Below, piece by piece: positions 1 through 64,000 of a stretch of 64,000 bases of DNA. The stretch comes from Hormiphora californensis (taxonomy: Eukaryota > Animalia > Ctenophora): contig CM035360.1 in NCBI GenBank assembly GCA_020137815.1, forward strand, positions 2,232,001 through 2,296,000, in the 5' to 3' direction. The stretch's first letter is position 1. Each line of letters begins with the position of its first letter. Made by a program: the position numbers and the translations under genes. The notes below the pieces were generated by a model, which searched no databases, was not told the DNA's origin, and saw nothing but the letters and a program-made list of their open reading frames with translations.

Positions 1-752
1 GGGTGAGAGTGTATTTCTGCAGTAAAAAGGGAGATTGGAGAGAGAGAGAGAGAGAGAGAGAGAGCGTTAAACTGGAAAAAAAAAGTTTCTCTCTTGGCGG
101 AGAGAGAGAGGGAGACCGGAGAAGGAATTGTAGTCGGGAGAGATTAAATGTGAACTATGGTTACATAGAGATTAAATGTGAACTATGGTTACATATTATG
201 ATTCGTTTCGGTTTAGTCGCTGGATATACCATGTTCGCTGGGAAAACCCAAGATCGCTCGTTTGAAACGAGATCGGAGAGCTGTGCAAAAAGAGATAAGT
301 CTTGCTGCACAACTGAGTTAGGAAGTGAAAATGGATTTTTTTAATTAGCACAGTGCGTGACTGAGATATCGCGTAGTTTGAGGGGAGAGAGAGATATTGT
401 TTCTCTGTAAAAAAAGATGAGAGAGCGTTAAACTGAGGGGGGGGGGGTGAGAGTGTATTTCTGCAGTAAAAAGGGAGATTGGAGAGAGAGAGAGAGAGAG
501 AGAGAGAGCGTTAAACTGGAAAAAAAAAGTTTCTCTCTTGGCGGGAGAGAGAGAGGGAGAAGGAATTGTAGTCGGGAGAGATTAAATGTGAACTATGGTT
601 ACATAGAGATTAAATGTGAACTATGGTTACATATTATGATTCGTTTCGGTTTAGTCGCTGGATATACCATGTTCGCTGGGAAAACCCAAGATCGCTCGTT
701 TGAAACGAGATCGGAGAGCTGTGCAAAAAGAGATAAGTCTTGCTGCACAACT
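1..752. repeat. Tandem duplication (~444-bp period) with GA microsatellite
   Basis: Positions 1-313 recur at ~445-752; ORFs 3..344 and 447..776 are near-identical translations of the repeat. Confidence 0.85.
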
Positions 753-1069
753 CATGTTGCTATGGCACTGATTTAAATTGTTTTGGGTCCTCTTGATGTG
801 TGCTCACTGCTCCTGCTATCCGATCACATTTCATCTCATCAGAAACCAGGCCCTGTCAGTGTCACATATCTCACAGTCATCAGCTCAGTACACTGCACAG
901 TGTCACATGTTTAAATTACCACACCCATTATTATGGGAGTGTCGAATAGAACTCTAAATCAGATGTCAAACCCAAAGCGTTACGTAAAACACCCGGCCCT
1001 CTTTTGGGAGCAGTTTTTTTACTGTGCTGGCAGTTTGAGATCATTTCGGAACATAATTTAGCAATTCAG

Positions 1070-1204
1070 TCTCCATAGTTACCGATTTAGTTGCCATGGC
1101 AACCATTGAATTGGTGACATATGTGGGAAAAAGAGGGCCACCCGGCGGAGCCGGGTGGGTTATCAAAACGCCCTTACTTGGGGCGCACCCAATGGGTGCG
1201 CTAG
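1070..1204 (+). mobile_element. Helitron-like 3' terminus (diverged second copy at ~17891-18025)
   Basis: GC hairpins CACCCGGCGGAGCCGGGTG and GCGCACCCAATGGGTGCGC run into CTAG followed by T. A related sequence (GTTACC..TTGCCATGGCAAC..GGGTTATCAAAA..CAATGGGTGTGCTAG) lies at 17891-18025. Confidence 0.5.
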
Positions 1205-1832
1205 TTAATATTTAAAGTGGATGATGCACAATTTTTGTGCATACCACGTGTCCCCTACTAAGATTCTTCCCAGTAAACACTGAATACAACTCCTGAAAAT
1301 CTTTAAAAAAAGATAGAAGAAAAGTTTTAGGTATCTTGTCAACCTTTGAAGTGAGAGTGGACCGACGTGAAATCGAGTGAGAATTTTGTAGGTGTAATAG
1401 GATGGTGTGCTAAACAGGTTGACGCATCCAGAATTCCGATTTGGTCAGAGCTTGTCAGCGCTCCCGTTGTTGAAACGGGAGAGTGAGATGCACTTGAACG
1501 TGCAAATAAATGCGTTCGCCACTCTAAAATGCTCAAAAAGTGTGCCTTCAAACGTCCCAAGAAAAGCAGCACCGAAACGCTAAAATTTTCCTTCGCAAAA
1601 TTTCGCGGTCAAACTTCCAACTTTGAAGTTTAAAATAATGCATCCCTCTTGGGGGTATATGCAGCATCGATCGGTCAAAATTGAAATGTTTTAAAGATTC
1701 TTTATTTTGTAGTTCTATGTCCAGCACAGGATCGCCTGGCTCTGATGAAAGAGCTTGGTCATCATCCAGCGTATCTGACGATGATTAATCACATATCTGT
1801 TGAGGATATTGAACTGTGGACATTCACGTTAA

Positions 1833-2282
1833 AGGTTGACAAGATACCTAAAACTTTTCGTATATCGTCTTATTTTGATTTATCATTAATTTTCAGCATT
1901 TTTTCAGAATTTTTTGTCGGCTAGAAATATGTGCAAAATAGGGGGTCTACTGATAAACGAGAGGCGCAATTTAAAAATTGATATCGTAATATCTCCGGTT
2001 CCTGATGAGATACAGAAACCGTTTTGGTAGCGTTGGAAAGGTCTTATTGAGACCAATCCAACGCAACCAAGATCAAGTAGCGATCTTTTGAGGAACCGGA
2101 AACGTGAATTTCAATTTGCGAGACGCAGTGAGTGTGCCCAGTAAAACCAGTGCTGACAATATCGGTAGACCCCCTATTTCGAATTTTTTTCTAGCCGACA
2201 AAAAATTCTAAAAAAATGCTGAAAATTAATGATAAATCAAAATAAGACGATATACGAAAAGTTTTAGGTATCTTGTCAACCT
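1833..2282. mobile_element. 450-bp TTAA-TSD MITE (Kolobok-type), copy 1
   Basis: TIR AGGTTGACAAGATACCTAAAACTTTTCG, TTAA on both sides. Inverted copy at 7553-8002 and a lone end at ~1321-1345. Confidence 0.9.
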
Positions 2283-2307
2283 TTAATCGTGATTAAGCTA
2301 ATTAAAA

Positions 2308-2778
2308 ATGGTAATAGTGAGGAAGCCTTGCGAATGTGGTAACTGTCCAACAGATCTATATACGAATCTCTGCTGCCACCAATTTGATTTTGCCGCAGAT
2401 GTCTCCTACGCCACAACTGTCCAGAAAATCATCAATGATCGGGAAGTCATGTCCCTAGTTTCAAGTCGTTATGACAAAGAATTTCGTCGCCCTGAGGAAA
2501 TCAACACCACAAAATGGAATGCACTGATGAGGCACACGAGTTATGGATTATTTTTGGAAATCTTAGGCTGCGAAACTGTCCCAGAACAAAATTACCTACG
2601 TCCTACATGCATTGTCAAATTTGTAAGAAACTTGTATCCAGACTGTATGGCGGCGCCCATACCCCAATTTGATTCTCAGATGGGGTCGGCGGCGCCAGAC
2701 AGTATCCAGATCCCCACGGAAAATACACTGAATTTAAAGAGGCCAAAGATAATCTCACCAATGAGACCCTGTAGATGA
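2308..2778 (+). CDS. KolX / P2X7 C-terminal ballast-like Zn-binding protein
   Basis: Pattern CxCGNC..LCCHQ..MRHTSYGLF..RPTCIVKFVRNLYP matches the P2X7-ballast/Nanor/KolX pattern; lies inside the Kolobok-like TIRs. Confidence 0.7.
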   Translation: MVIVRKPCECGNCPTDLYTNLCCHQFDFAADVSYATTVQKIINDREVMSLVSSRYDKEFRRPEEINTTKWNALMRHTSYGLFLEILGCETVPEQNYLRPTCIVKFVRNLYPDCMAAPIPQFDSQMGSAAPDSIQIPTENTLNLKRPKIISPMRPCR

Positions 2779-2878
2779 ACTGCCGATTGTTAATCTTGCA
2801 AATAAAATGAAAGTATAATGTTTTTAACACTTTTTAAGAACATTTTATATGTTACCAAGTCCCAAGGGAATTAATTTT

Positions 2879-3115
2879 GAATCAATAAGTTGACCAATCG
2901 GCTGTTTTTGAGTCGCATAGTTTTTGATACAATGAAATAGTGTTTATTTAGGACTGTAGACGACTCGGAGACTCGAAAGTTTGAAACTTTTCAACACTAC
3001 TTTAAACAAATTAATTTGAGCTGATGATGACGTTAAACGTCGAAACCGTCCCGTATTATCTTTCCTGAAATAAATCTCCGAGTCGTCTACAGTCCTAAAT
3101 AAACACTATTTCATT
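2879..3115 (+). mobile_element. Penelope-like pLTR fragment with inverted repeat and hammerhead-like core
   Basis: 12-bp TSD GGAATTAATTTT (2867-2878 and 3116-3127); 41-bp inverted repeat 2931-2971/3075-3115. Confidence 0.6.
3021..3050 (+). ncRNA. Minimal hammerhead ribozyme-like core, possibly degenerate
   Basis: CTGATGA-T-GACG(TTAAA)CGTC-GAAAC-C-GTC; stem I pairing is imperfect. Confidence 0.5.
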
Positions 3116-3286
3116 GGAATTAATTTTATCAATTCTTTTAGATTCATATTTGTAATTGGTTAAAATTTTATTCAATTGGTTAACATGATCGTGTTTATCT
3201 CCTGATATGATATGCAGTTGAATTTGACTTATATACAGTTCTCTTCAAGCATAATCATTATCCACCATCCACTATGTAAGTCGAAT

Positions 3287-4842
3287 ATGCCAAGCTGTGG
3301 AATACCCGGTTGCAACAGACGTTCAACCGATCCAGAAAAATCAACAAGTGTACTAAGGCGCCCCTATTTGAAGTTCTTGAGGATTCCTCGAGGTGCGGAT
3401 CAGAAAACTTGGGAGGAAGCCATCTGTCACAAAGTCACCTTAGAGCATACACGTATCTGCTCCGATCACTTTAGGTAAGAACCTCTAATTTACTTTTACA
3501 TATTTCTCAGGTTTCAGCGACATTTTTCTTGAATTTGTTGCCCAATATATGACGTGTACCGTCCTTTTTCCTTCCCCAGGGAATACAAAATCATATCATT
3601 TCAGGGAAAATCAATTTGATTCACTGTCGGTAAAAAAGCATTGGGATGCCTTCCAAAGAGCTGTAAAGGTTGGAAATCTTGGACCAAATCCTCTTTCACG
3701 TCTAAGTTTAAAACCGGACCAGCTGCCCGACCCAAAGTTGATGCCAAAACTAGTACCGGAATGTAAGTCATAGCTTTCGGTTTGTGCAATGTGCAGTTTG
3801 TATTTTAAGATAAATTTTCATTCCACAAAACTTAACTTATGATTCCATCTTTAACAGTAAATGGACGATACACAGCGGACGGATACATTTGGCCTACAAC
3901 TGAAACACTGGACTATATCGGTACGTTACAATAAAAAAACTGGAAATCACTTCAAATCGATGTATATTATACGTCATTGTTTCCTCCGATTCATAACCAT
4001 TTCATCCCTGCATTAGATAAACTTTCCGGGTTCCAACAAACCGTGCAAGACCAACAAACCGTGCAAGACCAACAACCTGTGCAAAACCAACAACCCGTGC
4101 AAGACCAACAACAACCTGTGCAAGACCAACAAACTGTGCAAAACCAACAAGCCGTGCAAGACCAACAAACCGTGCAAGACCAACAACCTGTGCAAGACCA
4201 ACAACAACCTGAGCCATCCAGATACCAAGCAAATGAGACCAATTCTCCTGTACAAGAAGGTACTTTGTTTGTTTTCGATAGTTTCTGAATCTCTCCCGTT
4301 CATCCTGATGGTGCTCCCCGTTCATCCACTAAGTTTTGTGAGAAAAGACGGTATTCCACTGTTACTTTAAAATTCAAATCATTTACCACATTCCCCATCA
4401 ATATAAACCCTTTCATGTAGGGTCTACAAGTCTTCTGAGAGAGCTGATTGAATGTATTTCTGTCCTCGACTATGAGAACAGAGTGATAAAAGTGAGGAAG
4501 ACGTATGGAGATAGACCCCTTGAAAGAACACCGTTAAGAAGACGGAGAGGTATTAAATAACTTTATGGAAATCAGTTCTAGACTATATAGTCAACCTAGA
4601 TAGATATTTAATGTTACGAATTGTCCAATATTCTAGATAGATATTTAATGTTACGAATTGTCCAATATTCTATATTTTCCTCAGAGACGGATGGTGTTAA
4701 GAGAGATAGTAAACTTAAAGTTGCACGACTGGACACGAATGGTTTCGAAACCCCAGAGAGGTGCGTGGTGAAAGTTTCTCCAAATGCGCTGTCAGAACTC
4801 GCAGTGTTTCTCATTCTCGCGTTTCATCAACGGGACCGCTGA
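3287..4842 (+). CDS. Spliced THAP-domain protein with Gln-rich repeat; exons approx. 3287-3474, 3605-3762, 3858-3920, 4017-4259, 4421-4548, 4686-4842
   Basis: MPSCGIPGC..FLRIP..W..AI..RICSDHF is a THAP C2CH motif; GT-AG introns; (VQDQQP/T)n repeat at ~4037-4210. Confidence 0.65.
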
Positions 4843-4886
4843 CAAGTGCTGCCCAAATCGAAATTCTGGATGCGTCATCCTAGTTA

Positions 4887-5017
4887 TAGGGATCCCTAAA
4901 TAAGTTCAGTATTTACACAGCGTTTACACAGTCTTTACACCCAGAGCGGCGCAGGCGCTCTGCGTGTAACGTCTGTGTAAACGCTGGGTAAATATTGAAC
5001 TTTTTTAGGGATCCTTA
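4887..5017. mobile_element. Small palindromic MITE inserted in the right Kolobok TIR
   Basis: TAGGGATCCCTAAATAAGTTCAGTATTTACACAGCGTTTACACAG and its near-complement interrupt the TIR match. Confidence 0.65.
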
Positions 5018-5381
5018 TTACACTTACAAAATTCTCATTCAATTTCACGTCTGTCCACTCTCACTTTAAATCAAAACTTCCACACAGGGACTGGCTTGAT
5101 TAGGCCCTACACAGTTCACGAGATAGCAATACGGGGGATTAACGAGATTGGGCCGGAATTAAAAACTCAATCAGAGAATCCTGTCCTCCACCCTAGCGAG
5201 ATGAAGGGAGAGGTGATTGAAATGGAAAACGGAAAGTTCTCATTGTAAGTCCCCTTGTAAGTTGAAAATTCTTGATATATAACGTGCAGTGCATGTCAAC
5301 CTTCAGAGAAACCATGTTACCAAGGAATCAACAATTTTGTAAAATCTTGTCAACTAAATATATTCCAAATTCCCTATCAAG

Positions 5382-8300
5382 ATTCGAGACGAAGGAGTTT
5401 AAAGTTGAAGCAGGTCCTCTAGTTCACAGGTTACCCTGTGTTGGTTTTGTCATCACTGAGGCTCCCACACCTGGCAGGTATAACTTCAACCATGATGTCT
5501 CCATCCATCTGTTTACAGAAAATAGAAATCGACTGATTATACTATAAAGCGGAATATCAAATGTTACGTTGACTGATTTAAAATCATATTTTCTTTCAGT
5601 TTGGATGTTTCTAAACTAAAGTTGTTGGGAGTAAAACCGGGTCCGTTGTATGGAAGGATTAAAGCTGGGCACACAATAACAACTGACGAGGGGCAAGAGA
5701 TCACACCTACCATGGTTGTAGGACCTGAGAAACGGGGCAGAAAAATCGGTAAGTACAGGGGGTTAGGGTCTGACTATGGTCTGAAACCCCCTAGGGGCAC
5801 AGAGCTTTTCTGAATCACCTATTCGAGACAAATCCAACGCAACCGGAATTAGCTTTCTATCTTATCGGGAAGTTTGGGCTTGAGCCCCTTCATTTTTGGT
5901 CATTTTTCGGTGCACGAGCCAATCAGAGGCCTGGATTTCGAAATAAATGGGGGGGGGTCAATATTAACAGTCTGATAATCCCCGAGCTGAGCTTAGCCCC
6001 TACTAAACATGTAAACATAACTTATAACCCATTACCAACAACAGTAGTACATACCTGAAAACAATAAACAACTTGCACTTAGTTTGTCAAAATCGTTTGT
6101 GTTGTCAACTGCCAAATAAAAGTGCCCAATACTTTTATTTGACATTTCATGGTCTGTCCGTGCCCCGCAGTCCCCTTCCAAACCCCTACACCACGCAACC
6201 TCCCCTTACACCACGTCGTAGGAAGGCGTTAGACTCCCTTCCCTAACTATTCACTTACTAATTTTATCACACTGTGGTACAAGACTCGACCACGATCCAT
6301 CCTCCTGACAAGTCAGTGTTGCAACTCCAATAAGAATGTGTTGCTTAGCACATTCGATAGTGGTAGTGGTCCCTGTTGGTTGCGTAGTCCAGCTTCCTTG
6401 AGTTGATCCCTCAACAGTAAAGGCGGGACATTCTGAACAGAATAAGCAAGGCGTGAGGTTTATTTTGCACGGGACAAAACATGCTCGGGTACACAGTTTG
6501 GTTCAATATTTTTGAACCAACACCTGTTCCCAAGCTCTGATGACAGTTGATCATGTGCACAGCTAGTTGTCATTAGAGATTTAATTGGAAACCTGTGCAA
6601 GGACATGTAGTTGGTTTCATGTGCTTAGCCCCTACTAATAACTCAGACAGTATTCGGCATTCATCGGGTAGGGGGAATGATAAATCATGTCTAACCTTTA
6701 GGACAGTCTTCTTTCCGGGTAATTTGCCAAAAGTGTTTATCATTTTTGTCAGCTTCCCAATAAATCTTGTCCTCATCCTCTCTAACCCAAAACTTGTAAA
6801 TAAATTGTTGATTTGCATCGTCCGGGAAGTTGATATAACCAGTTCTGAAAAGAAAATTTGGTATCTTTCATCTGCCAGGCATTACTTTAACCATGAGTGT
6901 GGAAAACACATTTTAAAATTTAGAATTTACGACTAAAAAGCGCAAACTTACGGCGGGTAGACAGTTCGGTCGATCACCCCAAAGGCATCGGGTCGTTCAT
7001 TGTCCCAGTACACAGCCGCCTTCTCAGATCCCATGGAAAATATGGTGTCACCATAAAATAGTATGAAGCATCTCGCAACAACCTCTTTGCAACCGCCATC
7101 CTGAGCACAGACACACGCAAAAGATCCCGAGGACTCACAGGTACAGGTTTTTCCAGCGTCATCGACATAGCTGTCGCCTTCACTGTACTCCTTCCCTGAC
7201 TCATCGCTGCATTTTGCTTCAGGGATTACTGAAAATGCAGGGGAGGTGGAATGATTTTTCTCCAGGGGGGGGGGGGGGGGGGGGCTGACCGAAATTTTTG
7301 GTGATGACCTTTTTTCGCAAGCAAAATTTGCTCGATTTTCCCAACGCAACTTCCATACTTCAGGTGGAGCGATAGCGGAGTTTTAGGCGAAAAAGTCAGT
7401 GTTTTGAGCTTTTTTTTTGGCCAAAATCTCAGCCCTCTCTAACCTCGCCCCCTGTACGAATATCAGGGGGGGGGGGGAGTGGCTGCACCCCCTCCGGCCC
7501 CCGGTTCCGCCACTACTGTGAAAATGTGATGATGTTTTTATACCACCCTTAAAGGTTGACAAGATACCTAAAACTTTTCGTATATCGTCTTATTTTGATT
7601 TATCATTAATTTTCAGCATTTTTTTAGAATTTTTTGTCGGCTAGAAAAAAATTCGAAATAGGGGGTCTACCGATATTGTCAGCACTGGTTTTACTGGGCA
7701 CACTCACTGCGTCTCGCAAATTGAAATTCACGTTTCCGGTTCCTCAAAAGATCGCTACTTGATCTTGGTTGCGTTGGATTGGTCTCAATAAGACCTTTCC
7801 AACGCTACCAAAACGGTTTCTGTATCTCATCAGGAACCGGAGATATTACGATATCAATTTTTAAATTGCGCCTCTCGTTTATCAGTAGACCCCCTATTTT
7901 GCACATATTTCTAGCCGACAAAAAATTCTGAAAAAATGCTGAAAATTAATGATAAATCAAAATAAGACGATATACGAAAAGTTTTAGGTATCTTGTCAAC
8001 CTTTAACGGCAGCATTCACCATGGCATAGAAAAATTGGCAGGTGAGTAGAACTTCGCTCCTAATAAAAGGCTGCAATAAAAGGCTGCAATAAAAGGCTGC
8101 AGAAAAAGGCTGCAATAAAAGGCTGCAATAAAAGGCTGCAATAACAGGGTGTGAACTGCATGTCGTGTTTGCTAGTCGCGAGCGCGCTTGCGAGACAAGT
8201 AAACACGTCAAGGTTCATTAACAAGCATGCTGCTCAGTCATTTTAGATTTAATACACAATGTAAGGATACCATGTAATAGGTGAGACTCTTGCCGTCACC

Positions 8301-11300
8301 CTCGTTCAAGTCCCGTGAAAAACGGAGCAGTACACGCAAACTGATGCCCATTTTCCTCGCGTGACCCCGATTCAGCAGTTTGAGACACCAACTCTTTAGG
8401 GGGCCATATCTCAGGAACCAGACAAGATAGGAAAAATCGCCGTCTAACGAGGCGTACAGTTTTTAATCTAGTTTACCACTGTACCGGCCGTTTCACTCTC
8501 CGACCTAAAACAAAAATCGCAACCCCACAAAACTTCAAAATAATGAAATTCGCATCTCGCATGTCGTGTTGCATGTCGTGTCATGTTATTGACGCGCTCG
8601 CGTTCAACTCTCACACAGCAGCTGCAGAACATGGCGGGAAACATCGAGGAGTAGAGAGAGGGTCGGTACCGAATCAAATATTTCTTGATCTTGATCTACT
8701 CCATCTCTCAGCTATCCTACCCCTCATCAACTCGATCTCTCAGCTACCCTACCCCTCATCTACTCCATCTTTCAGCTACCCTACCCCTCATCTACTCCAT
8801 CTTTCAGCTACCCTACCCCTTATCTAGTCCATCTCTCAGCTACCCTACTCCTCATCTACTCCATCTCTCAGCTTCCCTATTAGGGAAGCATAGAGATGGA
8901 AACGATTAGGGGTAGGGAATCCCTATCCATAATCGTTTCCATCTCTATGCTTCCCTAGCCCTCATCAACTCCATCTTTCAGCTACCCTACCCCTAATCTA
9001 GTCCATCTCTCCGCTACCCTACTCCTCATCTACTCCATCTCTCAGCTACCCTACCTCCCATTTACTCCATCTCTCAGCTACCCTACCTCCCATTTACTCC
9101 ATCTCTCAGCTTCCCTACCTCCCATTTACTCCATCTCTCAGCTTACCTACCTCCCATTTACTCCATATCTCAGCTTCCCTAACTGCCATTTACTCCATCT
9201 TTCAGATACCCTACCTCCCATTTACTCCATCTCTCAGCTTACCTACCTCCCAATTACTCCATCTCTCAGCTTCCCTACCTCCCATTTACTCCATCTCTCA
9301 GCTTCCCTACCTCCCATTTACTCCATCTCTCAGCTACCCAACCTCCCATTCACTCCATCTATCAGCTACCCTACCTCCCATTTACTCCATCTCTCAGCTT
9401 CCCTACCTCCCATTTACTCCATCTCTTAGCTTACCTACCTCCCATTTACTCCATATCTCAGCTTCCCTACCTCCCATTTACTCCATCTCTCAGATACCCT
9501 ACCTCCCATTTACTCCATCTCTCAGCTTACCTACCTTCCATTTACTCCATCTCTCAGCTTCCCTACCTCCCATTTACTCTATCCCTCAGCTACCCTACCT
9601 CCCATTTGATCCATCTCTCAGCTTCCCTACCTCCCATTTACTCCATTTCTCAGCTTCCCTACCTCTCATTTACTTACTCCATCTCTCAGCTACCCTACCT
9701 CTCATTTAGTACTCCATCTCTCAGCTACCCTACCTCCCATTTACTCCATCTCTCAGCTTCCCTACCTCCCATTTACTCCATCTCTCAGCTTCCCTACCTC
9801 CCATTTACTCCATCTCTCAGCTACCTTACCTTCCATTTACTCCATCTCTCAGCTTCCCTTCCTCCCATTTACTCCATCTCTCAGCTACCCTACCTCCCAT
9901 TTACTCCATCTCTCAGCTTCCCTACCTCCCATTTACTCCATCTCTCAGCTTCCCTACCTCCCATTTACTCCATCTCTCAGGGGTAGGAATAGTTAGGATA
10001 AATGAGAGATGGAGTAAATGGGAGGTAGGGAAGCTGAGAGATGGAGTAAATGGGAGGTAGGGAAGCTGAGAGATGGAGTAAATGGGAGGTAGGGAAGGTA
10101 AGCGATGGAGTAAATGGGAGGAAGGGAAGCTGAAAGATGGAGTAAATGGGAGGTAGGGAAGCTGAGAGATGGAGTAAATGGGAGGTAGGGTAGCTGAGAG
10201 ATGGAGTAAATGGGAGGTAGGGAAGTTGAGAGATGGAGTAAATGGGAGGTAGGGAAGCTGAGGGATGGAGTAAATGGGAGGTAGGGAAGCTGAGAGATGG
10301 AGTAAATGGGAGGTAGGGAAGCTGAGAGATGGAGTAAATGGGTGGTAGGGTAGCTGAGAGATGGAGTGAATGGGAGGTAGGGTAGCTGAGAGATGGAGTA
10401 AATGGGAGGCAGGGATGGAGTAAATGGGAGGTAGGGAAGCTGAGAGATGGAGTAAATGGGAGGTAGGGTAGCTGAGAGATGGAGTAAATGGGAGGAAGGG
10501 AAGCTGAGAGATGGAGTAAATGGAAGGTAAGGTAGCTGTGAGATGGAGTAAATGGGAGGTAGGGAAGCTGAGAGATGGAGTAAATGGGAGGTAGGGAAGC
10601 TGAGAGATGGAGTAAATGGGAGGTAGGGTAGCTGAGAGATGGAGTACTAAATGAGAGGTAGGGAAGCTGAGAGATGGAGTAAATGGGAGGTAGGGAAGCT
10701 GAGAGATGGAGTGAATGGGAGGTTGGGTAGCTGAGAGATGGAGTAAATGGGAGGTAGGGAAGCTGAGAGATGGAGTAAATGAGAGGTAGGGAAGCTGAGA
10801 GATGGAGTAAATGGGAGGTAGGTAAGCTGAGAGATGGAGTAAATGGGAGGTAGGGAAGCTGAGAGATGGAGTAAATGGGAGGTAGGGAAGCTGAGAGATG
10901 GAGTAAATGGGAGGTAGGGTAGCTGAGAGATGGAGTAGATGAGGAGTAGGGTAGCGGAGAGATGGACTAGATTAGGGGTAGGGTAGCTGAAAGATGGAGT
11001 TGATGAGGGCTAGGGAAGCATAGAGATGGAAACGATTATGGATAGGGATTCCCTACCCCTAATCGTTTCCATCTCTATGCTTCCCTAATAGGGAAGCTGA
11101 GAGATGGAGTAGATGAGGAGTAGGGTAGCTGAGAGATGGACTAGATAAGGGGTAGGGTAGCTGAAAGATGGAGTAGATGAGGGGTAGGGTAGCTGAAAGA
11201 TGGAGTAGATGAGGGGTAGGGTAGCTGAGAGATCGAGTTGATGAGGGGTAGGATAGCTGAGAGATGGAGTAGATCAAGATCAAGAAATACTTGATTCGGC

Positions 11301-14300
11301 ACCGACCCTCTCTCTACTCCTCGATGTTTCCCGCCATGTTCTGCAGCTGCTGTGTGAGAGTTAAACGCGAGCGCGTCAATAACATGACACGACATGCAAC
11401 ACGACATGCGAGATGCGAATTTCATTATTTTGAAGTTTTGTGGGGTTGCGATTTTTGTTTTAGGTCGGAGAGTGAAACGGCCGGTACAGTGGTAAACTAG
11501 ATTAAAAACTGTACGCCTCATTAGACGGCGATTTTTCCTATCTTGTCTGGTTCCTGAGATATGGCCCCCTAAAGAGTTGGTGTCTCAAACTGCTGAATCG
11601 GGGTCACGCGAGGAAAATGGGCATCAGTTTGCGTGTACTGCTCCGTTTTTCACGGGACTTGAACGAGGGTGACGGCAAGAGTCTCACCTATTACATGGTA
11701 TCCTTACATTGTGTATTAAATCTAAAATGACTGAGCAGCATGCTTGTTAATGAACCTTGACGTGTTTACTTGTCTCGCAAGCGCGCTCGCGACTAGCAAA
11801 CACGACATGCAGTTCACACCCTGAATAAAAGGCTGCAAGGGATCACGTATCCAACCAGACTAAAGCGGGGGATAGACCGAATCGTCCTCCCCAGTGCAAA
11901 GATTGTGCTAATTTGCGAACATAATTCGTGGCAAAAAGTATCGAATTTTGAGCTAAAAAAGGCAAAAATTTGCTGCACAGCAAAATTGGGACATTTTTGA
12001 GTCAAATAGATGCTTCCATCGTGATCAGCGTCGAAAAGTAGGTCGGGGTACAAAATTTCATGTTTCTACCTCATCCCATTCGCCAATGCGAATCTTGCTA
12101 ATTTGGTGGCACATTCGAGGGCACATTAGCATGTTGCTATAGCAACTATGCCCTTTTTATGCCCTTAGGCCCTTGATTCGGTATTGTGCGCACATATAAA
12201 TAGCACTAAAAACCTCGATTGGTAAGTGCCTCAGTGGTCGAGTGGTTAAAGCGATAGACTCTGATACCAATATACGTGTGTTCGAGACCCGCCGGGACCG
12301 TGAAATTTTACTTATTTTTTTGTCGTCAAAGCAACCTAATTAGGTTGTTATTATTAACAATAACAACTGTTCCATGGTAATAAATTCAAGAATACCTTTT
12401 AGTAAACACAAGTTTTATTAATAAGAGGCTAAAAAGTTGGTGGCAAAAAATGTTTGGTCCAATTTAAGATTCGTGGCATTTTTTGAAATCTTTGCACTGG
12501 GTCGTCCTCCCCTAATAGTGTTTCGTATCACGTATCGGCTGTAGTGAGACCGAATCACCCTCCCCTAATTATAGTGATTCGTGTCACGTATCCAACTAGA
12601 CCATAGGCAATAGAGAGAGACCGAGATAGAGAGCGAGTACGAGTGAGAACTGAGAGTGTGAAAAATCAGAATCACGGTATATGGTATCACGTACCATGGT
12701 ATCCTCTAATGAAAAGCGGTTACCAATTGACAATGAGACCTCATCGGTCCCGATACGTGATTCTCTACCGCTATGTATTCTCCATTAGTCTTTCCGTATC
12801 GATCCACGATTCAGCAGAGGTAGTCAGTAACTACTGAGAGTGTTGGTCTAATGAGGTAGGGTAGATCTATTGATTGAGCGTGTAGCACAATCACAGGTGA
12901 ACCACCCAACCACTTGGTTCACCTATCATAGTATTATGTGTGATTCCGCTCTACTGAATTGTGTACATACAGACTATTGGCGAATAACGGTAGAAAATCA
13001 GTAATCACGTATTGGCAACGATTAGGTCAAATTATAGGTAACCGCCTTTCATTTAATTAATTAGAGGATATCATGAAACGTGATACAATACTTGATTAGT
13101 CGTCCAAGATTCGGATCTCTCACTCTCACCTCTCTAACTCTCTATCTCCGTCTATCTACCGCCTATGGTTTAGTTGGATACCAGGCACGAATCACTATAA
13201 TTAGGGGCGGGTGATTCGGTCTCTCTACCGCTTATGGTAGAAACCGATACGTGAAACAAAACACTATTAGGGGAGGACGATTCGGTCTATCTCCTGCTTT
13301 AGTGCTTTAGTCCAGTTGGATATGTGATCCATTGCAGCCTTTTATTGCAGCCTTTTATTGCAGCCTTTTAATGCAGCCTTTTATTGCAGCCTTTTTCTGC
13401 AGCCTTTTATTGCAGCCTTTTATTAGGAGCGAAGTTCTACTCACCTGCCGAAAAATTTAAAATGTTACCCTTACCTGCAGATCTGTAGAAATCAGATGCT
13501 TCGTCCCAACTAGGAAATTTAATCTGCTCCACAACATCACCACCCAGCTTTGTAACACAGTCACTTTCTGAACTATCTGCGAACTGGTAGTCCAGCACCT
13601 CAACTTCATTACATAAGATGGTGAGGGCGGTCTGTGTTTTGGCGAATATCCAAACCTTCTCCACCTCCTCCGGAGGCTGCACTGGAAAGTCTGTCCAGTC
13701 GCTGGTGCAGGAGGCTATCAAATACCTCATTGTGGAGAAATACACAGCCACAGCACCGATCTTAGTTCCGTCCTTGTCGTGCATCGCCACATAGAGCTCT
13801 TCACTACTGCCAAGGGTAGAGTCCGTCTTTATCTGTAGGTGTGTTGCCTCCAAGTCCCAGGGTATCATAACATTGCGCTTCACTGCTGTCCAACCTGAGA
13901 GAATTTAAGTTTTATCAAGAGACTGTAAATTGATTTAATTAACTGAAAGTACAATTTAACCCTTATCTGCAGCTTTTTAATAGCTAGATTAATTTTAAAG
14001 CTTCGACCCTTACCGATACTGTAAAAGTCAGATGCTTCGTCCCAACTAGGAAATTTAATCTGCTCCACAACATCACCACCCAGCTTTGTAATACAGTCAC
14101 TTTCTGAACTATCTGCGAACTGGTAGTTCAACACCTCAACTTCATTACATGAGATGGTGATGGCGGTCTCTGTTTTGGTGAATATCCAAACCTTCTCCGC
14201 CTGCTCCGGCGGTTGCACTGGCAGGTCTGTCCAGGTATGGGTCGCAGTGTAGGTGCAGTGTATTATCTTATACTGCATTGTGGAAGAATACCACACAGCC

Positions 14301-17300
14301 ACATTACCGATCCGAGTACCGTCCTTGTCCTCCATCGCCACATAGATCTCATCCCTACTGCCAAGTGTAGAGTCCGTCTTTATCTGGAGAGGTGTTCCCT
14401 CCAGGTCCCAGGTTATGGAGACATTTCGCTCTACCGCTTTCCAATCTGGAAGAATTTGACTTCTATCATGGATCTGGCTCCATAATTTCACAGTATATAT
14501 TTTGGATCGGGCAGGATCACGTCACTCTATACTTGATAATGCACGGTAACCCACACGGCAGGCATGGGATCTCAATTGAGCCCGCGGGGTACCGTGTATA
14601 ACCCTACAGGATGATGCGATCGCATGCAAGCTACTTGTGATGCAAGCTACTTATGGTGCCTGCCTGATCCAATGCCGATCTTAGAAGCTTCGACTCGATA
14701 ATGAGCCATACAAACAACCATCAGATTACCTCGATAATAATTTAAGTTTTAACGAACCTGTTCCAGTAGTTGTTGGCCACAGGACAGCCACCGAGAGCAA
14801 TAATACCAGAATTTTACGCATCGGTATTTTGTGCATTGTTTCTCTACTACAAGAAAAATAGCAAAACTTCAACACAACTTTGGGAAATGAGAGATCTGCT
14901 CTCTAAATGTTCAGCTCTGCCCCTAGTAAAGGCATTTGTACGCTAAACGAGCTATAGAGATTGCTCGTTACTGTATACAATCCTTTTCTGTTACAAAGCT
15001 AAAAATATATATATTGTGTTCCTCAATACCTTTCTCTCTAGAGGGAATCGAGAACTCTCCCTCTCCCTCTCCCTCTCCCTCTCCCTCTCCCTCTCCCTCT
15101 CCCTCTCCCTCTCCCTCTCCCTCTCCCTCTCCCTCTCCCTCTCCCTCTCCCTCTCTCTCTCCCTCTCTCCCTCTCCCTGTCCCTCTCTCTCTCTCTCATC
15201 TATTATCTAAGCTACTACTGAGAATCCTCCATTAGAAACTTTTCAAGTGTAAATCACGCAAATCAGAGAAACCCCAACAAAAAAACAAAAAACATATCTT
15301 GTGATCATTTTCGATGCACGAGCCAATCAGTGGCCTGGATTTCGAAATAAAGGCCTCTGCCCTCGCCCCTCTGATTGGCTCGCGCATCGGAAAATGACCA
15401 AAAATGAAGGTGCTCAAGCCCAAACTTCCCGATAAGATAGAAAGGTAACAGTCAGACACTAATATTTTCTTTAATTTCTTAATAAACGATGCAGTTTCTT
15501 TGTTTTTGAATAGCTTACTCTTGTAGTTTCTTAAAAAAGTTTTCTTATTTAAAAGTTTCTTGAAATATACTAGTAGCTTAACGAGAGTTAGGTAATAAGG
15601 CAAATGAACATATAACTTGTGTGTACGGGTGCGTCCCCACTGGTCAGTTGTAGTGTGATTTGTCGTGGGTAATGGCTGGTCGTCTAGTGTTAGGCCCAAG
15701 GTGCGTACCTGGTCGTGACGGTGGTGTGCCGAAGTATAACAGCGACGTGGGAAGGTGTCGTTGAGAAGGTGTACACGTGCTTTACGTGTAGAACAGGGAC
15801 AGGAGGTGGGGCACACGATTCAGTCGTGTGTAGAAGGGATCGATGAGAGGACGTTGAATATCGACCAGTGGTGGGTGTTGTTGAAGGATTCGTAGAAGTG
15901 ATACAAGTTGGTTTTGGGGTCGTTCAAAGAAGTAACTTGTTACAAAACAAAACGTAAAACGTAAAACTTGGAAGTGAAGGCGGAGTTTGTTGTGGTGATT
16001 AATATCTTTTCGCCTTCCCATCGTCATGCCTATTGGCTTTAGCCAATTAGGAATGCCGATGATCAAGTGCGGTTGTTCTGAGTTGTTCTGACTAGTTCTG
16101 AGCTGTTCTGAGTTGTTCTGACTAGTTCTGAGCTGTTCTGAGTTGTTCTGACTAGTTCTGAGCTGTTCTGACGTTATATAATAGCTGTTCTGTCTCTATG
16201 CTCTCTAGTTCTCTGTGGTTACATAGCAACAGAGGGAGAGAGAGAGAGAGCAATAACGATTAACAGTTAGAGGTATAGAGAACTACTGATATATATCTCT
16301 CTGGGCTCTCACTGTCAGCCCCAGATAGTACATCTCACCCCCCTTGCATAAAGAAAGGGTGACTGTCACTAAATTCTTAAACTAAAAACTTCTCTTTGTT
16401 CATGCAACACTTGTGACTAAAATAATTTCGATCATGTCAGTTTTTCAACAAAAAATTCTAATAATTAGAAAGTACTCTTTATCATAGCTAATATATCATA
16501 AAACTAACTGTCTATTGAATAAATAATGGACCCCAATTTTCTGGACTCAAAACTAAAATTTTGTTATATATTTTATATTTTATTTTTTCTCTTATATTAT
16601 TCATTTTTTTCCAACATTTTATTTCAGCTTCAGCATGCTAGTTTGGCGGGTACTCTACCCTCCGCTAATATTTTTGACAGATTACTCTCATTAATATTTT
16701 ATATTATATCTTATATGTATATTGTTATGGAATAAATTTTATCAAAAAAAATTCTGTGTCTTTACTCGCACAGTTATCGTCTAATTGATGATAAAAAGTA
16801 GTAGCGTTCCGATTTTTCCGCTACTTACAATTCCTCTGAGATACCTTCGGCGACAGTGGTTGGATGGGTTGTTCTCCTTGCTGGTGATCTTGGGTATGGT
16901 GGTAAAGTTTTGATTTTGGTTATTCCTCGATCCTCCTTGTTGGGTAGTGATCGTTCTCTGGTCTGATTGCACTTGTAGTTCATTGGGATGTTCTGGTCTC
17001 TTGCACAGAAGTATATCTGGTATTTTTGATGCTGCTGGCTCCGTAATTGACAGTTGTTGAGTGGTTTCCAGGTTTGGTGATGATGCCACTCCTTTCTTCT
17101 AGGGTAGAAGGTGTGTTTCTCTCAGTGTTCCTCATGAGCCGCATTGATTTATCCATTTGTGTACTGGTAAGTTTGAAGGCCAGTTATGAAGTCCTGTCGT
17201 CATTTCGTGATGTAAGTTACCCGGGAGATTCAGGTATGTGGTAAGTGTTAACCAAATTGGAGATTCACCAGTAGTGGAGATTGTTGGAATCAGTGTTTAC

Positions 17301-20300
17301 TGTCTCTGCAGACAAACGTATTTACAGTCCCGACAGACGGATACGTATTTAATGTCTCGACAGACGTACACGTATTTAAATGTCTCGTCAGACGTACACG
17401 TGTTTAAATGTCTCGTCAGACAGTCCCTGTTTTTGAATGTTCCTCACTTGTTGTTTAAATTTTGTCTCGACAGGCGATGCAGGGCGTTGTTGACAGGTTT
17501 CCATTCGCCCCGACCCACCACACTACATTTTGTACATCTAATTTATTTAGGACGACTCTACATGAGACACACGGTAGACACTAAACATTGGACTTTCACA
17601 AATTTACAAAGTCATTGTCTCTGTCGTATGTCTGTAATATTCCTTATGTGTGTGGTGGTGTCAACTGGTGTGTTTGTAAGTTTTGGTGAAATATGAAATA
17701 AGAAATGATTTGATGCTAGGTGATCTGGATTATGCGTAATACGTATTTGATTGTGTGACCTCAAAACTCAAAATTATTTCGAGTTTGGTTATTGATAATC
17801 TCTCCGTTTGTTTGCTACCAAAGTTGTAAAGTTGTAATTCAAAATTGTGTAACTGTAGTGGATTTTTCGAATAAATTTTAAGGATTCAGTTCCTTAGTTA
17901 CCACTTCAATTGCCATGGCAACTGTGTAATTGACGCTGAAAGTGGTGGAAGAACCACACGGCGACGCCGGTTGGGTTATCAAAAGTCTTACTCGAGGCAC
18001 CTGACACACTCAATGGGTGTGCTAGAGGTTATAAAATGTTAAATTATAAGATTTCGATTTACACGGTGTGATTTTAACTGTCTTTGATCATTTGATTAAG
18101 CGCCTATTTTCGTTGATGTTACCAAGTTGTCTTGTTTATGGTTAATTAACTGGTTAACTATATATTTTACTTCTCTTGTATAATAGTTAACGATATTTAA
18201 ATTTAGAACAAAGTCATGTGTTCGACGGCAATGGGTTTATAATTAATGATAATCATGTCTGTTTCAGATTTGAACGGTTATTAAAGTTATCTGGTTAAAT
18301 ATCAGTATTCCTTAGTTGTATTCTGTTCTATGCTAATTGTTTGCATTATCATTTTGTATACTTAGTGCCAAGTTCTTGTGTTGATTTTTTTTCAGTTTTA
18401 GACGGTAATTAGGGCTATCTACAAAAAAGTTAATATTCTATGTTTTCGGCCTGAGTTATGTCGATTCCAAATAAAGGGCGTATCGGGCAGTATTATAGTG
18501 AGGGTATATCGTTTACGGGATGTTTTTTTGTCTCGTGTTTGGGCAACTACCAGTTTATCGAATTTTATAGTTTTTATTATAATTTCTTGTTATATTAATA
18601 GTATTATAAGTTAAATTATGTATTATTCATGTGCGTTATAATATTCAATCTTTGTTTAATGTTTGTTTATCTGCAGTAAAGTGTACGTTTATTCGAGAGT
18701 TAATTGATTTATTTAAGCGCTGCTTGTTGTACTGTAAAACTAGATATTTTCGAGGCAATTAATTTTCGCGATTCGATCAAAATTTACTATTTTCGCGATT
18801 TTAATTTTCGCTAATCCCACTGCTACCCCCATTTCACGGTCCTAGTCTATTGTCTAATTACGCCAAGAGTGCAGTCATCATTGCCATGAGACACCAGACC
18901 TGCTTGGCGTAGACCAATGAAATGTGAGCATTTTCTCATTGCTGATTGGCTCTAAGAGATAGCCAATCAGGGGTGAGACAGAAAAGGCTCACATCTCATT
19001 GGCTTACAACTCCTACTGAATCCCTTGCCACGTATAAGAGCAGTGGTCACATGACCATTATTTTCTGTAAAAAATCGTCCAAAATATTTTCGCGGAATTA
19101 ATTTTCGCGGATTTTCCAGCCAAAAATAAAGAGCGAAAATAAAAATCTCACGAAAATTTCTAGTTTTACAGTATATTAATATTTATTAAGTTAATTGAAT
19201 TTATTTTATTTTATCCCGGGTGGGGTCTCTCTGCCCCATGGGGTGCTCGCTGCCCCATACTAGAGTGTGATTACGTAATATTGCAATTTCATGGCATTGT
19301 GCTTTAATATGACCAACGTTGGTTTTTTTGTATTTAATTAATTAAAAGCGTATACTTACAAGTTTGCTGTAAGTAATAGCAATATATTTAAGTGATTGAG
19401 TACGGTACCATGATAAGTGATTAGGGTATTCACAGTTCGAGTGATCAGTTCGACCGATGATCCCCCATCATGGTAATAATAAAACGGGCTGGCCAGCCAA
19501 AGTTTCCGGACTCAAATCTTAAGTGTTTAGAGGTACCTCGAGGTAATATAATATGTACAAGAAACGTTAATTAATTAGTTTAAATTGTTATTAATTGCCA
19601 TGTGTGTGTGTGTGTCGTGTACCTCCCGTACTTCCACCCACTTGCTGTCGTTGGGGAGCAGCGATCCCTAGATTTCACAGTTCTCTCCTCAGGTCACCAA
19701 CACACATGGCTGCCCAGAGCGCCGTGCTCGATCTCCCGGTCAGGTCCCACCAAGGTAGCGCCGGGTTTCCCCGGTACCCCTTAGTGGTACCCTTCCATTG
19801 GAAGACACGAGTCGACAGACGAGAACTGTTTCGATAAAGAGCATGAAGGTCACCACCAACAGCAGGCGCACTAGTACTACTGTACCAGTCTTACGGTACT
19901 GGGTTTCCCCAGAATAGGTTAAATCGCCGAACGATAGTGCGCGTTCATCTTCACCATGATGAGGCACCATTTGTGCACTACCACCTGCCTGTTTCCAGGC
20001 GTGTACCTCTGATCGGGGTACAGTGGTAGGGTTCGGTCCATCGAGTCGTCATAGCAGCTATGATCGAGTCGACCCAGGTGGCGCTGTTCTTTTTGTTTTG
20101 CCGATCTAGCTGTGGGGGGCCAGTCCAAAGGCTAGTGACTTGGTTTGTATTGCGCTTTTGCTAGTTGCGGATTTGCTTCTGCCGTGATGGTTTCAACAGA
20201 CTCTACCTGATGAGATCAGGACTTTGCCAGTGTGCACTTTTAAACTACCGTTGGTATAGAATCATTTTGGTGGTAGCGTTATGTTTTATTTGAATAGACC

Positions 20301-23300
20301 GGATTTGGTGACTACGTTGGTGAGTTTCCTTAGTTCCAGTGGCTCGTCTTCATTGTAAATGTTTTCTTTGATGTTTTGATACTCTTGAGTGAATCTGAGG
20401 TGGTCAAGGTCAGGACAGTTTAGTAGTTTGTGTTTGGAGTTTTCTCTTTCCCCACATAACTCACAGTTGGGATTTATGGAAGGGTCTCTGTGGGAGAGGG
20501 CGCTTCCTAGGTTGTTCTGGCCCGATATGGCCAGTGTCAGACTTCTCATTGTCTCCTTGTTTTTGATTGTTAGTTTAGTGTTTTCTCTAATAATCTTTCC
20601 GATAATCGTTGTGGTAAACTCAGAGTAATTTTTCGTCTTTAGTTCAGCGATTATTCCTGTCTTGTGTTGTTGTTTCAGCTTTGCCGTTATTTGGCTCTTT
20701 GTTTGTCCCAGTGCATTCTGGGTGTTTTTGCTGTTTGCAGTCGCTTGTTTTGCTATTTGATCTGCCCTTTCATTACCTTCTATGTTTGCATGGGCCTTCA
20801 CCTTTACTATTTCTACGCCATTATCTCTTTGCAGTTTGTGTATACTTCGTAGGGTTTCAGTTAGTTGTTTTGAGTTTGCAAAATTTCTTGTTAGTCTTCT
20901 CAGTGTAGTGCTAGAGTCGGTGTGGATCACTAGGTGTGACTCCTTTGTTTCCATTTCTAGTAGTTTCTTTATTACCAATTGTATTGCCAGTAGCTCTGCT
21001 TGATTTATGGTGTTTTCGGGTGCTGTTAGTTTCCTGGTTATCCATGTAGATTATGGCTCCTGCCTCTGTCATATGTGTTGAGTCTTTCTTAATTCTTGAC
21101 CCATCTGTATACGCGTTTGTTATTTTGTACTTGCTCAGTTGGGAGTTTTGTTCAAAGGTTATATCGGTGTGTTTTGTCTGGTCGATGGCATTAGGAATTT
21201 TTAGGCTTGTTATGAGTAATTTCATCGCTTTCGAGTGCGTTAGATGAGCTCTTTTTTCGTGGAAGGGGTCTGTCCATCAGTTTCCCTCAGCCTTCAGGTG
21301 TATATATAGTTGTTGATACTTTCTTTGTTGATATGGTAGGTGACATCGTCCACTCCTGCCATTGTGGTTAGCACTATGTGCTGATTGTGTTCGTGTCCTC
21401 CGGTAATCCTTCGAGTGATAGAGTTCTGTGCTGCTTCCAGCTTCATCTTGAGTGTTTGGTTTTTCAGCGCTTTCTGTCCCCATATGCCTGCCCCGTATGT
21501 CAGGGTCTTCATAAGGATATTGTCGTGAACGTATCTGCCTTGGGCTGTGCTTATTCCCCATTTTGTTGTCATGAGGTGTCTCAGTGGTCTCGCAGATCGT
21601 TTAATTGTTTCTGTTTTATTTTGGACGTGGGCTTTGTAGTTTAAGTTTTTGTCCAGGGTTATTCCTAGATACATCGCCTGGTTTGTGACTGGGATAGTGT
21701 AGTGCTAGAGTCGGTGTGGATCACTAGGTGTGACTCCTTTGTTTCCATTTCTGGTAGTTTCTTTATTACCAATTGTATTGCCAGTAGCTCTGCTTGATTT
21801 ATGGTGTTTTCGGGTGCTGTTAGTTTTCCAAAATCCAGTTTCTGGTTTTTGTCATATATGTTTTGTTGTATCGTGTATCGCCGATACTATCGGAAATTTA
21901 ATTATTATTATTATTATTAAATCTGTTTACAATAAATTGACACTGTCAATATTGCCCTCCTATTTGCGAGGAAAATGGAACTCTCTAGGTCTCTTTCACA
22001 CTTTCTCAGCTGTCAGATCATACAAAAAAATATAAAATGTCGATTAAAATACTGATTAGATAATGATTAAAATATATTGTAAATTGATTAAATAAGTTAG
22101 TTAAAAATTCACTCCGTGGAGTGCGATTCGTACACAGTGTGTACGTCTCGGGCTGGTCAGTTATACATTTACAATTGATTAGAATTATATAAACCCATTA
22201 CACAAGCAGTTGATCCCCAAATAAAGATTGTTCTATTACAGCTCTTACTAGCTTTCTAAAGTTCGATTTTACCTGCTTGTCTTTGGAGAAAATTAGTGGA
22301 AGATGGAAGTTCATTTCATAAGAAGATATCACCCTTAGTTCCTCACGGGGCCCTTCCACATCTTTTATCGCAGAACATTCAAACAACTTGTGGAATGTTG
22401 AATCTGGGAGTTGGCCACATTCAAGACAATTAGGAACTGTAAGTGATCGCTCGTATCTCAGGTAACTGAAGCTGAAGTCTTGAAAACGTAAGGATCTGCC
22501 ATGTACAAAGTCTAAGACCTGAGATGAGTTCTGTCGGGACATGTTTCTTGGAATTATGGGGAAATCCAAAGTGGCCTCTGAGTTGATAAGGTTGGCGAGT
22601 TCTTCTTGAGAGTGAATAGGAAGTATGCTGAAAGGGTCATCTCGAGTCAAATGGTTAATCGATGATTTGAGTGACCGGTCCCATAAACTACATGTGTACT
22701 GTCTCATTTCCTCTTTTGAGTACAGGAAAGTGTCCGGCTCTAAACTTTCCAAGTTAATAGTTCTGATTGAATCTCTGTTAGAATCCTGGATCTGGACACC
22801 GTCTAGTTGAGTCGACTTCCAAACCAAATATCTTTTGGTAGCAGCAATCTGCCAGAAGAACACATGATTTTGTTCCGCTTCAATTTGTAGTAGTTTAGCT
22901 GATATATTATCTTTAGCTGCAAGGCCTTTTAGGACAAATTTGGTTACCACTGTTTCCACAAGAACGTCAATAGGAGGCACGCATGCTAGGAGTTCTGACA
23001 GAGGTTTGGCTATGTGAACTTGTCCCCCTGTTATCTTCAGCCGTGCTCGGGAAAGAAGATCTCCGAAGAAGTCCGTTCGCTGTCTTAACCAAACTGGTGC
23101 TGCATAAAGGATGTTTGTCAAGATTACTGTTCTGAATAGTAGCGAAAGCCCCGAACTGTTAATCCCTGTCAGTCGACCAGTCATTGAGGTTAATGTGTTC
23201 CAGTTAAACCAGCATCTTTTCAGTACATCAGCAGCATGAGTCATGAAATTTAGGTTACTATCAATGTAAACCCCAAGGACTTTACTATTCTTGGCAAAAG

Positions 23301-26300
23301 AGACAACTTTATTTCCCAAGCAAAAGTGAAAAAAGATATCTATAAAGTCGCCTGACCGGGATTTGAACATGGCATCTTATGCTTCTTAGCCCAGATAGTG
23401 GCCATTAGACCACGGAGCTGTTAGGTAAAGTGCAATTCAGATATACTTATCCTGTGCCGAGATTAGAAATTTTGGCAGAGGTTCCCCAGGGGCTCCTGGC
23501 CCCTACTCGGTTTTTCAAGAAAGTTCACCCGGCCAGATTCTGGCCCGCCGGTGCCTGTTATTGGAGCAACAGGAGCCCTTGCACAAAAGCTTTATTGGCA
23601 CTTGAGTAATGTTGGTATATATATACTAAGTGTTATCGTGTTGGTCGTAGGGCAGGATTCCCTCAATTTGTGTTAATACCATTTGTTACAGTTGACCGCA
23701 CTTTATTGATCCATCAGGCCCCAGGATCGCGGCTACGGGACCTATCCCTGGCCTTTCCCCAGAGAGACCTCCCTCCCCGGGTCCTTCCTGTGAAGGACCC
23801 GCAGCACCCACCCCCCATGAGATTAGGCCCTAGGCTGCCACAGGGAGTCAGAAAATCCTGTCACCTGACTCCCCCCGCAGAATTAATTGCCATGTGTTGT
23901 GCGAGATGTGATACGTTCTCCTGTGTGGTGTCGTGCGAAATGTGATAAGTTCCCCTGTGTAGTGTCGTGCGAAATGTGATAAGTTTTCCTGTGCGGTGTC
24001 GTGCGAAGTGTGGTAAGTTCCCCTGTGCGGTATCGTGCGAAATGTGATAAATTCCCCTGTGCGGTGTCGTGCGAAATGTGATAAGTTACCCTGTGCGGTG
24101 TCGTGTGTCCTGTGTGTGCGTGATAACTTCCGGAAGTTCCCCTGTGTGTTAAATAAGTATAATTGATTAAGTATGATTAAGTCGACTATAATTAAGTGTA
24201 TAATAGTTAAGTAACAAGTGTATAATAATTACGTGTATGATAATTAATTGTATGTTAATTCAGTATTTAAATTTAGTGCCCTTATTTAAGTCTAGTGTAA
24301 CATTATAATCGCCGTATATTTCATTTTAGTAATTACTATTTCTTTATAAAGTTTTATACCCTAATGTCTGCCTTGTTAATATTATTTGTCAAATTTTGGG
24401 TTCTGTAAGGCTGTTTTAATTCCTTGCCCTGTTCATTATTAAGTTAAAGTTACGGTCAATAGTATGTATTTTCGTTGAAGTATAGATTAAAAGACTTTCG
24501 AATTATAGTTTATGTGTTCGCCCATGTGTTAAATAAATTGCCCTGGTTAGTTTAAAAGGTTTCAAAATAATTTGTATATTATCAATAAGTTATTTTCGAT
24601 TAAGATTTCCCCAGTATTTCATATGATTGTAGATCTGCCACATCTCCAACACATGAGTTACTGAGGAGAAGCATTATTTAAATCTGTTCAAACTTGGATG
24701 CCATATATTGGTACGCTATTCGCCCACAGCGTATTTAAGAAGATTCGGCTGTGTGGGTTGTTATCTATTCTTCAACTGCTTTGTGGTAATAATTATGATA
24801 GTTGTTGCGTCTTAATGTAATTAAGATTTAGATTAAGATTGAAATAAAGGTCGTTGTTTGGATTAGGATAAATATTTCCCTTCTGGGTTTATACAAGTTG
24901 TGGTATTTTAGCCATAAATCTAATGTAGGGCCAGGGGTTTCAGCTTTGATTACGATCAAGGTTAAGTTTTTCTATTTTGGGTTTTAAATGCAGATTGCAA
25001 CGTATCTTAAAACCTTGTCAGGGCATTTCTCTTGCCCTATTCTTAGCGTGCGAAAACTGTGGTCGGAGTGTTGGCCCGACAGGTAGAACTGCAGAGTTGT
25101 CAAGCTTTGATTAAGATAACGATTTAGATTACGTTCTCTATTTTGGGTTTATGTGACATATGAGTCATAACCCTGTTACAGGACCAGGGTTTACAAGACT
25201 TGATTAAGATTGCTCTTTCAATTTTGGGTTTGTGTAAGCTGTAATTTATTAGAGGACCTGCAGTGTTGTAAAGCTTTCTATTTTTGGTTTTGTGTAAATT
25301 GCAGTATATTAGCCATAATTGGAACTTGTGGTATTAAGCTTTGCAATGGAGCACTATTGATTTTGGTGTGTATGGTTTTCTCTTTTTGCCCTTCTGCTTT
25401 AAGTCCTTCCAACTCGGAATTACTACACTTGAAATGCGGTTGTTCTCTTTAGAAATATCAAGTGTGGTTTCCGATGGATGGCCTGATATTTGATCTATGA
25501 AATTTAGCCAATGTGATGCTAAGTGACGCAAAAGGGTTATTACGTCTGGCTGAAGCCTTTGCGCCAGATTTCTGTTTTCATAGGGGTCCTGTACTATGAA
25601 GAATTTTGAGTTGCTAAGTGTTTCCTTACTTCGTATATCAAATGATTTGGTAAAAAGTTGGCCATTATCTATGTTTGTAAGGACCTTGCCTGCGAAGCAG
25701 GCAAGCCCCGTAGGGGCGTAGGCCTGCACGCTCGTTAAGTCCAGGGGTTGCTAAGACGCGCACACACACACCACGCCACGAACTGCTGACACGTTTCAAC
25801 TTTTATTTTAAAAACAACCGCGCGCGCCCCGACTAAATTTTAGGGTATAAGTGTGACATAAGTGGCCACCATGTTCATTTTAGCACCATCTGAAAACTGA
25901 ATTAAGCCAATTTGTAATTTAGGGCTGAATTGATGACCCCTTAAACATTATTCAAAACTCATAAAATAAATATTTAAATCTTGTTACCATACCTCATTTT
26001 CGGGAACGGGATAAAAGGACAGTTCACATGGCATTATTCGAAACTTGGTATGTGTAATGAGAAGGAAAAGGACAAATATGTACCAATCTTGGTCAGGACC
26101 GAATCAAACTAGGGGAGAGAGATATAATTTTAAATTAGAGTGAAGAGAGAATGCGATTTAGGATTTATACTGTAAAACATACAGTACGGGGCGTTGACGG
26201 CCACGAAAGTGCTCGACCGGGTGTAGAGGGAGCAGGATACAAATTGAAACACTTTAGGTGGTGGCAAACATATGTTTGCCACACCCTAAAGTGTTGTGAT

Positions 26301-29300
26301 GACCTGATAATGACCTGATTATTAATTAGCATTATACCATACCTCTGTCAGGAAAAAGCCTACACCGGATGATGGGAGCTTCATAATTATTGATAGAGGA
26401 CAGTTTACACGGCATTGTTCGAAACTCAATGATCAGTACCTGGAAATAAGTGTTAAAAGATTGTGATGGACAAAGAACTATTTATTAAGTTACAGTCGGA
26501 CCCCAATTTACCGGTCGTTGATATACCCGAGCCGGGATCACTGCGCTGGCAAGCGCAAAGGTGGCCCCATCCCATCCCCCCAAAAACTTTTCCCGAAAAA
26601 GTGGGCCCGCTTGCCAACAGCGTAGATATAACAATTTTGAAGTTTTAGCTCATTTTGGCACTTTTCGACCCCTCCTAACTCCGGAACCAGATGAGCTAGG
26701 AGGCTGAAATTTGGTACTTAGAAGCTTCCCATAGACCTCTACTGATGGTAAAAATTTGAAGTAGCTAGCTCATTCCGGTCGCAAGTTATGACACCACCCC
26801 TAAAACAGAAAATTCAGTGTGGCGATAGGTATATATCACTGCGCTGGCAAGCGCAAAGGTGGCCCCATCCCATCCCCCCAAAAACTTTTCCCGAAAAAGT
26901 GGGCCCGCTTGCCAACAGCGTAGATATAACAATTTTGAAGTTTTAGCCCATATTGGCACTTTTCGACCCCTCCTAACTCCGGAACCAGATGAGCTAGGAG
27001 GCTGAAATTTGGTACTAAGAAGCTTCACATAGACCTCTACTGACGGTAAAAATTTGAAGTAGCTAGCTCATTCCGGTCGCAAGTTATGACACCACCCCCA
27101 AAACAGAAAATTCAGTGTGGCGATAGGTATATATATAGATAGATAGATAGATAGATATATAGATATAGACGCTTCACTGTGTAACACTTGTAGCCCGAAC
27201 CATACTAGCTAGAGACTTGAACCAAGTTTTATCCGTTAGGAAATCGTTCGGGGCATGCATTAGTTAAGGTTTCGAGTGAAAATATCCACTATGACGACCG
27301 TAATGACGTCACAAAGTGACGTCATTGAAAAATCTCAGATCAAATATTTTCAAACGCCTCTAACACCTTCAAGACGTATTCTGATTCCTGATTTGACGGA
27401 AAATCGTTAGTGGCAAATTGTCTGAACTTTCTGATACTATATTGTGATTTTCTCTAACTTGTCATTTTAAGACCTTAAAACGCGTCGGAACTCAAAAGTT
27501 TGATATGAAAATCCACATAAAAACTCACATTTCGTGCAATAACTTCAATTCTTGACTACCATGGCCTTTAAAACCTTCCACACGTTTAGTACTTCATTGG
27601 CCAAATAGTCTGTCATAATTTTTTATGTCGTCGTGACGTCACATGTGACGTAACGACGTCAAAACGACGTCGAATTTTGAAAATTTCGTCAAATCAGTTT
27701 CCTACAACCCAGGATACATTTGAATTACATTTGAACACTTTAGTTGACAATTATCTTAGTTGTTTGAGGTCATAAATGAACTCCAACGACCAAAAAAGAG
27801 TACAAATTTAGAGCAAAAACTAATTGAAATTAGTTCGCCAGAAAGGTGGCCCATTTTGAACTTACTCCTTCATTTCCGTCACCTTTGAGTTGAAGGCGGA
27901 AAAGTTTACGGACACCTCAATGTCTTTGAAGCCTCAACTCAAAGGTGACGGAAATGAAGGAGTAAGTTCAAAATGGGCCACCTTTCTGGCGAACTAATTT
28001 CAATTAGTTTTTGCTCTAAATATATATATATATATATATATATAGATATAGACGCTTCACTGTGTAACACTTGTAGCCCGAACCATACTAGCTAGAGACT
28101 TGAATCAAGTTTTATCCGTTAGCAAATCGTTCGGGGCATGCATTAGTTAAGGTTTCAAGTGAAAATGTCCACTATGACGGGCGTAATGACGTCACAAAGT
28201 GACGTCATTGAAAAATATCAGACCAAATATTTTCAAACGCCTCTAGCACCCTCAAGAAGTATTCTGATTCCTGATTTGACGGAAAATCGTTAGTGGCAAA
28301 TTGTCTGAACTTTCAGATACTGTATTGTAAATTTTTCTAACTTGTCTTTTTCAGACCTTAAAACGCGTCGGAACTCAAAAATTTGATGTTAAAATCCACA
28401 TAAAAATTCACATTTAGTGCAATAACTTCAGTTCTTGACTACCATGCCCTTTAAAACTTTCCACACTTTTAGTGCTTCATAGGCCTAATAGTCTGTAATA
28501 ATTTTCGACGTCATTTGTGACGTCACATGTGACTTCACGACGTCAAAACGACGTCTAATTTTGAAAATTTCGTCAAATCAGTTTCCTACAACCCAGGATA
28601 TAATTGAATTACATTTGAACACTTAAGTTGACAATTAGCTTAGTTGTTTGAGGTCATAAATGACCTCAAACGACCAAAAAAGAGTTCAAATTTAGAGCAA
28701 AAACTAATTGAAATTAGTTCGCCAGAAAGGTGGCCCATTCTGAACTTACTCCTTCATTTCCGTCACCTTTGAGTTGAAGGCGGAAAAGTTTACGGATACC
28801 TCAATGTCTTTGAAGCCTCAACTGAAAGGTGACGGAAATGAAGGAGTAAGTTCAAAATGGGCCACCTTTCTGGCGAACTAATTTCAATTAGTTTTTGCTC
28901 TAAATAAGAAATTAACATTATTTGACCCGGGCACCCCGAATTATCAGGCAATATCTTTCCCCCGAGCATCGCGGTAAATCGGGAACCGACTGTATACATT
29001 AGCAAAAATCACACTTTTTGGGGGGGGGGGGGAATATATTTATGATTTCTATGTACATATTCAAAACTAATTTTCCAATTTCCATCCGCTGTAATATATA
29101 GAAATGGATACCTAAGATTTGTGTTTTTAATATCACAGAGTAAGAATTGAGAACATCCTAAAACACCTCATGGGACGGTCAGTTTTGCTACTCATACTAT
29201 TCTCAAAAATTATTCGATCCAAAAAATGTGTGTCCAACAAAGAGTGTCCAGTGTCCTATTTTTACCACGGGATCCTTGATCCTTCCAATGTTCGGTATTG

Positions 29301-32300
29301 TTTATGAGTCCATTCACTGCATTTATAATTCTATTCCCATTCCATGTAACCAGCTAAAATGGAGCTGGATCAATACTGCAGTCAGTAGATGATGTATGCA
29401 GTGTTAGGGGAGTAAGGAATGTCCTGACATCACAGCACACATCACAACAGCACCCACAGTTGCCGTCATAATAACATGTGGTGCAGTTTGTTACATTCAA
29501 CTCGGATTCCAGCTCTGAGTGGTCCTGGAGAGGAGGAGATGGGGTGTTAGGGGTTGATTAGGGGGTGAGTTAGGGGTGTTGGGGTGGGATAAAATATAGA
29601 AACTGCGGTTTGGGTAGCAGGAGTTGAGTGATTAGATATAACATGGGCTATTATACGAGTAAGGTAAGCTGGGGCAAATTGGTCCATCGGGTAAAGTGGC
29701 CCATGTATGGGGCAAATTGGCCTGCTCGTTCTGTTCCGGATTTTTGCCTAGTTAGACTGTTTACAAATGTAAAGGAGGGTTAGAACATAACAATTAAAAC
29801 TGCTGTGATTTCTGTTTGAGTTGGCCGATTTTAATTTTACAAAAACTGCCAGTTAGGTTTTTTATTCTTCTAAAACTAGGCATAAAATTTTTTCAAAAAA
29901 CTCACTACATACATATTAAGTTGATTAAATTGTCAAATTAGTCAAATTGGGGCAAATATGGTCCACTCACTGGGGCAAGGTGGTCAACCCTGGGGCAAAG
30001 TGGTCCACCTCTAGAACCAATAAAATGGAGTATGAAATACCACGTGACACTGGGGCAAGCTGCTGGAGACAACATGGGCCACTTTGCCCCAACTATCGGT
30101 GTTTTAACAACATCAGTCACGTGATAAAATTGAGCAATGCTTTTGCTTGGGCCACTTTGCACAAGTGCAAATTTTCCAAAAAAAGCATCACCAAATTATT
30201 TGAATTGATTAATTAACCCATTAAATAAAACTTGCAGGTTTTAAAATTTAGCCCGGCTGAAAGGAAAACGTTTCATTGGGTAGCCTATACATTTTTTTCT
30301 CCTGCTGTATAAATTAAAAATGGGCCACTTTTGCCCCAGCTTACCATACACGGGAGTGTAAATTAGCAGTTAGGGGATTGAAAAAGCAACCTAAATGGGG
30401 TTAGAGCTGGACACAAACCTTATCACAGTAATCCTCCACATCATCAGCTTCAGGTCGAGATGTGATCTAGCTCCTTATCAGTCTGGGCTATAGCTTCCAG
30501 TGGGGATCTCTTGACTGCAGCTGGGCCTGACTGTTCCTCTTCAAGATCTCCTTCCTGAGAGGGAAGGGGTGTTAGAGGGTTGGTAAAGGGGAACAGTGTT
30601 AGAGGGTTGGTAAAAAGGGACAGTGTTAGAGGGGGAACAGTGTTAGAGGGTTGGTAAAGGGGGGCCGGGGGGACAGTGTTAGAGAGTTGGTAAAGGGGGG
30701 GGGACAGTGTTAGAGGGCTGTAAACTCACCATTAGGTTCGACAACTCATTATTGATTCCCCAGTGCAGTTTAAAATATCCTTCGACTCTCTTATCGTAAA
30801 GTTATCTGTAGAGAGAATAGGTTATATTTCATTTCTGCTTTCTTGGGAATAGCAAGTGTCATGTTGTTCGTGGCCCCGAACAACATGACACTTTCCTAGT
30901 AACCCTACGGGGTCACTAGGAAAGTTTTATAAATTTCAGGGGAAGATACACGGTTGCCAGGGGTTATGTCTGCTAAACAACTGAAGGACAACAACTAGAA
31001 GGAAGGGATCACATGTGAGATATCTTAAATCCAGTACTACAACGAAAGAGAGAGGAGATTGAGAGAGGCGGAGAGAGAGGTAGATATAACTAGAGAGATA
31101 GTGAGGGAGAGACTGACAGCTACTGAGGGTGAAAGAGAGAGAATTCATAGAATGGTAGCAGGTAGGGCGAGAGAAAAAATATAGATTTAAAACATTTTGA
31201 ATTGTCAACTACTAGTATAAAGAACTACAAAGTATAAACTAGCACTGGTTGCTCTCACCTTAAATAATGTCGATGCCATGACCACTTGACGGCGAGCAGA
31301 GGAGCGTGACATACAACATAACCACTTTTCCCATCAATAACTAGCAGGGTCTGAGATAGTAGTTATCCTCTGATGGACTATTTTTGAGAAGGACAACCGT
31401 TGAACACCTGGAATTGAGTGTGTGGGTTACAGATATAACGTCAAGAGTAGGTTAGCAAATGGCAAATATATATAAATTCTCAACATGCTGCGTAAGACCC
31501 ATAACGATGTTATAACCCTCCTTTACATTTGTAAAAGAGGGCGGGGCGCACGGAAAGAGAATAGAGCCAGGCAATAACGATGAGGCAGTAAAAATTGCGA
31601 AAGTCATGTGTGCTAATCGACTCTACTACAGTCACTGTAGTACACTGTAGTACAGTGTAAATTTCGGCTGACCTGTTGAACACCACCCCACCCAAAATAC
31701 ACACCAAAACTATCTCCCGAAACAGTTGCATTGTAAACTTGGTGAACCACTGTGTTTTGAGATTCCCTTGGTGATGAACCCGCAGTGTTGGTAATACATG
31801 TATCAGATGTATGACGTATGTGTGTACTGTTATACTGTGTATAACTGTACTGTGTAAAAATACTGTGAGTATACACATGTGCATTGTGCATTACATATAA
31901 TTTGGTATAACTTCATTGATGCCTACCGTTTTACAGAGCTGACACTGGCACACCCACCATTCCCTCTTGTCATCTCACAGCTGTCATGTCACCTCAACAC
32001 CAGATTTCTAAACTCATATTTGTTTACCTGGAGATAGGGCAAGGGGATGAGTAGAAGGGGTTCTAAAATAGTTGCAATGGCAGTGCTTAATATATCTTTA
32101 GTTTATGTATAAATCCCAGGTGGACTTTAACTAAGAAACAAAACTATCACCTACCAGAGTGAGGGGATGGGGATGAGATCACGTACCGGCTGGATGTGGT
32201 GGTTGAAGGTAGGACTGGGCTTGTTGCTGTGCATCAGTTCTTGCATCAGTAGTTGGGAGGAAATGTGTCGGGGAGACTGGAATTAGAGTGTGGGTTAGAG

Positions 32301-33171
32301 AGGGATGACACAGGTGATAGTGGGGGGATGGGGATACAAACTAGGGAAACCAATCAAGGGTCTAGTAACATGTAGTAAAATGACATCTACATACCGGGGG
32401 TATTCCTTTGGCAAAATGGTGGGGGCGAACCATGAAGTTTGGTGGCATTCCCTTCATCCCCATGGGGTGGGGAGGGGTGAAGGGGCCAGGAGGGAAGGGT
32501 AGCTTGATACCACCACCCCTGGATGTTTCAATGGTTTAGGTCCCTGATCCTGCTCAGTAGGGGATACACGGGGCATGCCAGGTCCCTCCCCAGATCGAGG
32601 CCTCATCCTGTTCTGCATGTGGGTGGGAGTCAGGTTGATGTTCATCTCGTGGGGCAGACACTCATCCTTGAACCACCGCTCAGAGCTCTTGATCATAACG
32701 CTGGTAGGGGTGAATGCCATGGGGAAGGGACCTTTGTTCAACATTCTGCAGGGAGAAATAATTTGGTAATTAATCAGTTAGTTAATCAAACCTGAAAGTG
32801 AATTGTTAGTAAAGTTGTCTGGTAGAAACTAGAGACCCAATGATTCATCTCCCGGGTTACCTGTGATCATTTTGGTGAGCGGTGATCCTAGTTGGAATGC
32901 TCTCATCCCCGGACAGTCTAGGTCTCATGAAGGGCTGGGGCTGCTGTTCCATTTGGGGTGGGGGCATTGGTCCCATACGGGCTGGGGCAGTCAGAACAGG
33001 GGCACCCTGACCTGGCAGCCGGAGAAGGGCCTTGACAGCCTGGGTTTTATCGTGCATCTGAAGGTGGAGGAGGAGTATTAGAGTGGTGTGGGGGAGGAGA
33101 GATGGAGGGGGAGGGATTCACTGCAGACAGGTTAGCAATCCGGGATTGCCAATCCCAGGTGAGAAATGAGT

Positions 33172-33235
<64 letters not shown>

Positions 33236-33379
33236 TATGGATGGAAAGATAGAGAGAGTGAGAGTGAAAGAGAAGGGAGAGGGATAGAGAGAACTAAATG
33301 GTGTTGGTTTCGCAGTGCTTAGGCTACATGCTATCACTCGGTGTGAGAGGCAAAATATATTGAAAAAGAGAGAGGGAGG

Positions 33380-33426
<47 letters not shown>

Positions 33427-36400
33427 AGAGTGAGAGAGCTAGAGAGAGGAATTAGGCACGTATGAGGGATTGTATATTTTATTGAGAAAGCACAATTAAT
33501 TCAGTCAGATCGGTGCATACATTTTGTTTTCTGGGTAAACACAGCTACACATGCATAACATTACATTTTTAAGGTGTAACGCTAGTAGTTGTTGCTTCAC
33601 GGTTTGGTCGTAATTGTGCCGTTGAACTTGCTAGGAGGACTAAGTTTACTACGAGCTGGTAATATACACATCAGGAACCGACCGAAACAAGTAAACAACC
33701 AATCAGAACTCGTTATTTAGGTCACGTGACTGATAATCAGCCAATCAGGGACCAGTGTTTCCTGATTCGGTCGGTTCCTGATACAAATGTATCTCTCCCT
33801 CCCTCTCTCATCCTGGCTCATCCTGTGTCTATCTCCATCTCAATCACTAACAAAGTAATGGTAGCTGTTCAATTTCTTCTCCTTTCTTGTAAGTTCTGGT
33901 TTGAGGACATTGTGGAAGATACGTTGAATAATAACTGGGAAGTATCTTGCAGCTACTCACTGCTGTGGTTCTCTGAAATAGGGGAGATTGTTATCACGGG
34001 TCAAGGGTGCTGCCTTGCGCCGCCGACCCCATCTGAGCGCACTGACCACTGTCGCTTGGATCAAATTGGGTTATGACTTTCTGTCCACCACTTCTCGTGG
34101 TGATAGCATATCTTACCTGCTGAGTATCTGAGAGAGTGCCAAGCGTGGGATACTAAACACAGTATCCAGAACGCAGTATCCAATTAGAAAAGTGATAAAA
34201 TTGATGTTTGGAGGGCATCAAATCCTGGGTTTTTATACCGTTCATTCAGATTTATCCATTTCGTCACTCGTCAGATTTCCCCGTTTCGCCATGTAACACA
34301 CTAGAGAGGTTTACAATGTTTAAAAATAAAAAGTTTTGGGGGGGGTCCAGCCCTAAAAAAAGCTAAGCTAACGGCCAAAATCAGGGTACCTTTAGCTTTT
34401 TTTAGCTTTTTTTAGCTTTTTTTAGCTTTTTTTAGCTTTTTTTTAGCCTTTTTTAGCTTTTTTTAGCTTTTTTTAGCTTTATTTAGCTTTTTTTAGCTTT
34501 TTTAAGGCTAAAAAAAGCTAAAAAAAGCTAAAAAAAGCTAAAATTGAGTTTTTAGTGAATTCATATAGGTTCGAATCCCGCTGACGCCAAATTTTTTAAA
34601 CTTTTATTATAACGTTTTATAACGTTTTTTGAACTTTTTTAAAACTATTTTTATCAAATTTGAATAATATTTTTATCGAAAAAATGTCTCCAGAAAATGG
34701 CAGTAGGGGTGGATACAGAAATTGCTATGTATGGACATAAACGGTAGATTATGGTAAAAAATGTGCAGGAAATGAACAAATGCAGTCAATAGACGTCCGG
34801 AAGGATGAAAATTTAATGGAAAAGTGTCAAGATGAATGCTGAAAAAACATAAAAAGTAGGGCTAAAAAAAGCTAAAAAAAGCTAAAAAAAGCTAAAAAAA
34901 GCTAAAATAAAAAACGCTATCGACCAAAATCAGGGTACCTTTAGCTTTTTTTAGGGCTGGACCCCCCCCCAGTTTTATACAATAAAAGTAAAAAAGGGCT
35001 TCCCATAGTGGGTCCCCGGTCCCCCATAAATTATTTAAACGTTACTCCATACCGGCCTACACAGGCATGCCATAGAAAGATTGTTAGGGAGTACCGGGTA
35101 TCCATGTCTCATATAAGACTGTCCTCTTCGCGGCGAGCCTTAGGCCTGGTGCGGCTACGTGAGGTTGTGCGGTGTACACTGTACAGTCAGTGCCTGACAA
35201 CGGGTATCCCCTAATGGGGGGACACTGTCCACACCCCGCTAATACACTAAACATATTGGTTCACAAATATTAAAAAATATATGTCCAACATGCGGACGTT
35301 TCCGCCCGTAGCTACCTCTAGCTGGGTTTAACAGTGTGTATATGTATGTACAAAAAACAGAATCAATAAACTGTCGTGATAACAAGTGATGAGTAGCGTG
35401 TAGAAGGGATGTTGTAAATAATTTGAATGAGGAATGAGGATGTGCTCGATATGGAGCAGCGCAAGGAAAAGGACCCAGGGATCGATGTGGAGGAGGTAGG
35501 AGTAAAGGGCCCAGGGATCGATGTATAGGAGGTTGGGAAAGGACCCAAGGATCGATGTGGAGCAAGGTAGGGAAAGGACCCAGGAATCGATGTGGAGGAG
35601 GTAGGAGTAAATAACCCAGGGATCGATGTGAAGGAGGTTGGGAAAGGACCCAGGGATCGATGTGGAGCAAGGTAGGGAAAGGACCCAGGAATCGATATGG
35701 AGGAGGTTGTAGTAAAGGACCCAGAAATCAATGTGGAGGAGGTAGGAGTAGAGGACCCAGGGATCAATGTCGAGTGAAAGTAGGAGTAAAGGACCCAGGG
35801 ATCAACACGGAATAATGTAGGAGAGAAAGGATACAGGTATCGATGTGAAGGAATACACGAGAAAAAGGGAGCCCAGGAATCAGGAATAGGAGTTGGAGAC
35901 AGTAGTTACTCAGGAATCCATGTGGATGTACCAAATGTAGGGAAGTGAGGATTATTTTGCCGATCATTGGTTGTATGCTCTAAAGAACAAGTGCGTCTTC
36001 AGGGATGTTTTAAAAGTAGTAAGGGATTCTGAGTCCCGGATTGATCGTGGTAGCTGATTCCATAATTTAGGTGCAGCAATACTGAAAGCGCCTCTAGTGT
36101 TTTCGTAGTGGTACTCACTCCTCCGCACCTCTTTCAGAGCGGTGACGTCATTATCCACTCGGAGTGATTTCACTTTCTGAGGCCGCTTCACTTACAACTC
36201 AGACATATATGGAGGGGATTGATCATGAAGGGTCTTGTATACCATCAAGCAAATTTTGTACTCTATTCGCTGTTTCACAGGCAAGAAGTGTGATTTCATG
36301 CGAAGTTTTGTTACACCGCGTTTTCCTCTTTTCCCATAAATGTATCGTGTCGCACTGTTCTGAACTTTCTGTAGGTCGTAGTTTTGTCTTTGCTGCAGGC

Positions 36401-39400
36401 CCTTAGAACGGGTTAAGAGGATGGGTCCTGGTCCGCATGGCATAGTGCGCAAAATATTCTTGGCCTATGCTACAGGCCCTAGAAGCCGTGGAAAACGCGC
36501 GCACTTGGGGTCTGCAGCGCATGCCAAAAAATATTCTTGACTTTTCGAGTTTCGAAAAAAAAACCGCGCAACTTTTTCAGTTCGCGCCGTCACGATTCAC
36601 TTTGAAGATTCTTCAGCGCGCGCAATTTCTGTCCAAAACAAGCGCGTTTGTATATTTGCGCGTCCGATTTTCTTAATTAAGCAATTAACGATTAATTAAA
36701 CACTTTAGTTGGTCAAATTAGGTAAAATTATGTCGGAAAATGATAAATGTATCACTCTTTTTAAAGTCAAAGTGTCCCAAAAAGTCCAATCACTGTTTGA
36801 AATCATCCAACTTTGAGAGTCGATTCCTCTGTCCAGAAATCGTTTCTGGCTTATCCACCTATACGTTGCACCAGTTCAAGGGATTCTCTACCTGGGAAAA
36901 AAAGATGGTTACTTATAAAGCTGTCGTTTACTGGGACTAAGGGTTGGGGGAAGAGAGGTCAAATTAATTCAAATGGCCGTCAGTTTAGTTGAAGACCAGA
37001 AGAATAAGAGACAAATCCTTCGACACGAAGGTGTCAAATTGTCTCCTCTAACATATCCCAGAATTTTGGGTTTTATGGATATTCCGTTCTCCCGTAATTG
37101 CCAAAAAACCGATTTGAGCAAATCGGCGATTACGCCACGGTTTTTGAGAGTTTCAAATCGAGACATGTTCGTTGCATTCATTTAGAACATGACCGATCAG
37201 AAAATCCAAAAATTAAAACGCTAACTAGCGCCGTTTAGCAGAACGAAGCATTCTACGAGTGCCCTAGTCGTGACTGTGCCCCCTATGTGAGGGGATCGCC
37301 CTACGGGCGCGCGAACATGGGGGGCGCGACGTGCCCAAGTAAGGACCCATAAAAGAATGCTCGTAAATGGTCTTGGGAAGGCCCGTCTGTGATACTTCTC
37401 GTTTTGGTAATTTTTTGTGTCTACAAGGCCAAAGCAGCGTTCGTTGACGCATACTGCTGCAAAGATTATGGCCCAGGCATAGTTACTCAGCCCTCCTAAT
37501 TGAGTGGTTGTAGCAGGTGTGTTTCTAAACAATATTTTGAATGAAAGATAAGATTCCCTAAATTTTGGTCTGTTTGAGTATCTACTCAGCAATGTAGTGT
37601 TTTGGATGACCTGTGGTCTCCTCTCAGATGGAGAGTCAAAAGTTAAATCTATATGTAGCTTAGTTGATTTGTGCACTAACTTAATCAGTGGAATGCGAGC
37701 AGTGGGTAGTGCTAATTTAATGAGGAATTTACTGTCTTTGCTTTTGATGATTCTACAGATTTCTTTTATCAGGTGTGTGATTTTGTCAGTTGGAGAGTGG
37801 ACAATAGCGTCTAGGTCAGACCCTACAAGATTTAAACCACTTACAGTCGAACCAAAGAACGAAATGGTGGCGTTTGGTAGTTTGGTCGTGACCAGGCGAA
37901 TCTGGTCAGCTACTTCCTCCCATGTTTTTTTGGTCCGTGGGTTGTTTGATCAGGGGTCTAAGCACTTCTCCCAGGCTACTTGGCATGATTGCCTCTAATT
38001 GGGTCCTGCGGTGGACATTAATGTATAAATGGTCTTGTTTACTAAACTCCCCTAAGTTAGACTGAGGCTATTGAGTAGTCGGTAGTAGTTGTTCTTTCCT
38101 TTATTAAGTCAAGTCAAGTCAAGTTATCTATTATATAAGGTAGAAGGGCCTTGCAATGATTTGTATTCTGAGTCCCTAGGAGGCAATGGTTGCTATATAT
38201 TATTGGGACCAAAACGGTATGAATCATACGATTTGAGTATTTATTGATGCTGGTTCTAAAGTGGCCTATCTAATCATTATCTATGCCTTGATTAAATTGG
38301 CTGTTTAATGAAAGAGGATTTGTGTTTCTTGATATAAGATCAAGGTAAAACGTGTTGGGCTAAAACGGCTTGATTAGGTAATCGAATTAATTTTATTATT
38401 GGATCGCTTCACATATAGTTGTTGTTCAGTGGGCTAATATGATATATGTTCTGATAATATGCTAACATAATTATAGTTCTATGTACTGTGTAATTTACTA
38501 GAACGGAGAGTAATTCAAACTCAATTTCAATGGTTTTTTCACTATAAATAGAGAGAGAGATAGGTAAAATTTATGAAAAATTGGAAAGTTTTGCCGTGAA
38601 AAAGTAAACAATATCGAGTAGGGTTTCCGGGATCATGGTGTCCGGTGTATGGGAATGATGAGAGAGTTATGTGAAAGTGATTTTTATCAAATCTTTTGTT
38701 TGAAACTGTTAATTGCGAAACTTATCTACAAGTTTGTGCTGTGCTGTTAGTGAATCGCTGATTCATATGATATTTATTTGCTCGCTAGGGTGCCAATTCT
38801 CTGATGCTAGTTCTCTACTCCCCGTTTAATTTAAATAGGGTTTTAATCGTGGACAATTAGGTAAAAACAAGGAATAATTTGTGCAACCTATCTAGCGAGT
38901 GAGATCATTTGCGAATACCGTTTGGAAGTGCTTCTAGTATTTATTTTTACTAGCGAGACCTTACTGAAGTCTGATACTAAGTCGAATTATATAGTTAGTG
39001 ATAAGTAATGGTATTAATCAGGAAGCGACCGAATATTCGGTTCGGTTCGGTTCGGTTCGGAAATTCGGTGTTTTTTGGGCGGTTCGGTTCGGTTCGGTTC
39101 GGTAGGAAATTTTGGCCGAACCACCGAATTTTTTGGTCAAAAAATGCCCAGAAATCGGGCTTTTTCATGCAAAATTTTTCAATTATTTCACGAAAATTGT
39201 ATGGATTTCAATGTAAATTTCGCCGTATTAACCCTATTTCGAATCGGTGGTGCTATGTGGAAATGATTTCGCTAGTTAGCGGGTTCGATATGGATTGATT
39301 TGATACCTGACTTCCCGTCGAATCGTGTCCTCATGAGAGGGTAAACAAATTCAGAAACTTTTTTTTCAAAAAATTCATGGAGAGCACCGATCAAGGTGTT

Positions 39401-42400
39401 CAGAATCATTCTCTGAAATTTTGTAAAAAAGTTGGAAAATATTTCAAAGTCAATTTTATGGAAAATTTTCTATGTCAATTTTTGCGTACGAATCGTGTTT
39501 CGAATCGGTATTGCTAAGCGGGAGTGATGTTGCTAATTAGTGGGTCCGAGATGGATTATGCTGATACGTGATCCCCCATCAAATCTAATTAGGAAGTTTA
39601 GGAGAAACGATTCATGTTTCAATAAATCCTGCTAATTAGCGAGAGCACTGCCGCATAGCATCACCGATTCGCAACACGATTCGTACGGCAAAATTGACAT
39701 AGCATTTTTTTCCGAAATTGACTTTGAAATTCTGAATAATGAGTTCAGAGCAAGAATTAAATAGGGAAGAAAATCGAAAAATACTGGGTTTGACCGGGAA
39801 TTGAACCAGGGACCTCCAGAGAGACATGCTCGGAGCTATAAACCACTAAGCTACCAAACCCTTTGAAATATTTTACAAAGTTTTTTCACAAAATTAAATG
39901 TTTCTCTAAAAATTCATGGAGAGCATCGATCAAGGTATTGAGAATCATTACCTGAAATTTTGTGAAATTTTTTTTGTGAAAAATATTTTAAGTAAATTAT
40001 GGTATACGAATCGTGTTTCTAATCGACAATGCTAAACGGGAGTGATGCTGGTAATTAGTGGGTCCGAGATGGATTGTGCTGATACGTGATCCCCCATCAA
40101 ATCTAATTAGGAAATTTAGAGAGACACGATTCATGGTTCGTTTAATCCTGCTAATTAGCAATACCATTCCCGTATAGCATTGCCGATTCGAAACACGATT
40201 CGTACGCAAAAATTGACATAGAAAATTTACGATAAAATTGACTTTGAAAATTTTTTCACAAAATTGACTTTGAAATTTTTTCAAACATTTTTTAACAAAA
40301 TTTCAGAGAATGATCATGATTCTCAATACCTTGATCGGTGCTCTCCATGACTTTTTAGAGAAACATTTATATAGAAAAAGTTTTGTATGGCTCGGTTCGG
40401 TTCGGTTACCGAAATTCGGTTCGGTTCGGTTCGGTTCGGTTCGGTAAAAAAGTTTTTCAAATTCGGTTCGGTTCGGTTCGGTGGAAAATAACCCGGTTCG
40501 GTCGTTTCCTGGTATTAATGTGTGTTAATAAATTTTAAGCTCACTGGCATTATTATATTTATGTATTTTTTTTTTCGAAAATAGTTAGTATAAAGTAATC
40601 TATGATAATTTTTGCTTCTGTTTTTATAGGTTTTCATTGCCTGGCTCGACAATGTTTTTAGGGTTTTATAAAGTTACAAGCCTTTGTTCTGATAGAATTT
40701 TGGTTTTTAATAGTAATTTCCTGGTAATATTTTGTCCTAATAATTTCACCTTCTATATCATAGTGCAGTTTTACTAAATAAAATCATCGAAAATTGGAAT
40801 GCTTGTTGGTAATGAGTGTGTGGAGTATGACACTGTGTAGTTAATAGGGCAGCATTTATGGTTGTTGTGTGTTCATGTGTTACCTGCCCTGCTGTGAGTT
40901 ATATTAATTGTTTAGTATCGAGGTAGACTTCGTAGTCTTTGTGAATTTCGTATCATTATTTATGGTTTAAATTATTGTGGTTGTTGGTTCGTTAATGGTT
41001 CTAATGATACTATTTGTTGCGTACTTATTTCTGTAATCGACATGAACTGCTACCTGTCAATGATTATGTGTGTGTGTGTGTGTGTGTGTGTGTGGAGTTA
41101 TTAACCCCTATCCGGGTCTACATGAACTGAGTGTTTTGTAACGCTCTTTGTGATCGATTCTAAATTTATTTGTTATTCACTCATTGTGCGATGCTCATAT
41201 ATGTTGTAGAAATAGAATCATGGTGCACTACTATCTACCAATAGTTGTTTGTTAGTTAACCGTGTTCGTAGCCGAGTGTTTTTTTCTATATTTCATAAGA
41301 AGTGACCAGTTTTGTATGTATTAGATAGCGAGTTATTTTAGGACATATATGTTTTTGGTACTTCATTCGAGCTGTGCCTTGTCTACAGCTCTAGTCATGC
41401 AATGTTCCACATAGGTGGTGTACTGTTGTAGAGAGAACCTGGCCAATTGTTTGGACGGGCAGTGGGGTACTACTATGAAGCACTACTGGTGGGTATGTTT
41501 TACCAATCCCCATCGTGCTCTGTGGGCCTGAGATATAGAACTTTGAGTTGAGGAGCGGTTTATAGTAAATGGTTCTGTTTCGACTGATTCGTTTGCTGTA
41601 AGTAAACTTTGATTAAACGTGTGGCAGAACTACTGAGTATTGAGGGTGCAGGTGATCTATGTGTATTTATGGAGTTCCCTAGAGTACTCTACTAGGGCCT
41701 GTTTTATTTATTTGCTGACTGACTTGAGGAACAAGATTCGTGGGTTGGCCTTGTTTTGTTCAAATAAGGCAAGATTTGTCAAAGTGTATGCTATGAGGAT
41801 TAGGCCGTATGCAGATGAATCATAACTCTATATCAGTCTTTGCACGAGAAGACGATACAAACTGACCTTTGTGATGACAATGATTAAAGAGTCTATAATT
41901 AACTGTCAGAAATGGGTTGGTGGCTACTAGCTGAAGTGTAATGGAGTCAAGACTGCGTTTCTCCTGTCATATGGGAACATTGTTCCGGAAAAGGAGACGT
42001 GGGGATAGTCCCTCGTGAACTATGCTTCGGGGAGGACCCTAGGTATGTTTCTGACATTATGTCATTGGAGAGGTAAATCCCCCGGTAAATTAACTACGTT
42101 GAGAGACGACCTGGGATGCTTTTGAGGGACGAAATGTTGTAGGTTATCTGATTTCTTAATGTCTTGGCTAGGATATTAGCTAGTGATGATTCAATATTAT
42201 TATATGCTAGGTTACGGTACTTTGCTCTACCCCAGCTTCCCAAAGAAGCCCTTGGATAAATTCTCAGCTAGTGTGTAATGTGCAATTTGTATACTGTTTG
42301 TACTCTGACCTCTGTATTGTTGCTAGGTTGCAACTACCTGTCTTACTTAGTACTACACATCCACCCTGTTGGGTAGCGAGTTACGTTCGAAATAAGTCAA

Positions 42401-45400
42401 ATGGTGTTCCAGATTGAGCATAATTTTGCACGTGGTGTTCTGAAGGACCAGTTTGATGATGGAATTATGATTGAACTTAGGCTATTATATGAAGGAATGT
42501 TTGTTCTGACGGTCTCAACTGAGTTATTCAAGCTGTCTAGTTTAATATTTAAGTACTTTGGAGACGTTCTTCAATTTATCTACTTAAAGTGAATCTGAAC
42601 TCATCTGAATTATGTTCTCTTTTTGTGTGTATATTTTGATTGACTGCCCTTATTCTTTGTGCACGAAACTAAGATGTTAGATGCTTTAGTGAACGACTGA
42701 GATTTATGAAAGATCTGCCCGCTGTATGTTTCCCCTTTCACTGTTGATCAGTAGGGCGTGTAGTGTGAGAGAGATTGTGAGAATGTAGCTAGAGAATATA
42801 TTAAAAATCTTGTTCCTATAGATGTCCCTTTTGCCGTAAAGGGTGCTGCATTTTGACGTAGGTCATTTGAGGCTGATTAGTATAATTTTGGAGTCGTAGT
42901 TCGGAGTAAATGATTGGTTAGAGTAAATGATTGGTTAGAGTAAATGAGTAACTGATTGTACAGCAACGATTGCACTAATATTGTATCTGGAGTATGGAGG
43001 AGTACTTGAATTGTAGTAGTAGTAGGATGCTACGAATGAGGCGGGACAGGATATCTAATGAGGAAGTCTTTCGGAACATTCTTAGAGTTTCTGAGACTGC
43101 GGGGATGCGTAGACTTAACTTCACGAGGAGTACTGATGCAGGGAAGATATTGGGTTGTTTGACGGTGTCGATATCAAGGATCTAATGTTGTGTCTCACTG
43201 TAATGAATGCTCTGACAATGAAGTGAGTAGTAGAGGAAATGTAGGCTATTGTGACGTCAAGACGGTTTTCACACTGTTTTATACTGGTTTTGATCGGTGA
43301 AGAGTTATTTAGTGTGAGTAATAAAGCTCTAGATCTGGGTGGTTCACTGGTTCAACGTGTGTTTGAGTGTATTGTGACAAAACGGTATTTTTTCTACTGT
43401 GGTAAACAACTGCCCTTGATCCAGTATAGAGATTCTATAATTGGACCGATGGAAATTGTAGTGTCCTGGGGTGCTTAGAGAGACCCTTGGAGTTCTCAAG
43501 GATACCCGGCTATCTCTTAAAAAGAAAAGTGAGCAGTGCAAATGTGAGCGTGGCTTCATACTCAATGAGGTGTTACAGTGATCTCTCAGATTGACTCTGT
43601 GTAGTTGATCTCGGCTCTCAGCCGAAAGGAAGTAGTGGTTACTGCTCAAATAGCAGTGATAATGATAATTGGTATGATGTCTAGAAGCATCAATAATTTG
43701 GATACTGGGTGATGATCTATTGGGATTTGAATGAGTATGTTAATAACTTTTTGAGATACTTTGAGGTAATTAGTGCTATTCCAGAGGTGTGCTTGCCATG
43801 AATGTACCATGGCTTGAGTTAAGGACGTTGGCCTAATTCCTATTGTTACGAGACTTACGAATGGATAATGGATTAATTAAATTTAGTAAAACTTTAGTTA
43901 AATTGTTGCTTTACTCGCGAATGGGTAAGATTTCTCTATTGGGCTACAAAATTCAGTTGCGAGGTTTTCTTACGTGGTTTACAGCTGTATGTACTGCTCG
44001 TGTAATTAGAGTGTTGGCGTATCCCTAGATGAGCTAGTGAATTGTTTAAATGAACTTGAATTATATTATTATTGAAGAATATTGTGTTCGTTGGGTACTA
44101 TGTTTGACAGGCAAGATTTATTCGTGTGTAGGTAACAGGTGATTTGATTCGATAGCATTGAAAAAGATTGTTTTATCATTATTCTAAGCTTGTTGATTAA
44201 TTTATGCAGATGACGTGCTATATGTGGCCGGGTTTAATGATCTTAGCCGTGTTCCTTCCCTCTAACTTAAGTTGCAACTAAGTAAAGGAGTGCTATACTA
44301 GAGGCAAGAAATTCGGACTTTTTTTTCGGTAGAAAGTTATTGTGAGGGCGGTAGATAACACCTAGAATAATATTTTAATCCAGAATGTTGTCTGTTCCTA
44401 ACTACTGTAGGCCTATGATGAGCATAATGATTTAATATGTTTCTATGTTATACACTTTTAGCATTTAACCTCCTGCTGATTTAATTCTAAGCAGGTGCAG
44501 TTTGAGCCGACTTCTATTTCACAAACATTGTCTGTCTATTTTTTCATAGGGCCAATTTTATTATTTTTCGATCACAACAGTTATAGTCCAGGAAAAGTTC
44601 TAAAAAAATAGGCCAAATTTCGGCATTTCTGCATAAAAGCAAATTCCGGTTGATTTTGGTCAATTCGAGTATGCTGATCACGACTATAAACTTTTAGTGA
44701 ACTTTTTCGATGGGGAAAGTGGCTTAATTGGCCTTAATTGGCCTTAATTGTAAATGTGTCTAAAATATATTCTGCCTAGCTCAAAAAATCAGGAAAAATT
44801 CACTGATTATCGAAAAAATATTTTCAGATTTTATTTGTGTCGAAAATAGGCGGAATTGGCCTAATTGGGCATAATTGGGTGTAATTACAGTCGGACCCCG
44901 ATTTAACGGCACCCTCGGGGGAAAGGGTTTTGTACGTTAAATCGGGGTGTCCGTTAAATCGGGGTAGAGCATATTTGGCCTATAAAACCCTATTTTTGTC
45001 CAAAATGCTATACTAAAACACCTCTAAGTGTTAAATACAATGTCCATGTATTGATTACATGATCATTTCTGATTAGAAAAAGAAAATTATTTTCAAAATT
45101 TTCAAAAAAAGTTATAAAAATTTCTAAGGTACTATGTATATCAAACACGTCCGAATCGTTTATCGAATCAGTGCATCTTATCGCATGTCTTGCTGCTAAT
45201 TAGACGGTTCGAAACGAACCGATACGTGATACCATGTCGAATCGGGGCACCCTAAGCGGGTGAGGAAGTATCAAAATTTCAAAATAACTTTTTCTCTCAA
45301 AATTTATGGGGAGCACCGATCAAAGCATTGAGAATCGTACCGTAAAATTTTGCAAAAAAGTTTTAAATTTTTTAAAGGTATACCAGCCACGTCCGAATCG

Positions 45401-48400
45401 TGTTTCGAATCGGTGCATCTTATCGCATGTCCTGCTGCTAATTAGACGGTACGGAACGAATCGAAACGTGATCCCCATCGAATCGAAATTTTGACGCTTG
45501 GTGAACTTGTTATTCAATGGCCCCATGGGGATCACGTATCGGTTGGTTTCGAACCGTCTGATTAGCAGCAGGACATGCGATAAGATTCACTGATTCGAAA
45601 CACGATTCGGACGTGGCTGGTATCTTTTTGAAAAATTTTCAAAAAAATTTCACAAAAAATTTCACAAAAAATTCAAAAAATTTTTGGGGGAAAAAATCCT
45701 GTCCCTAAATCGGGGTGCCACTAAATCGGGGGCCCCTAAATCGGGGTCCGACTGTACTAGAATTCAAAATGTATTCTGCATAGCTCAAAAAATCGGGGAA
45801 AATTCACTGATTATCGGAAAAATATTTTCAGATTTTATTTGTGTCGAAAATAGGCGGAATTTGCCTAATTGGGCATAATTGGGCGTAATTACTAGAATTT
45901 AAAGTTTATCAAAAATGAGTTTTATACAGCTTAAAAAATCGAGAAAAATAAGTTGATTATCAGAAAAATACTATTGGAATTCATTTTTGTCTCAATTAGA
46001 CGGTAGAGCTAATTAAAAACCAATTAACTCACCAAATTGATGATGCGCGACATAAATGAGCCTCAGGAATGACAAATTCAACTTAAAAAGCTAATTTCTT
46101 CACTAATGTGTCCCCAAGGGTCTCTCCTAACACCACAGAAAATCCTAACATCCGGTGCGAGGAGCAACATGTTCATTTCCGGGGTATTGTACATGCACAC
46201 CATGTGCTGTGAGCGAGAAACTGAAAATCGTAAAAATCGGAGTTTTGGACCCGGAAAAAGATCGCACCGGATGTTAGGATTTTCTGTGGTGTTAGGAGAG
46301 ACCCTTGGGGACACATTAGTGAAGAAATTAGCCTTTAAGTTGAATTTGTCATTCCTGAGGCTCATTTATGTCGCGCATCATCAATTTGGTGAGTTAATTG
46401 GTTTTTAATTAGCTCTACCGTCTAATTGAGACAAAAATGAATTCCAATAGTATTTTTCTGATAATCAACTTATTTTTCTCGATTTTTTAAGCTGTATAAA
46501 ACTCATTTTTGATAAACTTTAAATTCTAGTAATTACGCCCAATTATGCCCAATTAGGCAAATTCCGCCTATTTTCGACACAAATAAAATCTGAAAATATT
46601 TTTCCGATAATCAGTGAATTTTTCCCGATTTTTTGAGCTATGCAGAATACATTTTGAATTCTAGTAATTACACCCAATTATGCCCAATTAGGCCAATTCC
46701 GCCTATTTTCGACACAAATAAAATCTGAAAATATTTTTTCGATAATCAGTGAATTTTTCCTGATTTTTTGAGCTAGGCAGAATATATTTTAGACACATTT
46801 ACAATTAAGGCCAATTAAGGCCAATTAAGCCACTTTCCCCATCGAAAAAGTTCACTAAAAGTTTATAGTCGTGATCAGCATACTCGAATTGACCAAAATC
46901 AACCGGAATTTGCTTTTATGCAGAAATGCCGATTTTAAATCGAACTTTGCCTGGACTATTATTATTTTCGCTTACTAACTGTTATGTCCTACTGACGAGT
47001 TCGTTTTTTTTATTTTTTTTTATTTTTAGCTACACTAGGCTCGACTGTACATTGGGTTGAGCACGCAACCTTCACAGGATTTTATAGCATATGTGACCCA
47101 ACTGGCTCTTTTAACCCAGTTTATAGTGACGGGTTACCAGTACATGTGATTGGCACGCCTGGGTTCCACTAACGGTCTGAACCACGGAGGACTTGTTTTC
47201 ACAACAGTCAACTATGATCTTAGCTTTGACCGTTTCCAGAGCTTCTATTTGTTGTGCCGCAGGGTCTTTGTGGACCCTCCTTCTGCTGAGCACTGGGGTT
47301 ATAGGGAACTCACCCCCTTTCCAGTGTTCCTAATATTTAAAGTGTAGTCTTTAATTATATAAATTTTCTATTCAATAGTACTTGGGTATCCTATGTGAGT
47401 GTGTATTGTGTAATGGAGCTGGTGAGGTGCTTTTACAAAAGCCGTGCGACAGTTATGAAATGCTTGATTTGAATTGATCTTAGTGTCTACTGTGCAGGTA
47501 TATTATAGAAGATAGCTCTTATTATCTCTCATTATGATATGGAGAATAGGACATGAATATCTTATTTGATTTGTTGAAAACATTAATTTAAGTTCATTGA
47601 TAATTATCTTCAATACTGGTGACACTAGCTAATTGTTCAATATTCATTTATGTTTCATGATATGATCTCGATTAAATGCTCTGTGTGGTTTTTCTCTACA
47701 CTTAGGCCTGTTATTAATTCGCAGTTGGCTATACTAATGTACACTAATCTCTCTAAGTACAATGGTGTGTTAGTTAGCTAAAATGGTGACACGTGTGTAT
47801 GGTTATGTGTATGCTTATGTGTGAGATGATCCCTTCCGGAAACCCATAATTTATCAAGGACGGTCGGTGCGTTTTCGCCAGAGAAGTAAGCTCTAGAATT
47901 AGCAATTGCAATGGTGTACAAATTCGTTAATTAATAATTATGATAAAATCTAATAAGATGTAGGTGAAATGCACGGATATTCAATTTCATATATTTTGAT
48001 GAGACGTAGAATGCTAAATAAGATGCTAAATGGGTTCAAAGTACTGGGTCATCTGTGACCTAATTGTCTACATGTCTAATTCTATTAACTAGTTTTAATC
48101 ATTAATATTCTATTTATCTAAATATTTATGGCTTCTATGTTTATCGGCATTCTGCTTAGTGAAATTATCAAATTGTCAGACATAATTTTAGACATGTGGT
48201 TTAGCAATAAAGTGGCACTATAAATCAAACATTAAGTTCTAACTTGGACATGGCACGCCCCTTCGTGTTCGTGCACGGAACGGCGCGGTATGTAATTTAG
48301 TTTCGCAGGTTGAAAAAAAAGTTATGTAATATGCTTACTTGCAATACATATTACATAATTTGTACGTGTGTGTAGTGTGTATGCGCGACAGTGTGTTCTG

Positions 48401-51400
48401 AACGAACATAAGCATCAGTCGGTTCGCGACCAAATTAGTGTATTTATTGAATTTATTTAAAGTTTTAGTGCGTTAAAGTTGGGTTGGTTCTTCCCAAGCG
48501 TCGTGTTGTCCCTGTCCGGGTTAGCATTGGCAATCGGCCTGGTGCTGGCTGCAGTTGTCTGAGTCTGCGTCGCGTCCACTGGTTGTGTGGATTTTATTAG
48601 TTTGTTGGGTCCTGTTTTTGACCGTTGCCAACTGTTGTTGTTTGACGGAGAGGGTAGTAGCGGTGGTCTGTTCAGTCCTTGTCCACCGTACCTGTTGTTT
48701 CTATAGTTGTTCATGTTATTCGCCCCTCTATAATTTTTCTTCTGCTGGTGTTGCTGGTATTGCTGGATCCTCTTACTAGAAGAAAAGCACTCATTCATCC
48801 AGTGCCAGCCACCACATTTTCTACACAGCGAAGGTGGTTGTGGGCTGTTCCGTTTAGCTGGACAATCTCTGGCAAAGTGACCATACTTTCTGCAGGAGTA
48901 ACATCTAAAAGTTTTGTACTGCGTCTTGGGATTCTCTTGTGATGCATTGGGTTGTTGTGCTGTTGTTGCCTGTGAAGGGGGATTTTGTGTGACATCGATC
49001 TCTACCGTAGTTATAGGTAAATTGGTTTCTTCCTGTGAGTGTATGGGAGGTGTTTCTAGTAGTAGGGCTATTTCCTCCTCTATGGTTGGTAAAATGTTGT
49101 GTCCACCCTCTAGTACAATGTCAGTAAGTTGATAATCGGTGAGATCTTTAGAACAGGAAGCCTCGGGGAATGGTCGAGCATTTTCCAAGACATCAACAAT
49201 CATAGCTGTTTCCTCCCCTCCTTTCTTGGCTGCACAATTTTCAATTTCCGCCTTGTTTCTCTGAGTTTTGGGTGCGAGAGTACTGATAATTGCTGGTTTT
49301 ATAGATTCCCAATCAAGTGTTTGTTCGGGCAAAAAATTGAGCGCTCGCACCTTATTTTTGTCCCCTTTGGACAGATAGGTGAGAAAAGAAATGACAATTT
49401 TATCTTTGCTCGGTGAGCTAAGATGCATATAGTTATCATAATCTTTGATAAATTCGGAGATACAGTCGGACCCCGATTTAACGGCACCCTCGGGGGAAAG
49501 GGTTTTGTCCGTTAAATCGGGGTGTCCGTTAAATCGGGGTTAAGCATATTTGGCCCATAAAACCCTATTTTTTTCCAAAATGTTATACTAAAACACATCT
49601 GTGTTAAATGTAATGTCCATGTATTGATTACATGATAATTTCTGATTAGAAAAAGAAAATAATTTAAAAAAATTTCAAAAAAATTATAAATCATCAACCA
49701 CGTCTGAATCGTTTATCGAATCAGTGCATCTTATCGCATGTCTTGCTGCTAATTAGACGGTTCGAAACGAACCGATACGTGATACCATGCCGAATCGGGG
49801 CATTTTAAGCGGGGTGAGGAAGAATTCGAATTTCAAAATATCTTTTTCTCTGAAAAATCATGGGGAGCACCGATCAAAGCATTGACAATCAATCTGTAAA
49901 ATTTTGCAAAGAAAGTTATGAAAATTTTTCAAAGGTATATCAACCACGTCCGAATCGTGTTTCGAATCAGTGCATATTATCGCACGTCCTGTCGCTAATT
50001 AGACGGTTCGAAACGAACCGATACGTGATCCCCATGGGGCCAGTTTAACAAAGTCAAAATTGCGATTCGATGGGCCTCATGGGGATCACATATCTGTTCG
50101 TTTCGAACCGTCTAATTACCGGCAAGACATGCAATAAGATGCACCGATTCGAAACACGATTCAGACGTGGTTGATACACCTTCAAAAAAATTTAAAAAAT
50201 TTTCAAAAAAAAATTTTCAAAAAATTTTTGGGGGAAATTTATCCTGCCGTTAAATCGGGGTGCCGCTAAATCGGGGGCCGTTAAATCGGGGTCCGACTGT
50301 ACTCATTGTTTCACTATTCGAAAATTTTAGGTTTTGTGGCGGCTTCCAAATTTGTTGTTTGTTCACTCGTATCGCGGAAATTTGTATAATTTACTTGGCT
50401 TTCCGAAAATTTTGGCCCCTTTGTATCATCTACGAATTCACCAATGTCAGATCTAGTACTATTTCCACCTCTTTGCAATGTTTTTGTGTCATTTTCATGT
50501 GGTGTGATCATCATTTGCACTAGTTCTTGGTAATTACTATCAAACTTGTTTAATGAAATAACTAGGTCTGTATTTGCTTTAATAGCGGTGTTATGATAAA
50601 TGTCACTATGTTAGTCGGTTGTCAAATATCAAAGGACAATTTAAATATCACAACTAGTTTTACAAGTGTACGCCACAACAAAAATACTACTTGTCACAGC
50701 ACCAGTTGTAGTGTGATTTGTCGTGGGTAATGGCTGGTCGTCTAGTGTTAGGCCCAAGGTGCGTACCTGGTCGTGACGGTGGTGTGCCGAAGTATAACAG
50801 CGACGTGGGAAGGTGTCGTTGAGAAGGTGTACACGTGCTTTACGTGTAGAACAGGGACAGGAGGTGGGGCACACGATTCAGTCGTGTGTAGAAGGGATCG
50901 ATGAGAGGACGTTGAATATCGACCAGTGGTGGGTGTTGTTGAAGGATTCGTAGAAGTGATACAAGTTGGTTTTGGGGTCGTTCAAAGAAGTAACTTGTTA
51001 CAAAACAAAACGTAAAACGTAAAACTTGGAAGTGAAGGCGGAGTTTGTTGTGGTGATTAATATCTTTTCGCCTTCCCATCGTCATGCCTATTGGCTTTAG
51101 CCAATTAGGAATGCCGATGATCAAGTGCGGTTGTTCTGAGTTGTTCTGACTAGTTCTGAGCTGTTCTGAGTTGTTCTGACTAGTTCTGAGCTGTTCTGAG
51201 TTGTTCTGACTAGTTCTGAGCTGTTCTGACGTTATATAATAGCTGTTCTGTCTCTATGCTCTCTAGTTCTCTGTGGTTACATAGCAACAGAGGGAGAGAG
51301 AGAGAGAGCAATAACGATTAACAGTTAGAGGTATAGAGAACTACTGATATATATCTCTCTGGGCTCTCACTGTCAGCCCCAGATAGTACTATGGTGGTAT

Positions 51401-51820
51401 AAATCGGCCAAATGAAAAAATAAGGAATAACAGAAATAAAAACAAAATTTAGTTTAATTTAAGAAATAAAAATACTAAAAAGTATAAAAGTAAAAGTAAA
51501 GTAAAAAACAAAAAAGTAAAAAGTAAAAAGTTAGAAAAAATAAAAACAAAAACAAAAATAAAAACAAACAAAAATTAAAATAAAACAAAAAAAAATCAAA
51601 AATAGAAAAAACTTTTTTTAGAAAAGCTTTTTTTTGAGTTGAACTTTTTTCTTCCTGAGTTGAACTTTTTTATTTGGGTCCCGGTCGTGGTATAAATCGG
51701 CCAAACGGCCAAAATTAGGAGGACCGTTCTGTAATATTTTGATCTCCGAAGTTAAACAACCGCTGGTCGGGTTAGTACTTGGATGGGTGACCAAACAACA
51801 TATCTCTCTCTCTCACACTC

Positions 51821-51858
<38 letters not shown>

Positions 51859-54800
51859 CTCACTCTCACTCTCTCTCACACACACACACTCTCAATCTCA
51901 CTCTCTCTCTCTCTTTCTCCTCTCCTCTCTCATTCTTCTCTCTGCTGTCTCCTTCTGTCCTCTCTCTCCACTCGGTGCCTCTCGCTCTCTCCTCTCTCTC
52001 TCTCGTCTCTCCTCTCTCTCTCTTCCTCTCTCTCTCTTACTCTCTGTTCTCTCCTCTTTTCCTCTCTCCTTCCCCTCTGTACCCTCTCTCTCTCTCTTTT
52101 CTTCCTCCCCCTCCTCTCAAGCCAATCATTGGCTGCCATAGAGGAAAAGATAGAGAGAGAGAGAGGAGAGAGAGGAGAGCAGTAGAGAGAAGAGGAGGAG
52201 AGAGAGAGAGAGAGTAAGAAAGAGAGAGAGAAGAGAGAGTGAGTTGAGTGTGATAGTTGTTAGCTTAATTGGGGGTTTTTTTTATGTTTTTTTTATTGGG
52301 GTTTTTATACCCGTCCCTTTGCTTTCTGCCTTTTCCTTTTTTTATTTTTTGCCGAGCGCGTGCGTCCTCCTCGGTGCATTGGCGTGCTAGCGGCCCCCCG
52401 TTGGGTTGCCGTGCGGCGCGCCGCTCTCGGTGTGTGTTGGTCGCGCGCGCGCGTTTGGTGTTTGTCGGCGGCGCGCGCGCGCCGCGCGCTCGCGAGGGCC
52501 CCGCGCTCGCGCGCGGGGGGGTGGCGGGTTTTTTGTTTGGTCACCCATCCAAGTACTAACCCGACCTAGCGGTTGTTTAACTTCGGAGATCAAAATGTTA
52601 CAGAACGGTCCTCCTAATTTTGGCCGTTTGGCCGATTTATACCACGACCGGGACCCAAATAAAAAAGTTCAACTCAAGAAGAAAAAAGTTCAACTCAAAA
52701 AAAGTTTTTCTAAAAAAATTTTTTTCTATTTTTGATTTATGATTTTATTTTTTGTTTTATTTTTATTTTTTTGTTTTTATTTTTGTTTTTATTTTTGTTT
52801 TTTCTAACTTTTTACTTTAAAGTTTTTTACTTTACTTTTACTTTTACTTTTTAGTATTTTTATTTCTTAAATTAAACTAAATTTTGTTTTTATTTCTGTT
52901 ATTCCGTATATTTTCAGTTGGCCGATTTATACCACCATATAGTACACAGTACACTGGCAAAAATCTTGTTTGTACCGGTCTCACCGACAAAGACCCTCGC
53001 TGGGGTATTGTTAGGCATCCATCGGGATCGGAAGTGGGTGGAAACTATGACGTGTGTATGGGGTAAATTAGATATCTAGATTACTTTCTTGGTAATGGGA
53101 GCTTAGTGTGTATGGGGTAAATTAGATATCTAGATTACTTTCTTGGTAATGGGAGCTTCTGTAGAAATCAGATGCACCATTCCAAATGGCAAATTTGATT
53201 TTATGTTTTAGAATTAAATGAATTTTATTTCAACGAGGGTTTAATTTAAACTACGAGGGTTTAATTTAGTGTGAACATGTCTGTCTGTGCCATTTCATGT
53301 CTGTCCAGTCCCCTTCTAAACCCCTACACCACGCAACCTCCCCTTACACCACGTCGTAGGAAGGCGTTAGACTCCCTTCCCTAACATTTACTATTCACTT
53401 ACTAATTTTATCACACTGTGGTTGAACACTCGACCACGATCCATCCTCCTGACAAGATAGTGTTGCACTTCCGATAAGGATGTGGTTGTTAGCACATTCG
53501 ATGGTTGTAGTGGTCCCTGTTGGTTGCGTAGTCCAGCTTCCTTGAGTTGATCCCTCAACAGTAAAGGCAGGACATTCTGAACGGAATGAGCAAGGTTTGA
53601 GGTTTATTTTGCACGGGACAAAATATGCTTGGCTACACATCTAAGTTCATCCCAAGCGCTGATGATGGTTGATCATGTGCACAGCTAGATGTCATCAGAG
53701 CTTAGGAACAAATATATGCTGCATGGACCGAAATGCTCTGTGCTCCGTGCAAGGTCCTTTGGTTGGTATCCTGTGCTTAGCCCCTACTAAACAAAACTCA
53801 GATAAGGGGGGAAATCTCAATTTGGTAATGCTCAATAATATTACAAATTATATGTCGAACCTTAGGATAAAATTTACCCTTTTTTTCAAAAAGTTTTTTG
53901 TTTCCTCTAGGCATATATTTCCCTTTCTTGGTAATCGTCCATCTGTCGGAGTTACACAAGACCCTTGTTTAACCCCAGTTTTTCTCAAACCCTTCACCTT
54001 ACCTTCAGGTTTGTAGAAATCAGATGCGCCGTCCCATTTAGAAAATTTGATCTGTTCCACAAAATCACCGCCCAGCTTTGCAACACAGTTGCTATCGGAA
54101 CTATCTGCGAACAGGTAGTTCAGCACCTCAACATTATTGCATGTGATGATGAGGGCGGTTATTGATTTAGAAACTGTCCAGATTTTCCCAGCCTCCTCCG
54201 GGGGTTGTACTGGCAGGTCTGTCCAAATGTTTGCTCCGGTAGTAGAACTGCAGTCTAATATTTTATATCGTATTGTGGAGGAATACCAAACAGCCACAAT
54301 ACCGATCCTAGTACCGTCCTTGTCGTACATATGCACATTGATCTCATCACTACTGTCAAGTGTAGAGTCCGTTTGTATCTGGAGAGGTGTTACCTCCAGG
54401 TCCCAGGTTATTAAGACATTGTGCTCTACAGCTTTCCAACCTGGAAGAATTTGACTTGTATCATGGATCTATACTAGTGGATCCTAATAATACTTAATTG
54501 TGTTTTAAAGTATAGTTTGGATGAGGCATGAGGTCACGTCATCCTACTGAGTCATCATCAAGACCAATAATTGGTCTCGATAATGAGCCCTTGATCACAA
54601 AAAACCATCAGATTATATCAATATTTATCAAAGTCTTAGCTAACCTGTTCCAGTAGTTCTTTGCCACAAAACAGCTGCCGAGATGAAAAATACCAGAATT
54701 TTACGCATCGGTATTCGGTACATTCGTTTCTCTAAGTTACAAGAACAAGAATTATTGCATTTATTCATAATGCGGTGTTCCCCTGCCACAAATGGGTGCA

Positions 54801-55625
54801 AAATTGATGACTGAGCTTCAAAACTGGATTTCCTGACGAATTTTGCGCTCAAAGAGCTTTTTTGGCTGACGGATGTTAGTTGCTATGGAAACCAAGGCAG
54901 TTGCTCAGGGGGCCTATTTTGGTTTTAAGTGCTTCTACTTTACCCTCATCTTATATCTTATATATCTTATTATATATCTATCTTATATATCATATTAAGT
55001 CGAGTCACTTGTAATAGTATGATAATTGTTTCATGCTTGGGAAACTTGCTACCAATTCATTGCATGGCTGTAGGGTACACAAGTAGAAAGTGCTATAAGT
55101 GAGTAATTGTGCGCCACAATGCGTGTTAATAATTTCCTTTGTTGCTTCAACGAATCGCTAGATGAAAGATTTATGAAGGAGCAGACGGTCGTTAGGCGTA
55201 TCGCGTGACAGGCACCTATTGATTGTTTAGCCCCAAACATTGCTGATTTCTAAACCCTGAATGATGTTTTTAGTACACAGAAGATTATCGGGGTGATTCG
55301 TGCAGGGAAAAACAGCAACACATCAACACAACTTCGGGAAATGAGAGATTTGCTCTACAAATGTTTGGTTCTGTTCAGTGATCATAGTATAAAAGGGAAT
55401 TGTGTATAGTGTTTCTCAATACCTCTCCCTCTAGAACGAATTGGGAAATGTTCAGCTCTGCCCCTAGTAAAGGCATTTGTACGCTAAACGAGCTATAGAG
55501 ATTGCTCGTTACTGTATACAATCCTTTTCTGTCCTCTCCCTCTCCCTCTCCCTCTCCCTCTCCCTCTCCCTCTCCCTCTCCCTCTCCCTCTCCCTCTCCC
55601 TCTCCCTCTCCCTCTCCCTCTCCCT

Positions 55626-55666
<41 letters not shown>

Positions 55667-55823
55667 ACTCTCTCTCTCAATACTGTCCTGCGCTTTGAGA
55701 ACACTCCTTGGGTTAAACTCCTACGTTATTGATCTCTCCATTATCCTATATGTTTCTCACTCGAGGGGATAAGCTAATGCTGATGGTGTTGTTAAAGCAA
55801 GTCACGCATAGTATTTTTCTATC

Positions 55824-55862
<39 letters not shown>

Positions 55863-56146
55863 TAATATTTTAAGTCTCTCCCTATCTCTCTCTCTTCTCT
55901 GTGTCTCTCAAACGCAAAGCTATGTGGTGTAGCATGCGCATCGGTCCGTATAATAATAAAAGGGATTAGTTTGGTGGGTTGTATGGACATTGGACATAAA
56001 AGGGATTAGTTTATACCTTTTGGAATGTGCTGCAGTCCCCTGCGTCCCTCTGTTCCATATTTCCATACCAAATATATACAGGATGTGTTTGTTGAGTGAG
56101 GGGTTACCAAGGATGGATAGGTCAATCGCCCAATCGGTCACGCAAA

Positions 56147-56190
<44 letters not shown>

Positions 56191-56567
56191 TCTCTCACTC
56201 TCACTCAATACTGAGAAGAGCTTTGTGATAGTCCTTTGTGGGCTTGCGTTGAAAAGGTCTTTAAATCATCTTTCCAACGCTTCCGGGTTCAGGAACTTGA
56301 TCTCGATTATCACGCACAAATATAATGCAGTGCGACCTCTTTGAATGCACGGCGGCCTGTCGATTAAATAAAAAAATTGGACTTTAGAATAACAGTCTTT
56401 CTATGATTAAACCCTCGCCCCCTACAGTAATCCTAGGGGATACGTGTGACAATACTGGTATAGAGGAGATATCACGTGATGCGGACGTGGTTGTTCATGA
56501 GGCAACACATCAGGATGAACTTGAAGAGAAGGCACTCATGTTTGGACACTCTACACCAAGTGAGTTT

Positions 56568-56599
<32 letters not shown>

Positions 56600-57065
56600 T
56601 ACTGGGTAATGGTTTTAATGACTAAGTCCCGTGTTGTTGAGTAACTCAACAAGTCCCGTGAGTACTGGGTATTAGTTTTGATGCCCATCCCGAGGTAGAT
56701 GAGTAAGTGATTTAAATTATTTAAACCTGTAACGCGATTATCTACTTCCTAATGTTCAAATTGTTTAAACCCTGATAGCGATTACGCACTGAACAGCAAC
56801 CAATCTATTTGTAGTACATCAGAGCTATGTTGTTTTACACACTGTTTACACACTCCGTCCTGCAGGTATGGCGGCGGAGTTTTGTCAGAAGATAAACGCC
56901 CGTTCTCTCATCCTGACGCACTTTTCACAGCGTTACCTTAACACACCGGGGGAGTGTAGGGAGGGTGAAGTGAGTGTGGAATATCTGGTGAAACAGGCAG
57001 AGAGATGTGGACTCAAAGTGACTGGTGCTACAGATCTTTCAAATCACATAATTAGGAAGTTGTAG
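5382..57065 (+). CDS. ELAC1: Ribonuclease Z short form (ELAC1-like), 3' exons: 5382-5477, 5600-5748, 56428-56559, 56866-57065
   Basis: Motifs LVHRLPCVGF, GVKPGPLYGRIKAG (exosite GP motif), ILGDT, HEATH, HSTP and LTHFSQRY. All GT-AG junctions are phase-compatible. The 5' exons are not seen in the window. Confidence 0.9.
6251..14836 (-). CDS. Nested gene A: secreted protein with signal peptide, two ~140-aa Trp-rich domains, a VWC-like Cys module, a linker and a sushi/CCP domain. Exons 14836-14758, 14445-14014, 13894-13475, 7228-6952, 6844-6696, 6432-6259
   Basis: Signal MHKIPMRKILVLLLSVAVLW; WDLE..LQIKTDS..PVQPP..CNEVEVL..ASDFY repeats; sushi C..C..C..GSWS..PQC. Exon phases are consistent; the final exon and stop are uncertain. 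Confidence 0.8.
7238..7518. mobile_element. hAT-like MITE
   Basis: CAG...CTG termini with imperfect TIR; 8-bp TSD TGAAAATG (7230-7237 and 7519-7526). Confidence 0.75.
7553..8002. mobile_element. 450-bp TTAA-TSD MITE, copy 2 (inverted relative to 1833-2282)
   Basis: Same TIRs and TTAA flanks as copy 1. Confidence 0.9.
8145..11823. mobile_element. 3.7-kb foldback element with internal inverted 32-bp minisatellite
   Basis: CAGGGTGTGAACTGC...GCAGTTCACACCCTG termini; 5-bp TSD AATAA; arms ~1.8 kb. Unit CTCCATCTCTCAGCTTCCCTACCTCCCATTTA flips orientation at ~9980-10000. Confidence 0.9.
11890..12501. mobile_element. MITE carrying a tRNA-like sequence
   Basis: TIR CCCAGTGCAAAGATT; 8-bp TSD TCGTCCTC (11882-11889 and 12502-12509). 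Confidence 0.8.
12228..12299 (+). pseudogene. tRNA-derived sequence with Pol III A and B boxes
   Basis: GTGGTCGAGTGGTTAAAGCG (A box) and GTTCGAGACCC (B box) at tRNA spacing; stems are imperfect. Confidence 0.7.
15055..15197. repeat. (CTCTCC)n microsatellite; paralogous tract at ~55533-55660
   Basis: Read directly from the sequence. Confidence 0.95.
15649..16332 (-). repeat. 3' LTR
   Basis: Matches 50707-51389 at a constant offset of 35058; TATA-like TATATAA near 16175; 10-bp GTTCTGA repeats; preceded on the minus strand by purine tract AAGGGGGGTGAGA (16333-16345). Confidence 0.9.
18732..19171. mobile_element. TA-TSD MITE (Tc1/mariner-like)
   Basis: TA|CTGTAAAACTAGA...TCTAGTTTTACAG|TA. Confidence 0.8.
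20286..21674 (-). pseudogene. Frameshifted LINE ORF2 C-terminus: RT thumb, RNase H and CCHC finger (I-group-like)
   Basis: YLGITLDKNLNY; AYTDGS; IHTDS; VKAHANIEGNERADQIAK; CELCGERENSKHKLLNC, spread over three frames. Confidence 0.85.
21899..23325 (-). mobile_element. 5'-truncated LINE (ORF2 C-terminus 22198-~23325, 3' UTR, (TAA)n tail)
   Basis: KVLGVYIDSNLNF; ILYAAPVW; CLECGQLPDSTFHKLFEC; (TTA)n on the + strand at ~21899-21919. Confidence 0.8.
23347..23419 (-). pseudogene. tRNA-derived sequence with A and B boxes and a downstream T-run
   Basis: Minus strand reads AGCTCCGTGGTCTAATGG...GTTCAAATCCCGG, then TTTTTT. Confidence 0.65.
23899..24105. repeat. 34-bp tandem repeat, about 6 copies
   Basis: Unit GTGCGAAATGTGATAAGTTCCCCTGTGCGGTGTC. 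Confidence 0.9.
26493..28992. mobile_element. pogo/Tigger-like MITE expanded by nested tandem dimers (298-bp unit x2, ~883-bp unit x2)
   Basis: TA|CAGTCGGACCCC...GGAACCGACTG|TA; units start at 26537/26835 and 27168/28051. Confidence 0.75.
29662..30346. mobile_element. TA-TSD MITE with TGGGGCAAA subrepeats
   Basis: GGTAAGCTGGGGCAAA...TTTGCCCCAGCTTACC termini. Confidence 0.75.
32187..33057 (-). pseudogene. Host-like spliced gene fragment inside the LTR element (exons 33057-32861, 32745-~32515, 32276-32187; further exon-like pieces down to ~29300)
   Basis: In-phase GT-AG junctions give a Pro/Gln/Met-rich peptide (MHDKTQAVK..AFTPTSVMIK..SPRHISSQLLMQELM); downstream pieces contain stops. Confidence 0.55.
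33672..33780. mobile_element. 109-bp hAT-like MITE (CAGGAACCGACCG family)
   Basis: TIR CAGGAACCGACCGAA; 8-bp TSD ATACACAT/ATACAAAT with one mismatch. Confidence 0.85.
34338..34970. mobile_element. MITE with (TTAGCTTTTT)n arrays and an internal B box
   Basis: TIR GGGGGGGGTCCAGCCCTAAAAAAAGCTAA; AGTTTT on both flanks; GGTTCGAATCCC at 34568-34579. Confidence 0.75.
35465..35890. repeat. ~36-bp degenerate tandem repeat
   Basis: Unit approx. AGGACCCAGGGATCGATGTGGAGGAGGTAGGAGTAA. Confidence 0.85.
35964..36380 (-). pseudogene. L2/CR1-group LINE ORF2 C-terminal fragment
   Basis: LQKVQNSATR..HFLPVKQRIEYKI..PPYM; GAFSIAAPKLWNQLP..FKTSLKTHLF; frameshifted. Confidence 0.8.
39019..40511. mobile_element. 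hAT-like non-autonomous element with (TTCGG)n subtermini and a central tRNA-like sequence
   Basis: TIR CAGGAAnCGACCGAA; 8-bp TSD GTATTAAT (39011-39018 and 40512-40519). Confidence 0.85.
39786..39861 (-). pseudogene. Full-length tRNA-like cloverleaf with non-canonical anticodon loop
   Basis: Acceptor GGTTTGG/TCAAACC; A box TAGCTTAGTGG; B box GGTTCAATTCC; anticodon loop CATGTCT lacks U33 and purine 37. Confidence 0.7.
41780..42600 (+). pseudogene. Highly decayed L2/CR1-like RT remnant
   Basis: YADES*LYIS (compare YADDTQLYIS) near 41807 and LKCNGVKT near 41931; boundaries uncertain. Confidence 0.45.
44584..46958. mobile_element. Foldback element (Academ-like termini) with a nested MITE in the left arm
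   Basis: TTA|TAGTCCAGG...CCTGGACTA|TTA; near-perfect long arms centred at ~46200. Confidence 0.8.
44888..45754. mobile_element. pogo/Tigger-like MITE
   Basis: TA|CAGTCGGACCCCGATTTA...TAAATCGGGGTCCGACTG|TA; absent from the opposite foldback arm. Confidence 0.85.
48457..49428 (-). CDS. Gag-like protein with two zinc knuckles; its 5' part is probably separated by the MITE at 49463-50299
   Basis: CYSCRKYGHFARDC (CX2CX4HX4C) and CRKCGGWHWMNEC; lies just downstream of the PBS; the FLTYL..W segment resembles the gag at 59749. Confidence 0.75.
   Translation of the reverse strand: MHLSSPSKDKIVISFLTYLSKGDKNKVRALNFLPEQTLDWESIKPAIISTLAPKTQRNKAEIENCAAKKGGEETAMIVDVLENARPFPEASCSKDLTDYQLTDIVLEGGHNILPTIEEEIALLLETPPIHSQEETNLPITTVEIDVTQNPPSQATTAQQPNASQENPKTQYKTFRCYSCRKYGHFARDCPAKRNSPQPPSLCRKCGGWHWMNECFSSSKRIQQYQQHQQKKNYRGANNMNNYRNNRYGGQGLNRPPLLPSPSNNNSWQRSKTGPNKLIKSTQPVDATQTQTTAASTRPIANANPDRDNTTLGKNQPNFNALKL
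49463..50299. mobile_element. pogo/Tigger-like MITE inserted in the gag region
   Basis: Same family as 44888-45754; TA TSD. Confidence 0.85.
50693..50704 (-). promoter_or_regulatory. Primer-binding site, tRNA-His-like
   Basis: TGGTGCTGTGAC lies 2 nt after the LTR end; one mismatch to TGGTGCCGTGAC, the complement of the eukaryotic tRNA-His 3' end. Confidence 0.7.
50707..51389 (-). repeat. 5' LTR (terminal base displaced to 52946 by a MITE insertion)
   Basis: Matches the 3' LTR; adjacent to the PBS. Confidence 0.9.
51740..51792 (+). promoter_or_regulatory. 5S rRNA-derived fragment (box A, IE, box C)
   Basis: GATCTCCGAAGTTAAACAAC..GGTTAGTACTTGGATGGGTGACC; lacks both 5S ends. Confidence 0.85.
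52539..52592 (-). promoter_or_regulatory. 5S rRNA-derived fragment, inverted copy
   Basis: Reverse complement of 51740-51792 with small changes. Confidence 0.85.
53395..54723 (-). CDS. Nested gene B, paralog of gene A (signal exon 54723-54645, domain exon 54440-54003, sushi exon 53576-53403)
   Basis: Same 79-nt signal exon and 174-nt sushi exon as gene A; phases consistent. A remnant of a further domain exon lies at ~53159-53200. Confidence 0.8.
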
Positions 57066-57362
57066 CGACGTAGCGTTTTAATGAGAAGTTTTCTGTTTTT
57101 TGCCTGGTTTTCTTTGTTACATTTATTTTAAGTTTTTAACAATCCATTATGAACGACTTATGATGGTACCCGCTTTTAAATCTAAAGTATGTTACATGTC
57201 ATGATTTTGGTTAAGGAGAGATTGATTGATTATTCAGTACTTATGAGGGGGGGTAATCATGGTGACAAATGGTGACATATGGTGACAAATGGTGATGGTG
57301 ACATGACCAAAATTTTGAGATGAGTCTAAGCTACCAACCCCTCAAAATTTCCAGCATTATAC

Positions 57363-58066
57363 CTTGTTTCCTGCAAAGAGGAGCTTCATGATTCCACACT
57401 CCGTCGCTATTACAGGTCCTCTCAGAGCTACCATCTCGCACGTGCTTCTTCTGACAGTTGATGGTCACTGTCTGTCCTGCATCTGTTTCGTACCAACTTC
57501 CTTGCACAGATCCGTCCACGGTAAATCCGAGGCACACTGATGGATGGAAATGAATAACTAACCACTATAATAATGGTGTATACAAATTTTGGATATATTG
57601 AGCAGTGATTGATAAAATTGCAGTTACAGTGGTAAATCATTACTTTATTAGTTCTGATTTCACCTGTTAGTTTTTTTGCAGCGAACAGCTGTGCATCATA
57701 AATGACGTATAGTCCTATTTTTGGTGATTTACACACAACATTACCTGTTGGCTTTGCTCGGTAGCTATCTGATGCGGTGTCATAGGAGGAAAACTTTATC
57801 TTCTCCACAACATCTCCTTCCCACTTTGATACACAGCTAGCCACACTACTATCACTGAACTTATAGTCCAGTACCTCCACCCCATTGCACTCTATGCTAA
57901 GGGTGGTGGCTGTCTTCCGAATTGTCCACGTCTTGTCCACTTCCCCTGGTGGCTTTACTGGGAAGTCAGCCCATGAGGCGGTGCAGTAGGTGATGTAGTA
58001 TGGGATAGGTGAGGTTAACAACAGACTCACTGTTCCAATATAACTCTCATCTGCAGTGTATATATG
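57363..58066 (-). pseudogene. Gene C, same family; domain exon (to 57745) is cut at its 5' end by a TE cluster; sushi exon 57536-57363
   Basis: PVKPPGEVDKTWTIRKT..CNGVEVL..DTASDSYR and a sushi exon; the N-terminal ~35 aa of the domain are missing at the junction. Confidence 0.7.
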
Positions 58067-58132
58067 ACACACACGGGAGGGAGGAGGGACGACGGCCCGT
58101 CGTCCCTCCTCCCTCCCGTGTGTGCAGTTGCA

Positions 58133-58784
58133 GGTAGGCGGTAAATGTTAACCAGATCTGTGAGAATTTAGCACGTTTTTGCCCATAACTCAGCCATTTA
58201 TTGACCAATTTGCAAAATCTTTGGCTCATTGGAAAGAGGGCCTTGAGATCTCTCAAATGAGCTCAAGAAAATGAAAATTGGCGCAAATTGCGCGGCGTGG
58301 TAGCGAAAACGCGCATTTTGCGCAATGACGCCGCGCATTTTGCGCCGATTTTAGTTTTATTGGGCTCATTTGAAAGAGCTCAATGTCCTCTTTCCAACGC
58401 GCCCAAGATTTTGCAAATTGGTGAAGAAATGACCGAGTTAGGGTCACCACACACCAAAGTTAAAATTAAAATTAAAATTTTGATTTTAAACCCGCACACA
58501 CCAGCGGCCGTTAAAATTTCTCTCCCCCATTCTAAAAGTAACAATCTCGCGCGCGATTTTAACGGCGTGTTAAAATTTTATCATCCAACGCGACCGTTAA
58601 AATCGTGCGTGAGATCGTTACTTTTAGAATGGGGAGATAAATTTTAACGGCCGCTGGTGTGTGCGGGTTTAAAATCAAAATTTTAATTTTAATTTTAACT
58701 TTGGTGTGTGGTGACCCTTATGGACAAACACGTGGTTTTGCACGTACGTTTTCTCTCAGATCTGGTTAACATTTACCGCCTACC
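58133..58784. mobile_element. MuDR/Merlin-like MITE with a nested Harbinger-like palindrome (58441-58717, TTA TSD)
   Basis: TIR GGTAGGCGGTAAATGTTAACCAGATCTG; 9-bp TSD GCAGTTGCA. Confidence 0.85.
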
Positions 58785-59748
58785 GCAGTTGCACTATGTG
58801 GTCAAAACGCGCATTTGTCCGATAGGAATCCTCCGTTTTGAGGGGTTTTGCGCGATTTTGTTAGGCGCTTTCAGGGAGCGTGCACGCTTGCGTGTGCTGT
58901 CAAACACCCTGGAAATTGTGTAGCAGTTGTAGGTAATCGTCTAAAGATCATTTTGCTACCCATAACTTGGCTGAAAGTGCGGCAGGTTTTGGACAGCACG
59001 GCATCAAAGTTCGTCCTATAGCCCAAAAACTGGCTTCTGTTCAAAGCGCAACCTAAATTTTGGTATCAAAAGAAAGCTAGGGGGCTAGATGCGGGGTCAC
59101 TGGATATGTGCCCCCTATGATAGTTAATAGTATGTTATAGATTCAGGGTTTTAGTTATCACTTGGAGTGATGTGATATATATAAAAACCCTGGTTGTATT
59201 TATGTGAATGGGCAAATTACCATGGCTCATATTAAGGTAGGGGATAGCACGCCCCATAATTGTAACAGTATGTTCGGACATGCTCCGAGTTTGGTAATTC
59301 GGTTAAGGACCACCGATAACGGTTTTTGCAGACTGTTCTGGCCCATGCAAATAACCTATATCAAGAAGAAGAATTGGAGAGATTATACGGAGCAAGTTTC
59401 CTTCACCGCACACCTGCACTGATAGTGATAAGCAGAGACAGCCTCTACGAAGAAGAAGAAGAAGAAGATAGTGATAAGCCGATAAGGGACCACGACGCCA
59501 AGTTGACGGAGTTGCAAGCCCCTGCTCACGTTTTGATAACGCCATTCTGCGACGTATAAATAGCGGCCAGGAGGAACCCGGAGTGTCTCAGAATTACAAT
59601 ACAAAAATTACTTACCACTTTGGTATATCTTGTGTTTTGATAGTACCTTTCTAGAACAAAACCTGAGACCATCACCACTCACCCTCACTTCACACTATCT
59701 AATACACTCACACCACACTGGTATACTGTATAGTATTTAGTTGGAAGC

Positions 59749-60903
59749 ATGTCGAATGGAAACAATACCTTTGACCAAAACGGTGTAGTCGGGGACGGCA
59801 GGGACCCCACAAATGGTGCTGATAGAACCAGGATAGAACCTGGGTTAGAGTCAGGCAATTTCGCCGATGCGGTGAAAGCAGCGGAGGCAGCTTTTGAAAG
59901 AAAGCTGGAGGAATTACTCAGGAAGGAAAACCTTCACGATCTGCCGGAGGAGAATAAACAGGGAATTAAAGCCCTGTTAAAATTGCAGAGAGCCTTGGGA
60001 GGAAACAAGGAACTAGATACCCGCTTATTGACAGCGGGAATGAGACAGCCGCTGGTGTACTCACCTGCACAAATGACTATAAGACAGTTCCTCTGTGGTT
60101 ATGAGGCCTTTGTTAATGTCTTGGGGCTGAGTGAAGCAGCCATTATCGGAGGTTTTGTAACATACCTGCCACCAAAAATGCAGGAACGAATTGTCGAATC
60201 GAACCTGGACACGTCGTCCTGGGCTGTGTATAAGGAGGGTGCTCGGAGAATTCTAGAGGATAGCTCTAGATATAACGCATTAAAAGCGCGATTTGATATT
60301 CGAAATTCCAGCCAAAAAGCTGGTGAATCAGTGCATGAATTCGGAGAGAGACTCCGAGATTTGGGTAACATTGGATTCCCTAACACGGATCCAATTGCAA
60401 GGAGTAGTAGGGACTCGGTAATGAAAGATGCTCTAGCTGCGGGCATTATAAATGATGAGGTTAGCATACAGCTAATTCGGAACATTAATAATATGAATTT
60501 TAATAGACTCCTTGAGGAGGCTATAACGCTTGAAATCTCGCATCAGGCCCGGAAAACCATCCGGGGGAGAGTTGTTGAGAGAAGAGAAGAGACTGTAGCA
60601 GTTCCAGTTCGCAGAACTGAATTCCCACATATGAATCGATCTGGGCCCTCACGACAGTTTGAGGAATATACCCCCAATAACGGATCTGATTACCAATATC
60701 AGAATAACATGCAGTACGATAATGATCGAACACCACGTTGGGAGTGTTCAGATTGTTGGGGAAGGTATCCCGGGAACTCCAGAGAGTTAAACTCTGGAGG
60801 ACAAAGTTGGTCTGACGACCGCAATAATTGGGACAACGGATCTGAGTACCATAATGACTGGTCTAATTACAGTAATTATCCTGGAAACCAGGGCTGGAAT
60901 TAA
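59749..60903 (+). CDS. Retrotransposon gag-like protein (384 aa)
   Basis: QKAGESVHEFGERLRDL matches the retrotransposon gag Q..GESV..F..RL motif; a protease-like remnant with a stop follows. Confidence 0.75.
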   Translation: MSNGNNTFDQNGVVGDGRDPTNGADRTRIEPGLESGNFADAVKAAEAAFERKLEELLRKENLHDLPEENKQGIKALLKLQRALGGNKELDTRLLTAGMRQPLVYSPAQMTIRQFLCGYEAFVNVLGLSEAAIIGGFVTYLPPKMQERIVESNLDTSSWAVYKEGARRILEDSSRYNALKARFDIRNSSQKAGESVHEFGERLRDLGNIGFPNTDPIARSSRDSVMKDALAAGIINDEVSIQLIRNINNMNFNRLLEEAITLEISHQARKTIRGRVVERREETVAVPVRRTEFPHMNRSGPSRQFEEYTPNNGSDYQYQNNMQYDNDRTPRWECSDCWGRYPGNSRELNSGGQSWSDDRNNWDNGSEYHNDWSNYSNYPGNQGWN

Positions 60904-62497
60904 CAGCGGGGGCCGGGGAGTAACCATGGTCCTGTAGAGGGAATAGATTCTCTGATTTAGGTACACCCTCAAATATAATGGGGGCTGTTAACGAGGTGGA
61001 CGCGGATGGCGTGAGAAACACCTCGGCAGGAGTCCTTGTCACAATTAGCATTGGGAGTCAGAAGGTGGAAGCGTAAATATTACACACCTGTGTCTATTAA
61101 CTGCGTGTGGAAATATAATATCCACGGGTACGGTTTGGTGAATAATAAGTGAATAAAGGCTCTAATTTTAGTAGAGACCCCTGTGAATGGAATCTGATTA
61201 GTGCATAGGGCACTACTATGAGTTGTGCAGTGTGTACTGTGCGCGACAGTTTGATCGAATGAGTATCGGGCTAGCTCCACATACTGTGGAGATACAAGTA
61301 TATTTTGTTGTTGCAGATGTTGCTGATATCCAGGGGCTGAACAATAATCCCCTGCTGATTTGTCTCTTACATGTGGGAGGAAACATGATACCTCGCTCAG
61401 TCAGGTCCCCAGTTATGAGGGGTGTTGTATATTATTTTGAATTTGAAAGCAGAGGATACCATCCTCTCATCATCATGTGAAGGTATTCCATATATTGGAT
61501 GGAAGTCAAGAAGTGATGTAATACACCATTGATGTATACTGTTGATCACCATTGATCATTCTGTAAGGTGCGTGTTTGGATATCCAGTGGATATTATCCA
61601 CCGGGGGATAGTATTCCGATTTAACCGGTCAATGCGACTGAATTGTTGTCTTGTGTAATGACAAGTGACCAATATCAGGTAGAAGTTGAACTACCTAAAG
61701 GCTATGAAATTGGGCTCTGTATGCCCACTATTTACTGTTCCAGAGTAGGATGATTTAAACCCGGAACGGGTGAAAGGTGTAATTGACACGGTGGGATGGG
61801 AGTGACCCATATTCATAACCCACTCATTGGAATCATTGGAGAGGAGTACGATCACCAGACAGAAGAGATAATGATGGCTTGAGGAAAAGTCGGGGACAAG
61901 TGGTGATGGAAGCTACAGTTGACGGCACAGTATTCAACCACCGGATATGATATGAGATATACTACGTACAACGAATAAGGTAAGAAAAGTCTGCACTGTT
62001 GGGGGAGGTAAATAGATTTTGTTAGGCATTGCCTGGGTGGGGGTGTTTTCCCACCGGGGTGGAGGTATTTTCCACCGGAATATTGAAATGTAATTAAGTA
62101 TGGCCATGGCCCTGTTCAATGTTTGTAAGTGAATGCATGTAATTGTATTGAGTGCAGTGAATTAATAAGTGAATACAGGTAGTTGTATGGTGTGCAGTGA
62201 ATAACTAGCGAACAGGGCACCTGGGAAATTGTAGGGGAAGTGTGTCATACAGGTACCCAGGAGAGATCCGCTGGGATCTGCTCTTCCTTTTGGCGTTCTT
62301 TCTTGGGTATTTGAGCAGTGTATGCTACCTTTTCCTTTGATTTTACCAGAAGACTCCCCCATGAATATATAGGATATATAATATGTATTATGTAAGTATG
62401 ATCTGATATGATGTGTTATTATTGGTGAATGTAAATGAATGTACTGTTAGTGGTGATAGTCCGCTTGTAGTGGAGATAGTGGAGATAGTCCACTAAA

Positions 62498-62637
62498 CTC
62501 AATGTACTTATTGTGGATAATTCCACCGATAACTCAATGTACTGTTAGTGGATAATTCCACCGATAACTCAATGTACTGATAGTGGATATTCCACTGATA
62601 ACTCAATGTACTGGTAGTGGCTGATATTCCACTATTA
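62498..62637. repeat. 35-bp tandem repeat (~4 copies) next to a truncated pogo-like MITE end
   Basis: Unit approx. CTCAATGTACTGTTAGTGGATAATTCCACCGATAA. Confidence 0.8.
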
Positions 62638-64000
62638 TAGTCGGACCCAAATTTACCGGGCCCCGATTTACCGGAACCCCAATTTACCGGGAGGGTAAAC
62701 TTCCCCCAAAATAGGAAATTTACGGTATTTGACCCCGATTTACCGGGCAATGCAGTACTGGGAATATGAACCAGTTTTATAAGTTTGAATGCATAGCAGC
62801 ATTATCAAGTGTGATGTGTTTAATTTAAGCAAGACCTCTGACCTATCTTGCTGATTTATTATGGAATGACAAGCTTAGCTTCTAAGCTGGTATGCTCAAT
62901 CTGTGCAGGGATGAACCCTACACAAGCAGGCAGGCGAATTATGCTCAAACACGAGTAGTTTATGGGGAATGGGGAATGGACCCCCATTGTGAGAATCAAA
63001 ATGGGGTCTGGCGCCGCCAGACAGGAACCCATGGGTATTGAAGAAGACCGATACAATATGTTGAGTAATTGTGGCGAGTAATCGTGCTCAAATGAGAGCA
63101 GTTTATAGCTAATGGGTAATGAACCCACATTGTGAAATGTGATGAGAATTTATGCTCAAATAAGAGTAGTTTATGCAGCCAATAGAACCATCCGTTGTGT
63201 ACCTGGATCCACACTCAAAGTGGAATATATCGGTCAATACATAATCGATGGTATTGTTTTGTGTACAGTTCAAGACTGTAATTAGAGCACATAATAGTCT
63301 AGATTCTATGCGGTGAATCAACAGCTCGTGTCTGGGCGGTAGTATTGAAATTAACTACTGGGCGATCATTGATCGACAGTTGTCCGGCCAAGTGGCCACG
63401 GTTTTGAAGAAATGAGAATAGGGTCAGGCCAAAGTTCTGACAGATTAGTGACATAATATGGGGAAATTATACTCCATGTGAATGGAGTTGAAACTACCAA
63501 GCTAGATTGGTAATGATTGGACCGAGAAAATGAACTCTCGAACAGGCGTTAATTATTTTTACAAACTTCCTTGGGGAGAGGGGTGGATGCGGGGTCACTA
63601 TTATGTGCCCCCTAGCCTGTCATATATCCAACAGGAGTGGAACTACCGAAATGGTTTTGGTAATGGTTGGGCCGAGAAAATGGATACTCGGGCAGAAGCT
63701 ATTTCTCTTTGGAAACTTCCTTGGAGAGAGAGGTGGATGCGGGGTCACTGGATATGTGCCCCCTATGATAGTTAATAGTATGTTATAGATTCAGGGTTTT
63801 AGTTATCACTTGAAGTGATGTGATATATATAAAACCCCTGGTTGTATTTATGTGAATGGGCAAATCACCATGGCTCATATTAAGGTAGGGGATAGCACGC
63901 CCCATAGTTGTAACAGTATGTTCGGACATGCTCCGAGTTTGGTAATTCGGTTAAGGACCACCGATAACGGTTTTTGCAGAGGAGCTCCACAAGCCGATGT

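Follow-up and report, generated by a model that had tools for sequence, protein, structure and literature searches.

A young transposon of the ctenophore Hormiphora californensis carries part of the 5S rRNA control region in both inverted arms

Results

The DNA analysed here (the window) is a 64,000-nucleotide stretch of the Hormiphora californensis genome, and all positions refer to it. At 51390 to 52939 lies an element of 1,550 bp, which begins with TATGG and ends with CCATA. Its inverted arms of about 408 bp are a left terminal inverted repeat (TIR) of 409 nt (51390-51798, + strand) and a right TIR of 407 nt (52533-52939, - strand). These lengths were determined by arm alignment (385 matches, 12 mismatches and 22 gap columns; 91.9% identity across 419 by blastn) and agree with the approximately 405 bp given in a preliminary description of this DNA. 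The same description claimed a 6-bp target-site duplication (TSD). TAGTAC is indeed found on both sides of the element (51384-51389 and 52940-52945, + strand), and a test of junction parses and two empty sites agree with it. Among the parses tested, the 6-bp TSD with the element at 51390-52939 was the only one in which the termini match perfectly over a long stretch (22 nt; the runner-up had 4 nt). A TA duplication, as in Tc1/mariner, and a 7-bp duplication are formally possible but were rejected, because each would require asymmetric ends.

The element interrupts a long terminal repeat (LTR; 50707-52946, - strand) one base from the edge of that repeat. An uninterrupted sister LTR (15649-16332, - strand) provides an empty site inside the window: when the insert and one TSD are removed from the host LTR, 684 of 684 bases are identical. 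The second empty site is in a contig of sequencing run X9, from another individual, which skips 1,556 bases. The insertion is polymorphic between individuals and, therefore, the element family is mobile now. The element is a young, recently inserted, non-coding transposon. A large inverted repeat with a low-complexity core might also be produced by misassembly or by a read that folds back on itself, the latter named in the preliminary description as a possible cause of the symmetry. However, the arms differ from each other by 12 substitutions and 22 gap columns, the TSD and two empty sites are present, and runs X1, X3 and X9 have short-read contigs of high depth that contain the arm sequence. 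The chance of an artefact is thus negligible.

Each arm contains an outer and an inner copy of an 18-bp motif, which is likely a transposase site. The outer copies are at 51394-51411 (+) and 52918-52935 (-), and the inner copies at 51687-51704 (+) and 52628-52645 (-). The 14-bp core of the motif has 4 matches within the window, against 0.27 expected. The left inner copy overlaps a predicted Pol III start at about 51701; the corresponding start in the right arm is predicted at 52631. Between the arms, the CT/GA-rich core that had been described was found in part. A CT-rich tract (51799-52119, +) and a GA-rich tract (52135-52250, +) are separated by a short palindrome, AGCCAATCATTGGCT (52120-52134, from sequence and fold), but the core also has a GC-rich, CpG-dense block of 187 bp (52346-52532; 75% GC, 39 CpG), which adjoins the right arm. 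B-box-like matches within the element occur in the A-rich part of the arms only.

The termini and the TSD were compared with those of known superfamilies. According to PMC10045372, IS3EU elements have TA..TA ends and usually a 6-bp TSD; rust-fungus IS3EU families are described with TAYGG..CCRTA ends and a 6-bp TSD. For GingerRoot, PMC6839031 gives a 6-bp TSD, TA..TA ends in 72 of 77 and the pick-up of gene fragments. In the element described here, TATGG..CCATA fits TAYGG..CCRTA, the terminal repeats are inverted and the TSD is 6 bp at this one insertion. Occurrence in aquatic animals and capture of host fragments are further likenesses. In contrast, GingerRoot TIRs measure 100-150 bp, against about 408 bp here, and our element differs in that it has no transposase and that both arms carry a 5S control region. 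The main texts of PMC6839031 and PMC11934779 contain 0 instances of "5S r", and PMC10045372 contains 0 of "5S rRNA". The hAT6-like affiliation put forward earlier was compared by TSD length rather than by terminal signature, and shares the 6-bp TSD. Because the TAYGG..CCRTA ends and the 6-bp TSD match exactly, IS3EU/GingerRoot is a better fit than hAT6. Judged from its ends and from the TSD of a single insertion, the element is likely a non-autonomous cut-and-paste transposon of the IS3EU/GingerRoot type; the suggested search for a cognate transposase found none by Pfam among the 48 open reading frames of the window.

The claim of a 5S rRNA segment at the inner end of both arms was borne out by alignment. 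Nucleotides 41-92 of 5S rRNA lie at 51741-51792 (+) and at 52591-52539 (-), where the stretch from box A to the intermediate element (IE) is longer by one base. Both segments face inward, and the box spacing is preserved in the left arm. Box coordinates follow the Xenopus numbering. On this numbering, box A (with A at nt 56) and IE are present as had been stated, while box C lacks nt 93-97 and ends at nt 92. Identity is 41-45 of 52 to 11 Rfam-verified eukaryotic 5S genes. Since these references were retrieved using nt 70-92 as the pattern, nt 41-69 are the unbiased part of the comparison; here 18-22 of 29 positions are identical (mean 20.4; window background 7.0), a score attained at 1 of 127,942 window positions. 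Identity at nt 73-92 is complete, in references themselves picked on nt 70-92. In box A (nt 50-64), 7-11 of 15 positions are identical to the 11 outside references, and IE has 3-4 of 6 matches. At nt 56 the arms have A and all 11 outside references have G; A56 may be native to the host.

Strong 5S similarity is confined to the control region and ends at its 3' edge. Upstream, nt 1-40 show a weak trace of 5S similarity (15.8 of 40 positions; p about 0.01 without gaps and 0.085 with gaps). Aligned with each other, the arms have no substitution and a single gap over the 53 positions of the 5S part, against 2 in the adjoining 101, which is not a meaningful difference. A functional 5S rRNA gene (about 120 nt, RF00001) is not what the arms contain: only nt 41-92 are present, and Rfam searches of the element, a 113-bp fragment and the window returned no 5S call. 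Otherwise, Rfam gave CT/GA-driven microRNA noise under the gathering score and one tRNA outside the element. When examined by hand, nt 67-71 of the arm pair with nt 104-108 of the 3' end of the host 5S (a loose end in run X9), and nt 69 is C in 8 of the 11 outside references. Because of this pairing, the 5S piece likely derives from the host's own 5S.

Runs X3 and X9 contain a diverged paralog that has this layout too, with 21 differences across 168 bases. Of these, 10 are listed: 0 in the 33 listable control-region positions, 0 in the 25 motif positions (51690-51714) and 10 in the other 46 positions (Fisher p 0.004). This test is post hoc, uses a single paralog and rests on 10 of the 21 differences; when nt 41-49 are included, p is 0.20. 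Gene conversion with native 5S would be equally expected to give the pattern. Contigs of run X9 at the arm/5S and 5S/CT junctions have depths of 1241, 2844 and 1638 with a short side of just 19-21 letters; bridging required 31 letters, and only paralog contigs strictly bridged. Depth peaks over the 5S part, which native 5S or overlapping unitigs could cause, so that no copy number is given. The family motif had 6 matches in metagenome contigs, each limited to 18-27 bases and judged to be chance, and scans of viral contigs gave 0 matches. Word shares in runs of other organisms were 0.06-0.10, and run X5 contigs covered simple repeats only, which gives no evidence of the family in another species. 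Taken together, the TIRs, paired motifs, TSD, empty sites and paralog uphold the description of a class II element with the 5S control region in both arms.

Discussion

What the 5S segments do was considered in several ways. The preliminary description proposed built-in convergent Pol III promoters or, alternatively, TFIIIA/TFIIIC anchors. With convergent promoters, transcription would run inward, continue beyond the first TTTT and produce RNAs of 350-580 nt that cover the CT/GA core, and these RNAs might fold back or overlap and lead to small-RNA regulation of the family. The inward orientation of both segments, which stands, and the kept box spacing of the left arm agree with the promoter proposal. 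Moreover, the next T runs lie far inside (52057, 52097 and 52276 on the + strand; 52148 on the - strand), complementarity between the CT and GA tracts is 70-79%, and Cassandra transcription passes an early terminator near its start. However, counted from the predicted start, a TTTT, a possible Pol III terminator, occupies +37 to +40 in both arms (51737-51740, +; 52592-52595, -), and A at nt 56 of box A departs from 11 of 11 references. RNA-like run X21, whose type is guessed and which consists of contigs only, gave 0 contigs matching the element, which is weak evidence and no proof of absence; word shares of RNA runs with the element are at most 0.09. The promoter proposal is weakened by these observations, and we regard it as unlikely.

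Another explanation is passive cargo: one arm may have received a SINE3 head or a 5S pseudogene, which was copied to the other during arm lengthening and has no function, the similarity being due to the youth of the family or to conversion by native 5S. The long, low-complexity arms, the trace in nt 1-40, the altered nt 56, the right-arm indel and the box C cut at nt 92 are all in keeping with this history; so are the fragment pick-up of GingerRoot noted above and the fact that Pol III RNA is dispensable for DNA transposons. In contrast, the sharp similarity is restricted to the control region, the paralog has no listed change there though its flanks changed, and in Ajax and Cassandra a 5S segment trimmed in this way is interpreted as functional. 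Passive cargo is possible, but we consider it rather doubtful.

We prefer the explanation that the 5S pieces are anchors for TFIIIA/TFIIIC. This is plausible as predicted binding. In full, the element would be an IS3EU/GingerRoot-type transposon whose arm 5S pieces dock TFIIIA and are not the promoter of a long RNA; we give this about an even chance. It is favoured by the terminal signature and TSD, the empty sites, the paired motif in each arm, the paralog, the TTTT at +37 in both arms and a 5S fragment that spans the control region and ends at its 3' edge. In a review, IE and box C are high-affinity TFIIIA sites and box A is a low-affinity site, and TFIIIC sites are stated to work as insulators without Pol III. 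One arm may have taken up a 5S gene or a 5S-derived SINE head at its inner end, the other arm then receiving a copy; the nt 1-40 trace is equally compatible with a SINE3 head that has decayed and with selection for the boxes. A transposase provided in trans would bind both the outer and the inner copies of the 18-bp motif and mobilise the element. TFIIIA on IE and box C, possibly with recruited TFIIIC, would be located about 40-90 bp inside the inner motif, and the bound proteins may maintain open or insulated chromatin around this motif in both arms, and this would promote excision. Pol III, if it is recruited, is predicted to begin near 51701 and 52631 and may stop at the TTTT at +37, giving an RNA of about 38 nt or occasional read-through. 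Because a DNA transposon needs no RNA copy, the gain would come from the bound proteins. In a stronger and more tentative form, which we hold to be possible though less than probable, a ctenophore DNA transposon family keeps the host 5S control region in both terminal repeats under selection, TFIIIA/TFIIIC open, insulate or pair the ends, and the Pol III machinery is a structural cofactor for cut-and-paste, as a class II counterpart of Cassandra.

If the 5S control region is kept in cut-and-paste arms, this would be a second use of Pol III factors by mobile DNA, in chromatin opening, insulation or end pairing. A mobile family would scatter paired TFIIIA sites across the genome, and counts of 5S copies could be confounded by it. 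The mechanism of IS3EU/GingerRoot is little studied according to PMC11934779, and the element is a small, testable substrate for this group.

In the literature searched, 5S promoters were found only in SINE3, Cassandra and Ajax, and no description of one in DNA transposon arms was found. Those three need an RNA copy, which accounts for their 5S promoters. Every 5S-promoter element in a review table is a retroelement, which would favour an element copied from RNA, that is, an inverted SINE3 dimer or a non-autonomous DIRS/Penelope-like element whose 5S promoters make the transposition intermediate. However, about 310 bp of each arm lie upstream of the predicted start, so that the arms are not copyable from such an RNA, the inverted ends are perfect, the motifs are paired, the 6-bp TSD looks fixed, and there is no poly(A) or other tail. 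An RNA-copied element is thus very improbable.

Triticeae CACTA elements are said to be DNA transposons with 5S rDNA-like sequence; there it is reportedly internal and not in both TIRs, and the superfamily is another one. SINE3 elements resemble our element in having a 5S control region with a diverged upstream part, but they have a single 5' 5S head and a LINE-like 3' tail, whereas the two copies here lie about 350 bp inside inverted ends; the element is not a SINE3. Ajax and Cassandra, which belong to the TRIMs (terminal-repeat retrotransposons in miniature), are likewise non-autonomous. Their 5S segment is cut down to box A-IE-box C or has it at the centre, with one per terminal repeat, and varies between box A and IE, as it does here. 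They are LTR retrotransposons with two direct repeats, a site for primer binding (PBS) and a polypurine tract (PPT), and require a Pol III RNA. In contrast, the repeats of the H. californensis element are inverted, which sets it apart from the Cassandra/Ajax group, and RNA is not required.

Structure and insertion of the element

The element (51390-52939) has arms, its terminal inverted repeats (TIRs), at 51390-51798 and 52533-52939. Aligned with each other, the arms agree at 385 positions and differ at 12, with 22 gap columns. An 18-bp motif occurs twice per arm: one copy is terminal and the other lies some 293 bp further in. Its 14-bp core is found four times in the window (0.27 expected), and all four copies lie inside the arms. 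Both ends of the element are bordered by TAGTAC. Of the parses compared for the junctions, the one with a 6-bp target-site duplication (TSD) and TATGG..CCATA ends alone produced a long perfect terminal match, of 22 nt; with a TA parse the match was 4 nt, and with a 7-bp parse 0 nt.

The sequences at 15645-16331 and 50703-51389 are identical. We take them to be the LTR pair of one minus-strand LTR element, a reading based on primer-site-like and purine-tract-like motifs and a 4-bp outer duplication. The element was inserted one base off the edge of one LTR. Because the pair is otherwise identical (684/684 bases), the sister LTR represents the empty site, and the LTR pair, which has diverged by <0.44%, predates the insertion. 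Moreover, in X9, a sequencing run from a different sample and study, one contig omits 1,556 bases, corresponding to the element and one duplication (depth 470; the short side of the joint is 22 letters). This joint was not seen in runs X1, X3 and X5. Thus, the element is a real, young, mobile insertion. The preliminary description had considered that the inverted symmetry might be a read fold-back artefact; the sister LTR and the independent X9 contig exclude this.

The apparent LTR element spans 15649-52946 (minus strand; about 35.7 kb without the insert). It contains one ORF resembling gag, with a zinc knuckle (48460-49539), another resembling a poly(A) polymerase or TUTase (37224-37949), and RNase H with zf-RVT (20289-21050); neither reverse transcriptase nor integrase was found among its scanned ORFs. 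It is unusual for LTRs to be identical when the interior between them is this long and this full of repeats. Within 39362-40363, two hairpin repeats that are about 80% alike and bounded by inverted ends flank a tRNA-Thr-like unit (39785-39861, minus strand) carrying box A, box B and a T5 run; this arrangement is possibly a second fold-back element with a Pol III unit.

5S rRNA sequence in the arms

An Rfam scan made no 5S call on the arm segment. Reference 5S genes were eukaryotic contaminants of GTDB contigs; a 23-nt motif from the arm retrieved 79 loci, of which 16 were scanned and 14 gave Rfam 5S matches. Two partial hits, one locus sharing a bin with L020, the second copy in L081 and two matchless loci were dropped, and 11 full-length genes served as references. 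Across these, 41-45 of 52 positions of the left arm were identical to 5S nt 41-92. Nt 70-92 were the retrieval pattern, and the fair comparison is nt 41-69. There, 18-22 of 29 positions were identical (mean 20.4; window background, 7.0), a score attained at one of 127,942 window positions; the right arm was second (19.8).

Box A, IE and box C were placed by Xenopus numbering. Box A matches the references at 7-11 of 15 positions, with changes at nt 61, 62 and 64, and IE at 3-4 of 6; nt 56 is A in the arm and G in all 11 references. Box C reaches nt 92, and nt 93-97 are absent. In the right arm the distance from box A to IE is one base longer; this spacing can reportedly vary (Pieler 1987, from the title). 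Nt 1-40 leave at most a faint 5S trace (15.8/40; post hoc p ~0.01 ungapped, 0.085 gapped).

One X9 contig departs from the arm at nt 92 and continues as a 5S-like 3' end and TTTT. Nt 69 is G in the arm and C in 8 of the 11 outside references. Because nt 104-108 of the X9 3' end pair, by hand, with arm nt 67-71 including G69, the arm 5S piece is likely derived from the host's own 5S.

In two of the retrieved loci, both in MAG contigs (L021:329-351 and L075:141-163), the motif of the 5S control region has flanks unlike 5S and Rfam gave no match; these are possibly SINE3-like or other 5S-derived elements. In L008, L053, L060 and L063, arrays of eukaryotic 5S genes are linked to genes for U1, U2 or tRNA; all four are contaminants of GTDB bacterial bins.

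Possible conservation among copies

Arm depth was far above single-copy in X1 and X3, and likewise near the 5S part in X9, although depth is not copy number. As to the possibility, raised in the preliminary description, that other copies lack the 5S piece, no joint, and none of the loose ends listed (12 of 21), shows an arm continuing without it. A diverged paralog in X3 and X9 strictly bridges the motif, the 5S piece and the CT tract, with 21 differences in 168 bases. Ten of these were positioned, their placement depending on how the listing rule is interpreted: none of the 33 listable positions starting with box A had one, nor did any of 25 inner-motif positions, and all 10 fell among the remaining 46 (p 0.004). 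For the control region against all non-control positions, p was 0.028, and it was 0.20 when nt 41-49 were added to the 5S part. This one paralog suggests two constrained blocks, the control region and the inner motif; conversion could also have produced the pattern. The family was not found in other species (contigs covered simple repeats only in the one foreign run examined), and metagenome and viral contig scans gave chance matches or none.

Possible role of the 5S sequence

A transposase supplied in trans would bind the paired 18-bp motifs. Predicted starts at 51701 and 52631 coincide with the inner motifs. Both arms have TTTT at +37, a run as long as that after the host 5S-like end in X9, and a cut-and-paste element requires no RNA copy. 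For these reasons we favor, at roughly even confidence, the idea that the 5S piece is a candidate dock for TFIIIA, or TFIIIA and TFIIIC, that would hold the transposase sites of the inner motifs open or insulated. According to the available part of PMC12409998, TFIIIA has high affinity for IE and box C and low affinity for box A, and recruits TFIIIC; Pol III initiates roughly 50 bp ahead of box A, and TFIIIC sites without Pol III serve as barriers. That the 5S piece is passive cargo ranks second and seems rather unlikely. Productive convergent Pol III transcription from both arms ranks third and is improbable. In its favor, and against the dock reading, transcription can continue past an early T run, since Cassandra is described, in the accessible text of PMC10886601, as terminating near the start only in the second LTR. 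The RNA-like run X21 had no contigs on the element and is uninformative either way.

Other features of the window

A 3.7-kb near-perfect palindrome (8145-11823; 95%) has CAGGG..CCCTG ends and contains 32-bp tandem arrays; it interrupts a 13-bp satellite and lies inside a larger inverted repeat (8037-13449). Identical 460-bp palindromic elements lie in opposite orientation at 1827-2286 and 7549-8008. Exons of one family recur at 13437-14521, 53848-54468 and 57428-58147 (minus strand); those of its relatives that carry a name are Pleurobrachia 'putative secretory peptides', and the two exons tested had no Pfam match. A neighboring ORF had 62 relatives among 103 candidates, the organism-named ones being Pleurobrachia bachei secretory peptides (54-61% identity), which points to a probable ctenophore host. 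A 389-aa ORF (59734-60903, plus strand) looks gag-like by eye and had no Pfam match.

Comparison with known systems

Triticeae CACTA elements are said to contain internal 5S-like DNA. In the portion of a 2024 review available, elements with 5S promoters are SINEs, Cassandra and Ajax, all retroelements; DNA transposons have a single row, for Pokey, which has rDNA spacer repeats, and a figure legend counts DNA transposons among carriers of rDNA-derived sequence (PMC10946416). As far as the accessible parts go, Ajax retains box A, IE and box C alone (PMC10886601) and Cassandra varies between the boxes (PMC10853983). No description of a 5S control region in TIRs was found in the literature outside most subscription journals, supplements, Repbase and Dfam, including parts of PMC11934779, PMC12859917 and PMC8789306. 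The element is apparently undescribed in its present form.

No transposase was found among 48 window ORFs scanned (8 of 23 long and 40 shorter, mostly in 16300-51400). Therefore, we call the element IS3EU-like rather than a proven member. In the parts of these papers available, IS3EU families end in TA..TA, usually have 6-bp TSDs and form one lineage with GingerRoot (PMC10045372), rust-fungus IS3EU has TAYGG..CCRTA ends and 6-bp TSDs (PMC12730594), and GingerRoot has 6-bp TSDs and 100-150-bp TIRs and acquires gene fragments (PMC6839031). TSD length is the sole likeness noted to hAT6, whereas the match to the ends described for IS3EU/GingerRoot is exact.
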